Origin: a virus
Reading direction: 5' to 3' (one strand)
Length of the DNA stretch: 64,000 nt
IMG/VR virus record: IMGVR_UViG_3300045988_114753
The notes below the pieces were generated by a model. It did not search any database. It saw only the letters and a list, made by a program, of their open reading frames with translations, and was not told the origin of the DNA. The position numbers and the translations under genes were made by a program. Each line of letters opens with the position of its first letter. The first letter of the stretch is position 1. Below are positions 1-64,000 of the stretch, piece after piece.

Positions 1-1908
1 AAAATTGATGAGGCGAAAGCCAAATATGATGGTCAGGCTATCCAAGAAATAGTGCAACACTTTGGCTTGGCTGACACTTATAATGAGAGAGAAAAAAGTT
101 GCTCTTGTCCTTGGCATAGGGATAAAACTCCATCGTTTATTTGGAACGAAAAGACAAACTGTTTTCATTGTTTCTCTTGTGGTCGTAACTACGGCATCAT
201 AGATTTATATTTAGAGCAAGGTATGACTTACCTAGAAGCAGTTGAAAAGTTGTTTAAACAAGTAGATATGGAATATAACTTTAATCAAAGAGGGGCTCAA
301 ACGTCCCCCTCTTACCAATATCCCAAAAGAGAGACCTATGATAGAACGCGAATACTTGAATACCTAAGTGTAAGAAAGATTAGTAAAGCGACGGCTGATT
401 ATTGTGATATTCAATGTGGAGAGAAAGATAGTATCGCTTTCCCATATTATGATAGCAACGATGTACTTATGACTATGAAGTATCACGTTGGTCACAAATT
501 TAATAAAGCCACAGACCATTCAAAATGTTGGTCTCAAGTGGGTGCATCGTTTTCACCCCTACTATTTAATATGAATAGAGTTGACCCATCTAAACCATTA
601 GTTATAACAGAAGGCGAACTTGATACTTTATCTGTCATTGAGTCTGGTTATAACAACGTTGTATCTATTCCAAATGGTTGTAGCAATACACAATGGGTAG
701 CATATAACTGGGATTGGTTAGAACAATTTGATAAAATTATATTATGGTTTGATAGTGATGAACCAGGTGTAAAAGCAAGAAACGATGTTATTTATCGTTT
801 AGGGACTTGGAGGACATATTATATCGAAATAAGTCCTGAAGATGTGGCAACGAATGGTGCGGTTCTTAAGGATGCTAATGAAGTATTATTCTTTAAAGGT
901 AAAGAAAGAGTGTTACAATACATTAACAAACCTTTAGAAATACCAGTTGAGAATGTATCAGATTTATCAAAGGCAGAAGACTTTGATATAGAACACGCCG
1001 AGGGGCTTTATACAGGCATTAAAGAACTGGATGACCAAATATATAAACTAACTTTTGGCACTTTAAATATCATTACTGGTAAAAGTGGTGAAGGTAAGTC
1101 GGTGTTTGTAAATCAGGTAGCAATTTGTCAAGCTGTTCAACAAGGTTATGATGTATTTGTGTTTAGTGGCGAATTACCAGCACCTATTTTGAGAAATTGG
1201 GTTGAAACTAATATGATAGGTAGAGAATACATTACAATGAAAGATGGGCACGTTCGTGTGTTTAATCCAGAACAACGAAAGTTAATGCAGAATTGGTATG
1301 CTGGTAAAGTATTAGTTTATGATGACGATTATAATACTACTGCAACAGCACTCCTTAATAAAATGGAGGAGTTAGCTCGTAAATGTGGGACAAAAGTATT
1401 TCTAATTGATAACCTAATGATGATTGATTTAGAGTGTAATGAAGAAGGTCGTCTTCAAGCAGAAAAAGAATTTGTTAATAAACTAATCTTTTTTGCTAAG
1501 AAATATAATGTTTTAGTATTCTTAGTAGCACATCCTCGTAAAACAGGAGAAATAAGAGTTACTAAGGAAGATATTGCTGGTAGTGGTAATATTGTAAATC
1601 TAGCACATATGGTATTTAGCATTCACAGATATACCGCTAAAGAAAAAGAGGGCGAAACAAACACTAGAAATCAATATATAAAGGGTAAAGAGCCAATACC
1701 TGAAGACTCGTGTGTTGAGGTATTAAAAAATCGTATAACTGGCATATTGCCTTTAGTAAAACTGTACTTTGATTATCCTAGTTATCGTTTTTATAAAAAA
1801 CCTTCTGAACTTTGGTTTAGGTATGGTTGGAATAAAGATACTAGCCCAATAAGAACGGATGACCCAAATCCACATAATGTTGTAGCAGAGGAGGTTTCAC
1901 CGCTTTGA
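1..1908 (+). CDS. Bifunctional DNA primase-helicase (T7 gp4-like); 5' end probably outside window
   Basis: Reading frame is open from nt 1. CHC2 zinc finger CPWHRDKTPSF, Toprim ITEGELD and DSDEPG, RecA/DnaB-type P-loop GKSGEGKS. Confidence 0.85.
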   Translation, partial: KIDEAKAKYDGQAIQEIVQHFGLADTYNEREKSCSCPWHRDKTPSFIWNEKTNCFHCFSCGRNYGIIDLYLEQGMTYLEAVEKLFKQVDMEYNFNQRGAQTSPSYQYPKRETYDRTRILEYLSVRKISKATADYCDIQCGEKDSIAFPYYDSNDVLMTMKYHVGHKFNKATDHSKCWSQVGASFSPLLFNMNRVDPSKPLVITEGELDTLSVIESGYNNVVSIPNGCSNTQWVAYNWDWLEQFDKIILWFDSDEPGVKARNDVIYRLGTWRTYYIEISPEDVATNGAVLKDANEVLFFKGKERVLQYINKPLEIPVENVSDLSKAEDFDIEHAEGLYTGIKELDDQIYKLTFGTLNIITGKSGEGKSVFVNQVAICQAVQQGYDVFVFSGELPAPILRNWVETNMIGREYITMKDGHVRVFNPEQRKLMQNWYAGKVLVYDDDYNTTATALLNKMEELARKCGTKVFLIDNLMMIDLECNEEGRLQAEKEFVNKLIFFAKKYNVLVFLVAHPRKTGEIRVTKEDIAGSGNIVNLAHMVFSIHRYTAKEKEGETNTRNQYIKGKEPIPEDSCVEVLKNRITGILPLVKLYFDYPSYRFYKKPSELWFRYGWNKDTSPIRTDDPNPHNVVAEEVSPL

Positions 1909-2765
1909 TGATATTTACAAAAAATAAAGAAGAAGAGGCTTTGGTACAAAGTTTCAAAGACAAACTTCAAGTATTTAATAAATTTCATTTTGAAGAGGAA
2001 CCTCATATATATTGGTGGCTCGATGAAAATGGTAACAGACGTCAAGCACAAACGTCAATGACGGCACTCATCCACTCTCACTCTCAGCCATTTGATGCGG
2101 AAAGGATTGCCCCATTTACAGCTAAGAAATTGCATATGCCCGTACAGGATGTACTGGATATGTGGAAGTTAGAAAATGACTTGGCAAAAGTAAAGGGCAC
2201 TCATATTCACGCATTTAACGAATATATGTGGTCTAATAGGGAATATACTTATCCTAAAGATAAAGTTATAGAACAGTTTGGTTTTGATATTTTGGAGCCA
2301 TTATGGCCAAGACTAACAAAAATCGCCACCGATTTCTACAATAGATATAAAGACAGAATTGTACCTATTGGTTTAGAGTTAGTAGTCGGTGACGAAGAAC
2401 TAGAGATATGTGGAAGTATAGATTTCCTATGTTATTCTAGGAAATTAAAATCTCTAGTAATAATCGATTATAAATCAAATAAGGAAATTAAGTTCAAACC
2501 ATATAAGGGGCAGAAGATGACAGGATGTCTGTCACATTTAGATGATTGTAATTATATTCATTATAGTCTTCAATTAAACGGCTATCAATACATCCTGGAA
2601 AAGAAAACTGGTTTAAAGTTGCGTAATGAGCACTTCTTAATATGGATGAATGAAAATAATGATACTTATGAGATTTATAAAACCAAAGACTTGTACGAAG
2701 AAGCAAAAACTATGTTGCTAGAATGCAAAGTTGACAAATCTTTAGATGACGAGTGCCCTTTTTAA
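1905..2765 (+). CDS. PD-(D/E)XK-family nuclease (RecB/Cas4-like exonuclease)
   Basis: GSIDFLC ... IIDYKSNK matches a D...(D/E)xK core. ATGA overlap with the primase-helicase stop. Confidence 0.55.
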   Translation: MMIFTKNKEEEALVQSFKDKLQVFNKFHFEEEPHIYWWLDENGNRRQAQTSMTALIHSHSQPFDAERIAPFTAKKLHMPVQDVLDMWKLENDLAKVKGTHIHAFNEYMWSNREYTYPKDKVIEQFGFDILEPLWPRLTKIATDFYNRYKDRIVPIGLELVVGDEELEICGSIDFLCYSRKLKSLVIIDYKSNKEIKFKPYKGQKMTGCLSHLDDCNYIHYSLQLNGYQYILEKKTGLKLRNEHFLIWMNENNDTYEIYKTKDLYEEAKTMLLECKVDKSLDDECPF

Positions 2766-2835
2766 AGGGTACAGTCAAAGATTATATAACTTTTTTGCTA
2801 ATTTGTCAAGATAGACGTAAAAAAGGAGAAAAAAT

Positions 2836-3036
2836 ATGTTTGAAAATACTATTGCGTATAAACGCATAATGAAAAGAAAACTTCTTGCTGAAGCAGTTGA
2901 AAAGGCTAAAGAAGAAGGTATAGATTGGAAGATAAGACAATCAGAGGGCAAGCTCGCTTGTTTTGATAGAAAGTATTATCCTAAGGTATTATGGGATAGT
3001 GCTAAAGGGACTTATCATAAACCTAAGGAGGCTTAA
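2836..3036 (+). CDS. hypothetical protein
   Basis: AAAGGAGAA RBS upstream of ATG; co-directional tiling. Confidence 0.6.
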   Translation: MFENTIAYKRIMKRKLLAEAVEKAKEEGIDWKIRQSEGKLACFDRKYYPKVLWDSAKGTYHKPKEA

Positions 3037-3038
3037 AG

Positions 3039-3266
3039 ATGGGAATGACACAAAAAGATAGGATTTTAAGACATTTAAAAGACTATGGTCATATTACATC
3101 TTGGGAAAGCTTCAGTGAATATGGTATCACTAGACTTAGTGCTATCATATATAATTTAAAACATATCGATGGTTATTCATTTGACGAAGAGTGGCAAACT
3201 CGTATTAATCGTTATGGTGAAAAGACATCTTTTAAAAAATATATATTGAAAATAAGGGAGGCTTAA
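3039..3266 (+). CDS. hypothetical small winged-helix-like protein
   Basis: AAGGAGG RBS. The pattern DRILRHLKDYGHITSWES looks like a wHTH recognition region. Confidence 0.5.
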   Translation: MGMTQKDRILRHLKDYGHITSWESFSEYGITRLSAIIYNLKHIDGYSFDEEWQTRINRYGEKTSFKKYILKIREA

Positions 3267-3270
3267 ATAT

Positions 3271-3831
3271 ATGGATATTAATGAATTAAGTGGTTGGGGA
3301 ATATCTCAACAAATTGCTCAGATAGTAGAAAACGGTTTTACTTTTGATGAAGAAACTGGAGAAGTGTTTTTTACAACTGATGACCTAGATGCTTTAAATG
3401 AAGCATTAGATAATAAATTAGAGTCATTGGCTGGTATATATCAAATGTATGAGTCAAAGGCTGACGCTCTTAAAGCTCGTAGCAAAGAAATTGCTGATAG
3501 AGCAAAATCTTTTGAAAATAAGGCTGATAAACTAAAAAACTATATCGATAGTTTAATGAAGGCTAATCAAAAGGACAAATTAGAGGTTGGAGATAAGAAA
3601 TTATCATATAGAAAAAGTTCGGCTGGTAATGTAGTTGATGACTCTGAATTAAGGAAGTATATCAATTCTAAGGACGAATACAAACAAAGATATTTCACAT
3701 ATGAAGAGCCTAAAATCTCTAAGAAAAATCTTAAAGATGATGTATTGGCTTCAAAACAAGCAGACGGCAGCTATTCTTTAGTAATTCCTGGATTTGAAAT
3801 AGTTGAAAATAAGAATTTATTGATAAAGTAG
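3271..3831 (+). CDS. Gp157-like phage protein (coiled-coil)
   Basis: N-terminal ...FDEETGEVFFTTDDLDALNE...LESLAGIY...K..A..LKARSKEI resembles the Siphovirus Gp157 family pattern. Judged by eye only. Confidence 0.4.
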   Translation: MDINELSGWGISQQIAQIVENGFTFDEETGEVFFTTDDLDALNEALDNKLESLAGIYQMYESKADALKARSKEIADRAKSFENKADKLKNYIDSLMKANQKDKLEVGDKKLSYRKSSAGNVVDDSELRKYINSKDEYKQRYFTYEEPKISKKNLKDDVLASKQADGSYSLVIPGFEIVENKNLLIK

Positions 3832-3838
3832 GTGTATT

Positions 3839-4042
3839 ATGGAAAATAATATATCAAAAGACTTTAGAGTTTCTATATTTACGACTATAGAAGAAGCTGA
3901 TATAATTCTAAATGCGTTAGCAGAAAAGGCTTTAAGAATAGAAGATTTGAGGCAATACATTTATGATAGCGTAAATGAACAAGTTAAAATGGTCAATCCT
4001 CCCAAAGAGGAAGAAAAGGTTAAAAAAAGGAAGGAAAAATAA
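3839..4042 (+). CDS. hypothetical protein
   Basis: Track ORF, co-directional tiling. Confidence 0.55.
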   Translation: MENNISKDFRVSIFTTIEEADIILNALAEKALRIEDLRQYIYDSVNEQVKMVNPPKEEEKVKKRKEK

Positions 4043-4045
4043 GTA

Positions 4046-4279
4046 ATGGAAAATATTAAATTAGTATGTAAAGATTGTAAGAAAGAATTTGATTTTACAG
4101 TAGGAGAACAAAGATTTTATGAAGAAAAGGGGTTTGCTGCTCCAATTCGTTGTAAAGAATGTAGAGATGCTAAAAAGGCTCGTAATCTTGAAAGAGAACA
4201 AGCTAATAGCAACACAGAAGAAACTTTTGAAGATATGTTAAAAAGATTTCAAGCTAATACTGTAAAAATTGAAAAATAA
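4046..4279 (+). CDS. zinc-ribbon protein
   Basis: CKDCKKEF...EQRFYEEKGF..PIRCKECR, a CxxC...CxxC ribbon. Confidence 0.6.
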   Translation: MENIKLVCKDCKKEFDFTVGEQRFYEEKGFAAPIRCKECRDAKKARNLEREQANSNTEETFEDMLKRFQANTVKIEK

Positions 4280-4292
4280 TAGGAGAGATAAT

Positions 4293-4643
4293 ATGGACAC
4301 TAAAGAATTTAAAGGTGTCATTGAGGACATCGTGGAAACAAGGATGACCAAAAAAGGTATAACTAAATATGTATCTGCTATTGTAAAGAAAGTCAATAGT
4401 GATGGTAGTGTAAATGTATATTTACCTCCAGATACAGAAAAAGTAATTTCTAATGTACTTAATAAGACGGGAGAAAGCCTTACTGTAGGTGACTCTGTTG
4501 AGTTATGTACAAAAAACGGAAAAACAAGCAATGCTTGGGTTTCGGTTAAACACGGCACGAATTTTAGTGTCGATAAAAAGATTGCTGATTTAAAACTTGG
4601 CAATGTCTCACAACTTAATTATACAGTTGTAGATGAATGGTAA
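4293..4643 (+). CDS. hypothetical protein
   Basis: ATG at 4293 is preceded by an AGGAGAG RBS. The track start at 4269 lacks an RBS. Confidence 0.55.
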   Translation: MDTKEFKGVIEDIVETRMTKKGITKYVSAIVKKVNSDGSVNVYLPPDTEKVISNVLNKTGESLTVGDSVELCTKNGKTSNAWVSVKHGTNFSVDKKIADLKLGNVSQLNYTVVDEW

Positions 4644-4825
4644 AAGGAGGAAATATTATGTTTAGAAAAATGTTCATAGGGGGGGGGCATCTAGGATTTA
4701 ATTCTAGTGTCCATTCTCCTATAAAAAACTTAGTTGAGGGGGGGGGCAGCTACAACTTATAGTTGTCGCTCTTACTCAACAAATAAACCTTCTGCAAAGG
4801 AGGTTAAATGTTAGAGGTGGTTTAA

Positions 4826-5236
4826 TTGGCTAAATCAATTAAACTAAAAGACAATACCTATTGGGACAGTAAAGGAGTCATTTATAAGGGTGCTGATTTA
4901 GAAACAACTATCGATACTATAAAAAGTAGTATCCCTATTAAAATAAGCCAACTATCTAATGATAGTGGTTATGTAACATTAAATCATTTACCTATGGCAT
5001 ACAGTTTCAACGCTAGCTCGTCGGGGAGTGCTGGTGTAGATGAGTTTAAAAATTATATTATCAATAGTGCCCCTGTGGGCTTTAGTTGGTGGTATGTAAA
5101 TATAGGAGGGTCTGTTAGTTGTGCTTTAGTACAAAAAGCAAACAGTAACTATTTAAGTTTTTTACATTTCTCTTATGGAATAACTCTCACTCAATATAGG
5201 TACTTGGCTGGGACTTGGTACAGTACTAGCTTTTAA
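4826..5236 (+). CDS. Cassette paralog A (conserved N-terminus AKSIKLKDNTYWDS, unique C-terminus)
   Basis: TTG start with GAGGTGG RBS. The first ~30 aa are shared with the ORFs at 5268, 5959 and 6349. Confidence 0.6.
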   Translation: MAKSIKLKDNTYWDSKGVIYKGADLETTIDTIKSSIPIKISQLSNDSGYVTLNHLPMAYSFNASSSGSAGVDEFKNYIINSAPVGFSWWYVNIGGSVSCALVQKANSNYLSFLHFSYGITLTQYRYLAGTWYSTSF

Positions 5237-5267
5237 TCATTAAAATAAAACTCTAACAAAATTAAAT

Positions 5268-5822
5268 ATGAGTAAAAGTATAAAATTAAACAATGATACA
5301 TTTTGGGATAGTTCTGCTGTGTCACATAATAAAAAGCCATTAAACGATATTTTAAATAATATTGTTTGTGATTATACTTTACCTGAAAACAAAAGTTATA
5401 TGAGCGTTTCTGTGACGTTAGAGCCAAATGCTGTATATCGTTTTGAATTAGGTATTGTATTTATTGGTGCTGAAAGAAATGTGTTTTTAGTGCCTAATGG
5501 TTTATGGGACAGTAATAGTTGTAGTTATTCTTTTATAACTATTCAATCAAGCGAGATTTATAAAGAGCAGCAAACTAGTGCTAGTAGAATAGGATTAGGA
5601 TTGGCAAATTCTTCTAACGATTATTGGAGTGTCTTTACTGGGACTATTGATACATCGTATGGAAGGTTTAATATATTTAGTCAATCTAATAGTATTAATG
5701 GTTCAAGTGTTGGTGGAGGAAGATATAATGGCGATATAAATATCGTGTCATTAACCTTTATATCAGCCGATTGGAAAGATATATTAGCAGGGGCTAAATT
5801 CAAAATGTGGAAAGTTGGTTAA
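5268..5822 (+). CDS. Cassette paralog B (SKSIKLNNDTFWDS N-terminus)
   Basis: ATG 31 nt after the paralog A stop; no obvious SD; shared N-terminal module. Confidence 0.6.
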   Translation: MSKSIKLNNDTFWDSSAVSHNKKPLNDILNNIVCDYTLPENKSYMSVSVTLEPNAVYRFELGIVFIGAERNVFLVPNGLWDSNSCSYSFITIQSSEIYKEQQTSASRIGLGLANSSNDYWSVFTGTIDTSYGRFNIFSQSNSINGSSVGGGRYNGDINIVSLTFISADWKDILAGAKFKMWKVG

Positions 5823-5958
5823 TAGCAAACTATAAGTAGCGATACTTATGAATAAACAAAATAAATTTGTATATGTAGGGGGGGGCAACCAAGTAGTTGT
5901 GACAACTCCCATAATGAGTATATCTCCGAAAGGAGGTATGTGTTAGGTGGTGATTTAG

Positions 5959-6324
5959 TTGAGTAAGTCAATTAAATTGACCAATAATACTTATATAGAC
6001 TCTTCAGGTATTACTCACAATCAAAACAAACTTAGTGACGTATTAACTGATTTTGTTAAAGAAGTAGACGTTATGCTTGACAGAATTACATCTTATTCTG
6101 TAGGCACATATTACAGAGGAGTTAAGGATTTGTCGGGTTATATTCCAAAAGGATATAAAATTGTTTCAATAATTCCTACTTATCAATCATATGGAGATAG
6201 AAATTTTTTACAATATAATTTATATTATCAAAATAATTTGTTATATTGGCAAATGCTAGCTCAATATAATGGCGGCAACGCATTGATTATTGAAATCAGG
6301 TTATATCTAGTAAAAGATATATAA
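5959..6324 (+). CDS. Cassette paralog C (SKSIKLTNNTYIDSSG N-terminus)
   Basis: TTG start with GGTGGTGA RBS, behind the third G-run/hairpin leader. Confidence 0.6.
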   Translation: MSKSIKLTNNTYIDSSGITHNQNKLSDVLTDFVKEVDVMLDRITSYSVGTYYRGVKDLSGYIPKGYKIVSIIPTYQSYGDRNFLQYNLYYQNNLLYWQMLAQYNGGNALIIEIRLYLVKDI

Positions 6325-6348
6325 GTATTGTATAACACGAAATTCGAT

Positions 6349-6813
6349 ATGAGTAAATCAATTAAATTAAAAGATAATACATTCATCGACAGTTCTGGTG
6401 TTTCTCATAACAGAGTAACACTAAAAGCATATTTGCAATCATTGTTAGATGATGTAATACATATGAATTATAAAGATAATACTGAAATAGCAACTAATGA
6501 ATATAAAAACGGTAAAAGGGTATATGCAAAGAAATTAGTATTTACTACTACATTATCTGGGTCAGAAACGACGACCATTATTGCACACGGTATTACTGGT
6601 ATGACAGATATTTGGATAGATATGGGCAATTCCTATCTTAAATCTGTTGGTGCAACTATGGTTAGATGCCCTTTGCCTGTTTTAGGTTATTACGGAAACT
6701 TTAGTGATAGACTATATGTAATGTGTGATAATACTAACTTATATTTTTATCACGATACTGGGTGGGGAACTGCTTGGGAAAAGATTATCTTAGTTAAATA
6801 TACAAAAGATTAA
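6349..6813 (+). CDS. Cassette paralog D (SKSIKLKDNTFIDSSG N-terminus; C-terminus vaguely receptor-binding-protein-like)
   Basis: ATG at 6349, 24 nt after the paralog C stop; no SD. The TNEYKNGKRVYAKK segment is reminiscent of tail-fibre head domains (weak). Confidence 0.55.
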   Translation: MSKSIKLKDNTFIDSSGVSHNRVTLKAYLQSLLDDVIHMNYKDNTEIATNEYKNGKRVYAKKLVFTTTLSGSETTTIIAHGITGMTDIWIDMGNSYLKSVGATMVRCPLPVLGYYGNFSDRLYVMCDNTNLYFYHDTGWGTAWEKIILVKYTKD

Positions 6814-6830
6814 AAAGTCAGGAATTTATC

Positions 6831-6859
6831 TTGACTTTTTTCTTCGTCTATGTTATCAT
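6831..6859 (+). promoter_or_regulatory. sigma-A-like promoter for the polymerase gene
   Basis: TTGACT (6831-6836), 17-nt spacer, TGtTATCAT extended -10 (6854-6859). Confidence 0.5.
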
Positions 6860-6887
6860 TTATATGAAGATAGAGGGAGGCATAAAG

Positions 6888-9800
6888 ATGAATGAAGAAA
6901 AATCTAATTACGTCGTATATCATCTACATAGTGACTTTAGTCTTTTAGATAGCACAACGAAATTTGAAGATTATGTCATAATGGCTTCTAGTTTAGGACA
7001 AAAGGCAATATGTTTCACTGAGCACGGAAATATTATGCACTGGGTTGCTAAGAAGATGGCGTGTGATAAAGCTGGAATAAAATATCTTCACGGATGTGAG
7101 GTGTATTTAACAGCACAATTGGAGCCAAAGGTTCGTGACAATTATCATACGATTTTGATTGCAAAAAATATGGATGGATTAAGAGAACTAAATCAGCTAG
7201 TTAGTACATCCAATACTAGTAGTCACTTTTACTTTAAACCTAGAATATCATTCGATGAGTTCTTGAATATAAGTGATAATGTGATTAAAATATCGGCTTG
7301 TTTAGCATCGCCATTGGCACGATTAGAAGATGAAATAACTAATTTAACAATGAAAGATGATATTACAGACGAGGAAAAGCAAAGATTAGATTACTTGAAA
7401 AATAGTTTCAATGATGTATTATTGAAATATGATTATTATGAAATTCAACCACACATTAACAGTAAAGAACAAAAAATATACAACAAGAGATTATTTGAGT
7501 GGGCTAAAAAGTATAACAAACCATTAATTGCTGGCACAGATACTCATAGTCTTAATCAATATAAAGCAGAATGTCGTTCAATATTACAACTAGCTAAAGG
7601 TATTGAATTTGCAAATGAAGACCAATTTGATTTGACATATAAGTCTTATGACGAATTGGTACATATGTTTGAAGAACAAGACGCACTGCCAAGAAGTGTT
7701 TATCTACAAGCTATTGAAAATACAAACGTTATGGCAGACTCTTGTGAAGAAATTGTATTAGACAAGGAGTTCAAATATCCTAAAGTCTATGATGATGATA
7801 TTGCAACCATAAAAAGCAGATTGTGGGAGATGCTTAAAGAAAAAGTTGCTAGTGGGGCTATTCCTCAGGAGCAAATGCAATTATTCATAGATAATATCAA
7901 AACTGAACTTGCTGTATTTGAAAAGATTAATATGTGTGGTTTTATGTTATTTATGTCTGACTTAGTTAATTGGTGTCATAGTCACAATATACCAACAGGT
8001 TTCGCACGTGGTTCTTGTGGAGGTTCTTGTGTAGCCTATGTTTTAGGTATTATTGATATTAATCCAATTAAATGGAAAACGGTGTTCTCTCGTTTCGCTA
8101 ATGAAGATAGAAAAGAAATAGGCGATATTGATGTTGACTTTGCACCTAATGACCGTGAGATGGTATATAATCATATGATTGAAGAGTTTGGTGAACAATA
8201 TACAGCCTATATATTAGCAATTGGTACCGTTTCAGATAAAGGTTGTATCGATGAAATCGGTAGAGCCTTACACAGAAAAACAGATAAAGATATGTATTCT
8301 TTAGAAAACTTAAAGAAGATTAAAAAGGAATACGAGTCAAATCCAGAACAAGCAAAAGAAAAATATAGTGAATTATTTTACTATTTTGATGGTTTATTAA
8401 ACACTAATATATCTCAATCTATGCACCCTTGTGGTATGGTTGTTAGTCCAATTACATTAGAAGACAATTATGGCACATTATATAAAGACGACAAAAAGAT
8501 ACTTCAAATTGATATGGAAGATGTACACGAAATATCACTAGTTAAGTATGATATTTTAGGACTAAAAAATGTTGGAATTATAAAGGATGCCTGTGAGTAT
8601 GCTAATATCCCTTATCCAAAATCTAATGAAATAAATTGGGATGACCAAAAAGTTTGGGATGATATGTTGAGATGTCCTCAAGGTATATTTCAATTTGAGG
8701 GAGCATACGCATTTCAAATGCTATGCGAATTTAAACCAAAAAGTATATTTGATATGTCATTAGTAACGGCGGCATTACGACCAGGTGGAGCATCATATCG
8801 TGACTCATTAATGAAAAAAGACATACATCATAATATATCACCAATGATAGATGATATGTTAAAAGACAACTATGGTTATCTGGTGTATCAGGAAGACGTC
8901 TTAAAATTTTTACAACAAATATGTGGTTTGAGTGGAAGTGCCGCAGATAATGTTCGTAGAGCCATCGCTAGAAAGCAAATGGATAGGCTAGAACAAGCGT
9001 TACCATCAATTCAAGACGGATATGTCGAGAAGTCAGGAAAACCTCGTGAAGAGGCTATAAATGAGTTACAGGAGTATATCCAAATATTAATTGACTCTAG
9101 TTCGTATATGTTTGGTTACAATCACTCAATAGCGTATTGTATGGTTGGTTATCTATGTGCGTATTTAAGATATTATCATACTCCATATTTTATAATGGCG
9201 TATCTAAACAATGCACAAAATGAAGATGATATTGTTGGTGGTTTTGAAATGGCAAAATTATATGGTTATCAAATATTGCCACCTCGTTTTAGACACTCAA
9301 CTAATAAATATATGTATGACGAGGAAAATCATCATATTTATAAAGGTGTTGCTAGTATAAAATATTTGAATGATGGTGCGGCAGAATATCTTTATTCATT
9401 GCGTCACAATCATTATGACAACTTTATTAGTTTGTTACAACAAATTGAAGAAGATAGACAAATTAATTCCAGACAAATGGAAATATTGATACAATTACAA
9501 TATTTTGATGAGTTTGGCAAAAATAAAAAGTTGCTTGATACTTATAAATATTTCAAGGCATTGTATGGAAGAAAGACATTAGTAAAAGAAAAGTTGACAG
9601 ACCAAGGATTAACAACAGAAGATATTATAGATTGCTATGAAAAAGAAACAGAAAAGCAGTATGTTAATATAGACTATATGAAGATATTGGCTAATGTCGA
9701 GAAAAGAATACCTGATGAAATAGTGCCTATTACAGAACAAGTATTATTTGAGGCTGACGTTGTGGGATATATTAGTATGGTTTATGATGTTGACAAACGT

Positions 9801-10058
9801 TATTGTTTAGTGACTGATGTTGATACTAAATATAGCCCTAGAGTAACATTATATTCATTAGGTTCTGGTAAAGAGGTTATTTGTAAAATAAACAAAGCAC
9901 TATTCAAGGAGGAACCATTCAAGAGAGGACAATTAATCAAGTGTGGCAGGTTCTTTGAGAAGTATAAGCAACGTAAAACCGAAAACGGTTGGGAACAAAC
10001 TAACGAAAAAGAATGGTGGTTAAATGATTACGAACTAATTGATAATTTAGAAATGTAA
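6888..10058 (+). CDS. dnaE: DNA polymerase III alpha subunit (PHP domain N-terminus)
   Basis: ATG 6888 after GAGGGAGG. PHP motif YHLHSDFSLLDS...FTEHGN; Pol IIIa core GFARGSCGGSCVAYVLGI and DIDVDF. Confidence 0.85.
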   Translation: MNEEKSNYVVYHLHSDFSLLDSTTKFEDYVIMASSLGQKAICFTEHGNIMHWVAKKMACDKAGIKYLHGCEVYLTAQLEPKVRDNYHTILIAKNMDGLRELNQLVSTSNTSSHFYFKPRISFDEFLNISDNVIKISACLASPLARLEDEITNLTMKDDITDEEKQRLDYLKNSFNDVLLKYDYYEIQPHINSKEQKIYNKRLFEWAKKYNKPLIAGTDTHSLNQYKAECRSILQLAKGIEFANEDQFDLTYKSYDELVHMFEEQDALPRSVYLQAIENTNVMADSCEEIVLDKEFKYPKVYDDDIATIKSRLWEMLKEKVASGAIPQEQMQLFIDNIKTELAVFEKINMCGFMLFMSDLVNWCHSHNIPTGFARGSCGGSCVAYVLGIIDINPIKWKTVFSRFANEDRKEIGDIDVDFAPNDREMVYNHMIEEFGEQYTAYILAIGTVSDKGCIDEIGRALHRKTDKDMYSLENLKKIKKEYESNPEQAKEKYSELFYYFDGLLNTNISQSMHPCGMVVSPITLEDNYGTLYKDDKKILQIDMEDVHEISLVKYDILGLKNVGIIKDACEYANIPYPKSNEINWDDQKVWDDMLRCPQGIFQFEGAYAFQMLCEFKPKSIFDMSLVTAALRPGGASYRDSLMKKDIHHNISPMIDDMLKDNYGYLVYQEDVLKFLQQICGLSGSAADNVRRAIARKQMDRLEQALPSIQDGYVEKSGKPREEAINELQEYIQILIDSSSYMFGYNHSIAYCMVGYLCAYLRYYHTPYFIMAYLNNAQNEDDIVGGFEMAKLYGYQILPPRFRHSTNKYMYDEENHHIYKGVASIKYLNDGAAEYLYSLRHNHYDNFISLLQQIEEDRQINSRQMEILIQLQYFDEFGKNKKLLDTYKYFKALYGRKTLVKEKLTDQGLTTEDIIDCYEKETEKQYVNIDYMKILANVEKRIPDEIVPITEQVLFEADVVGYISMVYDVDKRYCLVTDVDTKYSPRVTLYSLGSGKEVICKINKALFKEEPFKRGQLIKCGRFFEKYKQRKTENGWEQTNEKEWWLNDYELIDNLEM

Positions 10059-10073
10059 AAAAGGAGTAAAGAA

Positions 10074-11276
10074 ATGAAAAATAAATTAAAATTAAAGATA
10101 TTAAGATTTATTAATTCTAACCATAATTGGAGGGCTATTTTATCAGCCCCTCCATACAATTTAATGTTTAGAGATTTTGATGGTTATACTTTAATTAAAT
10201 ATAATCAATTATTCTCTGACTTTAAAGAACCGATGGTTAGAGAGGCAAGAGGATTTATAGTAAAAAAAGAAGGGCATAAATATGTACCTGTATGTGTCCC
10301 ATTTACTAAGTTCTTTTGTGTTGGAGACCCTAATGCACAGGATGCTTTATATAAGTTAGCACATCGCGATGAATGGTATGTGGAAGAAAAAATAGATGGC
10401 AGTTTAATTAAGTTGTGGTGGGATAATGACGAATGGCACATTTCTACTAGTGGCACAACAGATGCCGAAAAAGCAGCCGTTCAATTTGAAATGAATGATA
10501 TTGCTAATTACAAACAATTATTTATGTATGCGTCTAAAGATAAAATTGATTACGACAGATTAGATAAAAGATACACTTATATGTTTGAACTTATTGGATT
10601 AGAGAATAAGGTAATTGTTCCATATGAGAAAGAAGACGTTTATTATTTAGGACGTCGTGATAATTATACTTTATTAGAAATGCCATATTTTGATGACGAT
10701 TGTGCTGGTGTAGAGAAATGTAAACGCCCTAAATGTAAAATTGTAAAAGTAAATAAGAACCCTAAAAAAGTAATGAAAGAATTGCAAAAAGAGGTAAATA
10801 GTTTTACTAAAGAGCACGAACATTTTGAGGGATATGTAATTTCAGATAAGAGTTTGAAAACTAGAGTTAAAATGAAGTCAACTCAGTATATGGAATTGTT
10901 CTTTCAGAAGGGTAATGGTATTTTCTCCCCACGCAAAATATTATTAATGATATTAGACCAAAAAGACGATGATGTCTTATCATCATTTCCAGAGTATAGA
11001 CCTCAATTTGATGAAGTAAGAAGGGCTTTTTGTGTTTGGCTTGAAGCAGTTAAGAGCGATTTAAGATATATGGATGCTCGTAATTGGGATGACAGAAAGA
11101 AGTTTGCCGAATGGGCTAAAGGTACGACGTGTCCATCAATCGTTTTTAGTGCTTTCAATAATGAAGAAAGATTAGATGGGGATTGGTTAGAGAAACAAGT
11201 GAGAAGAATACAAATCTCAAACTTGGCTATTCAGATTGGAATTGAAGAAAGAAAGGAAGACAAAACAGATGTTTAA
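10074..11276 (+). CDS. ATP-dependent RNA ligase (KxDG nucleotidyltransferase, T4 Rnl1-like)
   Basis: Motif I VEEKIDGSL; upstream EARGFIV; size ~400 aa. Confidence 0.6.
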   Translation: MKNKLKLKILRFINSNHNWRAILSAPPYNLMFRDFDGYTLIKYNQLFSDFKEPMVREARGFIVKKEGHKYVPVCVPFTKFFCVGDPNAQDALYKLAHRDEWYVEEKIDGSLIKLWWDNDEWHISTSGTTDAEKAAVQFEMNDIANYKQLFMYASKDKIDYDRLDKRYTYMFELIGLENKVIVPYEKEDVYYLGRRDNYTLLEMPYFDDDCAGVEKCKRPKCKIVKVNKNPKKVMKELQKEVNSFTKEHEHFEGYVISDKSLKTRVKMKSTQYMELFFQKGNGIFSPRKILLMILDQKDDDVLSSFPEYRPQFDEVRRAFCVWLEAVKSDLRYMDARNWDDRKKFAEWAKGTTCPSIVFSAFNNEERLDGDWLEKQVRRIQISNLAIQIGIEERKEDKTDV

Positions 11277-11844
11277 AGATTATAAAAGGATGTTTATATT
11301 CGATACAGAAACAAGTGGTTTAAATCCTCAACCATTTGGTGAGATACTAGAACTTGGAGGAATATTACTTACTAAAGAAGAAGGAGAAGAACGATTTGCA
11401 TCTCGAGAAGATATAGATGTATTAGTTAAAAACAAATACCCTATTTTAAATAGTGATATTCACCATATAACAGCTGAAATGTGTCAGGGGGATGGAGTTA
11501 CTAAGGAAGAGTTGTTTGGGCTCCTAAAAGGCATTTTTGGGGATTATAGCGACACATTAATTGTAGCATATAATTCACCATTTGATATGAAGTTTGTAAG
11601 GGCGTTTATGGAAGAAATGTCACCAGGTTATAAAATTACGAACCCAGTATTAGATATGTTAGAAGTTGCTAGGGATAGAACTGGTTTATATAGAGGTAAT
11701 AAACTTTGTGATATGATTGTGAAATATGACGTTAAAGATGTACAAAATTCACATAGAGCCTTGGATGATTGTAACGCTTTATTAGGGGTTATGAGAGCAA
11801 TGTGGGTTGAAAAGTCAGACTTGGAAAATTATATTAGGAGGTAA
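11269..11844 (+). CDS. DEDDh 3'-5' exonuclease (DnaQ-like)
   Basis: ExoI FDTETSGL, ExoII YNSPFDMKF, ExoIII HRALDD. ATG 11269 with GAAAGGAAG RBS is preferred over the track TTG at 11236. Confidence 0.8.
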   Translation: MFKDYKRMFIFDTETSGLNPQPFGEILELGGILLTKEEGEERFASREDIDVLVKNKYPILNSDIHHITAEMCQGDGVTKEELFGLLKGIFGDYSDTLIVAYNSPFDMKFVRAFMEEMSPGYKITNPVLDMLEVARDRTGLYRGNKLCDMIVKYDVKDVQNSHRALDDCNALLGVMRAMWVEKSDLENYIRR

Positions 11845-11846
11845 TT

Positions 11847-12422
11847 ATGTCTAAACTTTATTTCAGATATGGAGCAATGGGAAGTGGTAAGACTTCTGCA
11901 TTGCTACAAGTTGCATATAACTACGAACAAAAAGGAATGCACATAGTATTAATCAAACCACAAATAGACACCAAAGGAGATAATAAGGTTGTTAGTAGGA
12001 TTGGGTTAGATAGAGACGTAGATATTTTATTAGGAGCAGACGATAAAATATTACAAAAGATGCAGCCTATAAAACCTGATGCTATAATTGTTGATGAGGC
12101 TCAATTCTTAACACCTAAACAAGTTGATGAATTGTATAACATTACAAAAGAATACGACGTCCCTGTTTTATGTTATGGGTTGCGAGCAGACTTTAGAATG
12201 CAAGGTTTTCCTGGTTCCACAAGATTATTGCAAATAGCAGATGATATAGAAGAATTAAAAACTATTTGTAAATGTGGAGCTAAAGCAACTCAAAATCTGC
12301 GAATACAAGATGATATACCAGTATTTGATGGGCAACAAGTTATAATAGATGGAGCCACTTCAGCAAGATATGAAGGTGTCTGTGGGAAATGCTATCTCAA
12401 ATTAAAAAGGGGTAAAAGATAA
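11847..12422 (+). CDS. tdk: thymidine kinase
   Basis: P-loop GAMGSGKTS, VDEAQF, C-terminal CKCG...CGKCY zinc site. Confidence 0.9.
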   Translation: MSKLYFRYGAMGSGKTSALLQVAYNYEQKGMHIVLIKPQIDTKGDNKVVSRIGLDRDVDILLGADDKILQKMQPIKPDAIIVDEAQFLTPKQVDELYNITKEYDVPVLCYGLRADFRMQGFPGSTRLLQIADDIEELKTICKCGAKATQNLRIQDDIPVFDGQQVIIDGATSARYEGVCGKCYLKLKRGKR

Positions 12423-12718
12423 TGAGGGAATACAAGGAGTTAATAAAAAGATTAAAAGAGCAGGGGTTTATAGATAGTGAAGATGAATTTTATGTCTATA
12501 TTGAAAATAGGTCTTTAGATGGCGAGGAATGTTTAAAAGGTACGCAATCCCAAGATGGTAAGTGGTTATGCATACCAATTAAACGTTATGACGATTTTAC
12601 TGATGCAGTATATTATGAACCACGATGTTTTGAAATTCACACTCGTTTTCAGACATATTTAAAAAATGATGATATGTACTATTTAGTTACAGCATATCTA
12701 TTATATAAGGAGGAATAA
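12422..12718 (+). CDS. hypothetical protein
   Basis: Track ORF; start overlaps the tdk stop (ATAATG). Confidence 0.6.
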   Translation: MREYKELIKRLKEQGFIDSEDEFYVYIENRSLDGEECLKGTQSQDGKWLCIPIKRYDDFTDAVYYEPRCFEIHTRFQTYLKNDDMYYLVTAYLLYKEE

Positions 12719-12721
12719 ACA

Positions 12722-13360
12722 ATGGAAAAATATAATACTTCAGCAAAAATAACATATTTTAATGTAGATTGGCTTCGTATCAAATCTGCTTGTATGACAA
12801 CAATTAGTAAACAGGCAAAGCAAATGCCTGGCAAAGAATGGAGAAGAAAACTTTTAATTTGTGAACATTCTCCAATTAGAAGAAGCGAAATAAGCTGGAA
12901 ATGGGATGCCATCCCATATGCTATTAGCACTCATTTTGCTAGACACCACGAAGGATGTGAAAAGTTTGTAGGAACTGAAAGAACAGACCGTACTGGCGTT
13001 AACAGGGAAGAAAGAAGCCAAATGAACCCAGTGCCAATGGAAATGGACGCCAATATTCAAGCACTTATTAATATTAGTGCAAAAAGATTATGCACTTGTG
13101 CAGACCCTACCACTAAAAAATATTGGGAGTCTGTATTAGAGGCAATAAGAGAATATGATGAAGATGTTTTCTGGGCGTGTGTGCCTCAATGTATTCGTTG
13201 TGGAGCGTGTGTAGAACCATTTAGTGATTGTAGATTTTATGAAAACTTTTCTAAAAACTTAACGCCAGAACAACAAACTGACATTATGGCTAGATATGAC
13301 GCATATAACAAGTATCGTGATAAAGTATTATCTTTAAAAAAGGGGAATAAGAGTAAATAA
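12722..13360 (+). CDS. ThyX-like protein (divergent flavin-dependent thymidylate synthase family)
   Basis: EHSPIRRSEISWKW...STHFARHHEG parallels the ThyX HxSxxE...F.I...SR....RHR layout. The canonical RHRxxSxxxxSxRY motif is not intact. Confidence 0.45.
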   Translation: MEKYNTSAKITYFNVDWLRIKSACMTTISKQAKQMPGKEWRRKLLICEHSPIRRSEISWKWDAIPYAISTHFARHHEGCEKFVGTERTDRTGVNREERSQMNPVPMEMDANIQALINISAKRLCTCADPTTKKYWESVLEAIREYDEDVFWACVPQCIRCGACVEPFSDCRFYENFSKNLTPEQQTDIMARYDAYNKYRDKVLSLKKGNKSK

Positions 13361-13371
13361 GGAGTAATATT

Positions 13372-14328
13372 ATGACTGATAAAGAAAAGAAAGAACATAT
13401 AAAAAGTCGTTTAAAGGCACATTATAAGTATATTGAGTCTTTAGGCTATGAGATAGTAGGAGTGTTTTTACAAGGTAGTCAGAATTATAACTTGGATATT
13501 TATGAAAGCGATTATATGTCTGATGTAGATACTAAGTGCTTGGTAATTCCAAAACTAGACAATCTTATAAAAGGTTCTGCTATGGTATCAACTAAATACG
13601 ATTTTGAAGGAGAACAAATCGATGTAAAAGATGTAAGAGTAATGATGGAGATGTGGAAAAAGCAAAACCAATCTTATATAGAAATACTATTTACTAAATA
13701 TAAATTGATTAATCCTAAATACAAGTCGTATGTCAATGAAATTATTGCTATGCGAGATGATATAACTCAAATGAATACACCACAGTTAGCACGTTGTATC
13801 AGTGGTATGAGCAAAGAAAAAGTTTGTGCTTTAGAACACGAATATTCAGCAACAATAGAAAAAATTAAGAAATTTGGTTATGACCCTAAACAATTGGCTA
13901 GTATAATCAGATTAACACATTTGATAGAAAATCTATTTGAGAAAAATAAAAAGTTTGAAGATGCCATTATATATCACAATGGTGAACTTAGAAACTATAT
14001 GATAGATGTTAAAAAAGGCAAAATAGAATTAGAAGAAGCCAGAAAATTGGCTGAACTATATGATACTAAAACTAACGCAATAAAGGATGATGTTGTAGAA
14101 CAATATGGCAAAGATAATTTTAATTCAGAAATATGTGAGAAGTTAGAAACAGCTATCTACAAACTTGTTAGATTTGGCATTATTAGTGGTGTAATAGAAG
14201 CACGACAAAACGCTTTTAAAGAATTATGTGATATGATGGTTTCAAGTGATTGCGATGATGCCGCAGATAAAGTTATAAAAGAATTATCAGTGGAACACAA
14301 GGAGAATTTCTTAGATTATTATAAATAG
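13372..14328 (+). CDS. Pol-beta superfamily nucleotidyltransferase (RNA-ligase-associated RlaP-like?)
   Basis: hG[GS]x9-13DhD pattern in FLQGSQNYNLDIYESDYMSDVDTK. Confidence 0.5.
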   Translation: MTDKEKKEHIKSRLKAHYKYIESLGYEIVGVFLQGSQNYNLDIYESDYMSDVDTKCLVIPKLDNLIKGSAMVSTKYDFEGEQIDVKDVRVMMEMWKKQNQSYIEILFTKYKLINPKYKSYVNEIIAMRDDITQMNTPQLARCISGMSKEKVCALEHEYSATIEKIKKFGYDPKQLASIIRLTHLIENLFEKNKKFEDAIIYHNGELRNYMIDVKKGKIELEEARKLAELYDTKTNAIKDDVVEQYGKDNFNSEICEKLETAIYKLVRFGIISGVIEARQNAFKELCDMMVSSDCDDAADKVIKELSVEHKENFLDYYK

Positions 14329-14339
14329 GAGGTTCTTTT

Positions 14340-14756
14340 ATGAGAGAAATTACTAGAGAAATGATTAAAGAGTACAGATTAATGAAGTTGGGTTATGATT
14401 TTATGGGCTATGAAATTAAAAACAAACAAGATTTAAGTTTTCATCATTTAATAGTCCCTAGAAGAAATTGTAAGGCTTTAGGTCTTGGAGAAGGCTATTT
14501 AAAATGGAATGGCTCTATTCTTAATCAAAATACGTCGCACGATTACTTACATTTGATTGAGGCAAAAGACTTAGATATGTTTATGGCTATTACTAGCGAA
14601 ATGATAGACCAAAATATCAAAGGTTGTCTTGATATAGAGAATTTGAGAAGAATAAGAGATATATTAGAGTGCTTTGAAAGAGAGCATTCGTCAGATAGAG
14701 GTAAAAAGGGTAGGTTATTAATAAAGGACGACTATGTGAGACGTAGAAAGTTTTAG
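14340..14756 (+). CDS. hypothetical protein (possible degenerate HNH fold)
   Basis: SFHHLIVPRRNC...WNGSILNQNTSHDYLH has H-N-H spacing. Weak. Confidence 0.5.
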   Translation: MREITREMIKEYRLMKLGYDFMGYEIKNKQDLSFHHLIVPRRNCKALGLGEGYLKWNGSILNQNTSHDYLHLIEAKDLDMFMAITSEMIDQNIKGCLDIENLRRIRDILECFEREHSSDRGKKGRLLIKDDYVRRRKF

Positions 14757-14776
14757 TAAGTAAGGAGGAATTGACT

Positions 14777-15595
14777 ATGAAGAAAAAAATATTTGCAGTA
14801 TCGGATATTCACGGCGAATATGAAATATTAATTAAAGGATTAAAAGAGGCTGGTTTTGATGAAGACAATCCAGAGCATTTATTGGTTAGTGTCGGAGATG
14901 CTTTTGACCGTGGAGGAAATGCTTTGGCAGTATATGAATATTTAAAAAGATTATCTGATAAAGGAAGTGCAGTTGTACTAAAAGGTAATCATACTGGTTT
15001 CTTTACAGGATATTTAGATGGTACAATCTTATCGCCATTTAACTATTATAATAACGGGACAAACGAAACTATGGCTGACTTTTTACACGAAACAGCCCCA
15101 TTTGAGATGTATTGTGTATTAAGAGAAATAGACCAGCCAACCTATGGCGATTTTGCAGACTGGGTTAGTAGAGCTAGACAAGAAATAAATGGAGAGTTCC
15201 CAGAGTTATTAGAGTGGCTAAATACAAGACCATATTATTTAGAAACAGAGAACTATATATTTACTCACGGGGCAATAGATACAAATGCAAAAGATTGGCA
15301 TAAGCCACATTGTGAAAGATACCATTTTACAGATTGGGACGCCTTAATGTGGGATGATGGAAGTTTTTTTGAAAAAGAGATAAATAATACACATAAGACT
15401 GTCGTAATTGGTCATTTTGGGACAGCTACTTTAAGAAAAATGTATGGCTATTCACCAAATAGAAACCTAAAAGGAAGTTTTGACATATTAAAAAGAAAGG
15501 ATGGACGAGTTATTGCAATAGACGCAACAACCAATCTCTCTAAAAAAATTAATGTGTTAGTATTAGAAGATGAAGAAGTTATAGATAACATATAA
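14777..15595 (+). CDS. calcineurin-like metallophosphoesterase
   Basis: VSDIHGEY, GDAFDRGG and GNHT motifs. ATG 14777 lies 7 nt after AAGGAGGAA. Confidence 0.8.
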   Translation: MKKKIFAVSDIHGEYEILIKGLKEAGFDEDNPEHLLVSVGDAFDRGGNALAVYEYLKRLSDKGSAVVLKGNHTGFFTGYLDGTILSPFNYYNNGTNETMADFLHETAPFEMYCVLREIDQPTYGDFADWVSRARQEINGEFPELLEWLNTRPYYLETENYIFTHGAIDTNAKDWHKPHCERYHFTDWDALMWDDGSFFEKEINNTHKTVVIGHFGTATLRKMYGYSPNRNLKGSFDILKRKDGRVIAIDATTNLSKKINVLVLEDEEVIDNI

Positions 15596-15632
15596 TCTTT
15601 TCACTACAACAATAAAGAAGGAGGGAATATTT

Positions 15633-17573
15633 ATGAAAAACGATACAAAAAAGAAAATAATGGAAGTCTTAAATTGTTCAAATGTGCAAAATTCCAATGC
15701 TAATGTGGATGAATACTCATTTGGTGGCAGAAAGTTTGAAGCCGCTGGTATCTTATTAAAAGAAGTTGCCAGAGATGAATTTATTGAACCAGATGTATGG
15801 GAAGCATTTCAAGATAACCGTATTTATATTCACGATATGGATAACTATGCAACAGGTATGCATAATTGTTTATTTATAGATTTTGCAAAGCTATTTAAAG
15901 ATGGTTTTACAACTAGAAACGGCGACGTAAGACCACCTAGAAGTATTAGTACAGCAATGCAACAAGTAGCAGTAATATTTCAATGCCAAAGTCAAGTTCA
16001 ATTTGGTGGTGTAGCAAGTGCTCATATTGATTTTGATTTAGCACCATTTGTTGCGATGTCTTTTAAAAAGCATTTTAAAGATGGTTTGAAATATGTTTAT
16101 GAAGAGCCATTAAATTGCTATATACCACCAGAAGAAGAATGGCGTGTTGGAAATAAAGAATTACAAGAAAAATATTCAAAGGCATACAATTATGCTATTG
16201 ATATGTTAGAAAGAGAAGGTATGCAAGCTGCTCAAGGTTTATATCACAACTTAAATACTTTAGAAAGTAGAGCAGGTAGTCAATTACCATTTACATCTAT
16301 CAATTTTGGTAGAGATACTAGTGAAGAAGGTAGAATGGTCAGTAGATGGCTATTAATGGCTAGTTTAGATGGTATTGGCAAATTTCATAGAACCAGTATA
16401 TTCCCTATTGCTATATTTCAACATAAAAAAGGTATTAATGCAAATCCAGGAGACCCTAATTATGATTTGAAACAACTAGCAATAAAATCATTATGTAAGA
16501 GAATTTATCCTAACTTTGTAAACTGTGACTTTAGTGGTAATGTTGAAGACCCAGAAAATCCTGATACTTACAATTGCACAATGGGTTGTAGAACTGCTAT
16601 GTCATACGATAGACACGGTTTTGGTTATTCAAAGGTTGGACGTGGTAATGTAAGCCCCGTTACTATCAATTTACCAAAGATTGGTTTAAAACACGGAATT
16701 GCTTTAGGAACACGTAAAACAGCCGACATAAATGGCTTTTGGAAGGAACTAGATGAGGTATTAGCCATTGTGGAAAAAGCCTTAGTATCACGTTACAATC
16801 ATATTTGTAATCAAAATCCAAAAGCTGCCCCATTTATGTATAAAAATGAAACTATCAGAGGTTTTGATGGTGAAAACATTGCTAGTGCTATGAGACACGG
16901 CTCTCAAGCAGTTGGCGTACTTGGTATTGCAGAAATGTGTCAAGCGTTATTTGGTAAGAACCATTTAGACCCAGAAGTACATCAATTTGTAACAAAACTA
17001 GTACAACATATTAGTGGCTTTTGCAAAGAAGCATCTGAAAGAAACGATTTAAACTTTGGTGTTTATTATACTCCAGCCGAAAGTTGTTGCTATACTATAT
17101 GTAAAAGAACACGTGATGAATTTGGAGAAATTCCTAATATTACAGATAAAGAGTTCTTTACCAATAGTATTCACGTTCCTGTGTGGGAAGAAGTCGACGT
17201 CTTTAAGAAAATTGATATAGAGGCTCCTTTATGCAAATACGGAACTAGTGGTTGTATTACTTATACTGAATTTGAAAGTAAGATTATGGATAATCCTGAA
17301 GCCGTAGAACAAATTATTAACTACGCAATGGATAATGATGTGCCTTATTTTGCAATCAACTTCCCTATTGATACTTGTTTAGGTTGTGGTTATAGTGATG
17401 ACATAGCTGACGAATGTCCAATTTGCCATAGTACAAATATCGAACATTTGGCTCGTGTAACAGGCTATTTAACTACAGATGTATCTCATTTTAATAAAGG
17501 AAAACAAGAAGAAGTAAAATATAGATATAAACACACTAAAAAGACTTTTGGTGATGAAAATGACAAATATTAA
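15633..17573 (+). CDS. nrdD: anaerobic ribonucleoside-triphosphate reductase
   Basis: C-terminal zinc site CLGCGY...CPICHS and glycyl-radical motif ARVTGYL. Confidence 0.9.
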   Translation: MKNDTKKKIMEVLNCSNVQNSNANVDEYSFGGRKFEAAGILLKEVARDEFIEPDVWEAFQDNRIYIHDMDNYATGMHNCLFIDFAKLFKDGFTTRNGDVRPPRSISTAMQQVAVIFQCQSQVQFGGVASAHIDFDLAPFVAMSFKKHFKDGLKYVYEEPLNCYIPPEEEWRVGNKELQEKYSKAYNYAIDMLEREGMQAAQGLYHNLNTLESRAGSQLPFTSINFGRDTSEEGRMVSRWLLMASLDGIGKFHRTSIFPIAIFQHKKGINANPGDPNYDLKQLAIKSLCKRIYPNFVNCDFSGNVEDPENPDTYNCTMGCRTAMSYDRHGFGYSKVGRGNVSPVTINLPKIGLKHGIALGTRKTADINGFWKELDEVLAIVEKALVSRYNHICNQNPKAAPFMYKNETIRGFDGENIASAMRHGSQAVGVLGIAEMCQALFGKNHLDPEVHQFVTKLVQHISGFCKEASERNDLNFGVYYTPAESCCYTICKRTRDEFGEIPNITDKEFFTNSIHVPVWEEVDVFKKIDIEAPLCKYGTSGCITYTEFESKIMDNPEAVEQIINYAMDNDVPYFAINFPIDTCLGCGYSDDIADECPICHSTNIEHLARVTGYLTTDVSHFNKGKQEEVKYRYKHTKKTFGDENDKY

Positions 17574-18060
17574 AATTATGGGTATTGCTCATAATAGTGT
17601 CGTTGATGGTGTAGGCATTCGTGATGTAATATTTACAGCAGGATGCCCTCATCATTGCTATGGTTGTCATAATCCCGAAACGTGGAATATTAATAATGGC
17701 AAAGATTATACTATACAAGATATTATTAAAGAACTAAATACTCATTGTAATTTAACACTAAGTGGTGGAGAGCCATTCATACAAGCGAAACAATTAACAG
17801 AATTGATATTAGAATACAAAAAGATTAAACCAGAGCTTAATGTGTGGGTATATAGTGGCTATACTTATGAAGAAATAGTTCAAGACCCTATTAAATTAGA
17901 ATTGCTAAGACAATGCAATGTACTGGTAGATGGTCATTTTGAATTAGATAAGAAAATTAGAGGTCTTAAATTTAGAGGTTCTGCGAACCAAAGAATTATA
18001 GATATACAAGCCAGTTTAAAGGCTGGTAATGCTCGATTTTCACCAGAAAATATCGTATAA
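17560..18060 (+). CDS. nrdG: anaerobic RNR activating radical-SAM enzyme
   Basis: SVVDGVGIR; CxxxCxxC cluster GCPHHCYGCHN; GGEP. The start is ambiguous (17548, 17554 or 17560). Confidence 0.85.
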   Translation: MTNIKIMGIAHNSVVDGVGIRDVIFTAGCPHHCYGCHNPETWNINNGKDYTIQDIIKELNTHCNLTLSGGEPFIQAKQLTELILEYKKIKPELNVWVYSGYTYEEIVQDPIKLELLRQCNVLVDGHFELDKKIRGLKFRGSANQRIIDIQASLKAGNARFSPENIV

Positions 18061-18155
18061 TGATATTTAGAGGTGAAAATAAGGCATATTTGCTCCAGTA
18101 AATGCACATTTTAGTGCACTATATGGAGAAAATAAAGTAAGAAAGGAAGAGAATT

Positions 18156-18521
18156 ATGAAAGAAAAAATCACAGAAGAATATGAAAAATTTGAAAATATT
18201 ATGAAGGGAATAGATAATCACCTATGTGCCTTGATACTAACTGATATTATGGCATCATTAACTACTGTTTATAAAGATGATAAAGGAGAAATCAATAAAG
18301 ACTATACAGAATTTGACAATATGGTCAAAAACATTAAAGAATTATTGAATAGTGTTGATACAATTCCCACAATTGACTTGATTAGAGCAACACAAGAAAA
18401 TCTTGATAGTATTAAAAGAGTAACAGACGAATGCAAATATTCTATGAGAACATTGTCTTGGATAAAAAATGATTTATTAGAAGAAGAAGATGTTAAAAAA
18501 GGAGGAAAAAAGGATGCGTAA
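18156..18521 (+). CDS. hypothetical protein
   Basis: GAAAGGAAGAG RBS; track ORF. Confidence 0.6.
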   Translation: MKEKITEEYEKFENIMKGIDNHLCALILTDIMASLTTVYKDDKGEINKDYTEFDNMVKNIKELLNSVDTIPTIDLIRATQENLDSIKRVTDECKYSMRTLSWIKNDLLEEEDVKKGGKKDA

Positions 18522-18990
18522 ATTTGAAAGAGTTAGCGATAAAGAATGGAATAAGACTATAGGAACTGTTTGGGCTACAATATATGACGGTATTTTACCA
18601 AAACGTAGCACAAAAAAGTCTGCTGGGTACGACATTTATAGCCCTATTGATGTAACAGTCCCTTCTCACGGAATGGTTAAAATTCCTACTGGTATTAAAG
18701 TTATGATGGAAGATGATGAAATACTATCAATTTATCCTAGAAGTAGTATAGGATTTAAGACTGGTATCCGACTAGCCAATACTGTTGGTATAGTAGATGC
18801 TGACTATTATGGCAATCCTGACAACGAAGGACATATATTTATTAAATTATACAACCCAACAGACACTGCTTATGAAATAGAGGCTGGAGATAAAATTGCT
18901 CAAGGTATTTTTACTAAATATTTGATTGTAGATGACGAAGAAGAAATCGAAACAGAACGTTCTGGTGGCTTAGGTAGCACAGGAAAGTAA
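18514..18990 (+). CDS. dut: dUTP diphosphatase (trimeric dUTPase)
   Basis: AGYDI, PRSS, GIVDADYYG and GGLGSTG motifs. ATG 18514 after AGGAGG. Confidence 0.9.
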   Translation: MRKFERVSDKEWNKTIGTVWATIYDGILPKRSTKKSAGYDIYSPIDVTVPSHGMVKIPTGIKVMMEDDEILSIYPRSSIGFKTGIRLANTVGIVDADYYGNPDNEGHIFIKLYNPTDTAYEIEAGDKIAQGIFTKYLIVDDEEEIETERSGGLGSTGK

Positions 18991-18998
18991 ATTCTATA

Positions 18999-19027
18999 TT
19001 GACAACCTCACTTGTTTTTGATATAAT
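18999..19027 (+). promoter_or_regulatory. sigma-A consensus promoter
   Basis: TTGACA, 17 nt, TATAAT (18999-19004 and 19022-19027). Confidence 0.6.
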
Positions 19028-19055
19028 CTAATTAATTACAAGAAGGAGGAAAATA

Positions 19056-19370
19056 ATGGAGACAATAAAAAGTATCTTAGTTATTATACTTTTATCTCTA
19101 ATGATTATCTTTGTGATTAGTATTATTGTAGACAGTATTCGTACTGAATTACGTAATAAAAAATTAGATAAGAAATTAGAAATCGCTTTTGATGAGTTCA
19201 TAAAGAAAATAGAAAAAGCTAAAGTAGAAGTAAAAGAAACTAAGACAGAACCAACTACTGATTATTCGTCTGAAAACATATTAACCCTTAAAAAGATGGC
19301 TAAAGAAAAAGGCATTAAAGGCTACTATAATATGAAAAAAGATGAACTAGTAAAAGTTCTAAGTAAATAG
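19056..19370 (+). CDS. membrane-anchored protein with Rho-N/SAP-like C-terminal motif
   Basis: N-terminal TM helix ILVIILLSLMIIFVISIIV. C-terminal LTLKKMAKEKGIKGYYNMKKDELVKVL. Confidence 0.6.
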   Translation: METIKSILVIILLSLMIIFVISIIVDSIRTELRNKKLDKKLEIAFDEFIKKIEKAKVEVKETKTEPTTDYSSENILTLKKMAKEKGIKGYYNMKKDELVKVLSK

Positions 19371-19394
19371 AGGATGATAAATCCTCTTTTTTTT
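19370..19394 (+). terminator. rho-independent terminator
   Basis: GAGGAT-gataa-ATCCTC followed by T8. Confidence 0.65.
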
Positions 19395-19405
19395 ACGTTT
19401 TTACA

Positions 19406-19434
19406 TTGACTTCACACCACAAATATGATATAAT
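19406..19434 (+). promoter_or_regulatory. sigma-A-like promoter (extended -10)
   Basis: TTGACT, 17 nt, TGaTATAAT. Confidence 0.6.
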
Positions 19435-19460
19435 TATACTAATAATAAGGAGGATGAAGA

Positions 19461-19736
19461 ATGAGTAAGGAAGACCTTTTAAAGGCGATGTTAGAACTAA
19501 CAAATACAGAAACACACAACGCAGTGAGTACATATGGTAGTGTGAATGTAGACGATTTAATGGCTGCATACGATAGGTTAAATAAAGTTCCCACTTATGA
19601 TGACCTATTAAGAGAAAACAAAAGACAGAAAGAAATAATTGATATGTTCTTAGATAAAGTAGACCGAAACAAAATGCTATTAAATAATCCAGACATTTTA
19701 GACGTGTACTTAAAAATCAAAGGCTTATCAGATTAA
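19461..19736 (+). CDS. hypothetical protein
   Basis: AAGGAGGA RBS; track ORF. Confidence 0.65.
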   Translation: MSKEDLLKAMLELTNTETHNAVSTYGSVNVDDLMAAYDRLNKVPTYDDLLRENKRQKEIIDMFLDKVDRNKMLLNNPDILDVYLKIKGLSD

Positions 19737-19750
19737 AGGAGGAGATAGAA

Positions 19751-20107
19751 ATGTCTTTACGTATTATAATAAGAAATATAAAACATTGGTTTCAAAGAAG
19801 AACCAGAGGCTGGTCTGACGATGAGACTTGGAATTTGAATTATGAGTTTATTTTATGGTTAAACTCCAGATTTAAGAAGTACAGAGAACAAGCTATAAAA
19901 ATGGTAGACCTAGAATATTACAGATTTGAATATAAAGATAATGTATATACTCAATTACAAGTTATAGATAGAATTATAGAGTTGACAGATTATATAATAA
20001 ACAATGACTATTACGAAATGATGTGGTCTGATGTTGAACATTTAGAAGCAATGAAGAATGAAATATTTGACTTATTTAAAATGTCATTTGGTGCTATGTG
20101 GTGGTAA
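19751..20107 (+). CDS. hypothetical protein
   Basis: AAGGAGGAG RBS; track ORF. Confidence 0.65.
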   Translation: MSLRIIIRNIKHWFQRRTRGWSDDETWNLNYEFILWLNSRFKKYREQAIKMVDLEYYRFEYKDNVYTQLQVIDRIIELTDYIINNDYYEMMWSDVEHLEAMKNEIFDLFKMSFGAMWW

Positions 20108-20347
20108 TGTTATTAAATTATAAATATATTGTTAAAATATCATAACAAAATAACATCTCTAATTGCATTTTTATGAACAATGTAAAATAATGCGTATAAT
20201 ACGTTATATACTATATCATACGTCAATAATGACGCTTGTAAATGTATTTTTGGAATAATTACTACAAATTTAAAATACCTCCCTACGGGGCTAAAAATAG
20301 CCTTAAAAGAGGTGTTTAAAAATAATTATTTTTTTTGCAAAAAAGTA

Positions 20348-20376
20348 TTGACAAGGTAAAAATACTATGTTATACT
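20348..20376 (+). promoter_or_regulatory. sigma-A-like promoter with no downstream ORF
   Basis: TTGACA, 17 nt, TGtTATACT. Confidence 0.5.
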
Positions 20377-20382
20377 GAGTAT

Positions 20383-20636
20383 GTAATTTGAAAGAGGAAA
20401 TTTCATAATTTCTATAAAGTATTTTTCTTACGTTTCGGCAACAAATTTGTTATTGAAAAAATTGGTTTTATATTTCAATTATGTTTTATTATAATTTGTG
20501 GTATTTTGAAACAAAATCGATAGAACCGAGTACTCTATTAGTTGAGAATTAATATTTTTGAATTTATGATGCAGTATTCCTCTTCCTTATTACAATATAC
20601 AATAAAAAGACATTGATGAACAATGTCTTTTTTTTA
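20383..20636 (+). ncRNA. candidate ~250-nt non-coding transcript (promoter to terminator, no ORF with RBS)
   Basis: Bounded by the 20348 promoter and the 20605 terminator. Internal palindromes GAAATTtcatAATTTC and ACAAATTTGT. Confidence 0.3.
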
Positions 20637-20640
20637 TTTT
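20605..20640. terminator. bidirectional rho-independent terminator (ends + module and - strand tRNA array)
   Basis: A5-AGACATTG-atgaa-CAATGTCT-T8. Confidence 0.7.
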
Positions 20641-20646
20641 TTTAAT

Positions 20647-20722
20647 TGGTACAGGGAATAGGACTTGAACCTATAACCCCACCCTTATAAGGAGTGTGCT
20701 CTAACCATTGAGCTATCCCTGC
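20647..20722 (-). tRNA. tRNA-Ile (anticodon TAT)
   Basis: GCAGGGA-TA-GCTC..GAGC-A-CACTC CTTATAA GGGTG-GGGTT-ATAGG TTCAAGT CCTAT-TCCCTGT-A-CCA. Confidence 0.8.
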
Positions 20723-20725
20723 ATA

Positions 20726-20785
20726 TGGAGCCGATGGGCAAGAATTTCACTTGCTTAGTTACCTAGGACTATTATACTCATCGAC
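20726..20785 (-). ncRNA. 60-nt tRNA-like mini-element with acceptor stem and encoded CCA
   Basis: GTCGATG...GCAAG TGAAATT CTTGC..CATCGGC-T-CCA. No D arm; non-canonical T loop. Confidence 0.3.
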
Positions 20786-20789
20786 ATAT

Positions 20790-20866
20790 TGGAGCACCTA
20801 ATAAGATTTGAACTTATGTTCAGGGAGTTGCAGTCCCTTGCCTTAACCAAACTTGGCTATAGGTGC
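20790..20866 (-). tRNA. tRNA-Cys (GCA)
   Basis: GCACCTA..AGGGA CTGCAAC TCCCT..ATAAG TTCAAAT CTTAT-TAGGTGC-T-CCA. Confidence 0.8.
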
Positions 20867-20868
20867 AT

Positions 20869-20926
20869 TGGTGGATATTTTTTCGTATTAGATGCAGTAC
20901 TACACCAAATATTTATAGAAATATCC
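20869..20926 (-). ncRNA. 58-nt acceptor-stem/CCA mini-element
   Basis: GGATATT...(10-bp internal hairpin)...AATATCC-A-CCA. No T or D arms. Confidence 0.25.
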
Positions 20927-20933
20927 AAAACTA

Positions 20934-21062
20934 GCTCATACCCGAGTCGAACGGTAACACTCGTCAGTGTGACCCACATCTCTGAGCATATATGGTGGAC
21001 ATAGATAGAGTCAAACTATCCTCCTCAATTTTGTTCCTTAATTGAGTATCTCGGAGTCCGCC
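20934..21062 (-). ncRNA. two further degenerate tRNA-like elements (about 54 and 69 nt, no CCA)
   Basis: First: GCTCAGA..ACACT GACG AGTGT..TTCGACT..TATGAGC. Second: GGCGGAC..CTCAATT AAGGAACAA AATTGAG..GATAG TTTGACT CTATC..GTCCACC. Confidence 0.2.
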
Positions 21063-21067
21063 CAAAT

Positions 21068-21144
21068 TGGTTGCGGAGACGGGATTTGAACCCGTGACAC
21101 CTAGGTTATGAGCCTAGTGAGCTACCAGACTGCTCTACTCCGCG
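21068..21144 (-). tRNA. tRNA-Met (CAT), initiator-like C1-A72 mismatch
   Basis: CGCGGAG..CTAGG CTCATAA CCTAG..ACGGG TTCAAAT CCCGT-CTCCGCA-A-CCA. Confidence 0.8.
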
Positions 21145-21465
21145 ATAATATTGGACATAAAATATGTCCAAACCCTAATTTTAACGAAGGGATGAGGTTG
21201 GAGGGTGATAACTAACCCACTGTAGTGCTGCTAGTTTAAGTATTTAAACAGGTACTAGCGACCGACTATAACCTCTCAAATTCGTCTTCCTACTCGAGTA
21301 GAAATAGAGAAAACTAGGTCGCCGACATAAATGTCGTCGACTACTCTTTACATCAGCAACCACGCAAAAGATAATTCTTTTTTCCCTGAAACCAACTGAA
21401 AACCTACCTCACTCAGTCGGACTTTGCCTAACCCATAATAAACTATTAGACGTTCCAAAACGGCT

Positions 21466-21903
21466 CTAAGAAGCCCTTTTTAATTCCTCATAGTCACAAA
21501 TAATTTGTTGAGGATATTTAACACTAATTCCTAATGACGACATAGATGACAATATGTCTTTTTTATCATCCACTAATAATACTTGAGTATTCATTATTCC
21601 ATTTATTTTTAGGAACCATTCAACATAATCACTCTTACGTTCTCCAGGATGTAAGAAAAATGATTGAGAAGTGTTAGGAAAGTATTTATTCAACCATTCT
21701 ATCTTCTCTTTTATTCCAAAGGCTCCTCCTTGTACTTGAGATATTATAATGAATTTGGCTTTAGGATATAAAGTGTTTAGTGCATCAATAACGATTTGGA
21801 TTGGACGTTTATTAATATACATCCCATCACAAAATTCTATGTCTTTACAAGTGATGTTCTCTGCTATTGTATTATCCATATCAACAAACACATAACTAAT
21901 CAT
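21466..21903 (-). CDS. HAD-family phosphatase (5'(3')-deoxyribonucleotidase-like)
   Basis: Motif I FVDMDNT; AGGAGG RBS. Confidence 0.55.
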   Translation of the reverse strand: MISYVFVDMDNTIAENITCKDIEFCDGMYINKRPIQIVIDALNTLYPKAKFIIISQVQGGAFGIKEKIEWLNKYFPNTSQSFFLHPGERKSDYVEWFLKINGIMNTQVLLVDDKKDILSSMSSLGISVKYPQQIICDYEELKRAS

Positions 21904-22384
21904 TATTGTCGCCTCCTAACAATCTTAATGCCTTTTGATAATCATATATAGTAAACCCTAATTGACAATCGCATCTAACCAACACAGGCAATAAATGGCA
22001 CATATCAGAGTCATCATCAATGATTATAAATTTGTTTTTAAAATTGTTGTCATCAATCCATTTTTGTATTTCTAGTCCTCGTGCTTGATATAATATTGGC
22101 GTCATACCTATTACTTTAATACTAGGATTAAACCCAGATTTAGTAATGATGTCTTGTAATTGCGTTAACGTCATACCAATACGCCAAGAACTAGAAACGA
22201 CTATATCATAAGGTATTTTATTATATAATTCATTAAGCCACCCAATTGCTTGTTTATTATTAAGAGATGCACGACCAATTTTATGTATATTGAAAGACCA
22301 AGAACCATCTTTATCTTTCTCCCAATATATAGTTTCTACAACTCCATCAAAATCTAAAAAGACAACGGGTTTTGAATTACTCAT
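21896..22384 (-). CDS. HAD-like phosphatase (resembles the HAD domain of RNA-repair proteins)
   Basis: VVFLDFDGVV motif I. ATG 22384 after GGAGGT. The track N-terminal extension overlaps tRNA-Gln. Confidence 0.5.
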   Translation of the reverse strand: MSNSKPVVFLDFDGVVETIYWEKDKDGSWSFNIHKIGRASLNNKQAIGWLNELYNKIPYDIVVSSSWRIGMTLTQLQDIITKSGFNPSIKVIGMTPILYQARGLEIQKWIDDNNFKNKFIIIDDDSDMCHLLPVLVRCDCQLGFTIYDYQKALRLLGGDNND

Positions 22385-22404
22385 AATATACCTCCATATT
22401 CTTT

Positions 22405-22481
22405 TGGCTGCCTCGGGAAGCCTCGAACTTCCAAATTCAGGTGTCAAAGACCTGTGGCTTTACCAGTTTGCCTACGAGGCA
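22405..22481 (-). tRNA. tRNA-Gln (TTG)
   Basis: TGCCTCG..CAGGT CTTTGAC ACCTG..GGAAG TTCGAGG CTTCC-CGAGGCA-G-CCA. Confidence 0.8.
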
Positions 22482-22618
22482 ATAAATATTTTCCCAAGGC
22501 TTCTAAAGTTTCTTGGGATAGGACTTATACATAAGGCTTTAAGGGCTTGTACTTGACCCAAAGTTTCTTATGACGCCATAAGTGTAAAGGGGTAAAAAAT
22601 GAAATGAAAACATTTTTC

Positions 22619-22695
22619 TGGTGCACCATCTAAGAGTCGAACTTAGTACCTCTCGCGTATCAGACGAACGCTCTAACCAAATGAGCTAATGGTGC
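22619..22695 (-). tRNA. tRNA-Ile (GAT)
   Basis: GCACCAT-TA-GCTC..GAGC..TTCGT CTGATAC GCGAG..CTAAG TTCGACT CTTAG-ATGGTGC-A-CCA. Confidence 0.8.
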
Positions 22696-22707
22696 AAGGG
22701 AGGGGAA

Positions 22708-24765
22708 TTAATTCCCACTTAATAAATGTATAAGACTGTCTTTTGCTATATTACTTAATGATAAATCAATGTCGGCATCCATTGTTTGAATACTGTCTTG
22801 TGAAGTACCATCGGGCATTACAGTTCTTTGTATAATACTATATTGTGGCTGGTCTATAACTATTGCACCAGCATCTTTTAATAAGTCATTTAATTTTAAT
22901 TGTAGCATATTGTATGTGCGTAGATAATCAAATGAGCCCATTGTAATACTGTTTCTAGTAGATGTACTGCATCCTCTAGGGGTTCTAACATCACCACCAG
23001 CACTAAAGTCGTTGAAGTAGAATTTTACAGTATCTCCTATGGTAATTAAACCAAGAACCTTTTGTCTTTCTGTATTCTTTATTTCCATATCAATCTTTTC
23101 GATTATATCGTTAGGATTAATTGCATAATTTTTACGAATAGCAGATGAATTTGCAGGAGCTTTTGCTAAAACAAACTCAAATGGTACGTCTTTAGTATTA
23201 CTAGTAAACATATTCAATGTAATTAAGAACGCACCGTGACCATAATTACGTCCTACATAGAACAATTCAGTAGCTCCAGTTGGTGCTGGGGCATCTGTAA
23301 TATCGCCACTAAACAAAATATCTGATGCAGAACTTCTATAAGAAGCATCCCAACCAAATACTTCATTTTTGTTCATTTGTTTTAAATCAAGGTCTACTCT
23401 TTCTTCTCCATTAGGTTTTATTTCACCATAGAAACCTCGAGATTGATATTTACCATCGCCTGGTAAATTTGTCCAATGAACACCATATACCAAATCATCA
23501 ATTCTAGGAACTTCAATATACGAACCAGCAGGAATATTACCATTAAATTGTTTTTCACTTGTAGGGGCTGCGTATGTAATATTGTTTGGTATGTATATAT
23601 ATTTACCTTTTACATTTGTTGAAATTCTATCAACCAAGTGAGTCTTAATAATTTGACTAATATCTTCTAATTTTTTGATATATGCTTGTGTTTTTGGTGG
23701 CAGACTTGTAACGTATGACTTACCATTTCTAATCTTATATACTACATTATTATTACCATATAATCTATACAATACCCCGTTTAATATTCTAATCTCTCTA
23801 AAGATAGTAATATTATCAAGAGCACTACATAACTCATTAACGTTAATATTAACATTAGTATCAGTCAAGCAATCTAAAATATTTCTTTTTAGTGGCTTGT
23901 GATTATTATTAGCCATCTTTCTTAATTTATTGATAAGTGCATTAATACTTTTACGAGTAACTTCATCTTTTTCAGTTCTACACTCATCTTGTTTTATCTT
24001 TAATGCAAGAAATAGATTTTTATTTCTTAAGAATATTGAAGATAACTTTTCATAGCCATTTGGAGTTTTGATAACATATAGTTGTAACATATTTAATGCT
24101 TTAGCTTTATCACTTTTCTTTATGGCTCTAATAGTATCTACATTTTGTATTTTTAAAGTACCGTTTGTAAGTTTAAATAATAAAAATCTCAAGAACTCTT
24201 CTGGGTTACGTGGCATAATGTTATATTTATCATATAAGGTAGTTTTTATTTCTCTATTGACAATTTCGTCAAATCTATTTTTGTCAATAAAATCTGATAA
24301 AACCATAACATCTTTGACCGTTTGTTCAGACAATGCAATACCGCTAGTTAAAAGCCCCATTAATTTTTCAGTTAGTTGTTCTGATGTATAAGGTTTAATT
24401 GTAATTAGTTCAATATTATCAACATCTAACTCTGGGATTTCTAACTTTTCTTTAGGAATATACACTAAATCCTCACGATAAATACCTAAACTCTCAAAAC
24501 CATAAGTTGTAATATAGTGCATAATTTGTTGAGCAATTAAATCTTCAATAGGTGCGTTACGAACTATTTCAAAATCTTTATGGAATGTTTGGTTCCATTT
24601 TTGACCGTCTTTACCATATAATTCGATAGCCTCTTTAACAACTGCTTCACTAGCACTACTTGGGATTAATAAACCATATTTTAATCCTTCTTCTGAAACA
24701 CTATTAGATTTTTCTCCTAAAAAACCTTTGAATAATCTTAATACCTCTTTTTCCATTTCTTTCAT
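22708..24765 (-). CDS. large orphan protein (helical N-terminal half, beta-rich C-terminal half)
   Basis: 685-aa ORF immediately downstream of the four structured RNA units. The C-terminal segment VDLDL...FSGDITDAPAPTGATE loosely recalls TerD-type folds. The start could instead be 24756. Confidence 0.75.
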   Translation of the reverse strand: MKEMEKEVLRLFKGFLGEKSNSVSEEGLKYGLLIPSSASEAVVKEAIELYGKDGQKWNQTFHKDFEIVRNAPIEDLIAQQIMHYITTYGFESLGIYREDLVYIPKEKLEIPELDVDNIELITIKPYTSEQLTEKLMGLLTSGIALSEQTVKDVMVLSDFIDKNRFDEIVNREIKTTLYDKYNIMPRNPEEFLRFLLFKLTNGTLKIQNVDTIRAIKKSDKAKALNMLQLYVIKTPNGYEKLSSIFLRNKNLFLALKIKQDECRTEKDEVTRKSINALINKLRKMANNNHKPLKRNILDCLTDTNVNINVNELCSALDNITIFREIRILNGVLYRLYGNNNVVYKIRNGKSYVTSLPPKTQAYIKKLEDISQIIKTHLVDRISTNVKGKYIYIPNNITYAAPTSEKQFNGNIPAGSYIEVPRIDDLVYGVHWTNLPGDGKYQSRGFYGEIKPNGEERVDLDLKQMNKNEVFGWDASYRSSASDILFSGDITDAPAPTGATELFYVGRNYGHGAFLITLNMFTSNTKDVPFEFVLAKAPANSSAIRKNYAINPNDIIEKIDMEIKNTERQKVLGLITIGDTVKFYFNDFSAGGDVRTPRGCSTSTRNSITMGSFDYLRTYNMLQLKLNDLLKDAGAIVIDQPQYSIIQRTVMPDGTSQDSIQTMDADIDLSLSNIAKDSLIHLLSGN

Positions 24766-24784
24766 TCTCCTTTTTTACTTAATA

Positions 24785-24912
24785 CGTCGGAAGGTAATAT
24801 TATGACTGGTGCCTTCAACCACTTGGCTACTCCTCATAAAATGAAGAGGGTGGATTTGAACCACCGTATACCAGTGTCCTCTTTTTTAGTATGAAAGGAA
24901 CCCTCTATGACG
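24785..24912 (-). ncRNA. Structured RNA unit 1: bulged closing helix plus circularly permuted tRNA-like domain
   Basis: 5' CGUC-AUA-GAGGGU pairs with ACCUUC-C-GACG 3'. Inside: ACUGG-UAUAC-GGUGG UUCAAAU CCACC-CUCUUCA-UUUUA-UGAGGAG-UA-GCC AAGUGGUUGAA GGC-A-CCAGU. Confidence 0.6.
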
Positions 24913-24930
24913 TAATTATATTATATTAAA

Positions 24931-25052
24931 AGGCGAAGAGTAACTAATTCGTTGCTCTACCCAGTTGAGCTAATCGCCAGTGATGGCGATATGGGACTCG
25001 AACCCATAACCTACGGCTTACAATGCATTATAAACAGGAACTCTTTATGCCT
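24931..25052 (-). ncRNA. Structured RNA unit 2: bulged closing helix plus permuted tRNA-like domain
   Basis: AGGC-AUA-AAGAGU pairs with ACUCUU-C-GCCU. Inside: AUGGG UUCGAGU CCCAU-AUCGCCA-UCAC-UGGCGAU-UA-GCUC AACUGGGUA GAGC. Confidence 0.6.
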
Positions 25053-25068
25053 AATAATCAAATTGAAT

Positions 25069-25143
25069 AGACGAGAACTAATAATCGTTGGAATTGAACC
25101 AACCAAACCATTCTTTGTTAATAAAAAGGAAGTTCTTATGTCT
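25069..25143 (-). ncRNA. Structured RNA unit 3: same closing helix, apical T-arm-like hairpin only
   Basis: AGAC-AUA-AGAACU pairs with AGUUCU-C-GUCU. Inside: GUUGG UUCAAUU CCAAC. Confidence 0.5.
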
Positions 25144-25160
25144 ATTAAATACAATATTTG

Positions 25161-25222
25161 AGACGAAGAGTAAATCTAAACCATTTACCTAATCAATTGT
25201 AATAAAGGAACTCTTTATGTCT
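25161..25222 (-). ncRNA. Structured RNA unit 4: same closing helix, short apical region
   Basis: AGAC-AUA-AAGAGU pairs with ACUCUU-C-GUCU, with a 38-nt insert. Confidence 0.45.
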
Positions 25223-25242
25223 CATATCATACTGTCAACTAT

Positions 25243-25271
25243 ATAATATCATAATATTACTTAGTTGTCAA
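25243..25271 (-). promoter_or_regulatory. sigma-A-like promoter driving units 4 to 1 and the 685-aa ORF
   Basis: Minus strand TTGACA (25271-25266), 17 nt, TGaTATTAT (-10 at 25248-25243). Confidence 0.5.
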
Positions 25272-25288
25272 GCATTATTTACAAATTT

Positions 25289-25380
25289 TGGCGTTAGGTG
25301 TAGGATTTGAACCCACGGTACGCTTCCACGTACGCTTGATTTCAAGTCAAGTGCTTTAAACCGAACTCAGCCAACCTAAC
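25289..25380 (-). tRNA. tRNA-Ser (TGA), long variable arm
   Basis: GTTAGGT..CTTGA CTTGAAA TCAAG-CGTACGTGGAAGCGTACC-GTGGG TTCAAAT CCTAC-ACCTAAC-G-CCA. Confidence 0.8.
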
Positions 25381-25771
25381 ATTTATTTCTAAAGTTTCTA
25401 GCAGATTTTTTATTCTTTGATTTATATGTTGGTAATTGACTGTCACAATTTGGACATATCAATCTTAAGTTATCCCTATTATTATTAGAAGCATCTCCAT
25501 CTATATGGTCAAGAATAAAGTTTATAGGCTTATTATTCCAAACTTTTGACATCCCACAAATTGCACACCTGTGTAATTGTGAGTCCAAAATGTATGTCCT
25601 GATTATCCCTCTTACAGTACTAGAAATATGATAAGGCCATTTACCGTAAAGTAACCAATTTAATAATGTAGATTTATGTTTACTAAATTGTAAACAATTG
25701 AGACACATATTACTTTTGTTTGGATATATATCAATACCACACATAATACATTTAAGATTTTTTTTACTCAT
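25376..25771 (-). CDS. HNH endonuclease (freestanding, in tRNA island)
   Basis: DHIDGDASNNNRDNLRLICPNCDS plus N-terminal CxxC pairs. Confidence 0.75.
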   Translation of the reverse strand: MSKKNLKCIMCGIDIYPNKSNMCLNCLQFSKHKSTLLNWLLYGKWPYHISSTVRGIIRTYILDSQLHRCAICGMSKVWNNKPINFILDHIDGDASNNNRDNLRLICPNCDSQLPTYKSKNKKSARNFRNKC

Positions 25772-25790
25772 AATAATCTCCCAATCAAAA

Positions 25791-25948
25791 TGGTCGGAGA
25801 AATTGGATTTTCACCAATAAGGTGGTTATTCCCACGTTTCCTCTCTTGTGTGTAACTATATTATATAATCCAATAACACAAGACGAGTTGTCGTATTACC
25901 CACACCCTGCCTCCAGGGTCACGCTAGATATTACGTGAATATTCTCCG
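25791..25948 (-). ncRNA. 158-nt structured RNA with tRNA-type acceptor stem, T-arm-like hairpin and encoded CCA
   Basis: CGGAGAA...(helices TCACG/CGTGA, ACCCTG/CAGGGT, CTTGTGT/ACACAAG)...ATTGG TGAAAAT CCAAT-TTCTCCG-A-CCA. Confidence 0.3.
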
Positions 25949-25951
25949 AAA

Positions 25952-26028
25952 TGGTGCGGGTTTACGGACTCGAACCGCAGACCCTCTGCTTGTAAGGCAG
26001 ATGCTCTAACCAACTGAGCTAAACCCGC
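25952..26028 (-). tRNA. tRNA-Val (TAC)
   Basis: GCGGGTT..TCTGC CTTACAA GCAGA..TGCGG TTCGAGT CCGTA-AACCCGC-A-CCA. Confidence 0.8.
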
Positions 26029-26033
26029 AATTA

Positions 26034-26109
26034 TGGAGTGGGAAACGGGACTCGAACCCGCAACAGTCTGCTTGGAAGGCAGAGACTCTACCAATTGAGC
26101 TATTCCCAC
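26034..26109 (-). tRNA. tRNA-Gly (TCC)
   Basis: GTGGGAA..TCTGC CTTCCAA GCAGA..GCGGG TTCGAGT CCCGT-TTCCCAC-T-CCA. Confidence 0.8.
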
Positions 26110-26344
26110 ATAAGTGATAGATGCCCACAAAGTGGGCGATGCTTAACTCCTTCTACTTTGTGTTTTACCCATTGGGTCGCCGAAGCTAGGCTGGGACTAT
26201 CAACTCCCGTCAAAAATAAATAGGCACTCTTTTATGTATTTTTATCTCAATTTCCTTTACTTGTCTGCGACCATCATACACATTTGACCAGACAATTCCT
26301 ATTTATATGAGCCCTTCTTTAGTATGAATTAAATACGAGGGGTG

Positions 26345-26494
26345 TTAAAACTTATTTTTAATCTTTTCAATTATTTCTTTTAACTTATCTGTGAGGTTGA
26401 TTTCTTTTTTATTTTTAGTATCCCTCACAACTACATCTTCGTCCAGAACTATGAATAACAATAATAAAATAATAATAATTAATATTGCTCCCAT
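26345..26494 (-). CDS. 49-aa small membrane protein
   Basis: AGGAGG, 8 nt, ATG. Translates to MGAILIIIILLLLFIVLDEDVV...; below the track length cut-off. Confidence 0.5.
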   Translation of the reverse strand: MGAILIIIILLLLFIVLDEDVVVRDTKNKKEINLTDKLKEIIEKIKNKF

Positions 26495-26518
26495 TGTTTC
26501 AACCTCCTACTTTTTCAA

Positions 26519-26594
26519 TGGCGTCTTAGGAAGGACTCGAACCTCCGACCTATTGGTTAACAGCCAACCGCTCTACCAACTGAGCTACTAAGAC
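26519..26594 (-). tRNA. tRNA-Asn (GTT)
   Basis: GTCTTAG..GTTGG CTGTTAA CCAAT..GGAGG TTCGAGT CCTTC-CTAAGAC-G-CCA. Confidence 0.8.
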
Positions 26595-26598
26595 AAAA

Positions 26599-26676
26599 TG
26601 GTGACCTCTGCGGGATTTGAACCCACGATACCACCGTGAAAGGGTGGTGGCTTAAACCAGACTTGCCGAAGAGGCC
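26599..26676 (-). tRNA. tRNA-Glu (TTC)
   Basis: GGCCTCT..CCACC CTTTCAC GGTGG..GTGGG TTCAAAT CCCGC-AGAGGTC-A-CCA. Confidence 0.75.
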
Positions 26677-26679
26677 AAA

Positions 26680-26931
26680 TTATTCTATGATTATAGAGTT
26701 ATTTTCCAAGTATTTTATCATTGATTTTAATACTTCTTGATAAAACTCTTTTCCCATACATTCTGTAGTGACTTGAAAACTTCTTGTTTCACCTTCACAA
26801 CCATTTTCATATGGGTCTTCCAAATTAGAATAAATATCTAATTCTCCAAAACCAGGTGTGCCGTGCCATAAACATTTAATATGCCCTTCTCTAATAACAA
26901 CACCATCAACCTCGATTTTTCTATCTTTCAT
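26680..26931 (-). CDS. hypothetical protein
   Basis: ATG 26931 (MKDRKIEV) after GGAGAA. The track N-terminal extension overlaps tRNA-Ser. Confidence 0.55.
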   Translation of the reverse strand: MKDRKIEVDGVVIREGHIKCLWHGTPGFGELDIYSNLEDPYENGCEGETRSFQVTTECMGKEFYQEVLKSMIKYLENNSIIIE

Positions 26932-26950
26932 ACTTATTCTCCTTTTAAAA

Positions 26951-27042
26951 TGGCGTCCACTAGAGGGCTCGAACCTCTGCGTCAACTTAATCGACCTAAG
27001 AGTTTAGCAAACTCTCCTCTTCACCAACTTGAGTAAGTGGAC
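26951..27042 (-). tRNA. tRNA-Ser (GCT), long variable arm
   Basis: GTCCACT..AGAGT TTGCTAA ACTCT-TAGGTCGATTAAGTTGACGC-AGAGG TTCGAGC CCTCT-AGTGGAC-G-CCA. Confidence 0.8.
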
Positions 27043-27049
27043 ATTAAAT

Positions 27050-27136
27050 TGGTGCTCCTGAATGGATTTGAACCATCACGGGATTACTCCCAACGGATTT
27101 TAAGTCCGTTGCGTCTGCCTATTCCGCCACAAGAGC
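27050..27136 (-). tRNA. tRNA-Leu (TAA), long variable arm
   Basis: GCTCTTG..ACGGA CTTAAAA TCCGT-TGGGAGTAATCCCGT-GATGG TTCAAAT CCATT-CAGGAGC-A-CCA. Confidence 0.8.
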
Positions 27137-27143
27137 ATTAAAA

Positions 27144-27218
27144 TGGTGCCGACACCTCGATTTGAACGGGGAACCTATCGCTTACAAGGCGATTGCACTA
27201 CCGTTGTGCTATGTCGGC
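27144..27218 (-). tRNA. tRNA-Thr (TGT)
   Basis: GCCGACA..ATCGC CTTGTAA GCGAT..CCCCG TTCAAAT CGAGG-TGTCGGC-A-CCA. Confidence 0.8.
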
Positions 27219-27366
27219 ATAAAATAGGATAAACTGTATAGATGAAGGTACGTACAACATCACTATCGGCTTTTAATTTTTACTCGTATCAATATTACAA
27301 GATTAGTCGGCACTTGGGGCAAAACTGATTGCCACCCTTGATACGAAACCTATATAAATTACTAAA

Positions 27367-27442
27367 TGGTGGTCAGACCTGGGATTGAACCAGGGACACT
27401 AGCATTTTCAGTGCTATGCTCTACCAACTGAGCTATCTAACC
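27367..27442 (-). tRNA. tRNA-Phe (GAA)
   Basis: GGTTAGA..TAGCA CTGAAAA TGCTA..CCTGG TTCAATC CCAGG-TCTGACC-A-CCA. Confidence 0.8.
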
Positions 27443-27458
27443 AAGAAAGAAGAATTAA

Positions 27459-27791
27459 TTATTCTACGATGTCATAGATACTTTGTTTTAGTTCTTCTAT
27501 TGATTTTGTTAAATCATTATAAATATCTTGATGAATTTTAGCATATTCTTCGCCTTTTTTGATTTCTGCACGAACTTCATTACGAATTGCTACTAACATT
27601 GCACGTCTAGCTCTTCTATAACTGATTTTCGCACCAATTTCAACATCAAAAGTATCTTCTGGAGAACATTTTGCCACTCCAACGAATTTTAATGCTGGAT
27701 TTTCATTAGTCCCTAATAATAATGTAGTGACTGTTCTTCTTTTTTCATCAACGATTACTTTCTTTTCTGTCTTTGGTAATCTGATTTTCAT
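27459..27791 (-). CDS. hypothetical protein
   Basis: AAAGGAGGA RBS; track ORF between tRNAs. Confidence 0.65.
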   Translation of the reverse strand: MKIRLPKTEKKVIVDEKRRTVTTLLLGTNENPALKFVGVAKCSPEDTFDVEIGAKISYRRARRAMLVAIRNEVRAEIKKGEEYAKIHQDIYNDLTKSIEELKQSIYDIVE

Positions 27792-27819
27792 AATTAATCC
27801 TCCTTTTTTACAAAATTAA

Positions 27820-27897
27820 TGGTCGGGAATGCAGGATTTGAACCTACGACCTCTAGTTCCCAAAACTAGCGTTCTAGCCAAGCTGAACTAATTCCCG
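27820..27897 (-). tRNA. tRNA-Pro (TGG)
   Basis: CGGGAAT..CTAGT TTTGGGA ACTAG..GTAGG TTCAAAT CCTGC-ATTCCCG-A-CCA. Confidence 0.8.
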
Positions 27898-27900
27898 AAA

Positions 27901-27978
27901 TGGTGGAGAATGTGGGGCTCGAACCCACAACCTACTGCGTGCAAGGCAGTCGCTCTAGCCAATTAGAGCTAATTCCCC
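27901..27978 (-). tRNA. tRNA-Ala (TGC)
   Basis: GGGGAAT..ACTGC CTTGCAC GCAGT..GTGGG TTCGAGC CCCAC-ATTCTCC-A-CCA. Confidence 0.8.
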
Positions 27979-27983
27979 AATAC

Positions 27984-28060
27984 TGGCGGTTCGTACGAGA
28001 TTTGAACTCGTGATTTCCTGCGTGACAGGCAGGCGTCATAGACTACTAGACCAACGAACC
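27984..28060 (-). tRNA. tRNA-Asp (GTC)
   Basis: GGTTCGT..CCTGC CTGTCAC GCAGG..ACGAG TTCAAAT CTCGT-ACGAACC-G-CCA. Confidence 0.8.
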
Positions 28061-28070
28061 ATAACATATT

Positions 28071-28565
28071 TCAGTCAGCATATTCCCAATAATAACCATA
28101 CGCTGTTTTCCTTTTACCCTTACAAACATCTGTGATATGAGAGTCGTGTCCTCTAACAGCTTTTGCAGCTTCTGATAAAGAATTATATTTTGCAATGATA
28201 TTACCACGCATATCTTTTTGAATACATTTTCTCTTATGATTATTTTCAAAATTCATTGCTCCAATTTTAATTGCGTGTTGTGTATTATATTGATAGGTAC
28301 ACCATTCTAAATTCCAATAATTATTATTTTTTGAATTATTATCTATATGATTAACTATTGGATAATTATTTGGGTTGGGCACAAAATACAAAGCAACAAG
28401 TCGATGTGGGAATACTGTTTTCAATGTGTGATTAACAGAAATAGTTGTTCTCAAATATCCTCTACGGTTAGGTGTCAACTTTAAAACACGCCCTGTAATA
28501 TCATTTCTAATTCTTCCATAATTACTGATAGAATATTTATTAACAAAATTTCTCCATTCTTCCAC
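28071..28565 (-). CDS. HNH homing endonuclease (NUMOD4-like N-terminus, HNH_3 core)
   Basis: EEWRNF..YSISNYGRIRN; HRLVALYFVPNP...VNHIDNNSKNNNYWNLEW. GTG 28565 after AAGAGGTG is preferred, because the track start overlaps tRNA-Trp. Confidence 0.75.
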   Translation of the reverse strand: MEEWRNFVNKYSISNYGRIRNDITGRVLKLTPNRRGYLRTTISVNHTLKTVFPHRLVALYFVPNPNNYPIVNHIDNNSKNNNYWNLEWCTYQYNTQHAIKIGAMNFENNHKRKCIQKDMRGNIIAKYNSLSEAAKAVRGHDSHITDVCKGKRKTAYGYYWEYAD

Positions 28566-28590
28566 CGTCACACCTCTTTTACAATAATAA

Positions 28591-28665
28591 TGGCACGGGA
28601 TTGAGGTTATGCTCCCCATACTTCGGTTTTGGAGACCGACGTCTTTCTGATTAGACTAATCCCGT
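28591..28665 (-). tRNA. tRNA-Trp (CCA) with atypical T loop
   Basis: ACGGGAT-TA-GTCT AATCAGAA AGAC-G-TCGGT CTCCAAA ACCGA-AGTAT-TGGGG AGCATAA CCTCA-ATCCCGT-G-CCA. Confidence 0.6.
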
Positions 28666-28878
28666 ATAAAAGCAACAGGAAATAAGATTTATTGACTTAT
28701 CTGGTTCTATCAATTAATCACAGGGCTACTTCTGTACCACATTTGTATAGTCCAATTCCTGTTGAACACACGCATCTACTGACCAGAAATTCAAGTGGTT
28801 GCGTAGAATAGACGACTTACAAGTTCTTCGCTTTTCACACTTCTCTATGCGTCTTTTTATTATAACAAATGTATTATA

Positions 28879-29226
28879 TCATAAAAAGTCAAAAATGTCA
28901 AGTTGTTTTTCAATTTTTTTCTTATTTTCTGCACTAATTGTACCATTTTTATATTCATTATGAATTTGAATTGCAGAAAGCGTGTTTATTATATTATCGA
29001 CACTAGTAATGCCATTAGATTTCATAACATTAAGTAATTCTAAAAAATGTCCCATAAAATCTTTGTTAAATGTATCAGCAAACGTTTCCAAATATTCTCT
29101 AACATTTTTAGTTTCTCTCCCTAATTTATTTAAGCAACCTATACACGCAAACTTACCACAATCAAGTTGTATATTGGTACTAGCACCACATTGAATACAA
29201 TTTCCCTTATTAGTCACAATTTTCAT
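28879..29226 (-). CDS. zinc-ribbon protein
   Basis: CIQCGAS...CGKFACIGC. ATG 29226 after GGAGG. Confidence 0.6.
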   Translation of the reverse strand: MKIVTNKGNCIQCGASTNIQLDCGKFACIGCLNKLGRETKNVREYLETFADTFNKDFMGHFLELLNVMKSNGITSVDNIINTLSAIQIHNEYKNGTISAENKKKIEKQLDIFDFL

Positions 29227-29638
29227 CTTCTGCCTCCTCATTCATTTCTTCTAACTTTTTGATACATCTATTGTACATATCAATCATTTCATAAACAGTG
29301 TGTTGACTATTCATTGTACAACCACGACCACAATATTTATACCAAGAAATTTCTACGTCCCCACATTTAAAGTTATATGGCTGTATCGTTTCGCCATCCC
29401 AATTATATGCGTGAACCTCAAATACATCGCAAACAAAACTATTACCAGTGTTATCAAAAGGATTGTCATATTCTTCTTGAGTAATATTCCACATTGTAAT
29501 ATCTAATTTTCTAGCAATATCACGAAGTAACGCTACAACATAACCAGGACAATCATATTGTTGTATTTTATTTGGAGAGAATAATATTTGTCCTAATTCA
29601 ACATTAGTTGGTAATCCACACTTTTCACACATTATCAA
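29210..29638 (-). CDS. hypothetical protein
   Basis: Track ORF, tiled on the - strand. Confidence 0.6.
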   Translation of the reverse strand: MIMCEKCGLPTNVELGQILFSPNKIQQYDCPGYVVALLRDIARKLDITMWNITQEEYDNPFDNTGNSFVCDVFEVHAYNWDGETIQPYNFKCGDVEISWYKYCGRGCTMNSQHTVYEMIDMYNRCIKKLEEMNEEAEDENCD

Positions 29639-29837
29639 CTTGACCTCTTTTCTTTTTTATTTTTTCAAATTTATCATAAACAGTTTTTCGCATTTTAGTA
29701 TTAACCCAAAATTCGCCATCTCTAAATATTATTGTATAAGTCTTATTGCCTGTAACAAATATATCTAATACATCATTAATATCAAAATACACCTTTTCAG
29801 TACCAACTGTAGCAACCTCTAACTTAACGGATGCCAT
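29625..29837 (-). CDS. hypothetical protein
   Basis: Track ORF, tiled on the - strand. Confidence 0.6.
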   Translation of the reverse strand: MASVKLEVATVGTEKVYFDINDVLDIFVTGNKTYTIIFRDGEFWVNTKMRKTVYDKFEKIKKKRGQVDNV

Positions 29838-30303
29838 ACTTCTCCTCCAATTCTTTGAATGTTAATGGTGTGTCATTAATAATTATTACTAAACTTTCTC
29901 CACCATCGCCGAACCAGTGTTGATAATATAGATTATTTTGAAGTGCATTTATATACTCATTTCCGTCTTTATCCATCCAAGGGACACTAATGTAATCATT
30001 AGAACCATCTTCATATATTATGTCTAAATGTGTTATGTCTTTATTTTCAATTCTATCTTCTAATAAAGTTTTATCATCCCAGCCTCCAATAGTCGTTAAC
30101 CCTTTACGATTGATAGACAGTAACATTTCTTTGCAAGATACACTTTCGTACACTTCACCATCTTCATATTGAAATACGTTAACTCCAATATTTCTTGTTA
30201 CATCATTAACTACGCACATATCTATCATTTTTGGTGTTAAGCTATATACTTCACAATTTTCAAAAACTATATCTATTGTTTTTATCTTTTTATTCTTCAT
30301 CAT
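29824..30303 (-). CDS. hypothetical protein
   Basis: Track ORF, tiled on the - strand. Confidence 0.6.
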   Translation of the reverse strand: MMKNKKIKTIDIVFENCEVYSLTPKMIDMCVVNDVTRNIGVNVFQYEDGEVYESVSCKEMLLSINRKGLTTIGGWDDKTLLEDRIENKDITHLDIIYEDGSNDYISVPWMDKDGNEYINALQNNLYYQHWFGDGGESLVIIINDTPLTFKELEEKYGIR

Positions 30304-31273
30304 TTTCCCTCCATTCTTTTAACTGACAAGCATTCTCATTTCTACCCCATATATCTGCATCGTGCAATAACTCTAACATATGATATAGGTCATCATCATT
30401 AAACATTTCTTTAATTGGTGTCATATCTTCTCTACGATACCACTCCATATGATTTAATATTAAGGCTCCAATTTGATATGAACTATCATATAAACGCACT
30501 CTATCCAAATCATCTCTCATATTTTGTTTTCTCACGTGGCACATAAATAAATAAGTAGAGACTTTATCGTGTCCATAATACACAAAACAGTTTTTCTTAT
30601 CATTAAATGTTTTAGTGTATAATTTACCAAAATCGTGATAACGAGCTGCTTGTCTTAAGATTTCAGCATCAATACGTAATTTTAAGTTTTTACCTAAATC
30701 CTCTGCTCTCTTTACGACTGCTTTTATATGTTCTTCTAGTGTTTCACAATGATGTGGGTTATCTTGTTTATAGTCTATACAATCGTCTATTAAGAAATTA
30801 TAATCGTATACATCATTATACATACCGCCGTCTATTAAATATATATTATCAAAACCTTCATAATACATTGGTGGTTCTATACTCTGTATCATTTGAATTA
30901 ATTTGTCCCAAGGTATTTGTCTTTCTTGTCTAGTGATATTTCTTTCTAATATTATATTTATAGGGGTGCAACATAAATAAGCGTTAACTTCAGCATCACA
31001 CATTTTAGCCCTCTTTATTATATCACTCCTACGTTTTTTATTAAGATTTGTAGCATCATATATAACATCAAAGTCATTTTGTAGTGCTGTTAAAGTTTCT
31101 CTTTTCATTCTCTCAAAAACTTCTGCGTTGTGGGTTTGGTCTTCAAAACCAAACATATCAACTCTTATATCGTCGCTAGATAAATATACGGTGTTATCGG
31201 TTAATAATTCAGTTTTTGCATATTTTGTCTTTCCACTCCCTGGTATTCCAATCATTATATTTAATTTTGCCAT
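30290..31273 (-). CDS. P-loop kinase (polynucleotide-kinase-like) fused to HD phosphohydrolase
   Basis: IGIPGSGKTKYAK...LSSDDIR...YDATNL kinase layout. C-terminal HHCETLEEH...RYHDFGK HD motif. ATG 31273 after GAGGGAGG. Confidence 0.65.
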   Translation of the reverse strand: MAKLNIMIGIPGSGKTKYAKTELLTDNTVYLSSDDIRVDMFGFEDQTHNAEVFERMKRETLTALQNDFDVIYDATNLNKKRRSDIIKRAKMCDAEVNAYLCCTPINIILERNITRQERQIPWDKLIQMIQSIEPPMYYEGFDNIYLIDGGMYNDVYDYNFLIDDCIDYKQDNPHHCETLEEHIKAVVKRAEDLGKNLKLRIDAEILRQAARYHDFGKLYTKTFNDKKNCFVYYGHDKVSTYLFMCHVRKQNMRDDLDRVRLYDSSYQIGALILNHMEWYRREDMTPIKEMFNDDDLYHMLELLHDADIWGRNENACQLKEWRENDEE

Positions 31274-31340
31274 TATATAGCCTCCCTCTATCATATCTAT
31301 TAAAATTATAACAAAAAAAACGCATTAAGTCAATATGTTT

Positions 31341-31703
31341 TTATAAATTATTTGCAGAAAATAAATTTTCTATAGGAAACTCCATATTTTGAGAACAACG
31401 AGGACATAAACAATCGTTGATATAAGGTTTGATTTCCCTACCACAACAATCACAATAATTCCCTAAACAAAACTCTTTAGCAAATTTTTTAGACATTCTT
31501 TCCGTAGCATTTCCTTGCACGATGCCTCCAGTATCTTTACTAATATAATAATCGTCTTGAAGAACCCCAAATCTATTGCTATAGAAATCAGGTTTAATTA
31601 TTTCCGCATTAGTCATAAAGCCTAAAAATACATTACCGTTTTGGCTATCTACAGCTTTTATGCGAAAATCTCTATTAGATGTTAAATCTACATTATCTTT
31701 CAT
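31341..31703 (-). CDS. zinc-ribbon protein
   Basis: CDCCGREIKPYINDCLCPRCS. Confidence 0.6.
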   Translation of the reverse strand: MKDNVDLTSNRDFRIKAVDSQNGNVFLGFMTNAEIIKPDFYSNRFGVLQDDYYISKDTGGIVQGNATERMSKKFAKEFCLGNYCDCCGREIKPYINDCLCPRCSQNMEFPIENLFSANNL

Positions 31704-32466
31704 TTTTTCTAAATAATCTTCTTAATGAAAACTTCTTATTTCTTTTTAGGCTATTAAATTCTTTATCATTTAGACGTCTTAAATTATCATCAAGTCTTTC
31801 TAATTCTTCTTTTATTTCGTCGGTATTTGTAGGTACGACCACTGTTTGTAATTTTTCTTTGCCAGCCTCTTGTAAGAATTTATCCATTGTTAGGTCGCAA
31901 TATTCATCTTCCCAATCGCCTAAAAAATAAAAACGGTCATTTAATACTACACCACCATTTCGAGTGTCAGTACGTGGCTTTTGAAATGTCCCAAACAACA
32001 TAGGGTCTTTCTCTCTACGTTCTTTAGCAACCTCCTTTTCAGCCTTTCCAGTATAATCAGTAAAGACAACATACATTTTATCAAATATATCTTTTGTCTT
32101 AGCAATAACTTGTACAATATTATCTGGTATATCTCTAGGATAATTTTCCAATTCAATAATTTTAACTACATTTTTAGAAATGTTATCAATATAATCTTCA
32201 ATATCATCTCTATACACAAATGAATTAATACCTAAACCAACTACTTGCATCTCTTTTTCAATGTTGTCTGCTAAAAATCTTAACTTTTCAATAACACGCT
32301 TTTGACCAGTTATGCTATATTTTTCTACTAATAGTAAATAACCATTATAAAGGTCTTTTAAATCTTTGTCTGTTACTGTTTGTTTCTTTTCTTTTAAATA
32401 ATTAAAATATTGAGTAGCATTTAGTTCTTCAACGTTGACTTCGGTTATCTTCTTTTTGCTTGTCAT
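31693..32466 (-). CDS. hypothetical protein
   Basis: Track ORF; overlaps the stop of the radical-SAM gene. Confidence 0.65.
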   Translation of the reverse strand: MTSKKKITEVNVEELNATQYFNYLKEKKQTVTDKDLKDLYNGYLLLVEKYSITGQKRVIEKLRFLADNIEKEMQVVGLGINSFVYRDDIEDYIDNISKNVVKIIELENYPRDIPDNIVQVIAKTKDIFDKMYVVFTDYTGKAEKEVAKERREKDPMLFGTFQKPRTDTRNGGVVLNDRFYFLGDWEDEYCDLTMDKFLQEAGKEKLQTVVVPTNTDEIKEELERLDDNLRRLNDKEFNSLKRNKKFSLRRLFRKNER

Positions 32467-33359
32467 TTATTTTCACTTCCTTTTATTATTTTGAACATAT
32501 CATCAATATTGCTTAATAGTGGATAACGTTCAACGGATGTAGATGTCTTTGCAAATTGTTTGTTTACTAAATCAACATACATCGTATGTGTGCCGTCATC
32601 CCCTTGATAAAACTTATTCCATTGCTCATCTGTTAATACATCTTTAACAGCTAATTGTTCTATCGCTAAGTTATCAAATGATATAACTTTAAATTTCCCC
32701 ATTAAACTAGATAAATTATTTTTTAACCAATCTATTTGTACTTGGATGATTGCACTCGCTTTTTCTAGTAAATCGTGTCCTCGTCCAAAGTCTTTATACC
32801 CTAATATTAATATTTTTACACCTTTATTTGCGAAATAATCAAACACATCTCCACCGTGAATACCAGCAATAAGATGAACCACTAAATTTGGATTATTTTT
32901 TATTGCATTATCCCAAAATTCGTCATCAAATGATGTGAATGAGACACCTAAACCATAAATTAATTTTTCATTTACCAATTTGTTAATTAATTCTAAATGT
33001 CCTTTAAACTCTTTTTGATTGACCGTAATACTAGGTATGACACCTCTTGCCTTTAATTTTTCTAAAAAAGGAATAAGGTCTGGATGACCTGTAACAGCTC
33101 CTCCACCTATTGCCATCTCAGTTCCAGGGCGAAGTTTGTCTATAAATTCAGCATTCATAATATCTCCGTGTTTGCCATCTGGTGTTGATTTTTCGTGACA
33201 CATAGGACATCCAAAAGGACATCTATTAGTGATTTTGCAGTCCATTGACTCTGGGTAATCTGCCTCAAAAAAATCTAAATCATTTTCTCTAATTTTAGTC
33301 CCATCATCAAATATTGTTACAAAATAATTTCCATTTTTATAATGTGCTAATTGTTTCAT
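32463..33359 (-). CDS. radical SAM enzyme (no SPASM extension seen)
   Basis: CxxxCxxC cluster TNRCPFGCPMCHE; GGGAVTGHPD (GGE-like). Confidence 0.75.
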   Translation of the reverse strand: MKQLAHYKNGNYFVTIFDDGTKIRENDLDFFEADYPESMDCKITNRCPFGCPMCHEKSTPDGKHGDIMNAEFIDKLRPGTEMAIGGGAVTGHPDLIPFLEKLKARGVIPSITVNQKEFKGHLELINKLVNEKLIYGLGVSFTSFDDEFWDNAIKNNPNLVVHLIAGIHGGDVFDYFANKGVKILILGYKDFGRGHDLLEKASAIIQVQIDWLKNNLSSLMGKFKVISFDNLAIEQLAVKDVLTDEQWNKFYQGDDGTHTMYVDLVNKQFAKTSTSVERYPLLSNIDDMFKIIKGSENK

Positions 33360-33377
33360 TTTTATCCCTCCTTATTC

Positions 33378-33746
33378 TTAATAGTCTTGTCCGTAATAAC
33401 CAAAGGCAACTACAGTATCTCCATTTGGTGTATTATATTTATCGACATATGTTTCGTATTCTATATAATCATAGTCGTTAAACTCCTCGTATGTATAATA
33501 TGTCTTATCATCATCATTTAGATATTCTTCAAGTTTATCCTTAAAATCTGGGTCTTCTTTACTAACTCCTGTATTTTCTTTTAGAAATTCCTCTTCCACC
33601 GTTTCTTTAGAAACCAATTCATCATTCCATCTATTCCAATACATCTCACCATTTTTCCATTTTAAGAAATCACTCTCCATACACATTGTTATTGAATGTG
33701 TACTACTACTATTTGTTTCAAATGTTCCTATTCTTATTGTTCTCAT
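33378..33746 (-). CDS. FETNSSSTH-motif family paralog 1 (short)
   Basis: MRTIRIGTFETNSSSTHSIT. Confidence 0.7.
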   Translation of the reverse strand: MRTIRIGTFETNSSSTHSITMCMESDFLKWKNGEMYWNRWNDELVSKETVEEEFLKENTGVSKEDPDFKDKLEEYLNDDDKTYYTYEEFNDYDYIEYETYVDKYNTPNGDTVVAFGYYGQDY

Positions 33747-33747
33747 A

Positions 33748-34107
33748 TTACCACCTATCTCCTCTATAAATACTCATAATAACATTATTACCTAGTTCTT
33801 TTTGCTCTACTTCCGCAAAACTCTCGACATACTCTGCCGATGCGTTATCGTCATCAATTACATAACAATAATCGCTTTCCATAAAACTATATTCGCTTTC
33901 AAAGTGTTGTCCGTCATAATCAACAGACCCATCTTCGTTTCTTACAATTTTTTTATCTTCATCGGTTAAGTCTTGCACTTGCCCAGAATGAAGGTTTAAT
34001 GTCTTTTTATTATTTTGCCACGCTTTATAATCTTCTTTTGATAGAATTACTAATGCGTGAGTACTACTAGAATTAGTCTCAAATGTGCCATATCTTATTG
34101 TCTTCAT
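33748..34107 (-). CDS. FETNSSSTH-motif family paralog 2 (short)
   Basis: MKTIRYGTFETNSSSTHALV. Confidence 0.7.
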   Translation of the reverse strand: MKTIRYGTFETNSSSTHALVILSKEDYKAWQNNKKTLNLHSGQVQDLTDEDKKIVRNEDGSVDYDGQHFESEYSFMESDYCYVIDDDNASAEYVESFAEVEQKELGNNVIMSIYRGDRW

Positions 34108-34109
34108 TA

Positions 34110-34619
34110 TTAATCCCTCCCAAACTCTATAACGGTATCTTCTCTTAATACTTCGTCTAATAAATTACGGTCGTGATTTACCAAATCTTCTAGTAACTCA
34201 TCTAAATTAGAACATATTATTTGGTGATTAATATTTACTATATCTTCTAAATCACTATATGTGTCACCATCTTCATCAGTCCATCTGTTAATTTTATATT
34301 CTTTTGGTAACACTACTTTCTTTCCATACCTTGACATCACGAAATCAGCAATTCGCTTAAAATCAAATGACTTTTCCACTTGTTCTTTTAGGTCGTCATA
34401 ATCATATACATCCCATTTGTATCTATTTATAATTTGTGATACCAAATATGATACTTTTTCTTTTAGAGTAGATAAAACTCTACAATCGTCAGTATCTATA
34501 AACTCTACAACTAATGTATCGCTAGGTGATAAATAATCACTATGGTCTCCTTTGGTAACACTAAGTGCGTGTGTACTGCTACTATTTGTTTCAAAAATTC
34601 TATTTCTAATTATTTTCAT
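34110..34619 (-). CDS. FETNSSSTH-motif family paralog 3
   Basis: MKIIRNRIFETNSSSTHALS; mid EKVSYLVSQ; INHQ; C-terminal EFGRD. Confidence 0.7.
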   Translation of the reverse strand: MKIIRNRIFETNSSSTHALSVTKGDHSDYLSPSDTLVVEFIDTDDCRVLSTLKEKVSYLVSQIINRYKWDVYDYDDLKEQVEKSFDFKRIADFVMSRYGKKVVLPKEYKINRWTDEDGDTYSDLEDIVNINHQIICSNLDELLEDLVNHDRNLLDEVLREDTVIEFGRD

Positions 34620-34806
34620 TTTCTGATGCCTCCTTAAAATTATTTTTTATATATTCTTCTGGGGTTATATCCTCATCTGCATTCATTTCATCTGGTTCAT
34701 AGTAACCCTCCCAGTTATCTACACCATTGTTTATAAGTCTAGTTAACTCCCAACTGTCTTCAATTAATTGCTTTAAACTTTTTTCGCTTATTATATAACT
34801 TTTCAT
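34606..34806 (-). CDS. hypothetical small acidic protein
   Basis: Track ORF between paralogs. Confidence 0.6.
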   Translation of the reverse strand: MKSYIISEKSLKQLIEDSWELTRLINNGVDNWEGYYEPDEMNADEDITPEEYIKNNFKEASENENN

Positions 34807-34809
34807 ATT

Positions 34810-35595
34810 TTAATTTCCTTTCAAATAAACATCGTTATTTTTTTCGTACTCTTTTAATTTCTTCCAGAAATCACTATTGTCATACGGATACTCTTTACAA
34901 TATCTATCCCAATACTCATCTTTTATATGACCGTCTTTATCAAACCAATCTGCTGGTGGCTTTTCCCAATCTTCATTCACACAACATCCCTCACTGTCGT
35001 AGTCATATTCAAAGCCAATAGTTTTTATGTTATAGCCCCTAAACTCATCACCACCAATTGTTATATAACTATCTCTATTAAAAATAAATCTTTTAACAAA
35101 TTCGTCATCAGTTTTTAATCTTGCAACAAAGTCTGTACCGTCTAAACCATTTGCGTGGTCTATGTAATTTCCATATCTTTCCTTTAGTATTAAACAAGTA
35201 TCACTGCCAGTTAAATCCCCATCGTCGCCCTTTCTGTCGATGTAGTTAAATACATCTTGTGGTGTAGGATTATATCTTTTATTAGTTTCTAATTGTTTCC
35301 ATATTGCAATCACTCGCTTTTTAAAGTCGTCAATTTCGTCTTTATTTGTAGCATCTTGTGGTTTCCAATTATCGTCATAATGCGACCATTCATAATTATT
35401 TATCAACATCATATAAGCATACGCTAATTTTTCGTCCCAATTATCACACAAACGGCATTCTTCTCTGCCAAACGCATAATCGTGGTCTAAACTATCATAC
35501 AAGTCATATTCCTCATTATTAGCTTGTTTAGGCACCACAATTGCGTGTGTACTTGAACTATTAGTTTCAAAACTTCCATATCTAATCGTTTTCAT
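34810..35595 (-). CDS. FETNSSSTH-motif family paralog 4 (longest)
   Basis: MKTIRYGSFETNSSSTHAIV; EKLAYAYMM; YIDHANG; ITIGGDEF. Confidence 0.7.
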   Translation of the reverse strand: MKTIRYGSFETNSSSTHAIVVPKQANNEEYDLYDSLDHDYAFGREECRLCDNWDEKLAYAYMMLINNYEWSHYDDNWKPQDATNKDEIDDFKKRVIAIWKQLETNKRYNPTPQDVFNYIDRKGDDGDLTGSDTCLILKERYGNYIDHANGLDGTDFVARLKTDDEFVKRFIFNRDSYITIGGDEFRGYNIKTIGFEYDYDSEGCCVNEDWEKPPADWFDKDGHIKDEYWDRYCKEYPYDNSDFWKKLKEYEKNNDVYLKGN

Positions 35596-35606
35596 CTGTT
35601 ACACAC

Positions 35607-36179
35607 CTATCTTTCCATTCCATAAGGGCATACTTCGTTATTGATAAATACATCTTTGTCAAAAATTATTTCTTTTATCTTGTTTTTGAATTTTTCTTTG
35701 TCTGACACTTGTAATAAATCTTTAATTCCAATACACTCATCATAAGTTGTTTCGTAAAATGGAAACCAATCATTTTCTGGTCGGACATAATCTATCATAG
35801 TGCCAGTTTCTTCTAATACTGCCTCTTGTAACCAAACAAACAAATCTGTTTTTATCATTTTTTCAAATACTTCCTCGTTGTAACCCTTTTCATTTCTTCT
35901 ATCATAATCCCACATATCGTCGTGTGTATCCTCAACAACACTAGCAATCATATTGATTATAAAACTTAATTTTTCTGTTTCGGTACGAAGTGTATCACAA
36001 GCATATTCTTCGTCGCCACCTCCACAATCTCCATATTCTACTACACTCAATAACTTTCCAGTATCTCTAGTTAAATTTCTAGGTATATCATCTTCTCTAG
36101 GTTTTTGATATTTTGAAATTGTAATGCTATGTGTACTACTAGAATTTGTTTCAAAAGTTCCGTATCTAATTGTTTTCAT
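35607..36179 (-). CDS. FETNSSSTH-motif family paralog 5
   Basis: MKTIRYGTFETNSSSTHSIT; EKLSFIINM. Confidence 0.7.
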   Translation of the reverse strand: MKTIRYGTFETNSSSTHSITISKYQKPREDDIPRNLTRDTGKLLSVVEYGDCGGGDEEYACDTLRTETEKLSFIINMIASVVEDTHDDMWDYDRRNEKGYNEEVFEKMIKTDLFVWLQEAVLEETGTMIDYVRPENDWFPFYETTYDECIGIKDLLQVSDKEKFKNKIKEIIFDKDVFINNEVCPYGMER

Positions 36180-36185
36180 TATTTA

Positions 36186-36416
36186 TCACTCTCCTATTTT
36201 AAAACTAACTTTTTCTACTATTTCACTAAGATAAACAAACCAAGTACCCTCTTTATAATATTCTCTGTTATAACCATATTCATCGTCATGTTTACCTTTA
36301 TATTGCTTATCAATTAAATACACCTTATTTAAAGATATTGGTTCATTTTTTATATCAACTATTGTTGCAATAGTTCCATTAATCAATCTAACTCTATCTT
36401 TAATCTTTAATATCAT
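36186..36416 (-). CDS. hypothetical protein
   Basis: AGAGGT RBS; track ORF. Confidence 0.6.
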   Translation of the reverse strand: MILKIKDRVRLINGTIATIVDIKNEPISLNKVYLIDKQYKGKHDDEYGYNREYYKEGTWFVYLSEIVEKVSFKIGE

Positions 36417-36726
36417 TTATACCTCTTTCTAGTTCTAACATTTTATCTAAAATTGCAACGAACCATTCGGTATCTATAAACACATCTTCTGGTATTTCAG
36501 TTTTAATATATTTTTTTAACTCAGCCCAATTATCTTTTAGTTGTTTATTTTCTTGTTGTAATTGTTCAAATTTTTCTTCATCATTTAGCCAATGACTAAT
36601 TTTGGTTTTACCATCAGTGTAAATACCTTTAATATTACCATTATCACTCTTATAAGTATATAGTAATCTAAAACTATTTTTAACCAAATGCCAGTCATTA
36701 CCCTGTAATCTTTGAAATTTTTCCAT
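36400..36726 (-). CDS. hypothetical protein
   Basis: Track ORF. Confidence 0.6.
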   Translation of the reverse strand: MEKFQRLQGNDWHLVKNSFRLLYTYKSDNGNIKGIYTDGKTKISHWLNDEEKFEQLQQENKQLKDNWAELKKYIKTEIPEDVFIDTEWFVAILDKMLELERGINDIKD

Positions 36727-36747
36727 TATCTACACCATTTCTTTCCG

Positions 36748-37176
36748 TTAATTTTGTTGTTCTTGTAACATTTCAATCTCTTGATTTAATTCTTTTATTT
36801 TATCTTTTAGTCTAGCAATTTCTAATTCCATTGCTCCACCATCTAACCAATGATGTAAATACCCCTCATCAAATTCTCTTTTGTCTATTATCGATTGTCC
36901 AAACAAATCACAGGCACTAGATAATAATCGTTGTAACCTACAAGCTTGTTCTTGATTAAGTTTGCTATATTCTTTGTCTTTATATATTTTACTACACAAA
37001 TCTTCGCCATAATAGCAAACCATATCATAACTGATTTCTCTAATCATTTTTAATACTTCTTGTAGTGTTAAGGTGCTAATAACATATTCTAATACCTTAT
37101 TCATTCTATCTAAATTTAATTCTTTTGCGTAAAAATCTTTACGAGGTTGTATGTCTTTTGTAATTTCATTATCCAT
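36748..37176 (-). CDS. hypothetical coiled-coil protein
   Basis: ATG 37176 after GAGGGTGGA. C-terminal heptad-like IARLKDKIKELNQEIEMLQ. Confidence 0.6.
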   Translation of the reverse strand: MDNEITKDIQPRKDFYAKELNLDRMNKVLEYVISTLTLQEVLKMIREISYDMVCYYGEDLCSKIYKDKEYSKLNQEQACRLQRLLSSACDLFGQSIIDKREFDEGYLHHWLDGGAMELEIARLKDKIKELNQEIEMLQEQQN

Positions 37177-37603
37177 TATCATTTCCACCCTCTATATAAG
37201 AACTATCACTTAGTAGAAAAGTTAATAATGTATCGTCGTCTTTATATATTTCTTCTATTTCTTCTTGATACCAATCTTCGTGGTCTACATAACCATTTCT
37301 ATATTCTTCATAAGTAGGCAATTCAAAATCAATTCCTAGATTATGCAATCTTTCTTGAATTGGTTTTATTTTGTCTTGCAAGTTCTTTTCATTAAAGTCA
37401 TAGCACACTAGACATCTAATCATATATGCCAACTTTTCTTCTATGGTGTCCCAAGTTTCAAATTGCCAACCAAATTCCCCGTACCAATCTGGGTTGACTG
37501 TTATAGGAAGAATATCATACTTCCCGTTCTTATTTTCGCCAACTGTTATGGAATGTGTAGAACTGCTATTGGTTTCAAATACATTATTTCTTATTTTTTT
37601 CAT
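37169..37603 (-). CDS. FETNSSSTH-motif family paralog 6
   Basis: MKKIRNNVFETNSSSTHSIT; EKLAYMIRC; YVDHED; YIEGGND. Confidence 0.7.
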   Translation of the reverse strand: MKKIRNNVFETNSSSTHSITVGENKNGKYDILPITVNPDWYGEFGWQFETWDTIEEKLAYMIRCLVCYDFNEKNLQDKIKPIQERLHNLGIDFELPTYEEYRNGYVDHEDWYQEEIEEIYKDDDTLLTFLLSDSSYIEGGNDNG

Positions 37604-38009
37604 TCTTCTCTGCTCCTTTGATTATTTCTTTAACATCTGCCTTTATTTGTTTCTCGGCACTCTTTTTAAGTCGCTCAATCTCTTTATCTCTTTTTGATAA
37701 TGTTGATTGTACTTCTTCCAAGGTTTCATTTAAGGCTCTTATTTCCACTTTTAACTCTGCTATTTCTTTCTTTTGTTCCTTTGTTAAATTATAAGTTTCG
37801 CCATACAAATCGTGATAATAAATATATTGGTCAAAGCCTTTTCCTTTTTCTTCTAATAGACTAATGTATTTTTTAACTACATCATCATATTCCCCTTTTA
37901 ACTTTTTATAATCTTCCTTATCGTGTTTTCTTTTCTTTCTTAACTGCTTATTCTCTTCAAGTATAGTGTCCTCGTCCCCTTCTCCAAAAAAATCTTTAAA
38001 TATACTCAT
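37584..38009 (-). CDS. hypothetical coiled-coil protein
   Basis: Lys/Glu-rich heptad pattern. Confidence 0.6.
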   Translation of the reverse strand: MSIFKDFFGEGDEDTILEENKQLRKKRKHDKEDYKKLKGEYDDVVKKYISLLEEKGKGFDQYIYYHDLYGETYNLTKEQKKEIAELKVEIRALNETLEEVQSTLSKRDKEIERLKKSAEKQIKADVKEIIKGAEKNEKNKK

Positions 38010-38024
38010 AATATTTCCTCTCTT

Positions 38025-38558
38025 TTATTTTAATAATTTCTTTATTTCTTTTTCTGCAAGCACTTTTCGTTCTTGCGTATCGTCTGCGTCTAAACCAAAT
38101 CTACGATACCTATATTGTTGATTAAGTTTCTTTGTTGTTTTTCGTATTTCCGTTAAAAAGAATGGTCTTTGTGTTTCTATTGCTAATTTATTTCTATGTG
38201 TACTATATGTTTTCTTAATTTCATAATCATTACACAAACCTCTTCTTATTAATCTTTTTTGCTTAATCAACTTAATCATTTTAGCACATTCTTTAGCCGA
38301 CAAATTATTGTTTTCAATATAATGTAGTAAGTCGCTTAACTCCTCATCTACTTGTGATTGTAAATTAGGGAGGTCGTTAAAATAATCATCTATATCTTTT
38401 AACATTTCCTCAACACCTAATATTTGTGAAACAATAGGAGAGAAAGATGTGTCGGTTTCCTCCGTTTCTCCTCCGTTTTGTTCTAATTCTTGTTCTTTCA
38501 TTTGATATGACAATTCTTCCAAACTTATACCAACTTTATCAAGTTCCGTTTCCGTCAT
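38025..38558 (-). CDS. hypothetical protein
   Basis: Track ORF. Confidence 0.6.
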   Translation of the reverse strand: MTETELDKVGISLEELSYQMKEQELEQNGGETEETDTSFSPIVSQILGVEEMLKDIDDYFNDLPNLQSQVDEELSDLLHYIENNNLSAKECAKMIKLIKQKRLIRRGLCNDYEIKKTYSTHRNKLAIETQRPFFLTEIRKTTKKLNQQYRYRRFGLDADDTQERKVLAEKEIKKLLK

Positions 38559-38569
38559 TCTTATACCTC

Positions 38570-39472
38570 CTAGTCTTCTTCTATATTTCTAAATGCGTCT
38601 TCATTTAACATAGCCATTTTTATTGCGTCCTCTTTAGAGTGAGAATAGTTATTTGTAGTAGCCATATTTGAATGCCCCGCCATATCTCTCACTACTTGTA
38701 TAGGTACTCCTTTATTAAGTTTTCCAGTAATAAAGCCGTGTCTTAATTTGTGTGGGGACATTTCGTCGCTCCAATACAAACCAATTCTACTAGCACAAGT
38801 TTTTAAACTTTTTGAAAAACTTTGCCTTGTCAAAACATTTCCCTCGTCGCCAATAAACAACAAGTCAGTCTTTACTCCAGTTCTTTCCACAATATGTTTC
38901 CTTTTATTGTTAATAAAATCTTTACATATTTTAGCACAAGATGGTGTAAACCATATAGTTCTTTCCTTTCCACCTTTACCCTCAACAACTGCAAAACCTC
39001 TTTCAATATCAGCACAATTAATTTGTATCATTTCTTTAAAACGAACTCCAGTGCATTGCATTACCGATATACCTGCCCTCACTCTTTCATTTGACGACAT
39101 TCTAATCATTTGCTCTGCTATATCTCCGTCTGCATATTTTCTTTCTTTATGTGGTGTCTTTGCAAGAGGTATATTTCCAATTTTTCTATCAACTAATATA
39201 TCTTTTTCAGTTTCAAGATATGAATAAATTTGTTTTATTGCACTTAATTTATTATTTCTAGTAGACGGCTCGTTTCCTTTATCTACTTGTTTAGAAAGCC
39301 AGTCTTTGATAATTTGTGCGTTTACATTTATGAAAGTTTTATAATCTTTAATATTCATTTCTTCACAAAATTCTTTAATATGATTGATATATAAGTCTAC
39401 ACTATTACTATTTCTACCCTCAATGTCAACCTTGTAAGTTTTAAATTCTTTTAGTAAAATTTCCATATTCAT
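38570..39472 (-). CDS. tyrosine recombinase (XerC/D / phage-integrase family)
   Basis: GVRFKE (Arg I), HKLRHGF, GHSNMATTNNYSH (catalytic Tyr). ATG 39472 after GAGGGAGGTG. Confidence 0.8.
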   Translation of the reverse strand: MNMEILLKEFKTYKVDIEGRNSNSVDLYINHIKEFCEEMNIKDYKTFINVNAQIIKDWLSKQVDKGNEPSTRNNKLSAIKQIYSYLETEKDILVDRKIGNIPLAKTPHKERKYADGDIAEQMIRMSSNERVRAGISVMQCTGVRFKEMIQINCADIERGFAVVEGKGGKERTIWFTPSCAKICKDFINNKRKHIVERTGVKTDLLFIGDEGNVLTRQSFSKSLKTCASRIGLYWSDEMSPHKLRHGFITGKLNKGVPIQVVRDMAGHSNMATTNNYSHSKEDAIKMAMLNEDAFRNIEED

Positions 39473-39520
39473 ATTTATTTCACCTCCCTCTATCTTCATT
39501 AATAGAATACTATATTTTTA

Positions 39521-39826
39521 TTACTTTGTCAAGTTATATTTGCCAATTTTCTCTAAATCTAATTGATATAGGGGATAAATGCAAAAACCACTAGCCTTGT
39601 ATTCTCCCGTTGGTAGCCCAAAATCATTGTCTACTAAAAAGTCTTCAGCCCAAGAACAATTATTGGTGTCAATATAAGCCATATTTTTTTCCAATAAGTC
39701 CCCAAGGTTGACTGTTATAATAGCCAATGGTGTACCGTCTTCGCATACTAATTCTAGTGCCGTGTTATTATTTGAATAACTCCTTATATTCATTTCTTTA
39801 ATATTATAATTTTTTACTCTTAACAT
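39521..39826 (-). CDS. hypothetical protein
   Basis: Track ORF. Confidence 0.6.
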   Translation of the reverse strand: MLRVKNYNIKEMNIRSYSNNNTALELVCEDGTPLAIITVNLGDLLEKNMAYIDTNNCSWAEDFLVDNDFGLPTGEYKASGFCIYPLYQLDLEKIGKYNLTK

Positions 39827-40017
39827 TATTTTCCCTCCTTAATCAATACAATTTTATAGAAAGTTCCGTCAAAACTAACTTTAACCTCTTTATTTATTAT
39901 TTGCTTTACTGCATCAACTTGCTCTTGAAAGAACACATAAGTATTTCCTTTATCTTTCAATTCTTCAACTGCGTCCTTTACAATACCCCTAAAATAAGCA
40001 TTTTCTTCCTCTAACAT
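39826..40017 (-). CDS. hypothetical protein
   Basis: Track ORF. Confidence 0.6.
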   Translation of the reverse strand: MLEEENAYFRGIVKDAVEELKDKGNTYVFFQEQVDAVKQIINKEVKVSFDGTFYKIVLIKEGK

Positions 40018-40028
40018 AAATTTCCTCC

Positions 40029-40523
40029 TTATTTTATCTTATAATTATCTTTATTTCTAAATTCGCCTTTAATGATACCCTCAATCGTTGTGTGGCTAAC
40101 TCCATACATTTCTGCCAACTTACGATAACTAATTTTAGTTGTAGGGTCATTCTTTTGCAACCTATTTTCTTTTGATTTTAGGTATATTTCTTTAATTTCT
40201 TCCACCTCTTTATCAGTTAATTTAGCTGAACTACTATTTTCGCCTTGCTTAATCATTTTGATTTTAAAAGGTCTTAAATTGTTAATACTGCAATCTTTTT
40301 CTTCTCCGTTAATATGTTGAATAATTATAGTCCTATCGTTGAAATTAAAGTTTTTAAAATTGAAAGCATAATATACAAAACGGGCATAATTCACTACTCT
40401 TTTCTTCTTTTGCTTTCCCCATTTTATAGAGATTTGCTTATTATTATTTAACTCTTTTCCACTTAAACCTATAATTTTACCATTTTCAAAAATTGTATAA
40501 CCCCATAACTCTACTTTCTTCAT
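40029..40523 (-). CDS. HNH homing endonuclease with C-terminal HTH
   Basis: IIQHINGEEKDCSINNL (HNH_3-like). C-terminal ISYRKLAEMYGVSHTTIEGI. Confidence 0.6.
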   Translation of the reverse strand: MKKVELWGYTIFENGKIIGLSGKELNNNKQISIKWGKQKKKRVVNYARFVYYAFNFKNFNFNDRTIIIQHINGEEKDCSINNLRPFKIKMIKQGENSSSAKLTDKEVEEIKEIYLKSKENRLQKNDPTTKISYRKLAEMYGVSHTTIEGIIKGEFRNKDNYKIK

Positions 40524-40524
40524 A

Positions 40525-40764
40525 CTATTTCCCCTCTATATAATTATTTAATTTATCTATTCCTAGTGTGAATATTGTAGCAAAATCTACATACACACTA
40601 TCTTTGTCTTTCCTATAAAATTTAACTCTTTTCTTATTATTACTTACCTTATAACCCCCAATTTTTTTCATTGCTCTTGCAATAGCCAAGTCTTGTGAAA
40701 TATCTTTACACATTTCATAAAATTCAAACTTTCCATATTTTTTTATAAAATCGGTGTTATTCAT
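40525..40764 (-). CDS. hypothetical protein
   Basis: Track ORF. Confidence 0.6.
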   Translation of the reverse strand: MNNTDFIKKYGKFEFYEMCKDISQDLAIARAMKKIGGYKVSNNKKRVKFYRKDKDSVYVDFATIFTLGIDKLNNYIEGK

Positions 40765-40767
40765 AAG

Positions 40768-40857
40768 TTAATTTCCTCTCTCGTCTTCTTCGTCGTCGTC
40801 CTTTACAATTCCATTTAATAGTCCACTTAAACCCCACATAATTAATAAATCTAACAT
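40768..40857 (-). CDS. 29-aa micro-ORF, TAATG-coupled
   Basis: AGGAGGAAAAATA-ATG overlaps the upstream stop. Translates to MLDLLIMWGLSGLLNGIVKDDDEEDERGN. Confidence 0.4.
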   Translation of the reverse strand: MLDLLIMWGLSGLLNGIVKDDDEEDERGN

Positions 40858-41117
40858 TATTTTTCCTCCTCTGTGTTTTCTAATTCTTTGTTAATATATA
40901 TTAATTCGTCATTTAATTTTTCTAGGTCGTAATTACATAATCTTATTCTGTTTTCTACTTCTATTTTACGACGACCCAATTCTATTTTTCTAGCATTTAA
41001 CATTGTTTGTTCACTTTTCATTTTTGGAAAGCCCTCTTTTAAATATTTATCTAGGGTAGGTCTTGATATACCCATTGCCTTTGCTAGAGAACTTTTAGTC
41101 AACTTCTCGTTTGCCAT
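40857..41117 (-). CDS. HTH DNA-binding protein
   Basis: LTKSSLAKAMGISRPTLDKYLKEG. Confidence 0.65.
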   Translation of the reverse strand: MANEKLTKSSLAKAMGISRPTLDKYLKEGFPKMKSEQTMLNARKIELGRRKIEVENRIRLCNYDLEKLNDELIYINKELENTEEEK

Positions 41118-41127
41118 TTTTTACCTC

Positions 41128-41616
41128 CTAACAAGTGATTTCTATACCACAAATTTCTCCGTCTTTCATATAAAGTTCTGCTACATATTCTCCGTCGCCA
41201 CAACTTGTATTTACCCACACACCATTGTCGTCAGTTATATTAGCACCTCTTCTTAAAGTTTTAGTAAAATCACAAATATTTTTGTCATACCAATCTTCGT
41301 CTATCTTATTTTCAAAATGATATTTTTCATAATAATCTTTATCAAATATTCCAATAGTACCACTATCAACTCCTAAAGACGCACTATCTACCACCTCGTC
41401 ATAATCATTAAATATAGTCATACCATAATCTTCGTGTGCTACACTTAATATCACTTGTTGTTCCATTCCGTCTTCAAACTCGTTATATTCATAATCAATA
41501 ACCCAGTTTCCACTTTTAACTTTCTTTAATAATTGTTGACACCAAGTTGTTATATCATAACAAGGGTCAGTAAGATAAACTTCTTTTCCTAATTTAATTA
41601 CTTTATTTGTTTCCAT
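41128..41616 (-). CDS. hypothetical protein
   Basis: Track ORF. Confidence 0.6.
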   Translation of the reverse strand: METNKVIKLGKEVYLTDPCYDITTWCQQLLKKVKSGNWVIDYEYNEFEDGMEQQVILSVAHEDYGMTIFNDYDEVVDSASLGVDSGTIGIFDKDYYEKYHFENKIDEDWYDKNICDFTKTLRRGANITDDNGVWVNTSCGDGEYVAELYMKDGEICGIEITC

Positions 41617-41726
41617 ATTATTTTTTCTCCTTTTCCTTTACTTTTTGTTCTAAATTATCATACAATATATCTAGTCTATCAAATAATTTGTCAAATTTTT
41701 CTACAAGTTCTTTGTCTACTGCCATA

Positions 41727-42005
41727 TTAATTTTCTTTATGCTTTCTTATTCCGTCCCAGATATATTCAATTAAAATTTCAGTTAAACTTTCTCCAAAAT
41801 AATCGCTATCAATTACATTATTTGCAATACTTTGTAAATCTTGTAGTGTCAATATCTTTCCATTATTTTCGTTGTGTCTTTCTTTTTCCATATAATCATA
41901 AGAATATTCGTTATAAACCTCTAATAATATTCCGTTATATAAACTATCTCCTATATTATTGTGTGTTTCTATATAATCACATACTTCCTTATATAATTCT
42001 TTCAT
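41727..42005 (-). CDS. hypothetical protein
   Basis: Track ORF. Confidence 0.6.
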   Translation of the reverse strand: MKELYKEVCDYIETHNNIGDSLYNGILLEVYNEYSYDYMEKERHNENNGKILTLQDLQSIANNVIDSDYFGESLTEILIEYIWDGIRKHKEN

Positions 42006-42007
42006 AA

Positions 42008-42166
42008 TTATTCTTCCTCCATATTCTCTAATTCTTCTAACTCTGCTAGTAACTCTTCCTTTTCGCCTTTACAACCAAAAGTGCAACAAACCTTATCTCT
42101 TTCTTCAATATATTCTAATTGCTTTTTGATTTCGTTTATTCTTTCTTCAATTTTGCTTTCTTTCAT
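42008..42166 (-). CDS. 52-aa hypothetical protein (below track cut-off)
   Basis: GGAGGTG RBS inside the upstream gene end. Translates to MKESKIEERINEIKKQLEY... Confidence 0.45.
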   Translation of the reverse strand: MKESKIEERINEIKKQLEYIEERDKVCCTFGCKGEKEELLAELEELENMEEE

Positions 42167-42171
42167 TCTCT

Positions 42172-42423
42172 TTACACCTCCACATAATCATAACAATCGC
42201 TAGGTATCTCAAACCAATCAAATTCATTTAATCTTTCGTCTGCTAATATATCGTCAACTTGCCAGTCTAATTCTCCCTCGTCAAAATATTTATTCTTTAC
42301 TTCGTTAATTGCTTGTTGAAATTCTTTTATAGTATGTTTGTTATTTAACATAATCACACCATAACTTACATTTTCGTCCCCACAATCATTAATTCTAACT
42401 GCTCTATAATCTTCTATATTCAT
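42172..42423 (-). CDS. hypothetical acidic protein
   Basis: Track ORF. Confidence 0.6.
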   Translation of the reverse strand: MNIEDYRAVRINDCGDENVSYGVIMLNNKHTIKEFQQAINEVKNKYFDEGELDWQVDDILADERLNEFDWFEIPSDCYDYVEV

Positions 42424-42433
42424 AATTTCCTCC

Positions 42434-42943
42434 TTAATTATAACACATAATTGACTTCAATGGTCTATTTAATTCCATTAATCTCAAAATTATTTCGTCA
42501 ATGCCGTCAATATAATGGTCTTCACTTTCTTTTATTTTTTCTATAAATTTGCCATTTCTATAAATATTATTTCCTACTGCATAATAATATTCTTGTTCGT
42601 CGTATGGGTGGGAAGATTTCACATAAACTTCGCCATCTTCACTAATGCCCGTGTTATATTTAACATAGTTATACATATTCACTAACACAAAGTCTAAACT
42701 TCCGTCATTGTCCCAAACTTCCACATCTCCTAACACTACTAAACTATCTTCTTTTTGTTGTATAGTAGCACAAATGCTTTTATAATTTATATCTATAACA
42801 CCTCTAGTATCTCTTAAATCGTTCGTGATATTATATCTAGGGTTATCATAAATTAATTCTACCAATGTATTTATGTCTTTCACACCCTTTATAGTAGTTC
42901 TTAATTCGTTAAAGTCTTCTAAACCTTTTTGAATACTTATCAT
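42434..42943 (-). CDS. hypothetical protein
   Basis: ATG 42943 (MISIQKG) with AGGGGAAG RBS. The track start would overlap the upstream gene by 79 nt. Confidence 0.6.
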   Translation of the reverse strand: MISIQKGLEDFNELRTTIKGVKDINTLVELIYDNPRYNITNDLRDTRGVIDINYKSICATIQQKEDSLVVLGDVEVWDNDGSLDFVLVNMYNYVKYNTGISEDGEVYVKSSHPYDEQEYYYAVGNNIYRNGKFIEKIKESEDHYIDGIDEIILRLMELNRPLKSIMCYN

Positions 42944-43191
42944 TCTATATCTTCCCCTTTCCAAGTTATCTTTCCGTTTTTTAAATAGAACTTGTCTTTT
43001 ACATATTCTTCTAAACATTCGTATAAGCCTTTTGAACTATCGTTATAATTACTTTCTTCAAAGTCAACTGCAACTTTCTTACAAAATTCGTATGCTAGGT
43101 CGTCTTCATAAGGTAATATACCTTTTAATAAATCTCTGCCTAATACAAACACACTATAATAATATGTATCTGCATAATTTTCAAATCTCAT
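42940..43191 (-). CDS. hypothetical protein
   Basis: Track ORF. Confidence 0.6.
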   Translation of the reverse strand: MRFENYADTYYYSVFVLGRDLLKGILPYEDDLAYEFCKKVAVDFEESNYNDSSKGLYECLEEYVKDKFYLKNGKITWKGEDIE

Positions 43192-43200
43192 AATTCCCTC

Positions 43201-43416
43201 CTAAATACTATCGTCAACACTTATTATTTCTAATATTTGCCACTCGTTTTCCATTATATCTTTGTTTTTAATACATTCTTCTATATCGTCTTTTGAAAGT
43301 CCATAGAAGAAAATACATTCGTCTTCTTTTTCACTATCGCTACAATCAAATGCTTTAATTGTCCCTACGAACTCGGTATCGTCGTCAACCCATTTTAATC
43401 TACAAGTAGTATACAT
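43201..43416 (-). CDS. hypothetical acidic protein
   Basis: Track ORF. Confidence 0.6.
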   Translation of the reverse strand: MYTTCRLKWVDDDTEFVGTIKAFDCSDSEKEDECIFFYGLSKDDIEECIKNKDIMENEWQILEIISVDDSI

Positions 43417-43419
43417 AAG

Positions 43420-43758
43420 TTATTCCTCCTCGTTCAAGATTTCTAGTAGGTCTTCTCCAACTAAATCATATTGAATATTTCTACTTAATATATATTCTCT
43501 AATCTTATCTTCTTTAGATTTCTTGTTGTTAATTTCATTAAATGCTCTTAAAAAGTCGCTCATAAAATCTACAAAATCACTAAACTCACTTTTACTTATA
43601 TCTTGCATAGTATAATCATAATCTTCTCCACTAATATAATTATACCATTTATCAAGGTTGTCATAATGATAATCATATACTCTATTAAAATCTTCGCTTG
43701 TATTATCTCCTAAATTCCAACCATACTCTTGCATTTTTTCAAATATTTTATCTTTCAT
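43420..43758 (-). CDS. hypothetical acidic protein
   Basis: Track ORF. Confidence 0.6.
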   Translation of the reverse strand: MKDKIFEKMQEYGWNLGDNTSEDFNRVYDYHYDNLDKWYNYISGEDYDYTMQDISKSEFSDFVDFMSDFLRAFNEINNKKSKEDKIREYILSRNIQYDLVGEDLLEILNEEE

Positions 43759-43939
43759 TTGTTTTTCCTCCTAACTCTATAACATAATCATTATAATATT
43801 TAAAACTATCAAATGTTCCACCATATTTTGCACTATAATTAAATACACTTACATATTTATTTTCGTCTTTGCACTTTGTATAATGTACTATTCTATCTCC
43901 GTTACTATCTACTAAATCTTTTAAAAACATTCTTTCCAT
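43748..43939 (-). CDS. hypothetical protein
   Basis: ATG 43939 after GAGGGG. Confidence 0.55.
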   Translation of the reverse strand: MERMFLKDLVDSNGDRIVHYTKCKDENKYVSVFNYSAKYGGTFDSFKYYNDYVIELGGKTNER

Positions 43940-43940
43940 T

Positions 43941-44387
43941 TTACCCCTCACTTTCGTTAAGTTCTTTTAATACACTTATCAAACTATCATATTCTGCATA
44001 TAGGTCATTTAATGTGTAGTTATTAATTTTAGCATAATTTATCAAGTTCATTATTCTATCTTTTATATCGCTAATATCATTAATAAAAATACTATCGTCG
44101 CCACCACTATAACTATAAATATCAACTTCTCCACTTACATACCAATCATTTTCTTTATTATTAGTATCAAAGTTTTTATCACTTATAAAAATAGTAGCAT
44201 TGTAACCAAAAGCATTTATAGGTATATAACCATTTTCTTTCCAATCTTCAATAGTAGCACCACAACTCACATCAAATTCGTCATTGTCAATTACTGCTTG
44301 TATCCCACCTTTGTCAAGTAATTCCTTTACTCTTTTATAGCCGTCGTATGCTAATTTATAATCAAAATATTTTCTTGTATCTTCCAT
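43941..44387 (-). CDS. hypothetical protein
   Basis: Track ORF. Confidence 0.6.
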   Translation of the reverse strand: MEDTRKYFDYKLAYDGYKRVKELLDKGGIQAVIDNDEFDVSCGATIEDWKENGYIPINAFGYNATIFISDKNFDTNNKENDWYVSGEVDIYSYSGGDDSIFINDISDIKDRIMNLINYAKINNYTLNDLYAEYDSLISVLKELNESEG

Positions 44388-44435
44388 TTTAATCTTCCTT
44401 TCTCTTTACACTTACATTATATTATATAATAATTG

Positions 44436-44921
44436 TTATTTAGAACTCTTAATAAAATTTTCAATGATTTTTCCGTTCCCTTTGCCAAGATAGTATGGGT
44501 TTTCTTTATTTTTTTCTTTACATACACTATATACAACATTTTTAATGTCATATAATTCACTGCCAAATAAATCAATATATTCTTCAATATAACTGCCACC
44601 TAATATATTTTCCAACATTTGAAACATACAATCTAGGTCGTTTTTATGATAATATTCACTATCATAATCTATCTTTGATATAATAGCATAAGTTCCATTG
44701 ACACCATTTTCAACATAATTTCTTGCATATTCTAATGCCTTATTATAATCTAACTTAAATGCCACATTTTCGTCATAATAACCATATTGTTTGTCATAAA
44801 CACTATTATAACAATCATAATCTTCGTGTTCTTCGTCTTTAGTCCATAACACACCAACCTCAACTTTGTAAATGTCAAATTTATAATTATAATAATTGTT
44901 TTCTATCTCTATCTTATTCAT
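44436..44921 (-). CDS. hypothetical protein
   Basis: Track ORF. Confidence 0.6.
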   Translation of the reverse strand: MNKIEIENNYYNYKFDIYKVEVGVLWTKDEEHEDYDCYNSVYDKQYGYYDENVAFKLDYNKALEYARNYVENGVNGTYAIISKIDYDSEYYHKNDLDCMFQMLENILGGSYIEEYIDLFGSELYDIKNVVYSVCKEKNKENPYYLGKGNGKIIENFIKSSK

Positions 44922-44932
44922 ATTATACCTCC

Positions 44933-45277
44933 TTATTCATTTATAAAATCTTCGTCTTCGTACCAAAAATAATCTAGGTCAAAGCAAGTCATACAACTTA
45001 AATCTTTACCAACTTCATAATCTCCGTCAACACAACGACATATATATACCTTATCGCCGTCAACTTTATGTTCTAATGATTTAACTCTTAAATCTTCTTT
45101 ATCTAATGTTTTATAGAAGTCATAATATATATCTTCAACATTGCTTATTGCATTATCTAATTTACTAATGTTTTCTTCCATTTGTCCCGAACAATGGTCT
45201 ATACAACCATTTTCTCTTATATCTCTTAAATATTCATAACTTCTTTTTAATTCTGCTAATATCTCTTTATTAGTCAT
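44933..45277 (-). CDS. hypothetical protein
   Basis: Track ORF. Confidence 0.6.
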   Translation of the reverse strand: MTNKEILAELKRSYEYLRDIRENGCIDHCSGQMEENISKLDNAISNVEDIYYDFYKTLDKEDLRVKSLEHKVDGDKVYICRCVDGDYEVGKDLSCMTCFDLDYFWYEDEDFINE

Positions 45278-45449
45278 TATTTACCACCTCTTTTTCTGCT
45301 TGAATTTCTTTATAATTAATTGCGTCTTCTAAATATAATTTAATATAATCTAAATCTTCAATAAAATGTTCTTCTTGCATTTTGTTAATGTCTGCTATAA
45401 CTTCACAAATTTTATTTAAAACATTTTGTATTATAATATTATTCTGCAT
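45270..45449 (-). CDS. hypothetical protein
   Basis: ATG 45449 after GAGGTG. Confidence 0.55.
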   Translation of the reverse strand: MQNNIIIQNVLNKICEVIADINKMQEEHFIEDLDYIKLYLEDAINYKEIQAEKEVVNND

Positions 45450-45747
45450 TATCAAACACCTCAATCTTTTCTAAAACTATCATATAATAATCGTCATATA
45501 TCTCAATGCCCTCGTTATAAACTCTACAAGCACCAAGTATATTTTTATTTTCTAATAAATCTAAATCAACTTCTTGTATGAACCAGTCGTACTCGCCGTC
45601 GCTTTGTGTTATAGTTCTTTCCAAATAGTTGTTATATTCCGTAACTGCTTGTTCTTTGTTGTTATATAGTGCTATTAATTTAGTGTTTACTAATAAATCT
45701 TTCAAGTTTCTACACTCGTCAGTATAACTTTCATATAATAAATACAT
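45439..45747 (-). CDS. hypothetical protein
   Basis: Track ORF. Confidence 0.6.
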   Translation of the reverse strand: MYLLYESYTDECRNLKDLLVNTKLIALYNNKEQAVTEYNNYLERTITQSDGEYDWFIQEVDLDLLENKNILGACRVYNEGIEIYDDYYMIVLEKIEVFDNAE

Positions 45748-45756
45748 AATTTCCTC

Positions 45757-46044
45757 CTATAATTCAATCCATAATTTAGTTTCTAACCAATTTACTTCAA
45801 CTGCATTCTTGATTTCTTCGCTCGTAGGTATCTTATTGTTTTCTTCGTAGTATTTATTGATAAATCGTCTTATGTCTTTGTATAATTCTACTGCAAACTC
45901 GTCGTCTTGTTTTAACCCCATTTTATTTAGGTCTAATTCAAACTCGTAGTTATCAATAACATTATCGTCATTACTAATCTCTAAATCAATTATTACTTTA
46001 TTATCTGCTAAATCTTTAATGTCCCAAATACAACAATTAAACAT
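45757..46044 (-). CDS. hypothetical protein
   Basis: Track ORF. Confidence 0.6.
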   Translation of the reverse strand: MFNCCIWDIKDLADNKVIIDLEISNDDNVIDNYEFELDLNKMGLKQDDEFAVELYKDIRRFINKYYEENNKIPTSEEIKNAVEVNWLETKLWIEL

Positions 46045-46046
46045 AT

Positions 46047-46274
46047 CTATTCCTCCTCAATCATACTATCGTCAAGTTCTATATTATTTCCGTTTTCGTC
46101 TATAACATTATGTCCTATAAACTCTAAAGAGTACCATTCTTCTCCCTCGTGTTTACAAGTCAAGCATTCCCAAGGGAAATAACACATTTCTCCCTCAAAT
46201 CTAACTGCTCCATATTCTAAATTATTTTCTCCACAAAAAGGACAATACCCTCCATTATTACTTTTTACTTTCAT
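46047..46274 (-). CDS. zinc-ribbon protein
   Basis: CPFCGENN...CLTCKH. Confidence 0.6.
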   Translation of the reverse strand: MKVKSNNGGYCPFCGENNLEYGAVRFEGEMCYFPWECLTCKHEGEEWYSLEFIGHNVIDENGNNIELDDSMIEEE

Positions 46275-46285
46275 ATTATTACCTC

Positions 46286-46585
46286 CTAATAGTTTTCTAT
46301 TAATTCTAATAAATCTTTTTCAGTTATTTTATTATTTTGTGTATAGTCTAAATACCAATTACAAATGTCCCAAACTCTATTTAAGTCTTCTTCCATTTCA
46401 GTATACATATTATTTTGGAAATATTCAAACTCATCTCTACACCAATCTAAAAGTTCTTCTGCTCCTTGTTCGCCCTTATTTACGGCTTGTGTAATATTTT
46501 CTTTTAAATTTTTGTTGTCAAGATTGTAGTATTCAGTATAACTTTTCCAAAAATCATATAATCTATCAATTAATTTCTCTTTCAT
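46286..46585 (-). CDS. hypothetical protein
   Basis: Track ORF. Confidence 0.6.
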   Translation of the reverse strand: MKEKLIDRLYDFWKSYTEYYNLDNKNLKENITQAVNKGEQGAEELLDWCRDEFEYFQNNMYTEMEEDLNRVWDICNWYLDYTQNNKITEKDLLELIENY

Positions 46586-46586
46586 A

Positions 46587-46940
46587 CTATTCCTCCTCTA
46601 ACCACTTTGTTAAATTCTCTAGGTCTTTATAGTCTACATATTCAAAACCTATGAACGGACAAGGCTCACAATAATAAATGTGTGTACCATTATATTCTTT
46701 ATAATTTAATTCCTCGCCACATAAAGGACACTTTGTAGCATATTCTTCATTAATTCTATCAACAATTTCTTGTATCAATTCATTACATTTTGCTACACTT
46801 TCGTCTTGATTTTTTAATTCGTCTTCAATATCTACAATTAAATCTTCTGCGTCTATCTTTTTTGCTTTAGTTTCCTTTTTTAATATTTCTAAACTTTCTT
46901 CTAATGTGTAGTTATCAAAGTCTTCATAAGTATATTTCAT
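46587..46940 (-). CDS. zinc-ribbon protein
   Basis: CPLCGEEL...YYCEPCPF. Confidence 0.6.
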   Translation of the reverse strand: MKYTYEDFDNYTLEESLEILKKETKAKKIDAEDLIVDIEDELKNQDESVAKCNELIQEIVDRINEEYATKCPLCGEELNYKEYNGTHIYYCEPCPFIGFEYVDYKDLENLTKWLEEE

Positions 46941-46952
46941 ATCTATTCCTCC

Positions 46953-47198
46953 CTATTTCTTTAATTCGTTCAATGCTTTGCTAAACATAAACTCCATTAA
47001 TTCTAAACAACTTAATACACTACCATAAGTATCAAACTTGCCACAAAACAATTCTTTTTTGTTAAGCACTATCGTTAAACAATAGTTGTTAGAACCTTTA
47101 TTTGCATAAGCAATTTTCCATTTTTTATATTTTAATACATTATCATTAAGTAATTTTATTTTATCTTCTATCATTTGTAGTTTTTCTTTTGGTGTCAT
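46953..47198 (-). CDS. hypothetical protein
   Basis: AGGAGG RBS. Confidence 0.6.
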   Translation of the reverse strand: MTPKEKLQMIEDKIKLLNDNVLKYKKWKIAYANKGSNNYCLTIVLNKKELFCGKFDTYGSVLSCLELMEFMFSKALNELKK

Positions 47199-47364
47199 TT
47201 TTAACTACCTCCTTAAATATATTTGCTACCATATTTATATTGTCTTCATAATCTTTATTAATTTTATCGCTCGTTTTCTTCTTCTCTTTTCTTAATTCCT
47301 CTCTTAAGAAGTCAACTTCGCTTTCTAATATAAAGATATATTCTATTAATTCTTCTTCGGTCAT
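47161..47364 (-). CDS. hypothetical protein
   Basis: First gene after promoter repeat P1. Confidence 0.6.
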   Translation of the reverse strand: MTEEELIEYIFILESEVDFLREELRKEKKKTSDKINKDYEDNINMVANIFKEVVKNDTKRKTTNDRR

Positions 47365-47372
47365 TTGTATTT

Positions 47373-47424
47373 CCTCCTCTTTACACTTTAATTATATCAC
47401 ATAAATCGTAAAGTAGGGAAGTAA
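47373..47424 (-). promoter_or_regulatory. early promoter-leader repeat P1
   Basis: Minus strand: TTACTTCCCTAC, N16, TATAAT (TGn extended), TAAAGTGTAAAGAGGAGG. Confidence 0.6.
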
Positions 47425-48051
47425 TTATGCAATTTTTAAATCTTTTTTCAAACTTTCTAGTTCATTATGAAAATCTGCTAACCAATCTTCTTCCCATTTT
47501 GTGCCGTCTTTGTGTCTTATGGCTATATTATAAAGTCCATAACCATAATTTAACTCGTCTTCGTCGTCTTGCCACTCGTGTTCGTCCCTAAAATAATCTA
47601 TGGCTCTACCCACAATTCTATTTACCAATTCACTAAATGTTTTGTAGTCTTCGTCCTCTACAAGTTTATTTAGTTGTAGGTCTAATATATTAAAACCACT
47701 TCCCGTGTCTACGGGTTGCCACTCATAAAAATCACAAAACTCTTTTAACAACTCTAAATCTTCGCCACCACTTAATTTTTGTAAGTCAATATTTTTAAAT
47801 TGTTCCTTAAACATTTGTTCGTATGCCATTTTTTTACCATAATCAGTGATGTCATATACTTCTTGATTAGGAATTTGATTTATACTATTGTAATATTCTG
47901 CATACATTTTCCACCTTTGTTCTCCGTCCTCTTTACACTCTTCTAATTTCTTATCTAATAAATCGTAAATTTGCTCCCAATAATGATATGCACTAACCAT
48001 ATTATTATCTTTATATGCTTGTCTGCATTTATCTATAAGTTCTTGATACAT
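47425..48051 (-). CDS. hypothetical protein
   Basis: Track ORF. Confidence 0.6.
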   Translation of the reverse strand: MYQELIDKCRQAYKDNNMVSAYHYWEQIYDLLDKKLEECKEDGEQRWKMYAEYYNSINQIPNQEVYDITDYGKKMAYEQMFKEQFKNIDLQKLSGGEDLELLKEFCDFYEWQPVDTGSGFNILDLQLNKLVEDEDYKTFSELVNRIVGRAIDYFRDEHEWQDDEDELNYGYGLYNIAIRHKDGTKWEEDWLADFHNELESLKKDLKIA

Positions 48052-48088
48052 AATTATTCCTCCTTATTATTGTAATAGAGAGTAATGG

Positions 48089-48718
48089 CTATTTTACCAT
48101 TACTTCCCTAACTACATTTAATACTTCTTCTTGTGTAGGTATTCTGCCAACACTATAATATAAGTCTTTAATGTCCTTTGATATTTCATAACAAACATTA
48201 AATAATTCTATTTCTTTATACCCTTTAATATTCATTTCTATTTCGTACTCTGCTAGTACATTATTATTATACCCAACTAGTATGATTTTTAAACCTTTTT
48301 CAGTATCATTTACACCAACTCCAATTAATGTTTCTAAAGGCTTATAATCTTCGTCGTCTTCCATATCTTCGTCGTCAAGTAATTTTTCTAAAAACTCCTC
48401 GTTTTCTTTATTAGTTTCTAACTCCTCAATTAAGTCTTTTACATAACTAATATAACTTTCAAAATCTTCTAAACTTTCTTTAATTGTAAAGTTATTTCTA
48501 TATTCTTCATTTTCTCTATACATATCTATTTCGCTATCTATATCAAAATTATCTATGTATTCTTTTAATTGTTCTAATAGAGTATCTCCATTTTTTTCAA
48601 TAGTGATAATCATATCAACTCCCTCGTTAGTCCAAGTTTCTAACTCATAACCACTTTCATTTTCTAATATAGTGAAGTAGTTTTCTAATATTTCTCTTTC
48701 ATTTTTTATAATTCTCAT
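48089..48718 (-). CDS. hypothetical acidic protein
   Basis: Track ORF; follows P2. Confidence 0.6.
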   Translation of the reverse strand: MRIIKNEREILENYFTILENESGYELETWTNEGVDMIITIEKNGDTLLEQLKEYIDNFDIDSEIDMYRENEEYRNNFTIKESLEDFESYISYVKDLIEELETNKENEEFLEKLLDDEDMEDDEDYKPLETLIGVGVNDTEKGLKIILVGYNNNVLAEYEIEMNIKGYKEIELFNVCYEISKDIKDLYYSVGRIPTQEEVLNVVREVMVK

Positions 48719-48724
48719 AATTTT

Positions 48725-48779
48725 CTCCTTTTCTCTTATATATTAATTATACCATATAAATCGCATAGTAGGGAAGTAA
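48725..48779 (-). promoter_or_regulatory. early promoter-leader repeat P2
   Basis: TTACTTCCCTAC, N16, TGGTATAAT. Confidence 0.6.
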
Positions 48780-48787
48780 AATGATAT

Positions 48788-49078
48788 TTAATAATACTTT
48801 TCTTTTTCTTCCTCACTTAATTCGTCTAGGTCAACAAAATCGTGTCCCATACTTTCTAATAAACTTTCTAAATCTGCCTTATTCATTTGATTTTTGAAAA
48901 GGTCATAAAGTTCTCCGTATGTAAAATTATCGTTAAACTCTTCGGTTATATAATTTTCTAGTACCTCTCCCGTCATATCAATTTCTTCAACCAAGTCCAT
49001 TAAATCAGTTGCCACTCTTTCCATATAAAAGTTTTGCATAAATGAACTTTTTAAAATATTTTTTAATTTTTCTTCCAT
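48788..49078 (-). CDS. hypothetical acidic protein
   Basis: ATG 49078, 7 nt after GGAGG. Confidence 0.6.
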   Translation of the reverse strand: MEEKLKNILKSSFMQNFYMERVATDLMDLVEEIDMTGEVLENYITEEFNDNFTYGELYDLFKNQMNKADLESLLESMGHDFVDLDELSEEEKEKYY

Positions 49079-49080
49079 AA

Positions 49081-49407
49081 TTATTCCTCCCAAACATTTA
49101 TTTTTTCTTTTTTATTATAGTATCTCATATAATTTTCTAACCAATCTTCTAACTCCCTAGTAAACATATTATCTCTTTTTAGATAAAACTTTAAGTTTTC
49201 ATAATCAATACTATTGTCTATGTAATAACCTATATACTCGTCAATGTCATTTAACTTGTCATAATGATTGTCTAATTTTTCAACAAGTTCATTCGCAAGA
49301 GTGAGAACTTTATCACATATTTCTTTATATTCGCTCTCATTCTTGCAATTTTCAAAATCATAATCTAAATCATTTAACTTGTCCTCAATTACTCTTAAAC
49401 TGCTCAT
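49081..49407 (-). CDS. hypothetical protein
   Basis: Track ORF. Confidence 0.6.
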   Translation of the reverse strand: MSSLRVIEDKLNDLDYDFENCKNESEYKEICDKVLTLANELVEKLDNHYDKLNDIDEYIGYYIDNSIDYENLKFYLKRDNMFTRELEDWLENYMRYYNKKEKINVWEE

Positions 49408-49408
49408 A

Positions 49409-50965
49409 TTAAAAGTTTACCTCCATTTTTCTACATTTTGCAAAATCTCTTAATGCTTGTTGTTCTTTTTCAGTAGGCTTTCTATTATGTAGTCCTCTAA
49501 CTTGTACTATTGTATTATGTCTTACCTCAAAAGTAATTAAACTTTCTTCTTTATTTGTTCTTAAGAAGTATATTAAACACTCCCCGTCAATAACTCTCTT
49601 AATATAACTTGCTACACAATGATTAAGTCTATCTCCCTCTTTCTTAAGGTCGTTGCTATTCTTTGGTGCTACTACATAGTACATTTTGCCCTTATATTCT
49701 TTAAAATCTTTGTATCTGCTTGTAAATGTTTCTTCTTTTTCCTTTTCTACTATTACTTTATGATTTCTGCTTGTTATATCGTGTGTTTGTTTTAAATAAC
49801 TTGAATATAATGTCGGCTTAATATCGTCCGTAGTACACATATTAAGATAATCTCTTAATTCAACCACAAAGTCGTTAATACTATTATACCCTTGATTGAT
49901 TGTTTCATTGATTACATAATTTGCGAACTTTCCAAATGAATAATTATCTCTAAACACTTGCTCGTGTGTATAACTAGTCAACATAGTGGCTAAAAGACTA
50001 TCGTTTCTGTTATAATAATAACCACTCCTATAAAACTCTATATTATAAAATCTTAAATCTTCTTCATAATGTTTCATTTCGTCAATAAGTTCAAACCACT
50101 CGTTTTCAGTTTTATGTAGATTATACTTTTCGTTATTTTCTCCACTAATAAAGTTTCTATTGTCAAATAACATTTTAATATCTCCTCGCTCAACGGCTTT
50201 GTCGTATGTTTCTTGTGATACACCTATAATTTTATTAATAGGTAGTGGCTTATCTACTTCTAATTTCAATAAATCGTCCACTATTTCTTTTGGAGAAGTT
50301 TTTAAAATTATTTCAAAAGACTTATTTACTGCATATCTTCTTCTTAATTCTTCTAGGTCAAGACTTCCCTCGTAGTTTACACCAAATAATGTATTGATAA
50401 ACTCTTTACTATCTACTCTTTGAAGAGAGTGTGTTATATTCCAATCAATACTATCTCTAGTAGTAGTTTCTTCTTTTTCTACTTCAAACACGGCTTGTTT
50501 GTTTTCAAAAAAACTAATTACATTTTCTTCTAACAACTTCAAATTAATTCTAGTATTATCTCTATTAATATTATATTTATATTTTTTTATAACAATACTT
50601 GCTAATTGAAAACTATAACCAACCACAACACAAAGTGTATCACTCTTGTTATAGATTGTATACACCACTTCGTCGCCTTGTAATTCGTCAAGTGCTAAAC
50701 CAGTTGCCAAATCAAAATATGTCCCATTTGTTCTGCCGTCATACTTAACAACTACTTTACTTGAAAGTGGTACAAAATTATTTGTATAAACATTTTCCAC
50801 TTCCTTATGTAATTCGTCGGTCTTCAATTCTAAATCTTTTTGTAGTTTATTTATTTGTCTTTTGATTTCTTTTATTTTATCGTCGTTATTTGTAGAACTA
50901 TTACCAATTAAACTTGTTAGGTCGTGTTCCTCTGCTTTAAAATATTCCTTTATATAATTTACCAT
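49409..50965 (-). CDS. PcfJ-like domain protein
   Basis: C-terminal GDRLNHCVASYIKRVIDGECLIYFLR matches the PcfJ-like signature as I recall it. Confidence 0.55.
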   Translation of the reverse strand: MVNYIKEYFKAEEHDLTSLIGNSSTNNDDKIKEIKRQINKLQKDLELKTDELHKEVENVYTNNFVPLSSKVVVKYDGRTNGTYFDLATGLALDELQGDEVVYTIYNKSDTLCVVVGYSFQLASIVIKKYKYNINRDNTRINLKLLEENVISFFENKQAVFEVEKEETTTRDSIDWNITHSLQRVDSKEFINTLFGVNYEGSLDLEELRRRYAVNKSFEIILKTSPKEIVDDLLKLEVDKPLPINKIIGVSQETYDKAVERGDIKMLFDNRNFISGENNEKYNLHKTENEWFELIDEMKHYEEDLRFYNIEFYRSGYYYNRNDSLLATMLTSYTHEQVFRDNYSFGKFANYVINETINQGYNSINDFVVELRDYLNMCTTDDIKPTLYSSYLKQTHDITSRNHKVIVEKEKEETFTSRYKDFKEYKGKMYYVVAPKNSNDLKKEGDRLNHCVASYIKRVIDGECLIYFLRTNKEESLITFEVRHNTIVQVRGLHNRKPTEKEQQALRDFAKCRKMEVNF

Positions 50966-50976
50966 AATACTCCTCC

Positions 50977-51525
50977 TTATAATAATTCTTTATTTTCCTT
51001 AATATCTATTATTTTAAAATTACGACAACCACAATTTCTATGAACTCTAGTGTTATGTTTATAAGATAAGAATACCTCTCTTGTCATTCTATATCTATAC
51101 CATTCACACCCACATTTTTCACAAACTATTTTATACTTATAAGAACTTTCTCGGTGGTCGCTTGTAGGTCTAACCTCATTTGCTCTTGCATAAATGTTAT
51201 CAATGCTCGTTGTTCTTGTGATGTGATAATCAGTTCTATTATTTACATATCCTGCATAATATTGCCACTTTGCCTTATGCCCTATCGTGTCTTTAAAAGT
51301 ATGCAATATTTCGTGAATGATTGTATTTTTAATATCGTGGTCTAAACCTATTTCTAATAACCAACTAGATATATTAATATCTCTTTTATCAACACATTGT
51401 CCTAGTCTATTCTTTGCTTTATAGTTAATTGTAAAATGAAGATTTTTTGGTATCATTTTACCTAGTCCAATATCTTCTAATTCTTTTATACTTTCTTTAC
51501 TTAATCTTATCAACTTTTCGTTCAT
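50977..51525 (-). CDS. SprT-like zinc metalloprotease with C-terminal zinc ribbon
   Basis: HExxH in TIIHEILHTF; CEKCGC...CGCRNF. Confidence 0.65.
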   Translation of the reverse strand: MNEKLIRLSKESIKELEDIGLGKMIPKNLHFTINYKAKNRLGQCVDKRDINISSWLLEIGLDHDIKNTIIHEILHTFKDTIGHKAKWQYYAGYVNNRTDYHITRTTSIDNIYARANEVRPTSDHRESSYKYKIVCEKCGCEWYRYRMTREVFLSYKHNTRVHRNCGCRNFKIIDIKENKELL

Positions 51526-51535
51526 AATTGTTCTT

Positions 51536-51587
51536 CCTCCTCTTTACACTTATATTATAACATATAATTTAAAAAGTAGGGAAGTAA
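51536..51587 (-). promoter_or_regulatory. early promoter-leader repeat P3
   Basis: TTACTTCCCTAC, N16, TATAAT, ATAAGTGTAAAGAGGAGG. Confidence 0.6.
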
Positions 51588-51589
51588 AT

Positions 51590-51838
51590 TTAACTAATTA
51601 AGATAAATTTTTCATTTTCTTTAACACTACTACCAATGTTTTCATTAATTAAATCTACTATCATAGTGTTTTCTTCTTCGCCGTCGTTTTCAACAAGTTC
51701 ACAATACCAAGCATTATGTACTCCATTTAATTCGTCGTCGTTTCCTAAAAATACTCTTATTTTAGATAAATCTAACCCTTGTTCTTCTAATTTTAGTGCC
51801 ACTTCTAATATGCTTTGCATAGTTAATTGTGTATTCAT
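51590..51838 (-). CDS. hypothetical protein
   Basis: Track ORF. Confidence 0.6.
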   Translation of the reverse strand: MNTQLTMQSILEVALKLEEQGLDLSKIRVFLGNDDELNGVHNAWYCELVENDGEEENTMIVDLINENIGSSVKENEKFILIS

Positions 51839-52008
51839 TATTTTTCCTCCTTTACATTTAATACAAACACTTGTTCGCTATCGTTCAAATCAATATATAA
51901 TTCGTTTTTATCGGTCAAATAAATACTTGCTCCGTTTTCGTATGCTAATTCCTCAATATGTTCTGCTATAATCTCGTATAAATTATTCATTAATTGTTCT
52001 TTTGTCAT
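51838..52008 (-). CDS. 56-aa hypothetical protein (below track cut-off)
   Basis: TAATG overlaps at both ends. Translates to MTKEQLMNNLYEIIAEHIEE... Confidence 0.5.
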   Translation of the reverse strand: MTKEQLMNNLYEIIAEHIEELAYENGASIYLTDKNELYIDLNDSEQVFVLNVKEEK

Positions 52009-52247
52009 TATATTACACCTCTATTCTTTAAACCCTCGTATGCACTATATTCGTGCTTTGAAATAGGTTTTACAACCATATATAAAGTAGTACATTGCTC
52101 TAATATAATATAATCAATTATTCTATATGCCTTACCATTTAATTCTAATGTTGCTCCTATCGGTGCTAATGAAATAGATTGCATACTTCCTACTTTTGTA
52201 TAATTTACATTTTCATATATTAATATCTGCATATTACCATTATACAT
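52008..52247 (-). CDS. hypothetical protein
   Basis: Track ORF. Confidence 0.6.
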   Translation of the reverse strand: MYNGNMQILIYENVNYTKVGSMQSISLAPIGATLELNGKAYRIIDYIILEQCTTLYMVVKPISKHEYSAYEGLKNRGVI

Positions 52248-52249
52248 AA

Positions 52250-52567
52250 TTATTCTCCTTTACATAGTGGTATATGATTTACCACCTTAAAATTGTGTGC
52301 TTGAAATTTTTTATTTATATTAAAATCAATATCTTTCATAAGTTGCATTAATTCTTCCATACTTTCCAAAACATTATTTTCCTTTTTAAAATCATATACA
52401 CAACTATATAAATTACTATAATCGTGTTCCCTTTCTCCACTCATATATTCTGCATAACTCATTTTTATTGCTTTATCTCTACAATTTGATAGTTTATAAT
52501 ATAAATCATTATATTCTTCACTACAATATTTTTCTACTAATTCTAATCTTTTTAATAAATCTTCCAT
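52250..52567 (-). CDS. hypothetical protein
   Basis: Track ORF. Confidence 0.6.
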   Translation of the reverse strand: MEDLLKRLELVEKYCSEEYNDLYYKLSNCRDKAIKMSYAEYMSGEREHDYSNLYSCVYDFKKENNVLESMEELMQLMKDIDFNINKKFQAHNFKVVNHIPLCKGE

Positions 52568-52570
52568 AAT

Positions 52571-52903
52571 TTACTCTCCCTCATTATCACTAAACATATC
52601 TAAAAAGTCTAGTGCTTGATAATTTCCAAAATCAGTTAATTCTCTCAATTTGTCATAATAATCAAAATTGTCCTCTTTTTGTGATAATTCGTCTAGTGCT
52701 TTAATTAAACCATTTTCAAGTTTTTTAACATAATCTATATTCAACTCGTGTACTAATTCCATTTCACTCTCGTTGCCAATTTGATTAATTATATCTAGTG
52801 GTGCAATTATCTTATCAAAACATTTTTGCATTGTTTTTTCTTTAACTTTGAATAGATTTCCACCTCTATCAATAACTATTACATAAGGCTCTTCGTTAAA
52901 CAT
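52571..52903 (-). CDS. hypothetical protein
   Basis: Track ORF. Confidence 0.6.
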   Translation of the reverse strand: MFNEEPYVIVIDRGGNLFKVKEKTMQKCFDKIIAPLDIINQIGNESEMELVHELNIDYVKKLENGLIKALDELSQKEDNFDYYDKLRELTDFGNYQALDFLDMFSDNEGE

Positions 52904-52904
52904 A

Positions 52905-53168
52905 TTATTTACCTCCTTTGGCTAATTTTTCTAACTTTTCAGTATCAAACATTATGTTTTTGAATAAAACATTTTCTTTTGTTTTTTTAGTATCTACAAT
53001 ATCAAGATAATCGCTCTTTGATATATCAGTATTACTTTCAAGGTCAAGTATATGTTTATCTCCATTATCTTTTTCAATAATCATAACTCCCTCTTTATTT
53101 CCATAACCTTGTTCGTGGTGTTTATTTACTATTACCACATTTGTTTTTATTTTAACTTCTTTAATCAT
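52905..53168 (-). CDS. hypothetical protein
   Basis: ATG 53168 downstream of AGGAGG. The track GTG at 53201 abuts the predicted -10 box (53202-53207), so it is upstream of the expected transcription start. Confidence 0.55.
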   Translation of the reverse strand: MIKEVKIKTNVVIVNKHHEQGYGNKEGVMIIEKDNGDKHILDLESNTDISKSDYLDIVDTKKTKENVLFKNIMFDTEKLEKLAKGGK

Positions 53169-53201
53169 TTTTGTTTTGCTCCTCCTTTTAATATTTTCCA
53201 C

Positions 53202-53230
53202 CTTATAGGCTTTAGGAATAGTATTGTAAA
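53202..53230 (-). promoter_or_regulatory. sigma-A-like promoter
   Basis: Minus strand TTTACA, 17 nt, TATAAG. Confidence 0.45.
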
Positions 53231-53262
53231 AGATTAGGAAAGACTACAACAATACTACTCAT

Positions 53263-53283
53263 AAAACCTACAAAATAGGTTTT
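53263..53283. terminator. hairpin terminator after the 53292 gene
   Basis: AAAACCTA-caaaa-TAGGTTTT with flanking A/T runs. Confidence 0.4.
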
Positions 53284-53291
53284 TTGCCGTG

Positions 53292-53531
53292 TTATAACCA
53301 ACGGCTTTCGCTTTCCTTTAGTCCTACAACATAACCATAATCGTTGTCTTTAACCACAAAGGAATTTTCTTTTATTCTAACCAAGAACTCCGTGTTTTCT
53401 TTGTTAATTTTATTATGTCTTTTAACTAACTTTGTTAGTCTTTTGCAAGTTCTTTTATATTCTCTTCTGCTTTTTATTTCCTTGCTATCTAATAATTTTA
53501 GTGTGTTTACACTTCTTATTTCCATTATCAT
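53292..53531 (-). CDS. hypothetical basic protein
   Basis: Track ORF; follows P4. Confidence 0.6.
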   Translation of the reverse strand: MIMEIRSVNTLKLLDSKEIKSRREYKRTCKRLTKLVKRHNKINKENTEFLVRIKENSFVVKDNDYGYVVGLKESESRWL

Positions 53532-53537
53532 AATATT

Positions 53538-53588
53538 TCCTCCATTACATATTAATTATACCATACAATTTCGTAAGTAGGGAAGTAA
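53538..53588 (-). promoter_or_regulatory. early promoter-leader repeat P4
   Basis: TTACTTCCCTAC, N16, TGGTATAAT. Confidence 0.6.
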
Positions 53589-54680
53589 TTAGAAAGTTCT
53601 AGTAAGCAAATTAGTATCTGCTTTTTCAACCCCAATTAAACCTATTTCGCTACATACTTCGTCGCTTTTGTTATATACATAAGCATAACACTCTTTGTTT
53701 TGTAGGTCTTTTCTATCGGCTTTCCATTCTTCGGTGTTATTGCTAACATAAAGCATACTATATAGATTTCCAAAATTACTTTTTGTATATATAATATGAT
53801 ATACATAAGCATTATAATTTTTTTCAAAATTGTTTATGTCTCTTATTAAGTCCATTTCTCCGTCTTTTACTTCTCTTATGTAGTATCTATCACTCATATA
53901 CAATTTATCACTAAATCGTGGCTCTAAACCTAATAATTCTATTCTCTTTTTACTTTCTGCTATTTGTTCTTTAGTAGGCTTGTATTCTCTTCTAGGGACG
54001 GCTTTTATTTCTACATCTTTACCTATTGTTTCTTTCATACAATATGCTTGTTTGTAATTATCGTATATTTTCATATTTCCCTCAAACACATTATAATAAA
54101 AACTACCTTGTGTGCCTTTTGGTGTAATATTTCCATAAGTTTTGCTATATAAATAATACTTGCCGTCGTGTTTTTCTTCTAAAAATTGCATAAACAACTC
54201 ATAATATTTTTCTAGTACCTCGTGTGTCCTTGCTAATTCTTTGTTATATTCTTCTGCTCTATAATATACTTTACTCTTTCCGTCTTTGCTTTCCCACTCT
54301 AAAACATACTCATAATTGCCACTCTCTATTTCAGTTTGTGTTATAGGTGTATATGTACTACTTATTTGTTCTCCTAAACAATATTCAGTATAGTGCATAG
54401 TAGATAATTCATATAAATCGTATTCACTATATCTCGCTCTTATTTCTTCATTTGTCTTATATAAAGCATAATTCCAATCATAACAACTATCATTTAAAAC
54501 TAAACCTCCACCATTAATTCCTCGTAAAAGTCTTAATTCTTTTTCGTGATAATCTTGTTCGTCTGCTCTAAACTCCCACCTACTATATGTTTTTGGCGTA
54601 CAATTACTACACGCACTTGTTATAAATATTTTACCCTCTTTAGGCTTTAATGTTATATTTTTTACTCTTTCAACACTCAT
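53589..54680 (-). CDS. hypothetical protein (363 aa)
   Basis: Track ORF. Confidence 0.65.
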   Translation of the reverse strand: MSVERVKNITLKPKEGKIFITSACSNCTPKTYSRWEFRADEQDYHEKELRLLRGINGGGLVLNDSCYDWNYALYKTNEEIRARYSEYDLYELSTMHYTEYCLGEQISSTYTPITQTEIESGNYEYVLEWESKDGKSKVYYRAEEYNKELARTHEVLEKYYELFMQFLEEKHDGKYYLYSKTYGNITPKGTQGSFYYNVFEGNMKIYDNYKQAYCMKETIGKDVEIKAVPRREYKPTKEQIAESKKRIELLGLEPRFSDKLYMSDRYYIREVKDGEMDLIRDINNFEKNYNAYVYHIIYTKSNFGNLYSMLYVSNNTEEWKADRKDLQNKECYAYVYNKSDEVCSEIGLIGVEKADTNLLTRTF

Positions 54681-54682
54681 AA

Positions 54683-55021
54683 CTATATCTCCTTTCTTTT
54701 TCTATTTTCTATTGCTTTATTATGTGCTAAAATTTCTTTTTTACTTCTATCGTTCATTTTATTAATTTTTCTTCTTTTATTTTTATATTCAACTTGTTTA
54801 TCAATATTTTGTTTGTGTGTTATAATAAGTTGTTCTATTATATTATTAAATTGCATATAGTCGTCATAAGTAATTGTCGTTATATCGCCATTAAACCATT
54901 TAACTTTTACCACCTTGTCTTTATTTTTTCCAAAAATTTCTTTGCTATATTTCATTATTAAGTTTTCCATTTTTATTAGTGTATTTATTTTTTCTTTACT
55001 AAAATATAATTGTCTTGCCAT
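54683..55021 (-). CDS. hypothetical basic protein
   Basis: ATG 55021 after GAGGTGGA. The C-terminus DRSKKEILAHNKAIENRKRK is shared with the ORF at 55712. Confidence 0.6.
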   Translation of the reverse strand: MARQLYFSKEKINTLIKMENLIMKYSKEIFGKNKDKVVKVKWFNGDITTITYDDYMQFNNIIEQLIITHKQNIDKQVEYKNKRRKINKMNDRSKKEILAHNKAIENRKRKEI

Positions 55022-55022
55022 A

Positions 55023-55364
55023 TTATTCCACCTCAACTAAACTATTATATGTTACACCCTCACAATCAGTATAAACATTTTTCTCAACTTTGCATTTTGT
55101 ATCAAAATAATTTTTTTGGTCGTTATAGACTTCCATAACTCTATCATAACCTAATATATCAATATATTCTTCTGCATAAGGCTTGTTATAATATTCACTA
55201 CAAGCATTGATACAAACACTTGTGAAAATGTCTTCCCCATATACCAAGCAACTCATAATCATACTTCTTAAACTTAATTCTTCTAATTCCAATTCTTGCT
55301 CTTTAGTTAATGTTTCTAGTCTTCTTAATGATTGCTCTTGTTTTCTTATTTCTTCTCTATTCAT
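55023..55364 (-). CDS. hypothetical protein
   Basis: Track ORF; follows P5. Confidence 0.6.
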   Translation of the reverse strand: MNREEIRKQEQSLRRLETLTKEQELELEELSLRSMIMSCLVYGEDIFTSVCINACSEYYNKPYAEEYIDILGYDRVMEVYNDQKNYFDTKCKVEKNVYTDCEGVTYNSLVEVE

Positions 55365-55375
55365 ATATAGTCCTC

Positions 55376-55427
55376 CTTTGTCTTTACACTTATATTATAA
55401 CATAAGATTTTCCAAGTAGGGAAGTAT
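55376..55427 (-). promoter_or_regulatory. early promoter-leader repeat P5
   Basis: TACTTCCCTAC, N16, TATAAT, ATAAGTGTAAAGA. Confidence 0.6.
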
Positions 55428-55702
55428 TATGCAAAATTATCAACAAAATATTTTATATCAATTACTTTATCTTTATCGTCAGTAATATATTCATAATAAT
55501 ATTTTATAATTAGTGGTGGCTTTCCAACCTCTGCTAATTCTATGCTACAAATAAACATATCTAAATCTTCGTCGTATACTTCATTAGCATTGCTTATTTC
55601 GTCCTTATAATCGCAAGTATCTTTACTATACCACCTATTAAAATATTCAGTGGCTTTTTTGCCTATATATTCTCCTAATTTATCATAATCTATATTATAC
55701 AT
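55427..55702 (-). CDS. hypothetical protein
   Basis: Track ORF. Confidence 0.6.
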   Translation of the reverse strand: MYNIDYDKLGEYIGKKATEYFNRWYSKDTCDYKDEISNANEVYDEDLDMFICSIELAEVGKPPLIIKYYYEYITDDKDKVIDIKYFVDNFA

Positions 55703-55711
55703 AATTACCTC

Positions 55712-55954
55712 CTAATTATTTCTTTTGGCTCTTTCGTGTTGTAATATTTCCTTTTTACTTCTAGCATACATTTTATTATATTGTCTTTTGATTGCCACTC
55801 TATTTTTGGCTCTTTCATTTCTTGTTGCCTTTGCTTGTAAAAGTTTGCTATTCAAATTATGAAGTCTTAAATATATGTTAATGTCTTTTTCATTATTCAA
55901 TAAATAGTTTTCTATTTCTAGTAATAACTCTAACTCCTCATTTGATATATTCAT
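55712..55954 (-). CDS. hypothetical basic protein (C-terminal paralog of 54683)
   Basis: ARSKKEILQHERAKRNN tail. Confidence 0.6.
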   Translation of the reverse strand: MNISNEELELLLEIENYLLNNEKDINIYLRLHNLNSKLLQAKATRNERAKNRVAIKRQYNKMYARSKKEILQHERAKRNN

Positions 55955-55963
55955 AATTACCTC

Positions 55964-56176
55964 CTAATTGATTTTATCGTCTTTAGTCCACCAATCAATA
56001 CTATAACCCATTCCGTGGTCGTAGTTAATGGCTACTATATCGTCGTCATTTAATTCCTTTAATTCTTCTAATAAGTCCTCATATTCTTCTATATCTGCTC
56101 CAGTTGTATTGAAATATTCTATAATTTTCTTAACTTCCCCTAAACACATTTCGCCGTTATCATATATTTCTTGCAT
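55964..56176 (-). CDS. hypothetical acidic protein
   Basis: Track ORF. Confidence 0.6.
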   Translation of the reverse strand: MQEIYDNGEMCLGEVKKIIEYFNTTGADIEEYEDLLEELKELNDDDIVAINYDHGMGYSIDWWTKDDKIN

Positions 56177-56178
56177 TG

Positions 56179-56463
56179 TTATTTTTCCTCCTTAATAACC
56201 TTATTTTGCATATATTCGCCACCATTTCCACTCACTATGTTAATAAGTCCTATATCTCTTAAAAGATTTTCCTTATTTTTAGTGTAAATATCAAATATAC
56301 TTCCCTCAATTTCTCCTCGTTCACAACAATCATTTACATAATTTAAAGTTAAAACATTGTTATATCTTTCTTTTAATTCACTAGGAATAAATGGCTTTAA
56401 ATATTCTAAACCTAGTAAATCGCCTTGACTTATTAATTCATTAAACTTTGCTATATCAAACAT
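56179..56463 (-). CDS. hypothetical protein
   Basis: ATG 56463 after AGGAGGT. Confidence 0.6.
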   Translation of the reverse strand: MFDIAKFNELISQGDLLGLEYLKPFIPSELKERYNNVLTLNYVNDCCERGEIEGSIFDIYTKNKENLLRDIGLINIVSGNGGEYMQNKVIKEEK

Positions 56464-56474
56464 ATTATTACCTC

Positions 56475-57008
56475 CTAATTCCATTTTACAAAAGCAAACA
56501 CTTGTTCTCCTCTATATATTGCATATTTTCCGTGTAGTGTTATTGCTATATTATTGCCACAATCATAGTCATAAATGTTAAAGTCGCCCTCAATAGTTGT
56601 TAAGAAGTCCAAACAACTTAAATGCTCGTTATTTTCTAATATATAAACATAATTAGTGCCGTCCCCGTAAAGATTACCTATATTATACTTAAAATCGCTC
56701 GTTCCTACGGCTAAACTTCCTATGTCGCTTTCAGTTGTAAAGTATTTATCGGCTTTACTTCCTAAATATTCTAAAACTAATCTATCATAAAGTTGTATAT
56801 CTTCTTTTGCTAATTCCCAATAACCTTGATTATCTTTTAGTCGCTTGTCGTTAAGAACTAAATCTTTAAACTCATTTATAGTTTTTGCCTTGTTCCAATA
56901 ATCTTTTATGATTGCTATACTCCCCTTATAATCGTATATGCTCTCATTATTTAAACATCTTTTTGTAAAGTCTTTTATTTTCTTTGTTTCTAAAAATTGT
57001 TTTTCCAT
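56475..57008 (-). CDS. hypothetical protein
   Basis: Track ORF. Confidence 0.6.
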   Translation of the reverse strand: MEKQFLETKKIKDFTKRCLNNESIYDYKGSIAIIKDYWNKAKTINEFKDLVLNDKRLKDNQGYWELAKEDIQLYDRLVLEYLGSKADKYFTTESDIGSLAVGTSDFKYNIGNLYGDGTNYVYILENNEHLSCLDFLTTIEGDFNIYDYDCGNNIAITLHGKYAIYRGEQVFAFVKWN

Positions 57009-57020
57009 AATTACACCACC

Positions 57021-57389
57021 TTAATATATAAATTTTATTGTATAATCTTCATTTAAGAAGTCAAAATATTCTTTTTCTAGTGTTATATCTCCAATTTCAA
57101 AATTACACTCTAAACAAGCAACTTCCCTATAATCTAGTTCGGTTTTTCCTTTTTTCCATATAACTATGTTATCATAATAGTTACTAGTGCCACTTGCTAT
57201 GTCTATTGTTAATACATAGTCTTTGTTAATATCTATTGAAAATAAACCAATATTATCGTCTTGTCGTGCATTTAATTCTTTAATTAGTTTTTGCATTTCT
57301 AAACTATCGTCGTCAAAATTAATATCTTGTAATAATCTATTAATATAATCAATATATTTTTTATCTGCTTTTATTTCTATCGTTTTCAT
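57021..57389 (-). CDS. hypothetical protein
   Basis: Track ORF. Confidence 0.6.
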   Translation of the reverse strand: MKTIEIKADKKYIDYINRLLQDINFDDDSLEMQKLIKELNARQDDNIGLFSIDINKDYVLTIDIASGTSNYYDNIVIWKKGKTELDYREVACLECNFEIGDITLEKEYFDFLNEDYTIKFIY

Positions 57390-57391
57390 AT

Positions 57392-57694
57392 TTACACCTC
57401 GTTATCTATCTTATACTCTTTTAATTCTTTTGTTATAATATTGTCTAAATATTTATTTAAAAAGTTTATATTAAGTGTTTTTGATATACTTCCAAAACCA
57501 TACCAATTACTATATAAGAATATTAAATATTGTTTATCATATTTTTCTATTACCATATCTTTTATAACTTGTTTATCTTTTTCCTTAAGGATTTCTATTA
57601 TGGCTCTAATATAACCATTTAAAGATAGTTTTAATTCAATAGACTTGTTATAGTCAATTTTTTCTACTTGATAAAATGCTTTTAAAATATTCAT
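57392..57694 (-). CDS. hypothetical protein
   Basis: Track ORF. Confidence 0.6.
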   Translation of the reverse strand: MNILKAFYQVEKIDYNKSIELKLSLNGYIRAIIEILKEKDKQVIKDMVIEKYDKQYLIFLYSNWYGFGSISKTLNINFLNKYLDNIITKELKEYKIDNEV

Positions 57695-57706
57695 ATTTAC
57701 ACCTCA

Positions 57707-58078
57707 TTAGTCAAAGTTTCTAGTGCTTATTCTTTCCTTAATTTCCATTAAGTCTTTTATATATTCTTTTTGCTCCCACTCTTTAATAACTTCTGCTTTT
57801 TTATTGGCTAGTAGTCTTGATATGCCGTTATCTTCCTTGTATTCTGTTATGTAAGATTTTTGATTGCTTTCTAAAATATTTGCTAGTAGTTGTCGCATAC
57901 AAGTTTGATAAGTGTAGCACTCCCAAGTTCTATTATAATACCTAACTTTATGGCTTTCTACTTCGCCCCAAGGTGCAATTAATGTGCTTTTATGTCCCCA
58001 AGAGTTGCTAGTTTCCCAATATTCATTTACTATATTATATTCATTTCCACTTTTACATTTAATTTTTTTTATTTCCAT
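57707..58078 (-). CDS. hypothetical protein
   Basis: Track ORF; follows P6. Confidence 0.6.
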   Translation of the reverse strand: MEIKKIKCKSGNEYNIVNEYWETSNSWGHKSTLIAPWGEVESHKVRYYNRTWECYTYQTCMRQLLANILESNQKSYITEYKEDNGISRLLANKKAEVIKEWEQKEYIKDLMEIKERISTRNFD

Positions 58079-58086
58079 AATTTTTT

Positions 58087-58138
58087 CCTCCTCTTTACAC
58101 CTATATTATATCATAAGTTTTCCAAATACGGGAAGTAA
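58087..58138 (-). promoter_or_regulatory. early promoter-leader repeat P6 (variant TTACTTCCCGTA)
   Basis: TTACTTCCCGTA, N16, TATAAT, ATAGGTGTAAAGAGGAGG. Confidence 0.55.
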
Positions 58139-58139
58139 A

Positions 58140-58391
58140 TTAATTTTTCCCTTGTTTTAGTTTGTCGTTTATTTCCATTTCTGCTCTTTTGTATAGTTCG
58201 TCTAGGTCGTTATAGTCTATGCTATTATGATATAAGTCAATATCTTTTTGTCCTAACATACTAATATATAAGTGGTCGTCATATAGTCCGTAAGTGTCGC
58301 TACAATCAGCACAAGTCCACCCAATATCTGCATTATATTTTAGTAATAAGTCCTTAAATTCTTTTAAAAATTCTTTTTGTTTTACTGTCAT
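58140..58391 (-). CDS. hypothetical protein
   Basis: GGAGGTG RBS. Confidence 0.6.
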   Translation of the reverse strand: MTVKQKEFLKEFKDLLLKYNADIGWTCADCSDTYGLYDDHLYISMLGQKDIDLYHNSIDYNDLDELYKRAEMEINDKLKQGKN

Positions 58392-58402
58392 ATTGACACC
58401 TC

Positions 58403-58576
58403 CTAAAATAATTTTTCGCCGTCTATTTCCAAATCTAGGTCATATTGTAGGTTGCTTGTTATAGTTGCCTTAATATAATCTATAAAGTCCTCTAGGCTAT
58501 TAATTCCTAATTCTTCCCTCGTATCTGCTCCTATCTCGTCATAAAGTTGTGTTATATATTCCTTATTTAAAGTCAT
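58403..58576 (-). CDS. 57-aa hypothetical acidic protein (below track cut-off)
   Basis: GGAGGGAAAAATT-ATG. Translates to MTLNKEYITQLYDEIGADTREE... Confidence 0.5.
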   Translation of the reverse strand: MTLNKEYITQLYDEIGADTREELGINSLEDFIDYIKATITSNLQYDLDLEIDGEKLF

Positions 58577-58642
58577 AATTTTTCCCTCCTAACTTTCAAT
58601 AAACATTACAAGGTCTACTCCGTCCTTGAAGTTTTGGCTTTC

Positions 58643-58768
58643 TTATTCCGTCATAACTTCGTCGTACTCGTCCTCGTCTAATTCCATTAAATCTCTATAT
58701 AATCTACCATAAAGTCCTTGACTACTTGCTAAACTCTTGATTGTTTCCATAATTTCTTCTCTTTTCAT
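58643..58768 (-). CDS. 41-aa hypothetical acidic protein (below track cut-off)
   Basis: AGAGGTAAAATT-ATG. Translates to MKREEIMETIKSLASSQGLYGRLYRDLMELDEDEYDEVMTE. Confidence 0.45.
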   Translation of the reverse strand: MKREEIMETIKSLASSQGLYGRLYRDLMELDEDEYDEVMTE

Positions 58769-58786
58769 AATTTTACCTCTTTTCCT

Positions 58787-59215
58787 TTATTTTAATTTTT
58801 CCTTTACTAATTCTAAATGATTTTCGTGTATGTTTCCTTGTTCTAGGTCTTCTAAAAGTGCCTTGTGTAGATTTCCCACATACTTTTTAAATGTTGTTAT
58901 AATCTTGTCTTCGTCGCCTTGTGTCTTTCTAAAAGCAACTTTTTTGCTTTCATATACTAAATATTTATTAGTAGGTTTTACAAGGTATCTGCTATTCTCA
59001 TTTTCTATTATGTAGTTATTTTCTGCCGTTTTTGTTATTTTAAATAATATACTAAACATATCATTGCAAAAATAACCATTGATTTCTTCTTGCTCGTTTT
59101 GTGCTAGAAATAATTGTACCCATAAAACATTATCTCCACTAAAACTATTTTTCATTATTGCTATTTTACTATTTTTAAATACTTCTTTATATGCTAATTC
59201 TAATTTACTTTCCAT
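58787..59215 (-). CDS. hypothetical protein
   Basis: Track ORF. Confidence 0.6.
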   Translation of the reverse strand: MESKLELAYKEVFKNSKIAIMKNSFSGDNVLWVQLFLAQNEQEEINGYFCNDMFSILFKITKTAENNYIIENENSRYLVKPTNKYLVYESKKVAFRKTQGDEDKIITTFKKYVGNLHKALLEDLEQGNIHENHLELVKEKLK

Positions 59216-59226
59216 ATTTTTTCCTC

Positions 59227-59499
59227 CTATTCGCTCGTTATCTTATTAAATGCACGGTTATATATTGTAGTAGCTTTTTCAACTCCTAAACTCTCTATAA
59301 TGTCCTTGTAATTTTCAAATATAAACCCCTTGAAATAACCATAATATAAACAATCATAACATATCATATAAAAGTCTTGTTCTAATCTTTCCATAATAAC
59401 TCCTCCGTTCTTTCTCACGGCTCGTGTTATGGCTCTTGTTTCCATAAACACGGCTCGTGATTTCTTTCCGTCGTTTTCAAAAACCTTATAATGTGTCAT
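59227..59499 (-). CDS. hypothetical protein
   Basis: Track ORF. Confidence 0.6.
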   Translation of the reverse strand: MTHYKVFENDGKKSRAVFMETRAITRAVRKNGGVIMERLEQDFYMICYDCLYYGYFKGFIFENYKDIIESLGVEKATTIYNRAFNKITSE

Positions 59500-59561
59500 T
59501 TCTTTCCATAATATGCTTTTTACAAAGCATATAGTCCGTGATTTCTTTCCATTAAGGCTTG

Positions 59562-59846
59562 TTATTCTTCAGTTAAACCAAATCTAACCTCGTCCAAATC
59601 AACCCTATTAAAATTGATTTTATCCCCATAATGAAAATCTTTTAAAATGCCATATAACTCTAAATCACTCAAATCTTTTAACTTGTGCGTGTTATTGACA
59701 ATTCTAGTTATGCCCTCGTAGTTGTTTTGGTCGTTATTCAACCATAACATAACCAACCAAGTATCTCTATTACACCACCCGTTATAGTCCTCAAATGCTA
59801 ATTTATATTTTTTTGCATAGTTTGTTTTATATTCTTTATTATTCAT
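59562..59846 (-). CDS. hypothetical protein
   Basis: Track ORF. Confidence 0.6.
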   Translation of the reverse strand: MNNKEYKTNYAKKYKLAFEDYNGWCNRDTWLVMLWLNNDQNNYEGITRIVNNTHKLKDLSDLELYGILKDFHYGDKINFNRVDLDEVRFGLTEE

Positions 59847-59847
59847 A

Positions 59848-60096
59848 TTATAATACCTCCAATTTTTTATAATTATATTTTACACCATTTATTAATTCAT
59901 AGGCTAGTCGCTCGTTAATAATTGTATAATCATATTGTAAAGTTTTAATCATATCTCTAATACATAATGAGTTATTAATGATAAGATTAATATCGTCATA
60001 CAACCCAGTTGTTATATAAAGTTTTTTCTTCTTTTCACTATAATACCAATTAAGATTATTTTCTAGCATATAATTTTTTATTTCTTCTTTATTCAT
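59848..60096 (-). CDS. hypothetical protein (first gene of the - strand early block)
   Basis: Track ORF; follows P7. Confidence 0.6.
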   Translation of the reverse strand: MNKEEIKNYMLENNLNWYYSEKKKKLYITTGLYDDINLIINNSLCIRDMIKTLQYDYTIINERLAYELINGVKYNYKKLEVL

Positions 60097-60104
60097 AGTA
60101 ATCT

Positions 60105-60155
60105 CTCCTCTTTACACTTATATTATACCATAACTTTTTTAAACTAGGGAAGTAA
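60105..60155 (-). promoter_or_regulatory. early promoter-leader repeat P7
   Basis: TTACTTCCCTAG, N16, TATAAT, ATAAGTGTAAAGAGGAGAG. Confidence 0.6.
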
Positions 60156-60214
60156 ATTGTATTTTTTACAACTTTTTTTTGCAACTTTTTGCACTCTCTA
60201 GTTGTATTATTCCC

Positions 60215-60260
60215 TTTGTTAATTATATTATACCACAAGTTTTGCGAAGTAGGGAAGTAA
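60215..60260 (-). promoter_or_regulatory. early promoter repeat P8 (no ORF before P7)
   Basis: TTACTTCCCTAC, N16, TATAAT. Confidence 0.5.
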
Positions 60261-60261
60261 A

Positions 60262-60420
60262 TTGACTTTTCCCCGTTCTTTTTTGTTCGCCGTGTTATAT
60301 GTTCGCCCCGTTCTTCCTCGGCTCGGCTGTTATAGATAGACTTCTACACCTCGCCCCGTGTTAGGAATACACCCGAACACTTGTTCGCACGAACACCCGT
60401 TCGCCTTGTTCGCTTTTAGT
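60262..60420. repeat. GC-rich iteron cluster (GGCGAAC/GTTCGCC direct and inverted copies)
   Basis: At least 6 copies of GTTCGC(C), including the palindromes GTTCGtgCGAAC and CGAACacttGTTCG, inside an otherwise AT-rich intergenic region. Confidence 0.6.
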
Positions 60421-60484
60421 ATCATATCATTATTATTATATACTATTTTTATTTTAATATACATTTTTTTGACACCTCCTAAAA

Positions 60485-60530
60485 GTTACAATATAATTAT
60501 ATCATAAGTTTAGAAAAGCAGGGAAGTAAA
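60485..60530 (-). promoter_or_regulatory. early promoter repeat P9 (variant TTACTTCCCTGC)
   Basis: TTACTTCCCTGC, N17, TATAAT, then AGGAGG leader. Confidence 0.5.
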
Positions 60531-60619
60531 GGGGGCTTTTTTATTCCTATATAATAAGGAAAAGGAAAAGGCTTTTTTTGTAAAATTGTAAACTTTTTTA
60601 ATAAATTGTAAAAAAGGGG

Positions 60620-60648
60620 TTGTAATTTACTTTTTTTAGTGGTATAAT
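60620..60648 (+). promoter_or_regulatory. sigma-A-like promoter (divergent from the early block)
   Basis: TTGTAA, 17 nt, TGgTATAAT. Confidence 0.5.
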
Positions 60649-60690
60649 TAAAGAGTAGTAAGGGAAAGACTACAAAAGAAAATAACGGAG

Positions 60691-60921
60691 GTGGAAAAAA
60701 TGAAAAAAAGAAAAGTCCTAAAAAATTATATATCATTTATATTATACTTTATTAATACGGCTTTAATAATGCTTGATATAATGCTATTAGCAGAGTTAAA
60801 CACTTGCATTTTATTTTATAGTATATCTATTAATATAGTGATTTTAAATACTTATATAATACATAATTTTAGCAGTAGGGCTTTTAATAATGAATATATG
60901 TATATATTCAAAGAGAATTAA
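60691..60921 (+). CDS. small membrane protein
   Basis: GGAGGTGG RBS; two hydrophobic helices. Confidence 0.6.
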   Translation: MEKMKKRKVLKNYISFILYFINTALIMLDIMLLAELNTCILFYSISINIVILNTYIIHNFSSRAFNNEYMYIFKEN

Positions 60922-60986
60922 AAGCAAGTATAAAAGAATAAAAACGGGGTAAAATAATAATAAGAAAATAAAGGAGATATAAAAAA

Positions 60987-61568
60987 ATGGAATTAAAAGA
61001 CATTAAAAGAATAATAGAAAATAAGGGGGAAACATTAACAAAGGAACTAAAAAAAGCAGAACTAAAAAGGGGTTATATGGTAAGTTTAGAGGGTACGGAA
61101 ACACAAACAAAAGGCGACGACTACCAAGCAATTATAAAAGCAATAGAGGAAAAACAAGCAATCATAAAAGATAAAAATAATATGTATATAGGTTTATGGC
61201 TTGATAGTAATATTATGTATATTGATATTAGTGTTAATATAATTGATAAGGTGGAGGCTTTAGAGTTTGGGAAGTATAACAAACAATTAGCAATTTACGA
61301 CCTAAAAAATAATGATAGTATATATTTAAAAGATTATAATTTTATAAAATATTATACATTATATGAAGTAATAAAAGATAGAAATAATAATATAATTGAT
61401 TATAAAATAAAAGAACAAAAAGAAAATATTAACCTATTTAAAAGCATAAAAGCGAGTGCTAAAACTTTATTAAATGCAACATATAATAGCATAGATAATA
61501 TAAAAAATGATAGTAGATTAATTAATAATAGATATATAATCATAAAAGATTATGATATAATTTTATAA
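60987..61568 (+). CDS. hypothetical protein
   Basis: AAAGGAGA RBS; followed by a terminator. Confidence 0.65.
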   Translation: MELKDIKRIIENKGETLTKELKKAELKRGYMVSLEGTETQTKGDDYQAIIKAIEEKQAIIKDKNNMYIGLWLDSNIMYIDISVNIIDKVEALEFGKYNKQLAIYDLKNNDSIYLKDYNFIKYYTLYEVIKDRNNNIIDYKIKEQKENINLFKSIKASAKTLLNATYNSIDNIKNDSRLINNRYIIIKDYDIIL

Positions 61569-61585
61569 GATAATTCAAGAAAAAC

Positions 61586-61607
61586 GCCCTTTTAAGGGCT
61601 TTTTTTT
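61586..61607 (+). terminator. rho-independent terminator
   Basis: GCCC-ttttaa-GGGC followed by T8. Confidence 0.6.
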
Positions 61608-61721
61608 GGTGCTTTTTTTGTTTTTAAGTATGCTTAAATATACATTTTAGCAATAAAACGGGGGTATTTTACAACGGAAAGCGAACAAGGGGCTTTTTTA
61701 TAATGTGTGCTGCTCTTTTCG

Positions 61722-61846
61722 CACATCCCCCTTAGCATTTCCCACCATCCCATCACCCACACATCCACTCCCCACACCTCACACACCATCTCCCATCTAT
61801 CACTCTCCATAATCCATCCTCACCACTTCAAACCCCGATAATACAA
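61722..61846. repeat. G-depleted C/A/T tract (111 consecutive nt without G on the + strand)
   Basis: 61736-61846 contains no G. Degenerate CCCA/CACC/CATC low-complexity pattern. Confidence 0.8.
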
Positions 61847-62601
61847 GGCTTCTCAGTTTTACCTCCTCTTTACACTCGTGGCGTACTGTCCGCACCCCTC
61901 CCCCTCGTTTACAATAATATAATTCCTAAACAAAAAAGAGGCATAGCCTCTCTGTGACGAATACGGGCTCATCACGAGCTCTTAGTAACGTGGGCAGTAT
62001 AATTACCCTCTGAGCCTTATAAAACCTCATAAAACGGCTTAAAATGCCCTCTGTGAGGGTAGTGGCAGAATGTCGGGCGGAGGTTAGTAGTAACAGACTC
62101 TTTATGTCTTAAGACATTAGTGTAGACTTTTAAAGCCTTAAGACTTATTATATATAAAGACACCTATATAGGAGTCATAATATATAGAGTCGAAGACATT
62201 TTCAAAATCTAGTCTTAAGACTTTTTATGCCTATGTTCGTCTACACCTATAAGCTGTCTACTATTGTTAGATTTTGGAAATGCTCTTCTCCTAAACGATT
62301 TCATCGTTTTGCCAATGGCTCTCTATGGTTAACACCCGCTTAGATGAAATTGCTTTAGGACTGCCTACGCTATGCTCTTTTTAGACTTCAAAATGCCTTA
62401 ATGTAACTTTTGAGCCTTAAAAAAGTTACATCGCCCTCTGCAAAGCCTTATAAATAAAGGTTAAAAAGTGCATTTCCTTAAAGATATATAGTATATAAAA
62501 AGACACCTAAAAAGGAGCCATAAAGAAACCCAGACCCTTTTTTCGTTTTGATTTTACATTTTTGCAAATTACTTTACAATTTTACATTTTTTTATGCAAC
62601 A

Positions 62602-62634
62602 AAAAAAAAGACCTTGTGTGGTCTTTATTATTTT
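62602..62634. terminator. bidirectional terminator
   Basis: A9-AGACC-ttgtgt-GGTCT-TTATTATTTT. Confidence 0.6.
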
Positions 62635-62738
62635 CGTGCAAAGTTTGTTGCTAAACGATAACGTCTTCTCTTACTAGCACTTTCTGGCGTAGCTTTAAAA
62701 GCATTCCAACATAAGGCTCCTAATAATAAATTAAACAT
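62628..62738 (-). CDS. 36-aa small protein with its own promoter and terminator
   Basis: AAAGGAGGAATGAAA-ATG. Translates to MFNLLLGALCWNAFKATPESASKRRRYRLATNFARK. Confidence 0.5.
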   Translation of the reverse strand: MFNLLLGALCWNAFKATPESASKRRRYRLATNFARK

Positions 62739-62780
62739 TTTCATTCCTCCTTTTAATTATTTTCCCCTTTGGTTAAATAT

Positions 62781-62809
62781 AGTATACCACTAACAATATA
62801 ATTTGTCAA
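62781..62809 (-). promoter_or_regulatory. sigma-A consensus promoter for the 36-aa ORF
   Basis: Minus strand TTGACA, 17 nt, TATACT. Confidence 0.55.
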
Positions 62810-62827
62810 CATTTTTTCAAAAATTCA

Positions 62828-62856
62828 TTGACATATATTATATATTATGATATTAT
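62828..62856 (+). promoter_or_regulatory. sigma-A-like promoter for the right-hand + module
   Basis: TTGACA, 17 nt, TGaTATTAT. Same -10 context as the 25243 promoter. Confidence 0.55.
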
Positions 62857-62883
62857 ATATATAAAGATAGGAGGATAAGAAAG

Positions 62884-63177
62884 ATGGAAGAGATACTGGC
62901 TGGCATACTGCAAGGCGAAGATGCAAGTTCACTATATGATAAATATATTGACTTCTTAGTAACGAGCGGATATGTTGATTACGACGGCGTTCCTCAAAAG
63001 TGCCCAATGTGTGGAAGCAAGCACCTAGTTGAGGACAATGCTGAAATTGGAGGATTTAATATACCAGAAGGATGCGTAACCGAATACGACGTGTATTGTG
63101 AAAACTGTAATAGTTTAGTGGCTCACTATGCTTATGGCAGTTGGGATTATGGGGAGGTTAATGATGAAGATTTTTAA
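62884..63177 (+). CDS. zinc-ribbon protein
   Basis: AGGAGGA RBS; CPMCGS...CENCNS. Confidence 0.65.
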   Translation: MEEILAGILQGEDASSLYDKYIDFLVTSGYVDYDGVPQKCPMCGSKHLVEDNAEIGGFNIPEGCVTEYDVYCENCNSLVAHYAYGSWDYGEVNDEDF

Positions 63178-63361
63178 GAGGCGACTTTATTGCTATTTAC
63201 TAGCCTATACTTGTAAAGGTGGCGAGGGCTGTATGACGGTGAACTTAGAACGCAAAATTAAGACGTCAGGCGACCTCAAAGAATTACAAAAATATATAGA
63301 AGATACGACCGAATGTGTAAATGTTGGTATTAAGAATTTTATATTAGTGGGTAGGTGTTAG
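63161..63361 (+). CDS. hypothetical protein
   Basis: ATG 63161 after GGGGAGG. Confidence 0.5.
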   Translation: MMKIFKRRLYCYLLAYTCKGGEGCMTVNLERKIKTSGDLKELQKYIEDTTECVNVGIKNFILVGRC

Positions 63362-63363
63362 AT

Positions 63364-63606
63364 ATGTTTGATTTAGATGAATTGTTTAGAGGCTTCTCAA
63401 ATCAAGATGAATATATTGCTAGAGATATGATGATATTAGAGTTATTAATGAAAAAAGGCTTGATAACGCAGGAAGACATTGTGGAAGAGTTTTCAGCAGA
63501 TAATTTACAAGCCTATATTAAAATAGTACAAGACCAAAAGAAAGCTGAAGCTCAAAAAAGACTTGACGAGTATGCAGAGCGAAAAAAGAAAGATGGCACT
63601 GTTTAA
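63364..63606 (+). CDS. hypothetical protein
   Basis: ATG 63364 after GGTAGGTG. Confidence 0.55.
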   Translation: MFDLDELFRGFSNQDEYIARDMMILELLMKKGLITQEDIVEEFSADNLQAYIKIVQDQKKAEAQKRLDEYAERKKKDGTV

Positions 63607-63898
63607 CGAATTGCAAACTCTTGACTCTATATCTAGTGAAGCATTTCAGGTATTTGGTATGGTTAAGTCATACGAGCAACGTGGCGAAGATATATTGGTT
63701 GTTTGCTCGACATCACGAGTGGCTGAAGCCTTATTCAAAAATTATGCTAAGGATAGGCTAGGTAATAAAATGAACGTTAGTGGCAGATGGATTGAAATAG
63801 AGCCCAATAAAGGCAAAATATATTTTAAACCATTAAGTAGTCTACGCACGTGGTTACCTGGTCGCAGGTTTAAGAAAATATATTTTAGAGAGGACTGA
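63593..63898 (+). CDS. hypothetical protein
   Basis: Track ORF. The start is uncertain (63563 or 63593). Confidence 0.5.
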   Translation: MALFNELQTLDSISSEAFQVFGMVKSYEQRGEDILVVCSTSRVAEALFKNYAKDRLGNKMNVSGRWIEIEPNKGKIYFKPLSSLRTWLPGRRFKKIYFRED

Positions 63899-63902
63899 TA
63901 TT

Positions 63903-64000
63903 ATGGAAGAAAAGGTTAAAGTGTTAAAAGAACAGATATACGCCCGACTTCGTGGAGAGGCACCTAAGGTACAAGTCCAGCTTGGTGGTAGAAGTTCAGG
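63903..64000 (+). CDS. hypothetical protein, 3'-partial at window edge
   Basis: GAGAGGA RBS plus ATG; open to the end of the window. Confidence 0.4.
   Translation, partial: MEEKVKVLKEQIYARLRGEAPKVQVQLGGRSS

Follow-up and report, generated by a model that had tools for sequence, protein, structure and literature searches.

Six open reading frames (ORFs) that begin with the same N-terminal tag lie beside a gene for a radical-SAM (rSAM) enzyme in the 64 kb stretch of viral DNA analysed here (hereafter the window; Table 1), and across the loci compared the linkage between tag and rSAM is obligate, same-strand and mutual. We propose that one rSAM enzyme recognises and modifies this tag on a set of interchangeable acidic effector proteins, a reading to which we assign a probability of roughly 45%. 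The pairing of enzyme and tagged protein occurs in thousands of phage sequences and is unnamed in all libraries searched.

Table 1. Tagged genes, rSAM gene and embedded neighbour, by position in the window.
Feature	Position	Strand	Length (aa)	Description
rSAM enzyme	32463-33359	minus	298	PF04055, PHROG 16999
Paralog 1	33378-33746	minus	122	Short class: tag, HSITMC, DFLKWKNGE helix, acidic linker, C-terminal NTPNGDTVVAFGYYGQDY
Paralog 2	33748-34107	minus	119	Short form: tag and C-terminal ...VIMSIYRGDRW
Paralog 3	34110-34619	minus	169	Long class, 'GRD' subtype: EKVSY, NINH, C-terminal FGRD
gp5.9-type gene	34606-34806	minus	66	PF25708, PHROG 6234; context, outside the core module
Paralog 4	34810-35595	minus	261	Long class: FGRE, EKLAY, YIDH, GGDE and a C-terminal extension ending YLKGN
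Paralog 5	35607-36179	minus	190	Tag and divergent body; of the long-class features, the EKLSF helix only
Paralog 6	37169-37603	minus	144	Long class, canonical: N-terminal tag MKKIRNNVFETNSSSTH, then EFGW, EKLAY, GYVDH, GGNDN

An earlier note on this DNA had listed six ORFs with a shared N-terminal motif, and the ORF list, an alignment and a six-frame scan confirm all of them. Each opens with M[KR]xIRxxxFETNSSSTH, an invariant 17-residue tag in which M1, I4, R5, F9, E10, T11, N12, S13, S14, S15, T16 and H17 are identical in the alignment of the six. Within the whole window, E[TS]N[ST][ST][ST] is found only at these six sites, and with an expected frequency of about 1e-7 per window for a specific 9-mer, a chance origin of the six tags is excluded. 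The three motif serines are encoded by AGT or AGC in some copies and by TCT or TCA in others, and this switching between AGY and TCN codons argues for selection at the protein level; judged by their codons, the six copies are neither a DNA repeat nor the outcome of recent gene conversion. A GGAG-type ribosome-binding site is recognisable upstream of five of the six copies and is weak for paralog 4. The acidic character ascribed to the proteins is borne out in all six, with pI of 4.2-4.6 and net charges of -12 to -21.

The tagged family comprises 8,383 clusters at 50% identity. Its core, RxxxFETNSSSxH (residues 5-17), is present exactly, starting at residue 5 or 6, in 141 of the 145 family representatives, which came from a HMMER profile search with no word index, and the tag is identical among phages of cyanobacteria, Bacteroidota and Firmicutes. 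Searches of Pfam (zero matches among 58 family members), NCBIfam, PDB sequences and PADLOC yielded no match for the family; for the six paralogs, PADLOC returned a single below-noise hit (paralog 3 to PDC-M49B, E 0.0054, no stretch passing alone). The sole library match is PHROG 28997, annotated as 'unknown function', which agrees with the earlier note, where the motif was not recognised from any characterised family. Its best full-length match is to paralog 6 (E 1.8e-10, residues 3-143 on profile positions 5-142 of 165), and it is weaker for the other long members (1.1e-7 for paralog 4 and 7.7e-4 for paralog 3), restricted to the tag in paralogs 2 and 5, and without a match to paralog 1. The earlier note had also called for structure prediction and a survey of the motif: AlphaFold and Foldseek were run and gave no PDB neighbour for the tagged protein, hydrolases included, and the motif proved widespread in phage sequences.

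The bodies behind the tag belong to several classes and, rSAM fusions left out, the tagged proteins span 92-318 aa. The motifs EK[LV][AS]Y, [IV][DN]H and C-terminal G[GR][DN] reported for paralogs 3, 4 and 6, members of the long class, were all recovered, as was EKLSF in paralog 5. Paralog 6 has 128 homologues; paralog 4 has orthologues of 261-262 aa in the two closest related loci, and a C-terminal Y.KGN ending like its own is found in 101 of the 145 representatives. The long class has conserved polar motifs (GY[IV]DH in 145/145 representatives and GNDN-like in 140/145), and both are placed at strand ends in the AlphaFold model of paralog 6. Paralog 5 constitutes a small body class of its own with nine members, which hhalign relates to the long class at a probability of 65.6% over 26 columns. 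The two short members had been thought to keep the N-terminal module only, a description that does not hold: the class of paralog 1 counts 147 non-redundant members, spread over 132 loci, and has its own C-terminal motif, TTPSGDxVVAFGYYGYDG, while paralog 2 groups with the short members at BLAST E<1e-3 and falls in a separate class of eight at E<1e-4. The short class is without the DH and GNDN motifs, yet its tag is unchanged.

The tag is thus a portable module, independent of body class. Long and short bodies have no detectable similarity (hhalign probability 0.4%), and in the AlphaFold model of paralog 6 (pLDDT 87.5, pTM 0.82) the body exceeds a pLDDT of 90 while tag residues 1-12 are below 50. 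Because dissimilar bodies stand under one tag and residues 1-12 are of low confidence, the motif is better read as a portable recognition or modification tag than as belonging to a fold-specific active site, and the suggestion that it forms the catalytic or ligand-binding site of a single fold is not sustained. The low tag pLDDT in this model may also be caused by an absent ligand or partner alone.

The linkage to rSAM was found from both directions. An rSAM homologue (31-81% identical) adjoins a tagged gene in 75 of 81 tag-seeded IMG/VR loci, and pooling of IMG/VR and GTDB contigs gives an adjacent rSAM, always on the same strand and at a median distance of 515 bp, in 136/158 tag-seeded loci, which were gathered via the motif itself, so that motif-less homologues would escape, a point partly answered by the HMMER profile search. 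About half of the tag-seeded loci without an adjacent rSAM are terminated by a contig edge. Reciprocally, all 80 rSAM-seeded loci contain one to six tag ORFs on the same strand. A single rSAM is accompanied by one to nine tagged genes, and the copy number varies from four to six among the closest relatives. All body classes show the linkage; the long class accompanies the enzyme most constantly (206/237 loci) and is the lone tagged class in 33 loci. Tag and enzyme are also fused, in both orders: the rSAM comes first with the tag at residue 307 in loci L021 and L022, of which L021 carries the 'GRD' subtype of paralog 3, and the tag is N-terminal with an rSAM domain at residues 306-416 in L153. 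In the survey of neighbours, no gene other than rSAM co-occurs generally and there is no conserved third, target-like component; neither a protease nor an exporter, transporter or immunity gene recurs in 82 loci.

These results support a functional link to the neighbouring rSAM, and they extend it beyond the two short members, to which the earlier note had confined a possible role as rSAM substrates. The array does lie just upstream of the rSAM gene, which begins 19 nt beyond paralog 1, whereas the kinase/HD gene, which the note placed immediately next to the array within one transcription unit, follows three genes later; given that distance and the good promoter-like site in front of it (31333-31305), its membership of the unit is unsupported. 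The pairing also occurs in the cultured phage Ma-LMM01, where gp130 is tagged, gp128 is 42% identical to the window rSAM and one gene lies between them. All of gp128-gp130 belong to middle class B5, and the only promoter predicted for them precedes gp130 (PMC5780444 Table S3). The middle class also includes the DNA-replication genes. The Ma-LMM01 homologues are therefore middle genes, as against the wording 'early-gene block' used for the window.

The partner gene belongs to the radical SAM superfamily by its cluster motif, its PF04055 match (30.7 bits, cut-off 29.5) and its barrel. The CxxxCxxC motif reads CPFGCPMC (residues 47-54), and C47, C51 and C54 are invariant in sets of 35 and of 42 homologues. 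The window enzyme has four cysteines in all (C41, C47, C51 and C54), and the homologue alignments contain no conserved cysteine beyond the cluster motif, save a facultative C58, and hence none of SPASM or twitch type. Homologues fall into more than 6,258 clusters. The AlphaFold model (pLDDT 91.3, pTM 0.89) has the alternating β/α elements of a partial (β/α)6 TIM barrel, and 18 of its 21 Foldseek matches at E<=0.001 are solved rSAM enzymes, the three lower-ranked ones being other barrels (aldolase, EAL domain). The top match is SuiB in complex with its precursor peptide (E 4.7e-7, TM 0.58-0.60), followed by EpeE (5.7e-5) and by TigE and PqqE (~1e-3). The solved structures nearest to the model are mostly peptide-modifying maturases, but such neighbours of an rSAM core are only weakly diagnostic in a PDB rich in RiPP maturases. 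At the N-terminus there is a conserved three-stranded sheet (YxNGN...DGTKIR; residues 3-25) without the winged-helix part, and Pfam gave no match to PqqD or an RRE in the protein. PADLOC matched the enzyme to pVip at no better than E 0.0024 (15 bits). NCBIfam NrdG models scored far below threshold (17 bits against 131); an NrdD with a Gly_radical domain and a probable NrdG are encoded elsewhere in the window.

We propose that the tag would be the handle by which the adjacent rSAM recognises its partners and would also be the most likely site of modification after translation. A single enzyme would serve several fast-diverging acidic bodies (long, short, Cys-rich and Tad2-fused), an arrangement that would parallel a RiPP cluster at the scale of whole proteins, with one maturase for many precursors. 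The mature tagged proteins would remain intact and act as effectors in infection, plausibly against host defences, and the chemistry may be, for instance, hydrogen abstraction at a tag serine or threonine, with epimerisation, oxidation or a cross-link as the outcome. All evidence for modification of the tag is comparative; we infer that the tag is more than a docking peptide and serves as a substrate, as we do the chemistry and the counter-defence role. An argument against the substrate reading is that the rSAM has neither SPASM/twitch clusters nor a recognisable RRE (PqqD-like) domain, which are present in most characterised peptide-modifying rSAM enzymes.

Known systems resemble the proposed one in part. 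SuiB/SuiA (streptide), EpeE/EpeX (epipeptide), PqqE/PqqA and TigE likewise place an rSAM beside ribosomally made substrates with a conserved segment for recognition or modification. In contrast to those enzymes, the window rSAM is without SPASM/twitch cysteines and a recognisable RRE domain, and its sequence similarity to them is limited to the cluster-binding region; its partners are folded proteins, not short peptides, and have their conserved segment at the very N-terminus, the genes are unaccompanied by a protease or exporter, and the carriers are phages. In the prochlorosins, ProcM serves about 30 ProcA peptides, and the likeness includes one enzyme, paralogous substrates, an invariant recognition part, a hypervariable remainder and a copy number that varies in close relatives; ProcM, however, is a lanthipeptide synthetase instead of an rSAM, and the variable parts here are whole domains of unrelated classes. 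The activases of PFL and NrdD (glycyl-radical motif) and anSME (sulfatase C/SxPxR) abstract hydrogen from a short, exposed and strictly conserved loop that they recognise in a folded protein; anSME oxidises a serine and needs SPASM clusters, which the window rSAM does not have. The tagged proteins themselves are not glycyl-radical substrates, RVxG[FWY] being absent from the six paralogs and the family consensus, nor sulfatases of the anSME type, as (C/S)xPxR is absent and FETNSSSxH has no proline or arginine in register.

The same linkage, fusions and service of many partners by one enzyme would apply equally if the tag only docked each body to the rSAM and the enzyme modified a target instead of the tag. 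The tag could then add a β-strand to the invariant three-stranded N-terminal sheet of the rSAM, and the variable acidic bodies would deliver host proteins, nucleic acids or signalling nucleotides; a Tad2-like fusion would bring a sponge domain that binds ligands next to the enzyme. No computation here separates this adaptor role from the substrate reading. Nine consecutive invariant residues rich in serine, threonine and asparagine are, however, unusual for a docking strand and better explained as an active-site substrate segment, and a conserved target-like component is missing from the loci, so we consider docking alone rather unlikely.

It is about as improbable that the long class consists of enzymes, such as metal-dependent hydrolases or phosphoesterases, that work before or after the rSAM, with E10, N12, S13-15 and H17 acting together with DH and GNDN on a small molecule or nucleotide and the short and other classes being regulatory or degenerate derivatives. 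GY[IV]DH and GNDN do look like a metal or active site of the long class itself, and with these extra conserved polar residues and its constancy as partner, also as the only tagged class of a locus, the long class could be an enzyme or subunit, not a passive substrate. The N-terminal position of the tag recalls HAD and P-loop enzymes, whose active sites likewise have a β-strand leading into a loop of small residues at the very start of the protein. Against such a two-enzyme pathway, the tag is retained in classes that miss DH and GNDN and have no detectable similarity to the long body, which makes a joint site hard to defend; multi-copy, fast-diverging paralogs of pI ~4.5 are atypical of metabolic enzymes, and neither a hydrolase fold in the PDB nor, in 58 members, a Pfam family was matched.

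Several precursor-like genes before one maturase, and RiPP maturases as the nearest structural neighbours of the rSAM, recall a classical RiPP cluster in which the tag is the leader or modified core and the precursors are cleaved to small bioactive peptides. This is very unlikely, and the RiPP-precursor reading that the earlier note thought conceivable finds no support in its classical form of leader, core and released peptide: the proteins have confidently folded, conserved bodies, the conserved part is N-terminal and the bodies possess conserved C-terminal motifs of their own, no protease, exporter or immunity gene co-occurs, and the enzyme has neither a SPASM domain nor a recognisable RRE.

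T4 internal proteins offer another likeness, namely a plastic phage locus of small proteins with a common N-terminal peptide and hypervariable, acidic bodies; that peptide is a capsid-targeting sequence, and at least one of them is an anti-restriction factor. There is no sequence relation to the tagged family, and a trafficking signal that delivers the tagged proteins either into the capsid, to be injected, or to a host machine, with the rSAM a mere neighbour, is extremely improbable, since the partner is an obligate, mutual and sometimes fused rSAM instead of a prohead protease or structural genes, the tag is invariant across phages of different phyla although capsid signals co-evolve with the scaffold, and the Ma-LMM01 genes are expressed in the middle class with DNA-replication genes.

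A counter-defence role for the tagged proteins, as proposed under the substrate reading, is hinted at by the physical association of the family with two known counter-defence proteins, the anti-Thoeris sponge Tad2 (DUF2829) and T7 gp5.9. A Tad2-like domain is C-terminal to long-class members in three loci (E 1.8e-5 and 2.2e-6), although such fusions are rare (3/540 ORFs), and the 66-aa gene inside the array, which shares 14 nt with the start of paralog 3, matches the T7 gp5.9 RecBCD-inhibitor family (PF25708; E 5.4e-12, 45.9 bits against a cut-off of 24.5) and recurs in only one other related locus. Neither Tad2 (PF11195) nor gp5.9 domains are found in any of the six window paralogs. These associations suggest the setting, not the mechanism. 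Together with the DNA methyltransferases, which are the commonest neighbours after rSAM, they give circumstantial support to the host-takeover or anti-defence role that the earlier note had suggested.

A bolder and more doubtful form of the proposal is that an rSAM without SPASM clusters puts a radical-derived modification on a universal FETNSSSxH tag that can be attached to any effector domain, a new type of widespread phage system in which the modified tag would act as a shared warhead or activation switch. If so, these phages would possess a class of proteins for counter-defence or host takeover that depend on the modification, fusions to sponge domains included.

The earlier note had reported a six-member paralog expansion with an invariant N-terminal motif, and this expansion is real, all six ORFs being found on the minus strand where they had been placed. 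Their alignment has a mean column identity of 30%, and the residues common to paralogs 1-6, numbered from the lowest coordinate, are M1, I4, R5, F9, E10, T11, N12, S13, S14, S15, T16 and H17 and little else. We refer to the segment M[KR]xIRxxxFETNSSSTH as the tag (a synthetic peptide of it would be MKKIRNNVFETNSSSTHSITV) and to the remainder of each protein as its body. Six-frame translation of all 64 kb yields these six sites as the sole occurrences of the motif. The three motif serines are encoded by both AGY and TCN codons that differ among the six copies; the identity of the motif is thus kept up at the protein level, and a DNA repeat or gene conversion is ruled out as its source by this codon usage. 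A GGAG-type ribosome-binding site is recognizable before five of the six copies and is weak before paralog 4. Each of the six proteins is acidic (pI 4.2-4.6, net charge -12 to -21), and the median pI across the tagged family is 4.6. A 66-aa ORF of the T7 gp5.9 RecBCD-inhibitor family also lies within the array and shares 14 nt with the start of paralog 3.

Coordinates of the features discussed, in the window and in the surveyed loci
Feature	Coordinates	Strand	Remarks
Rnl1-type RNA ligase	10074-11276	+	PF09511
NrdD, then 170-aa ORF	15633-18060	+	NrdD, E 3e-153
Switches of GC skew and coding strand	~20 kb (~20000) and ~60.7 kb (~60700)		
18-tRNA array	20647-28665	-	Ile x2, Cys, Met, Gln, Ser x2, Val, Gly, Asn, Glu, Leu, Thr, Phe, Pro, Ala, Asp, Trp
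P-loop kinase fused to HD phosphohydrolase	30290-31294	-	AAA_33 + HD
Promoter-like site	31333-31305		before the kinase-HD gene
257-aa protein	31693-32466	-	phrog_10081 'transposase', E 4e-80
Radical-SAM gene (rSAM)	32463-33359	-	298 aa
Paralog 1	33378-33746	-	short class
Paralog 2	33748-34107	-	body class of 8
Paralog 3	34110-34619	-	long class
gp5.9-family ORF	34606-34806	-	PF25708, E 5.4e-12
Paralog 4	34810-35595	-	long class
Paralog 5	35607-36179	-	body class of 9
Paralog 6	37169-37603	-	long class
Tyrosine recombinase	38570-39499	-	Phage_integrase + SAM-like N domain
DUF4313 protein	39521-39826	-	
PcfJ-like protein	49409-50965	-	
SprT-like protein	50977-51525	-	
gp129 of Ma-LMM01	L001:5535-5873		PF24203, E 6.7e-15
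Fusion, rSAM first	L021/L022:8109-9470		tag at residue 307
Fusion, tag first	L153:2310-3992		N-terminal tag, rSAM at residues 306-416
Tad2-like fusions	L064:371-1159, L065:5076-5864, L075:9229-10017		
Cys-rich bodies	L130:1613-3488; also L145, L147, L154		

The motif had been recognized from no characterized family, and the searches agree: Pfam, NCBIfam and PADLOC give no match for any of the six paralogs and nothing credible for 58 family members, a profile search of PDB sequences gives none (best E 0.09), and PHROG 28997, to which paralog 6 aligns along its entire length, is of unknown function. Literature searches on the motif and on phage rSAM enzymes likewise yielded no relevant paper. 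A word-indexed search recovered 128 relatives, all metagenomic and none informatively named, and a profile search reading every sequence recovered 8,383 representatives (clustered at 50% identity) at E<=1e-3, of which 3,717 have E<=1e-10, the match beginning at residue 1-7 in the best 150 of the 8,383. The exact RxxxFETNSSSxH is present in 141 of 145 new representatives, and the other four carry FESNSSS or WETNSSS. Among cultured or named phages, tagged members are found in the Microcystis phages Ma-LMM01 and MaMV and in the Prevotella Lak megaphages. Across 185,579 species-representative genomes the motif turns up just 120 times, chiefly on contigs of 100-160 kb from gut and rumen MAGs; the tagged family is therefore essentially phage-borne.

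Removal of the tag from the proteins of 238 loci and the window left 460 non-redundant bodies, which were sorted into classes. The long class (260 members) is marked by EFGW, EKxxY, GY[IV]DH and GNDN and often ends in Y.KGN, and the short class (147 members) has a C-terminal motif of its own, TTPSGDxVVAFGYYGYDG; a Cys-rich class of 13 members of about 240-318 aa, with the motif C..RYFC.G.LD.C.CG, is possibly metal-binding, and the remaining bodies form about 17 small groups in addition to the two classes that hold paralogs 2 and 5. The grouping of paralogs 3, 4 and 6 suggested from the sequence alone therefore stands, whereas the idea that the short members keep only the N-terminal module fails for paralog 1, whose class has its own motif. 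By profile-profile comparison, long and short bodies show no relation (probability 0.4%), and the long class and that of paralog 5 are partially related (65.6% over 26 columns). The tag is a portable module. The commonest architecture is a long member, then a short member, then rSAM (90 of 237 loci), followed by a long member alone (33 of 237); the window array keeps the long-short-rSAM order with extra copies, and its closest relatives have 4-5 tagged copies.

The rSAM gene starts 19 nt downstream of paralog 1 and is identified by CPFGCPMC, a PF04055 match above threshold and a PHROG 16999 match. The neighborhood of tagged and rSAM genes, previously noted for the window, holds family-wide: in a sample partly chosen through the motif itself, a rSAM homolog directly adjoins the tagged gene in 75 of 81 tag-seeded viral loci and, with GTDB contigs pooled, in 136 of 158, always on the same strand; the gap has a median of 515 bp, and a contig end cuts roughly half of the loci that lack the homolog. 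Reciprocally, each of 80 rSAM-seeded loci holds from 1 to 6 tagged ORFs, most often two, all encoded on the rSAM strand. Natural fusions of rSAM and tag are known in both orders. Both partners are present in the Lak megaphages of Bacteroidota, in the cyanobacterial phage Ma-LMM01 and in phages of Firmicutes; both lack a name, a Pfam family and a solved relative, and the rSAM family comprises more than 6,258 unnamed clusters at 90% identity. In Ma-LMM01, the homolog of the window rSAM is gp128 (42% identity), and the tagged gp130 lies two genes upstream of it; gp128, gp129 and gp130 belong to the same middle transcript class, and the only predicted promoter is before gp130 (PMC5780444 Table S3). 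The intervening gp129 is a 'Phage ProQ C-terminal-like' protein without a detected equivalent in the window. No third gene generally co-occurs with tag and rSAM in 82 loci, where the next commonest neighbors are DNA methyltransferases (21 and 10 loci), and the kinase-HD gene is ruled out as a module component, its homologs occurring in just 8 of 81 loci. Promoter and terminator scans gave counts equal to those of shuffled sequence and are uninformative, save for one strong promoter-like site.

The AlphaFold model of paralog 6 (pLDDT 87.5, pTM 0.82) has no Foldseek neighbor in the PDB (best E 2.1), so the check for a known housekeeping fold found none; residues 1-12, where the tag begins, are below 50 pLDDT. 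Searching BFVD with this model returned only uncharacterized phage proteins and one 461-aa 'Radical_SAM domain' protein, which was the first suggestion of rSAM/tag fusions. Through a shared 'KIR', MAFFT placed free tagged proteins against the N-terminus of rSAM if the set included rSAM-only sequences, and aligned them correctly once these were left out. The model of rSAM (pLDDT 91.3) combines a partial barrel with a conserved three-stranded sheet at the N-terminus; the best PDB neighbors of this model are SuiB with precursor peptide, AbmM, EpeE, SpeY, TigE, PqqE and BlsE, four of which (SuiB, EpeE, TigE and PqqE) modify peptides. The SPASM/twitch cysteines are absent from rSAM.

Based on these sequence comparisons, we tentatively propose, at a probability of roughly 0.45, that the tag is the element by which rSAM recognizes, and most likely modifies, the tagged proteins, so that a single enzyme would serve several interchangeable effector domains. 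The main argument for this reading is the invariance of the tag on unrelated bodies together with its constant dependence on the presence of rSAM. Candidate chemistries without auxiliary clusters are epimerization, a cross-link involving F9 or H17, and Ser/Thr Cβ chemistry. The same data are accounted for if the tag serves only for docking and rSAM modifies something else, which we consider rather improbable. A pathway of two enzymes, one of them hydrolase-like and supplied by the long class, would explain the conserved polar motifs of that class, but the tag stays unchanged on unrelated bodies, among them bodies lacking the DH and GNDN residues, which argues that its function is independent of any body-specific active site; we regard this pathway, too, as doubtful. 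In the way it would work, the proposed recognition and modification of the tag resembles both a RiPP maturase with many precursors and a rSAM activase acting on a protein loop. A classical RiPP is nevertheless unlikely, the window system having no SPASM domain, clear RRE domain or short precursor, and it is likewise unlikely that this tag is a trafficking signal. The system also differs from activase and sulfatase-type systems in having no glycyl or sulfatase motif. Since the defining features of the known families fail, it would be a rSAM enzyme with ribosomal substrates outside every named family.

The window, a large phage-like genome rich in AT, carries genes for Pol III alpha, NrdD and a primase-helicase, for the Rnl1-type ligase and the kinase-HD protein listed above, and for 18 tRNAs. 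The two switch points bound a ~40-kb minus-strand block of mostly small genes with the module inside, the tyrosine recombinase in the middle of the small-gene stretch and the tRNA array downstream of it. With the tRNA array nearby, the ligase and the kinase-HD protein, the latter weakly similar to Pnkp/PSTK, have the look of a pair for tRNA repair. The 170-aa ORF that follows NrdD is probably NrdG, so the rSAM beside the paralogs is an additional rSAM enzyme distinct from it; that the paralog-adjacent rSAM is itself NrdG is ruled out by matches far below the cut-off and by the NrdD and probable NrdG elsewhere. The 257-aa protein directly after rSAM contains no Pfam domain, and its gene is the sole stretch of 30000-42000 with DNA similarity (~80%) to C. 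difficile phiCD211-like phages. The DUF4313, PcfJ-like and SprT-like families are also found in plasmid leading regions, which hints that the small-gene block may be an establishment or anti-defence region. In three relatives, a Tad2-like (DUF2829) anti-Thoeris domain is fused C-terminally to a long-class domain (E 1.8e-5 and 2.2e-6). Only one close relative (L160) has a gp5.9-family gene in its array, and this gene is therefore a lineage-specific insertion. The gp5.9 and Tad2 associations are rare but suggestive clues to the biological setting.

The hypothesis is directly testable, given an invariant tag of 17 residues and a compact enzyme of 298 aa, and the pair could later become an enzymatic protein-tagging tool. 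If rSAM modifies the tag, the enzymes of this very abundant pair would form a new rSAM subfamily that dispenses with auxiliary clusters, the mark they leave on phage effector proteins would be a new post-translational modification, and the tag would be a rule for finding such effectors. If the tagged proteins are counter-defence factors, their arrays, of up to nine copies, would amount to a large collection of such factors that is still untapped.
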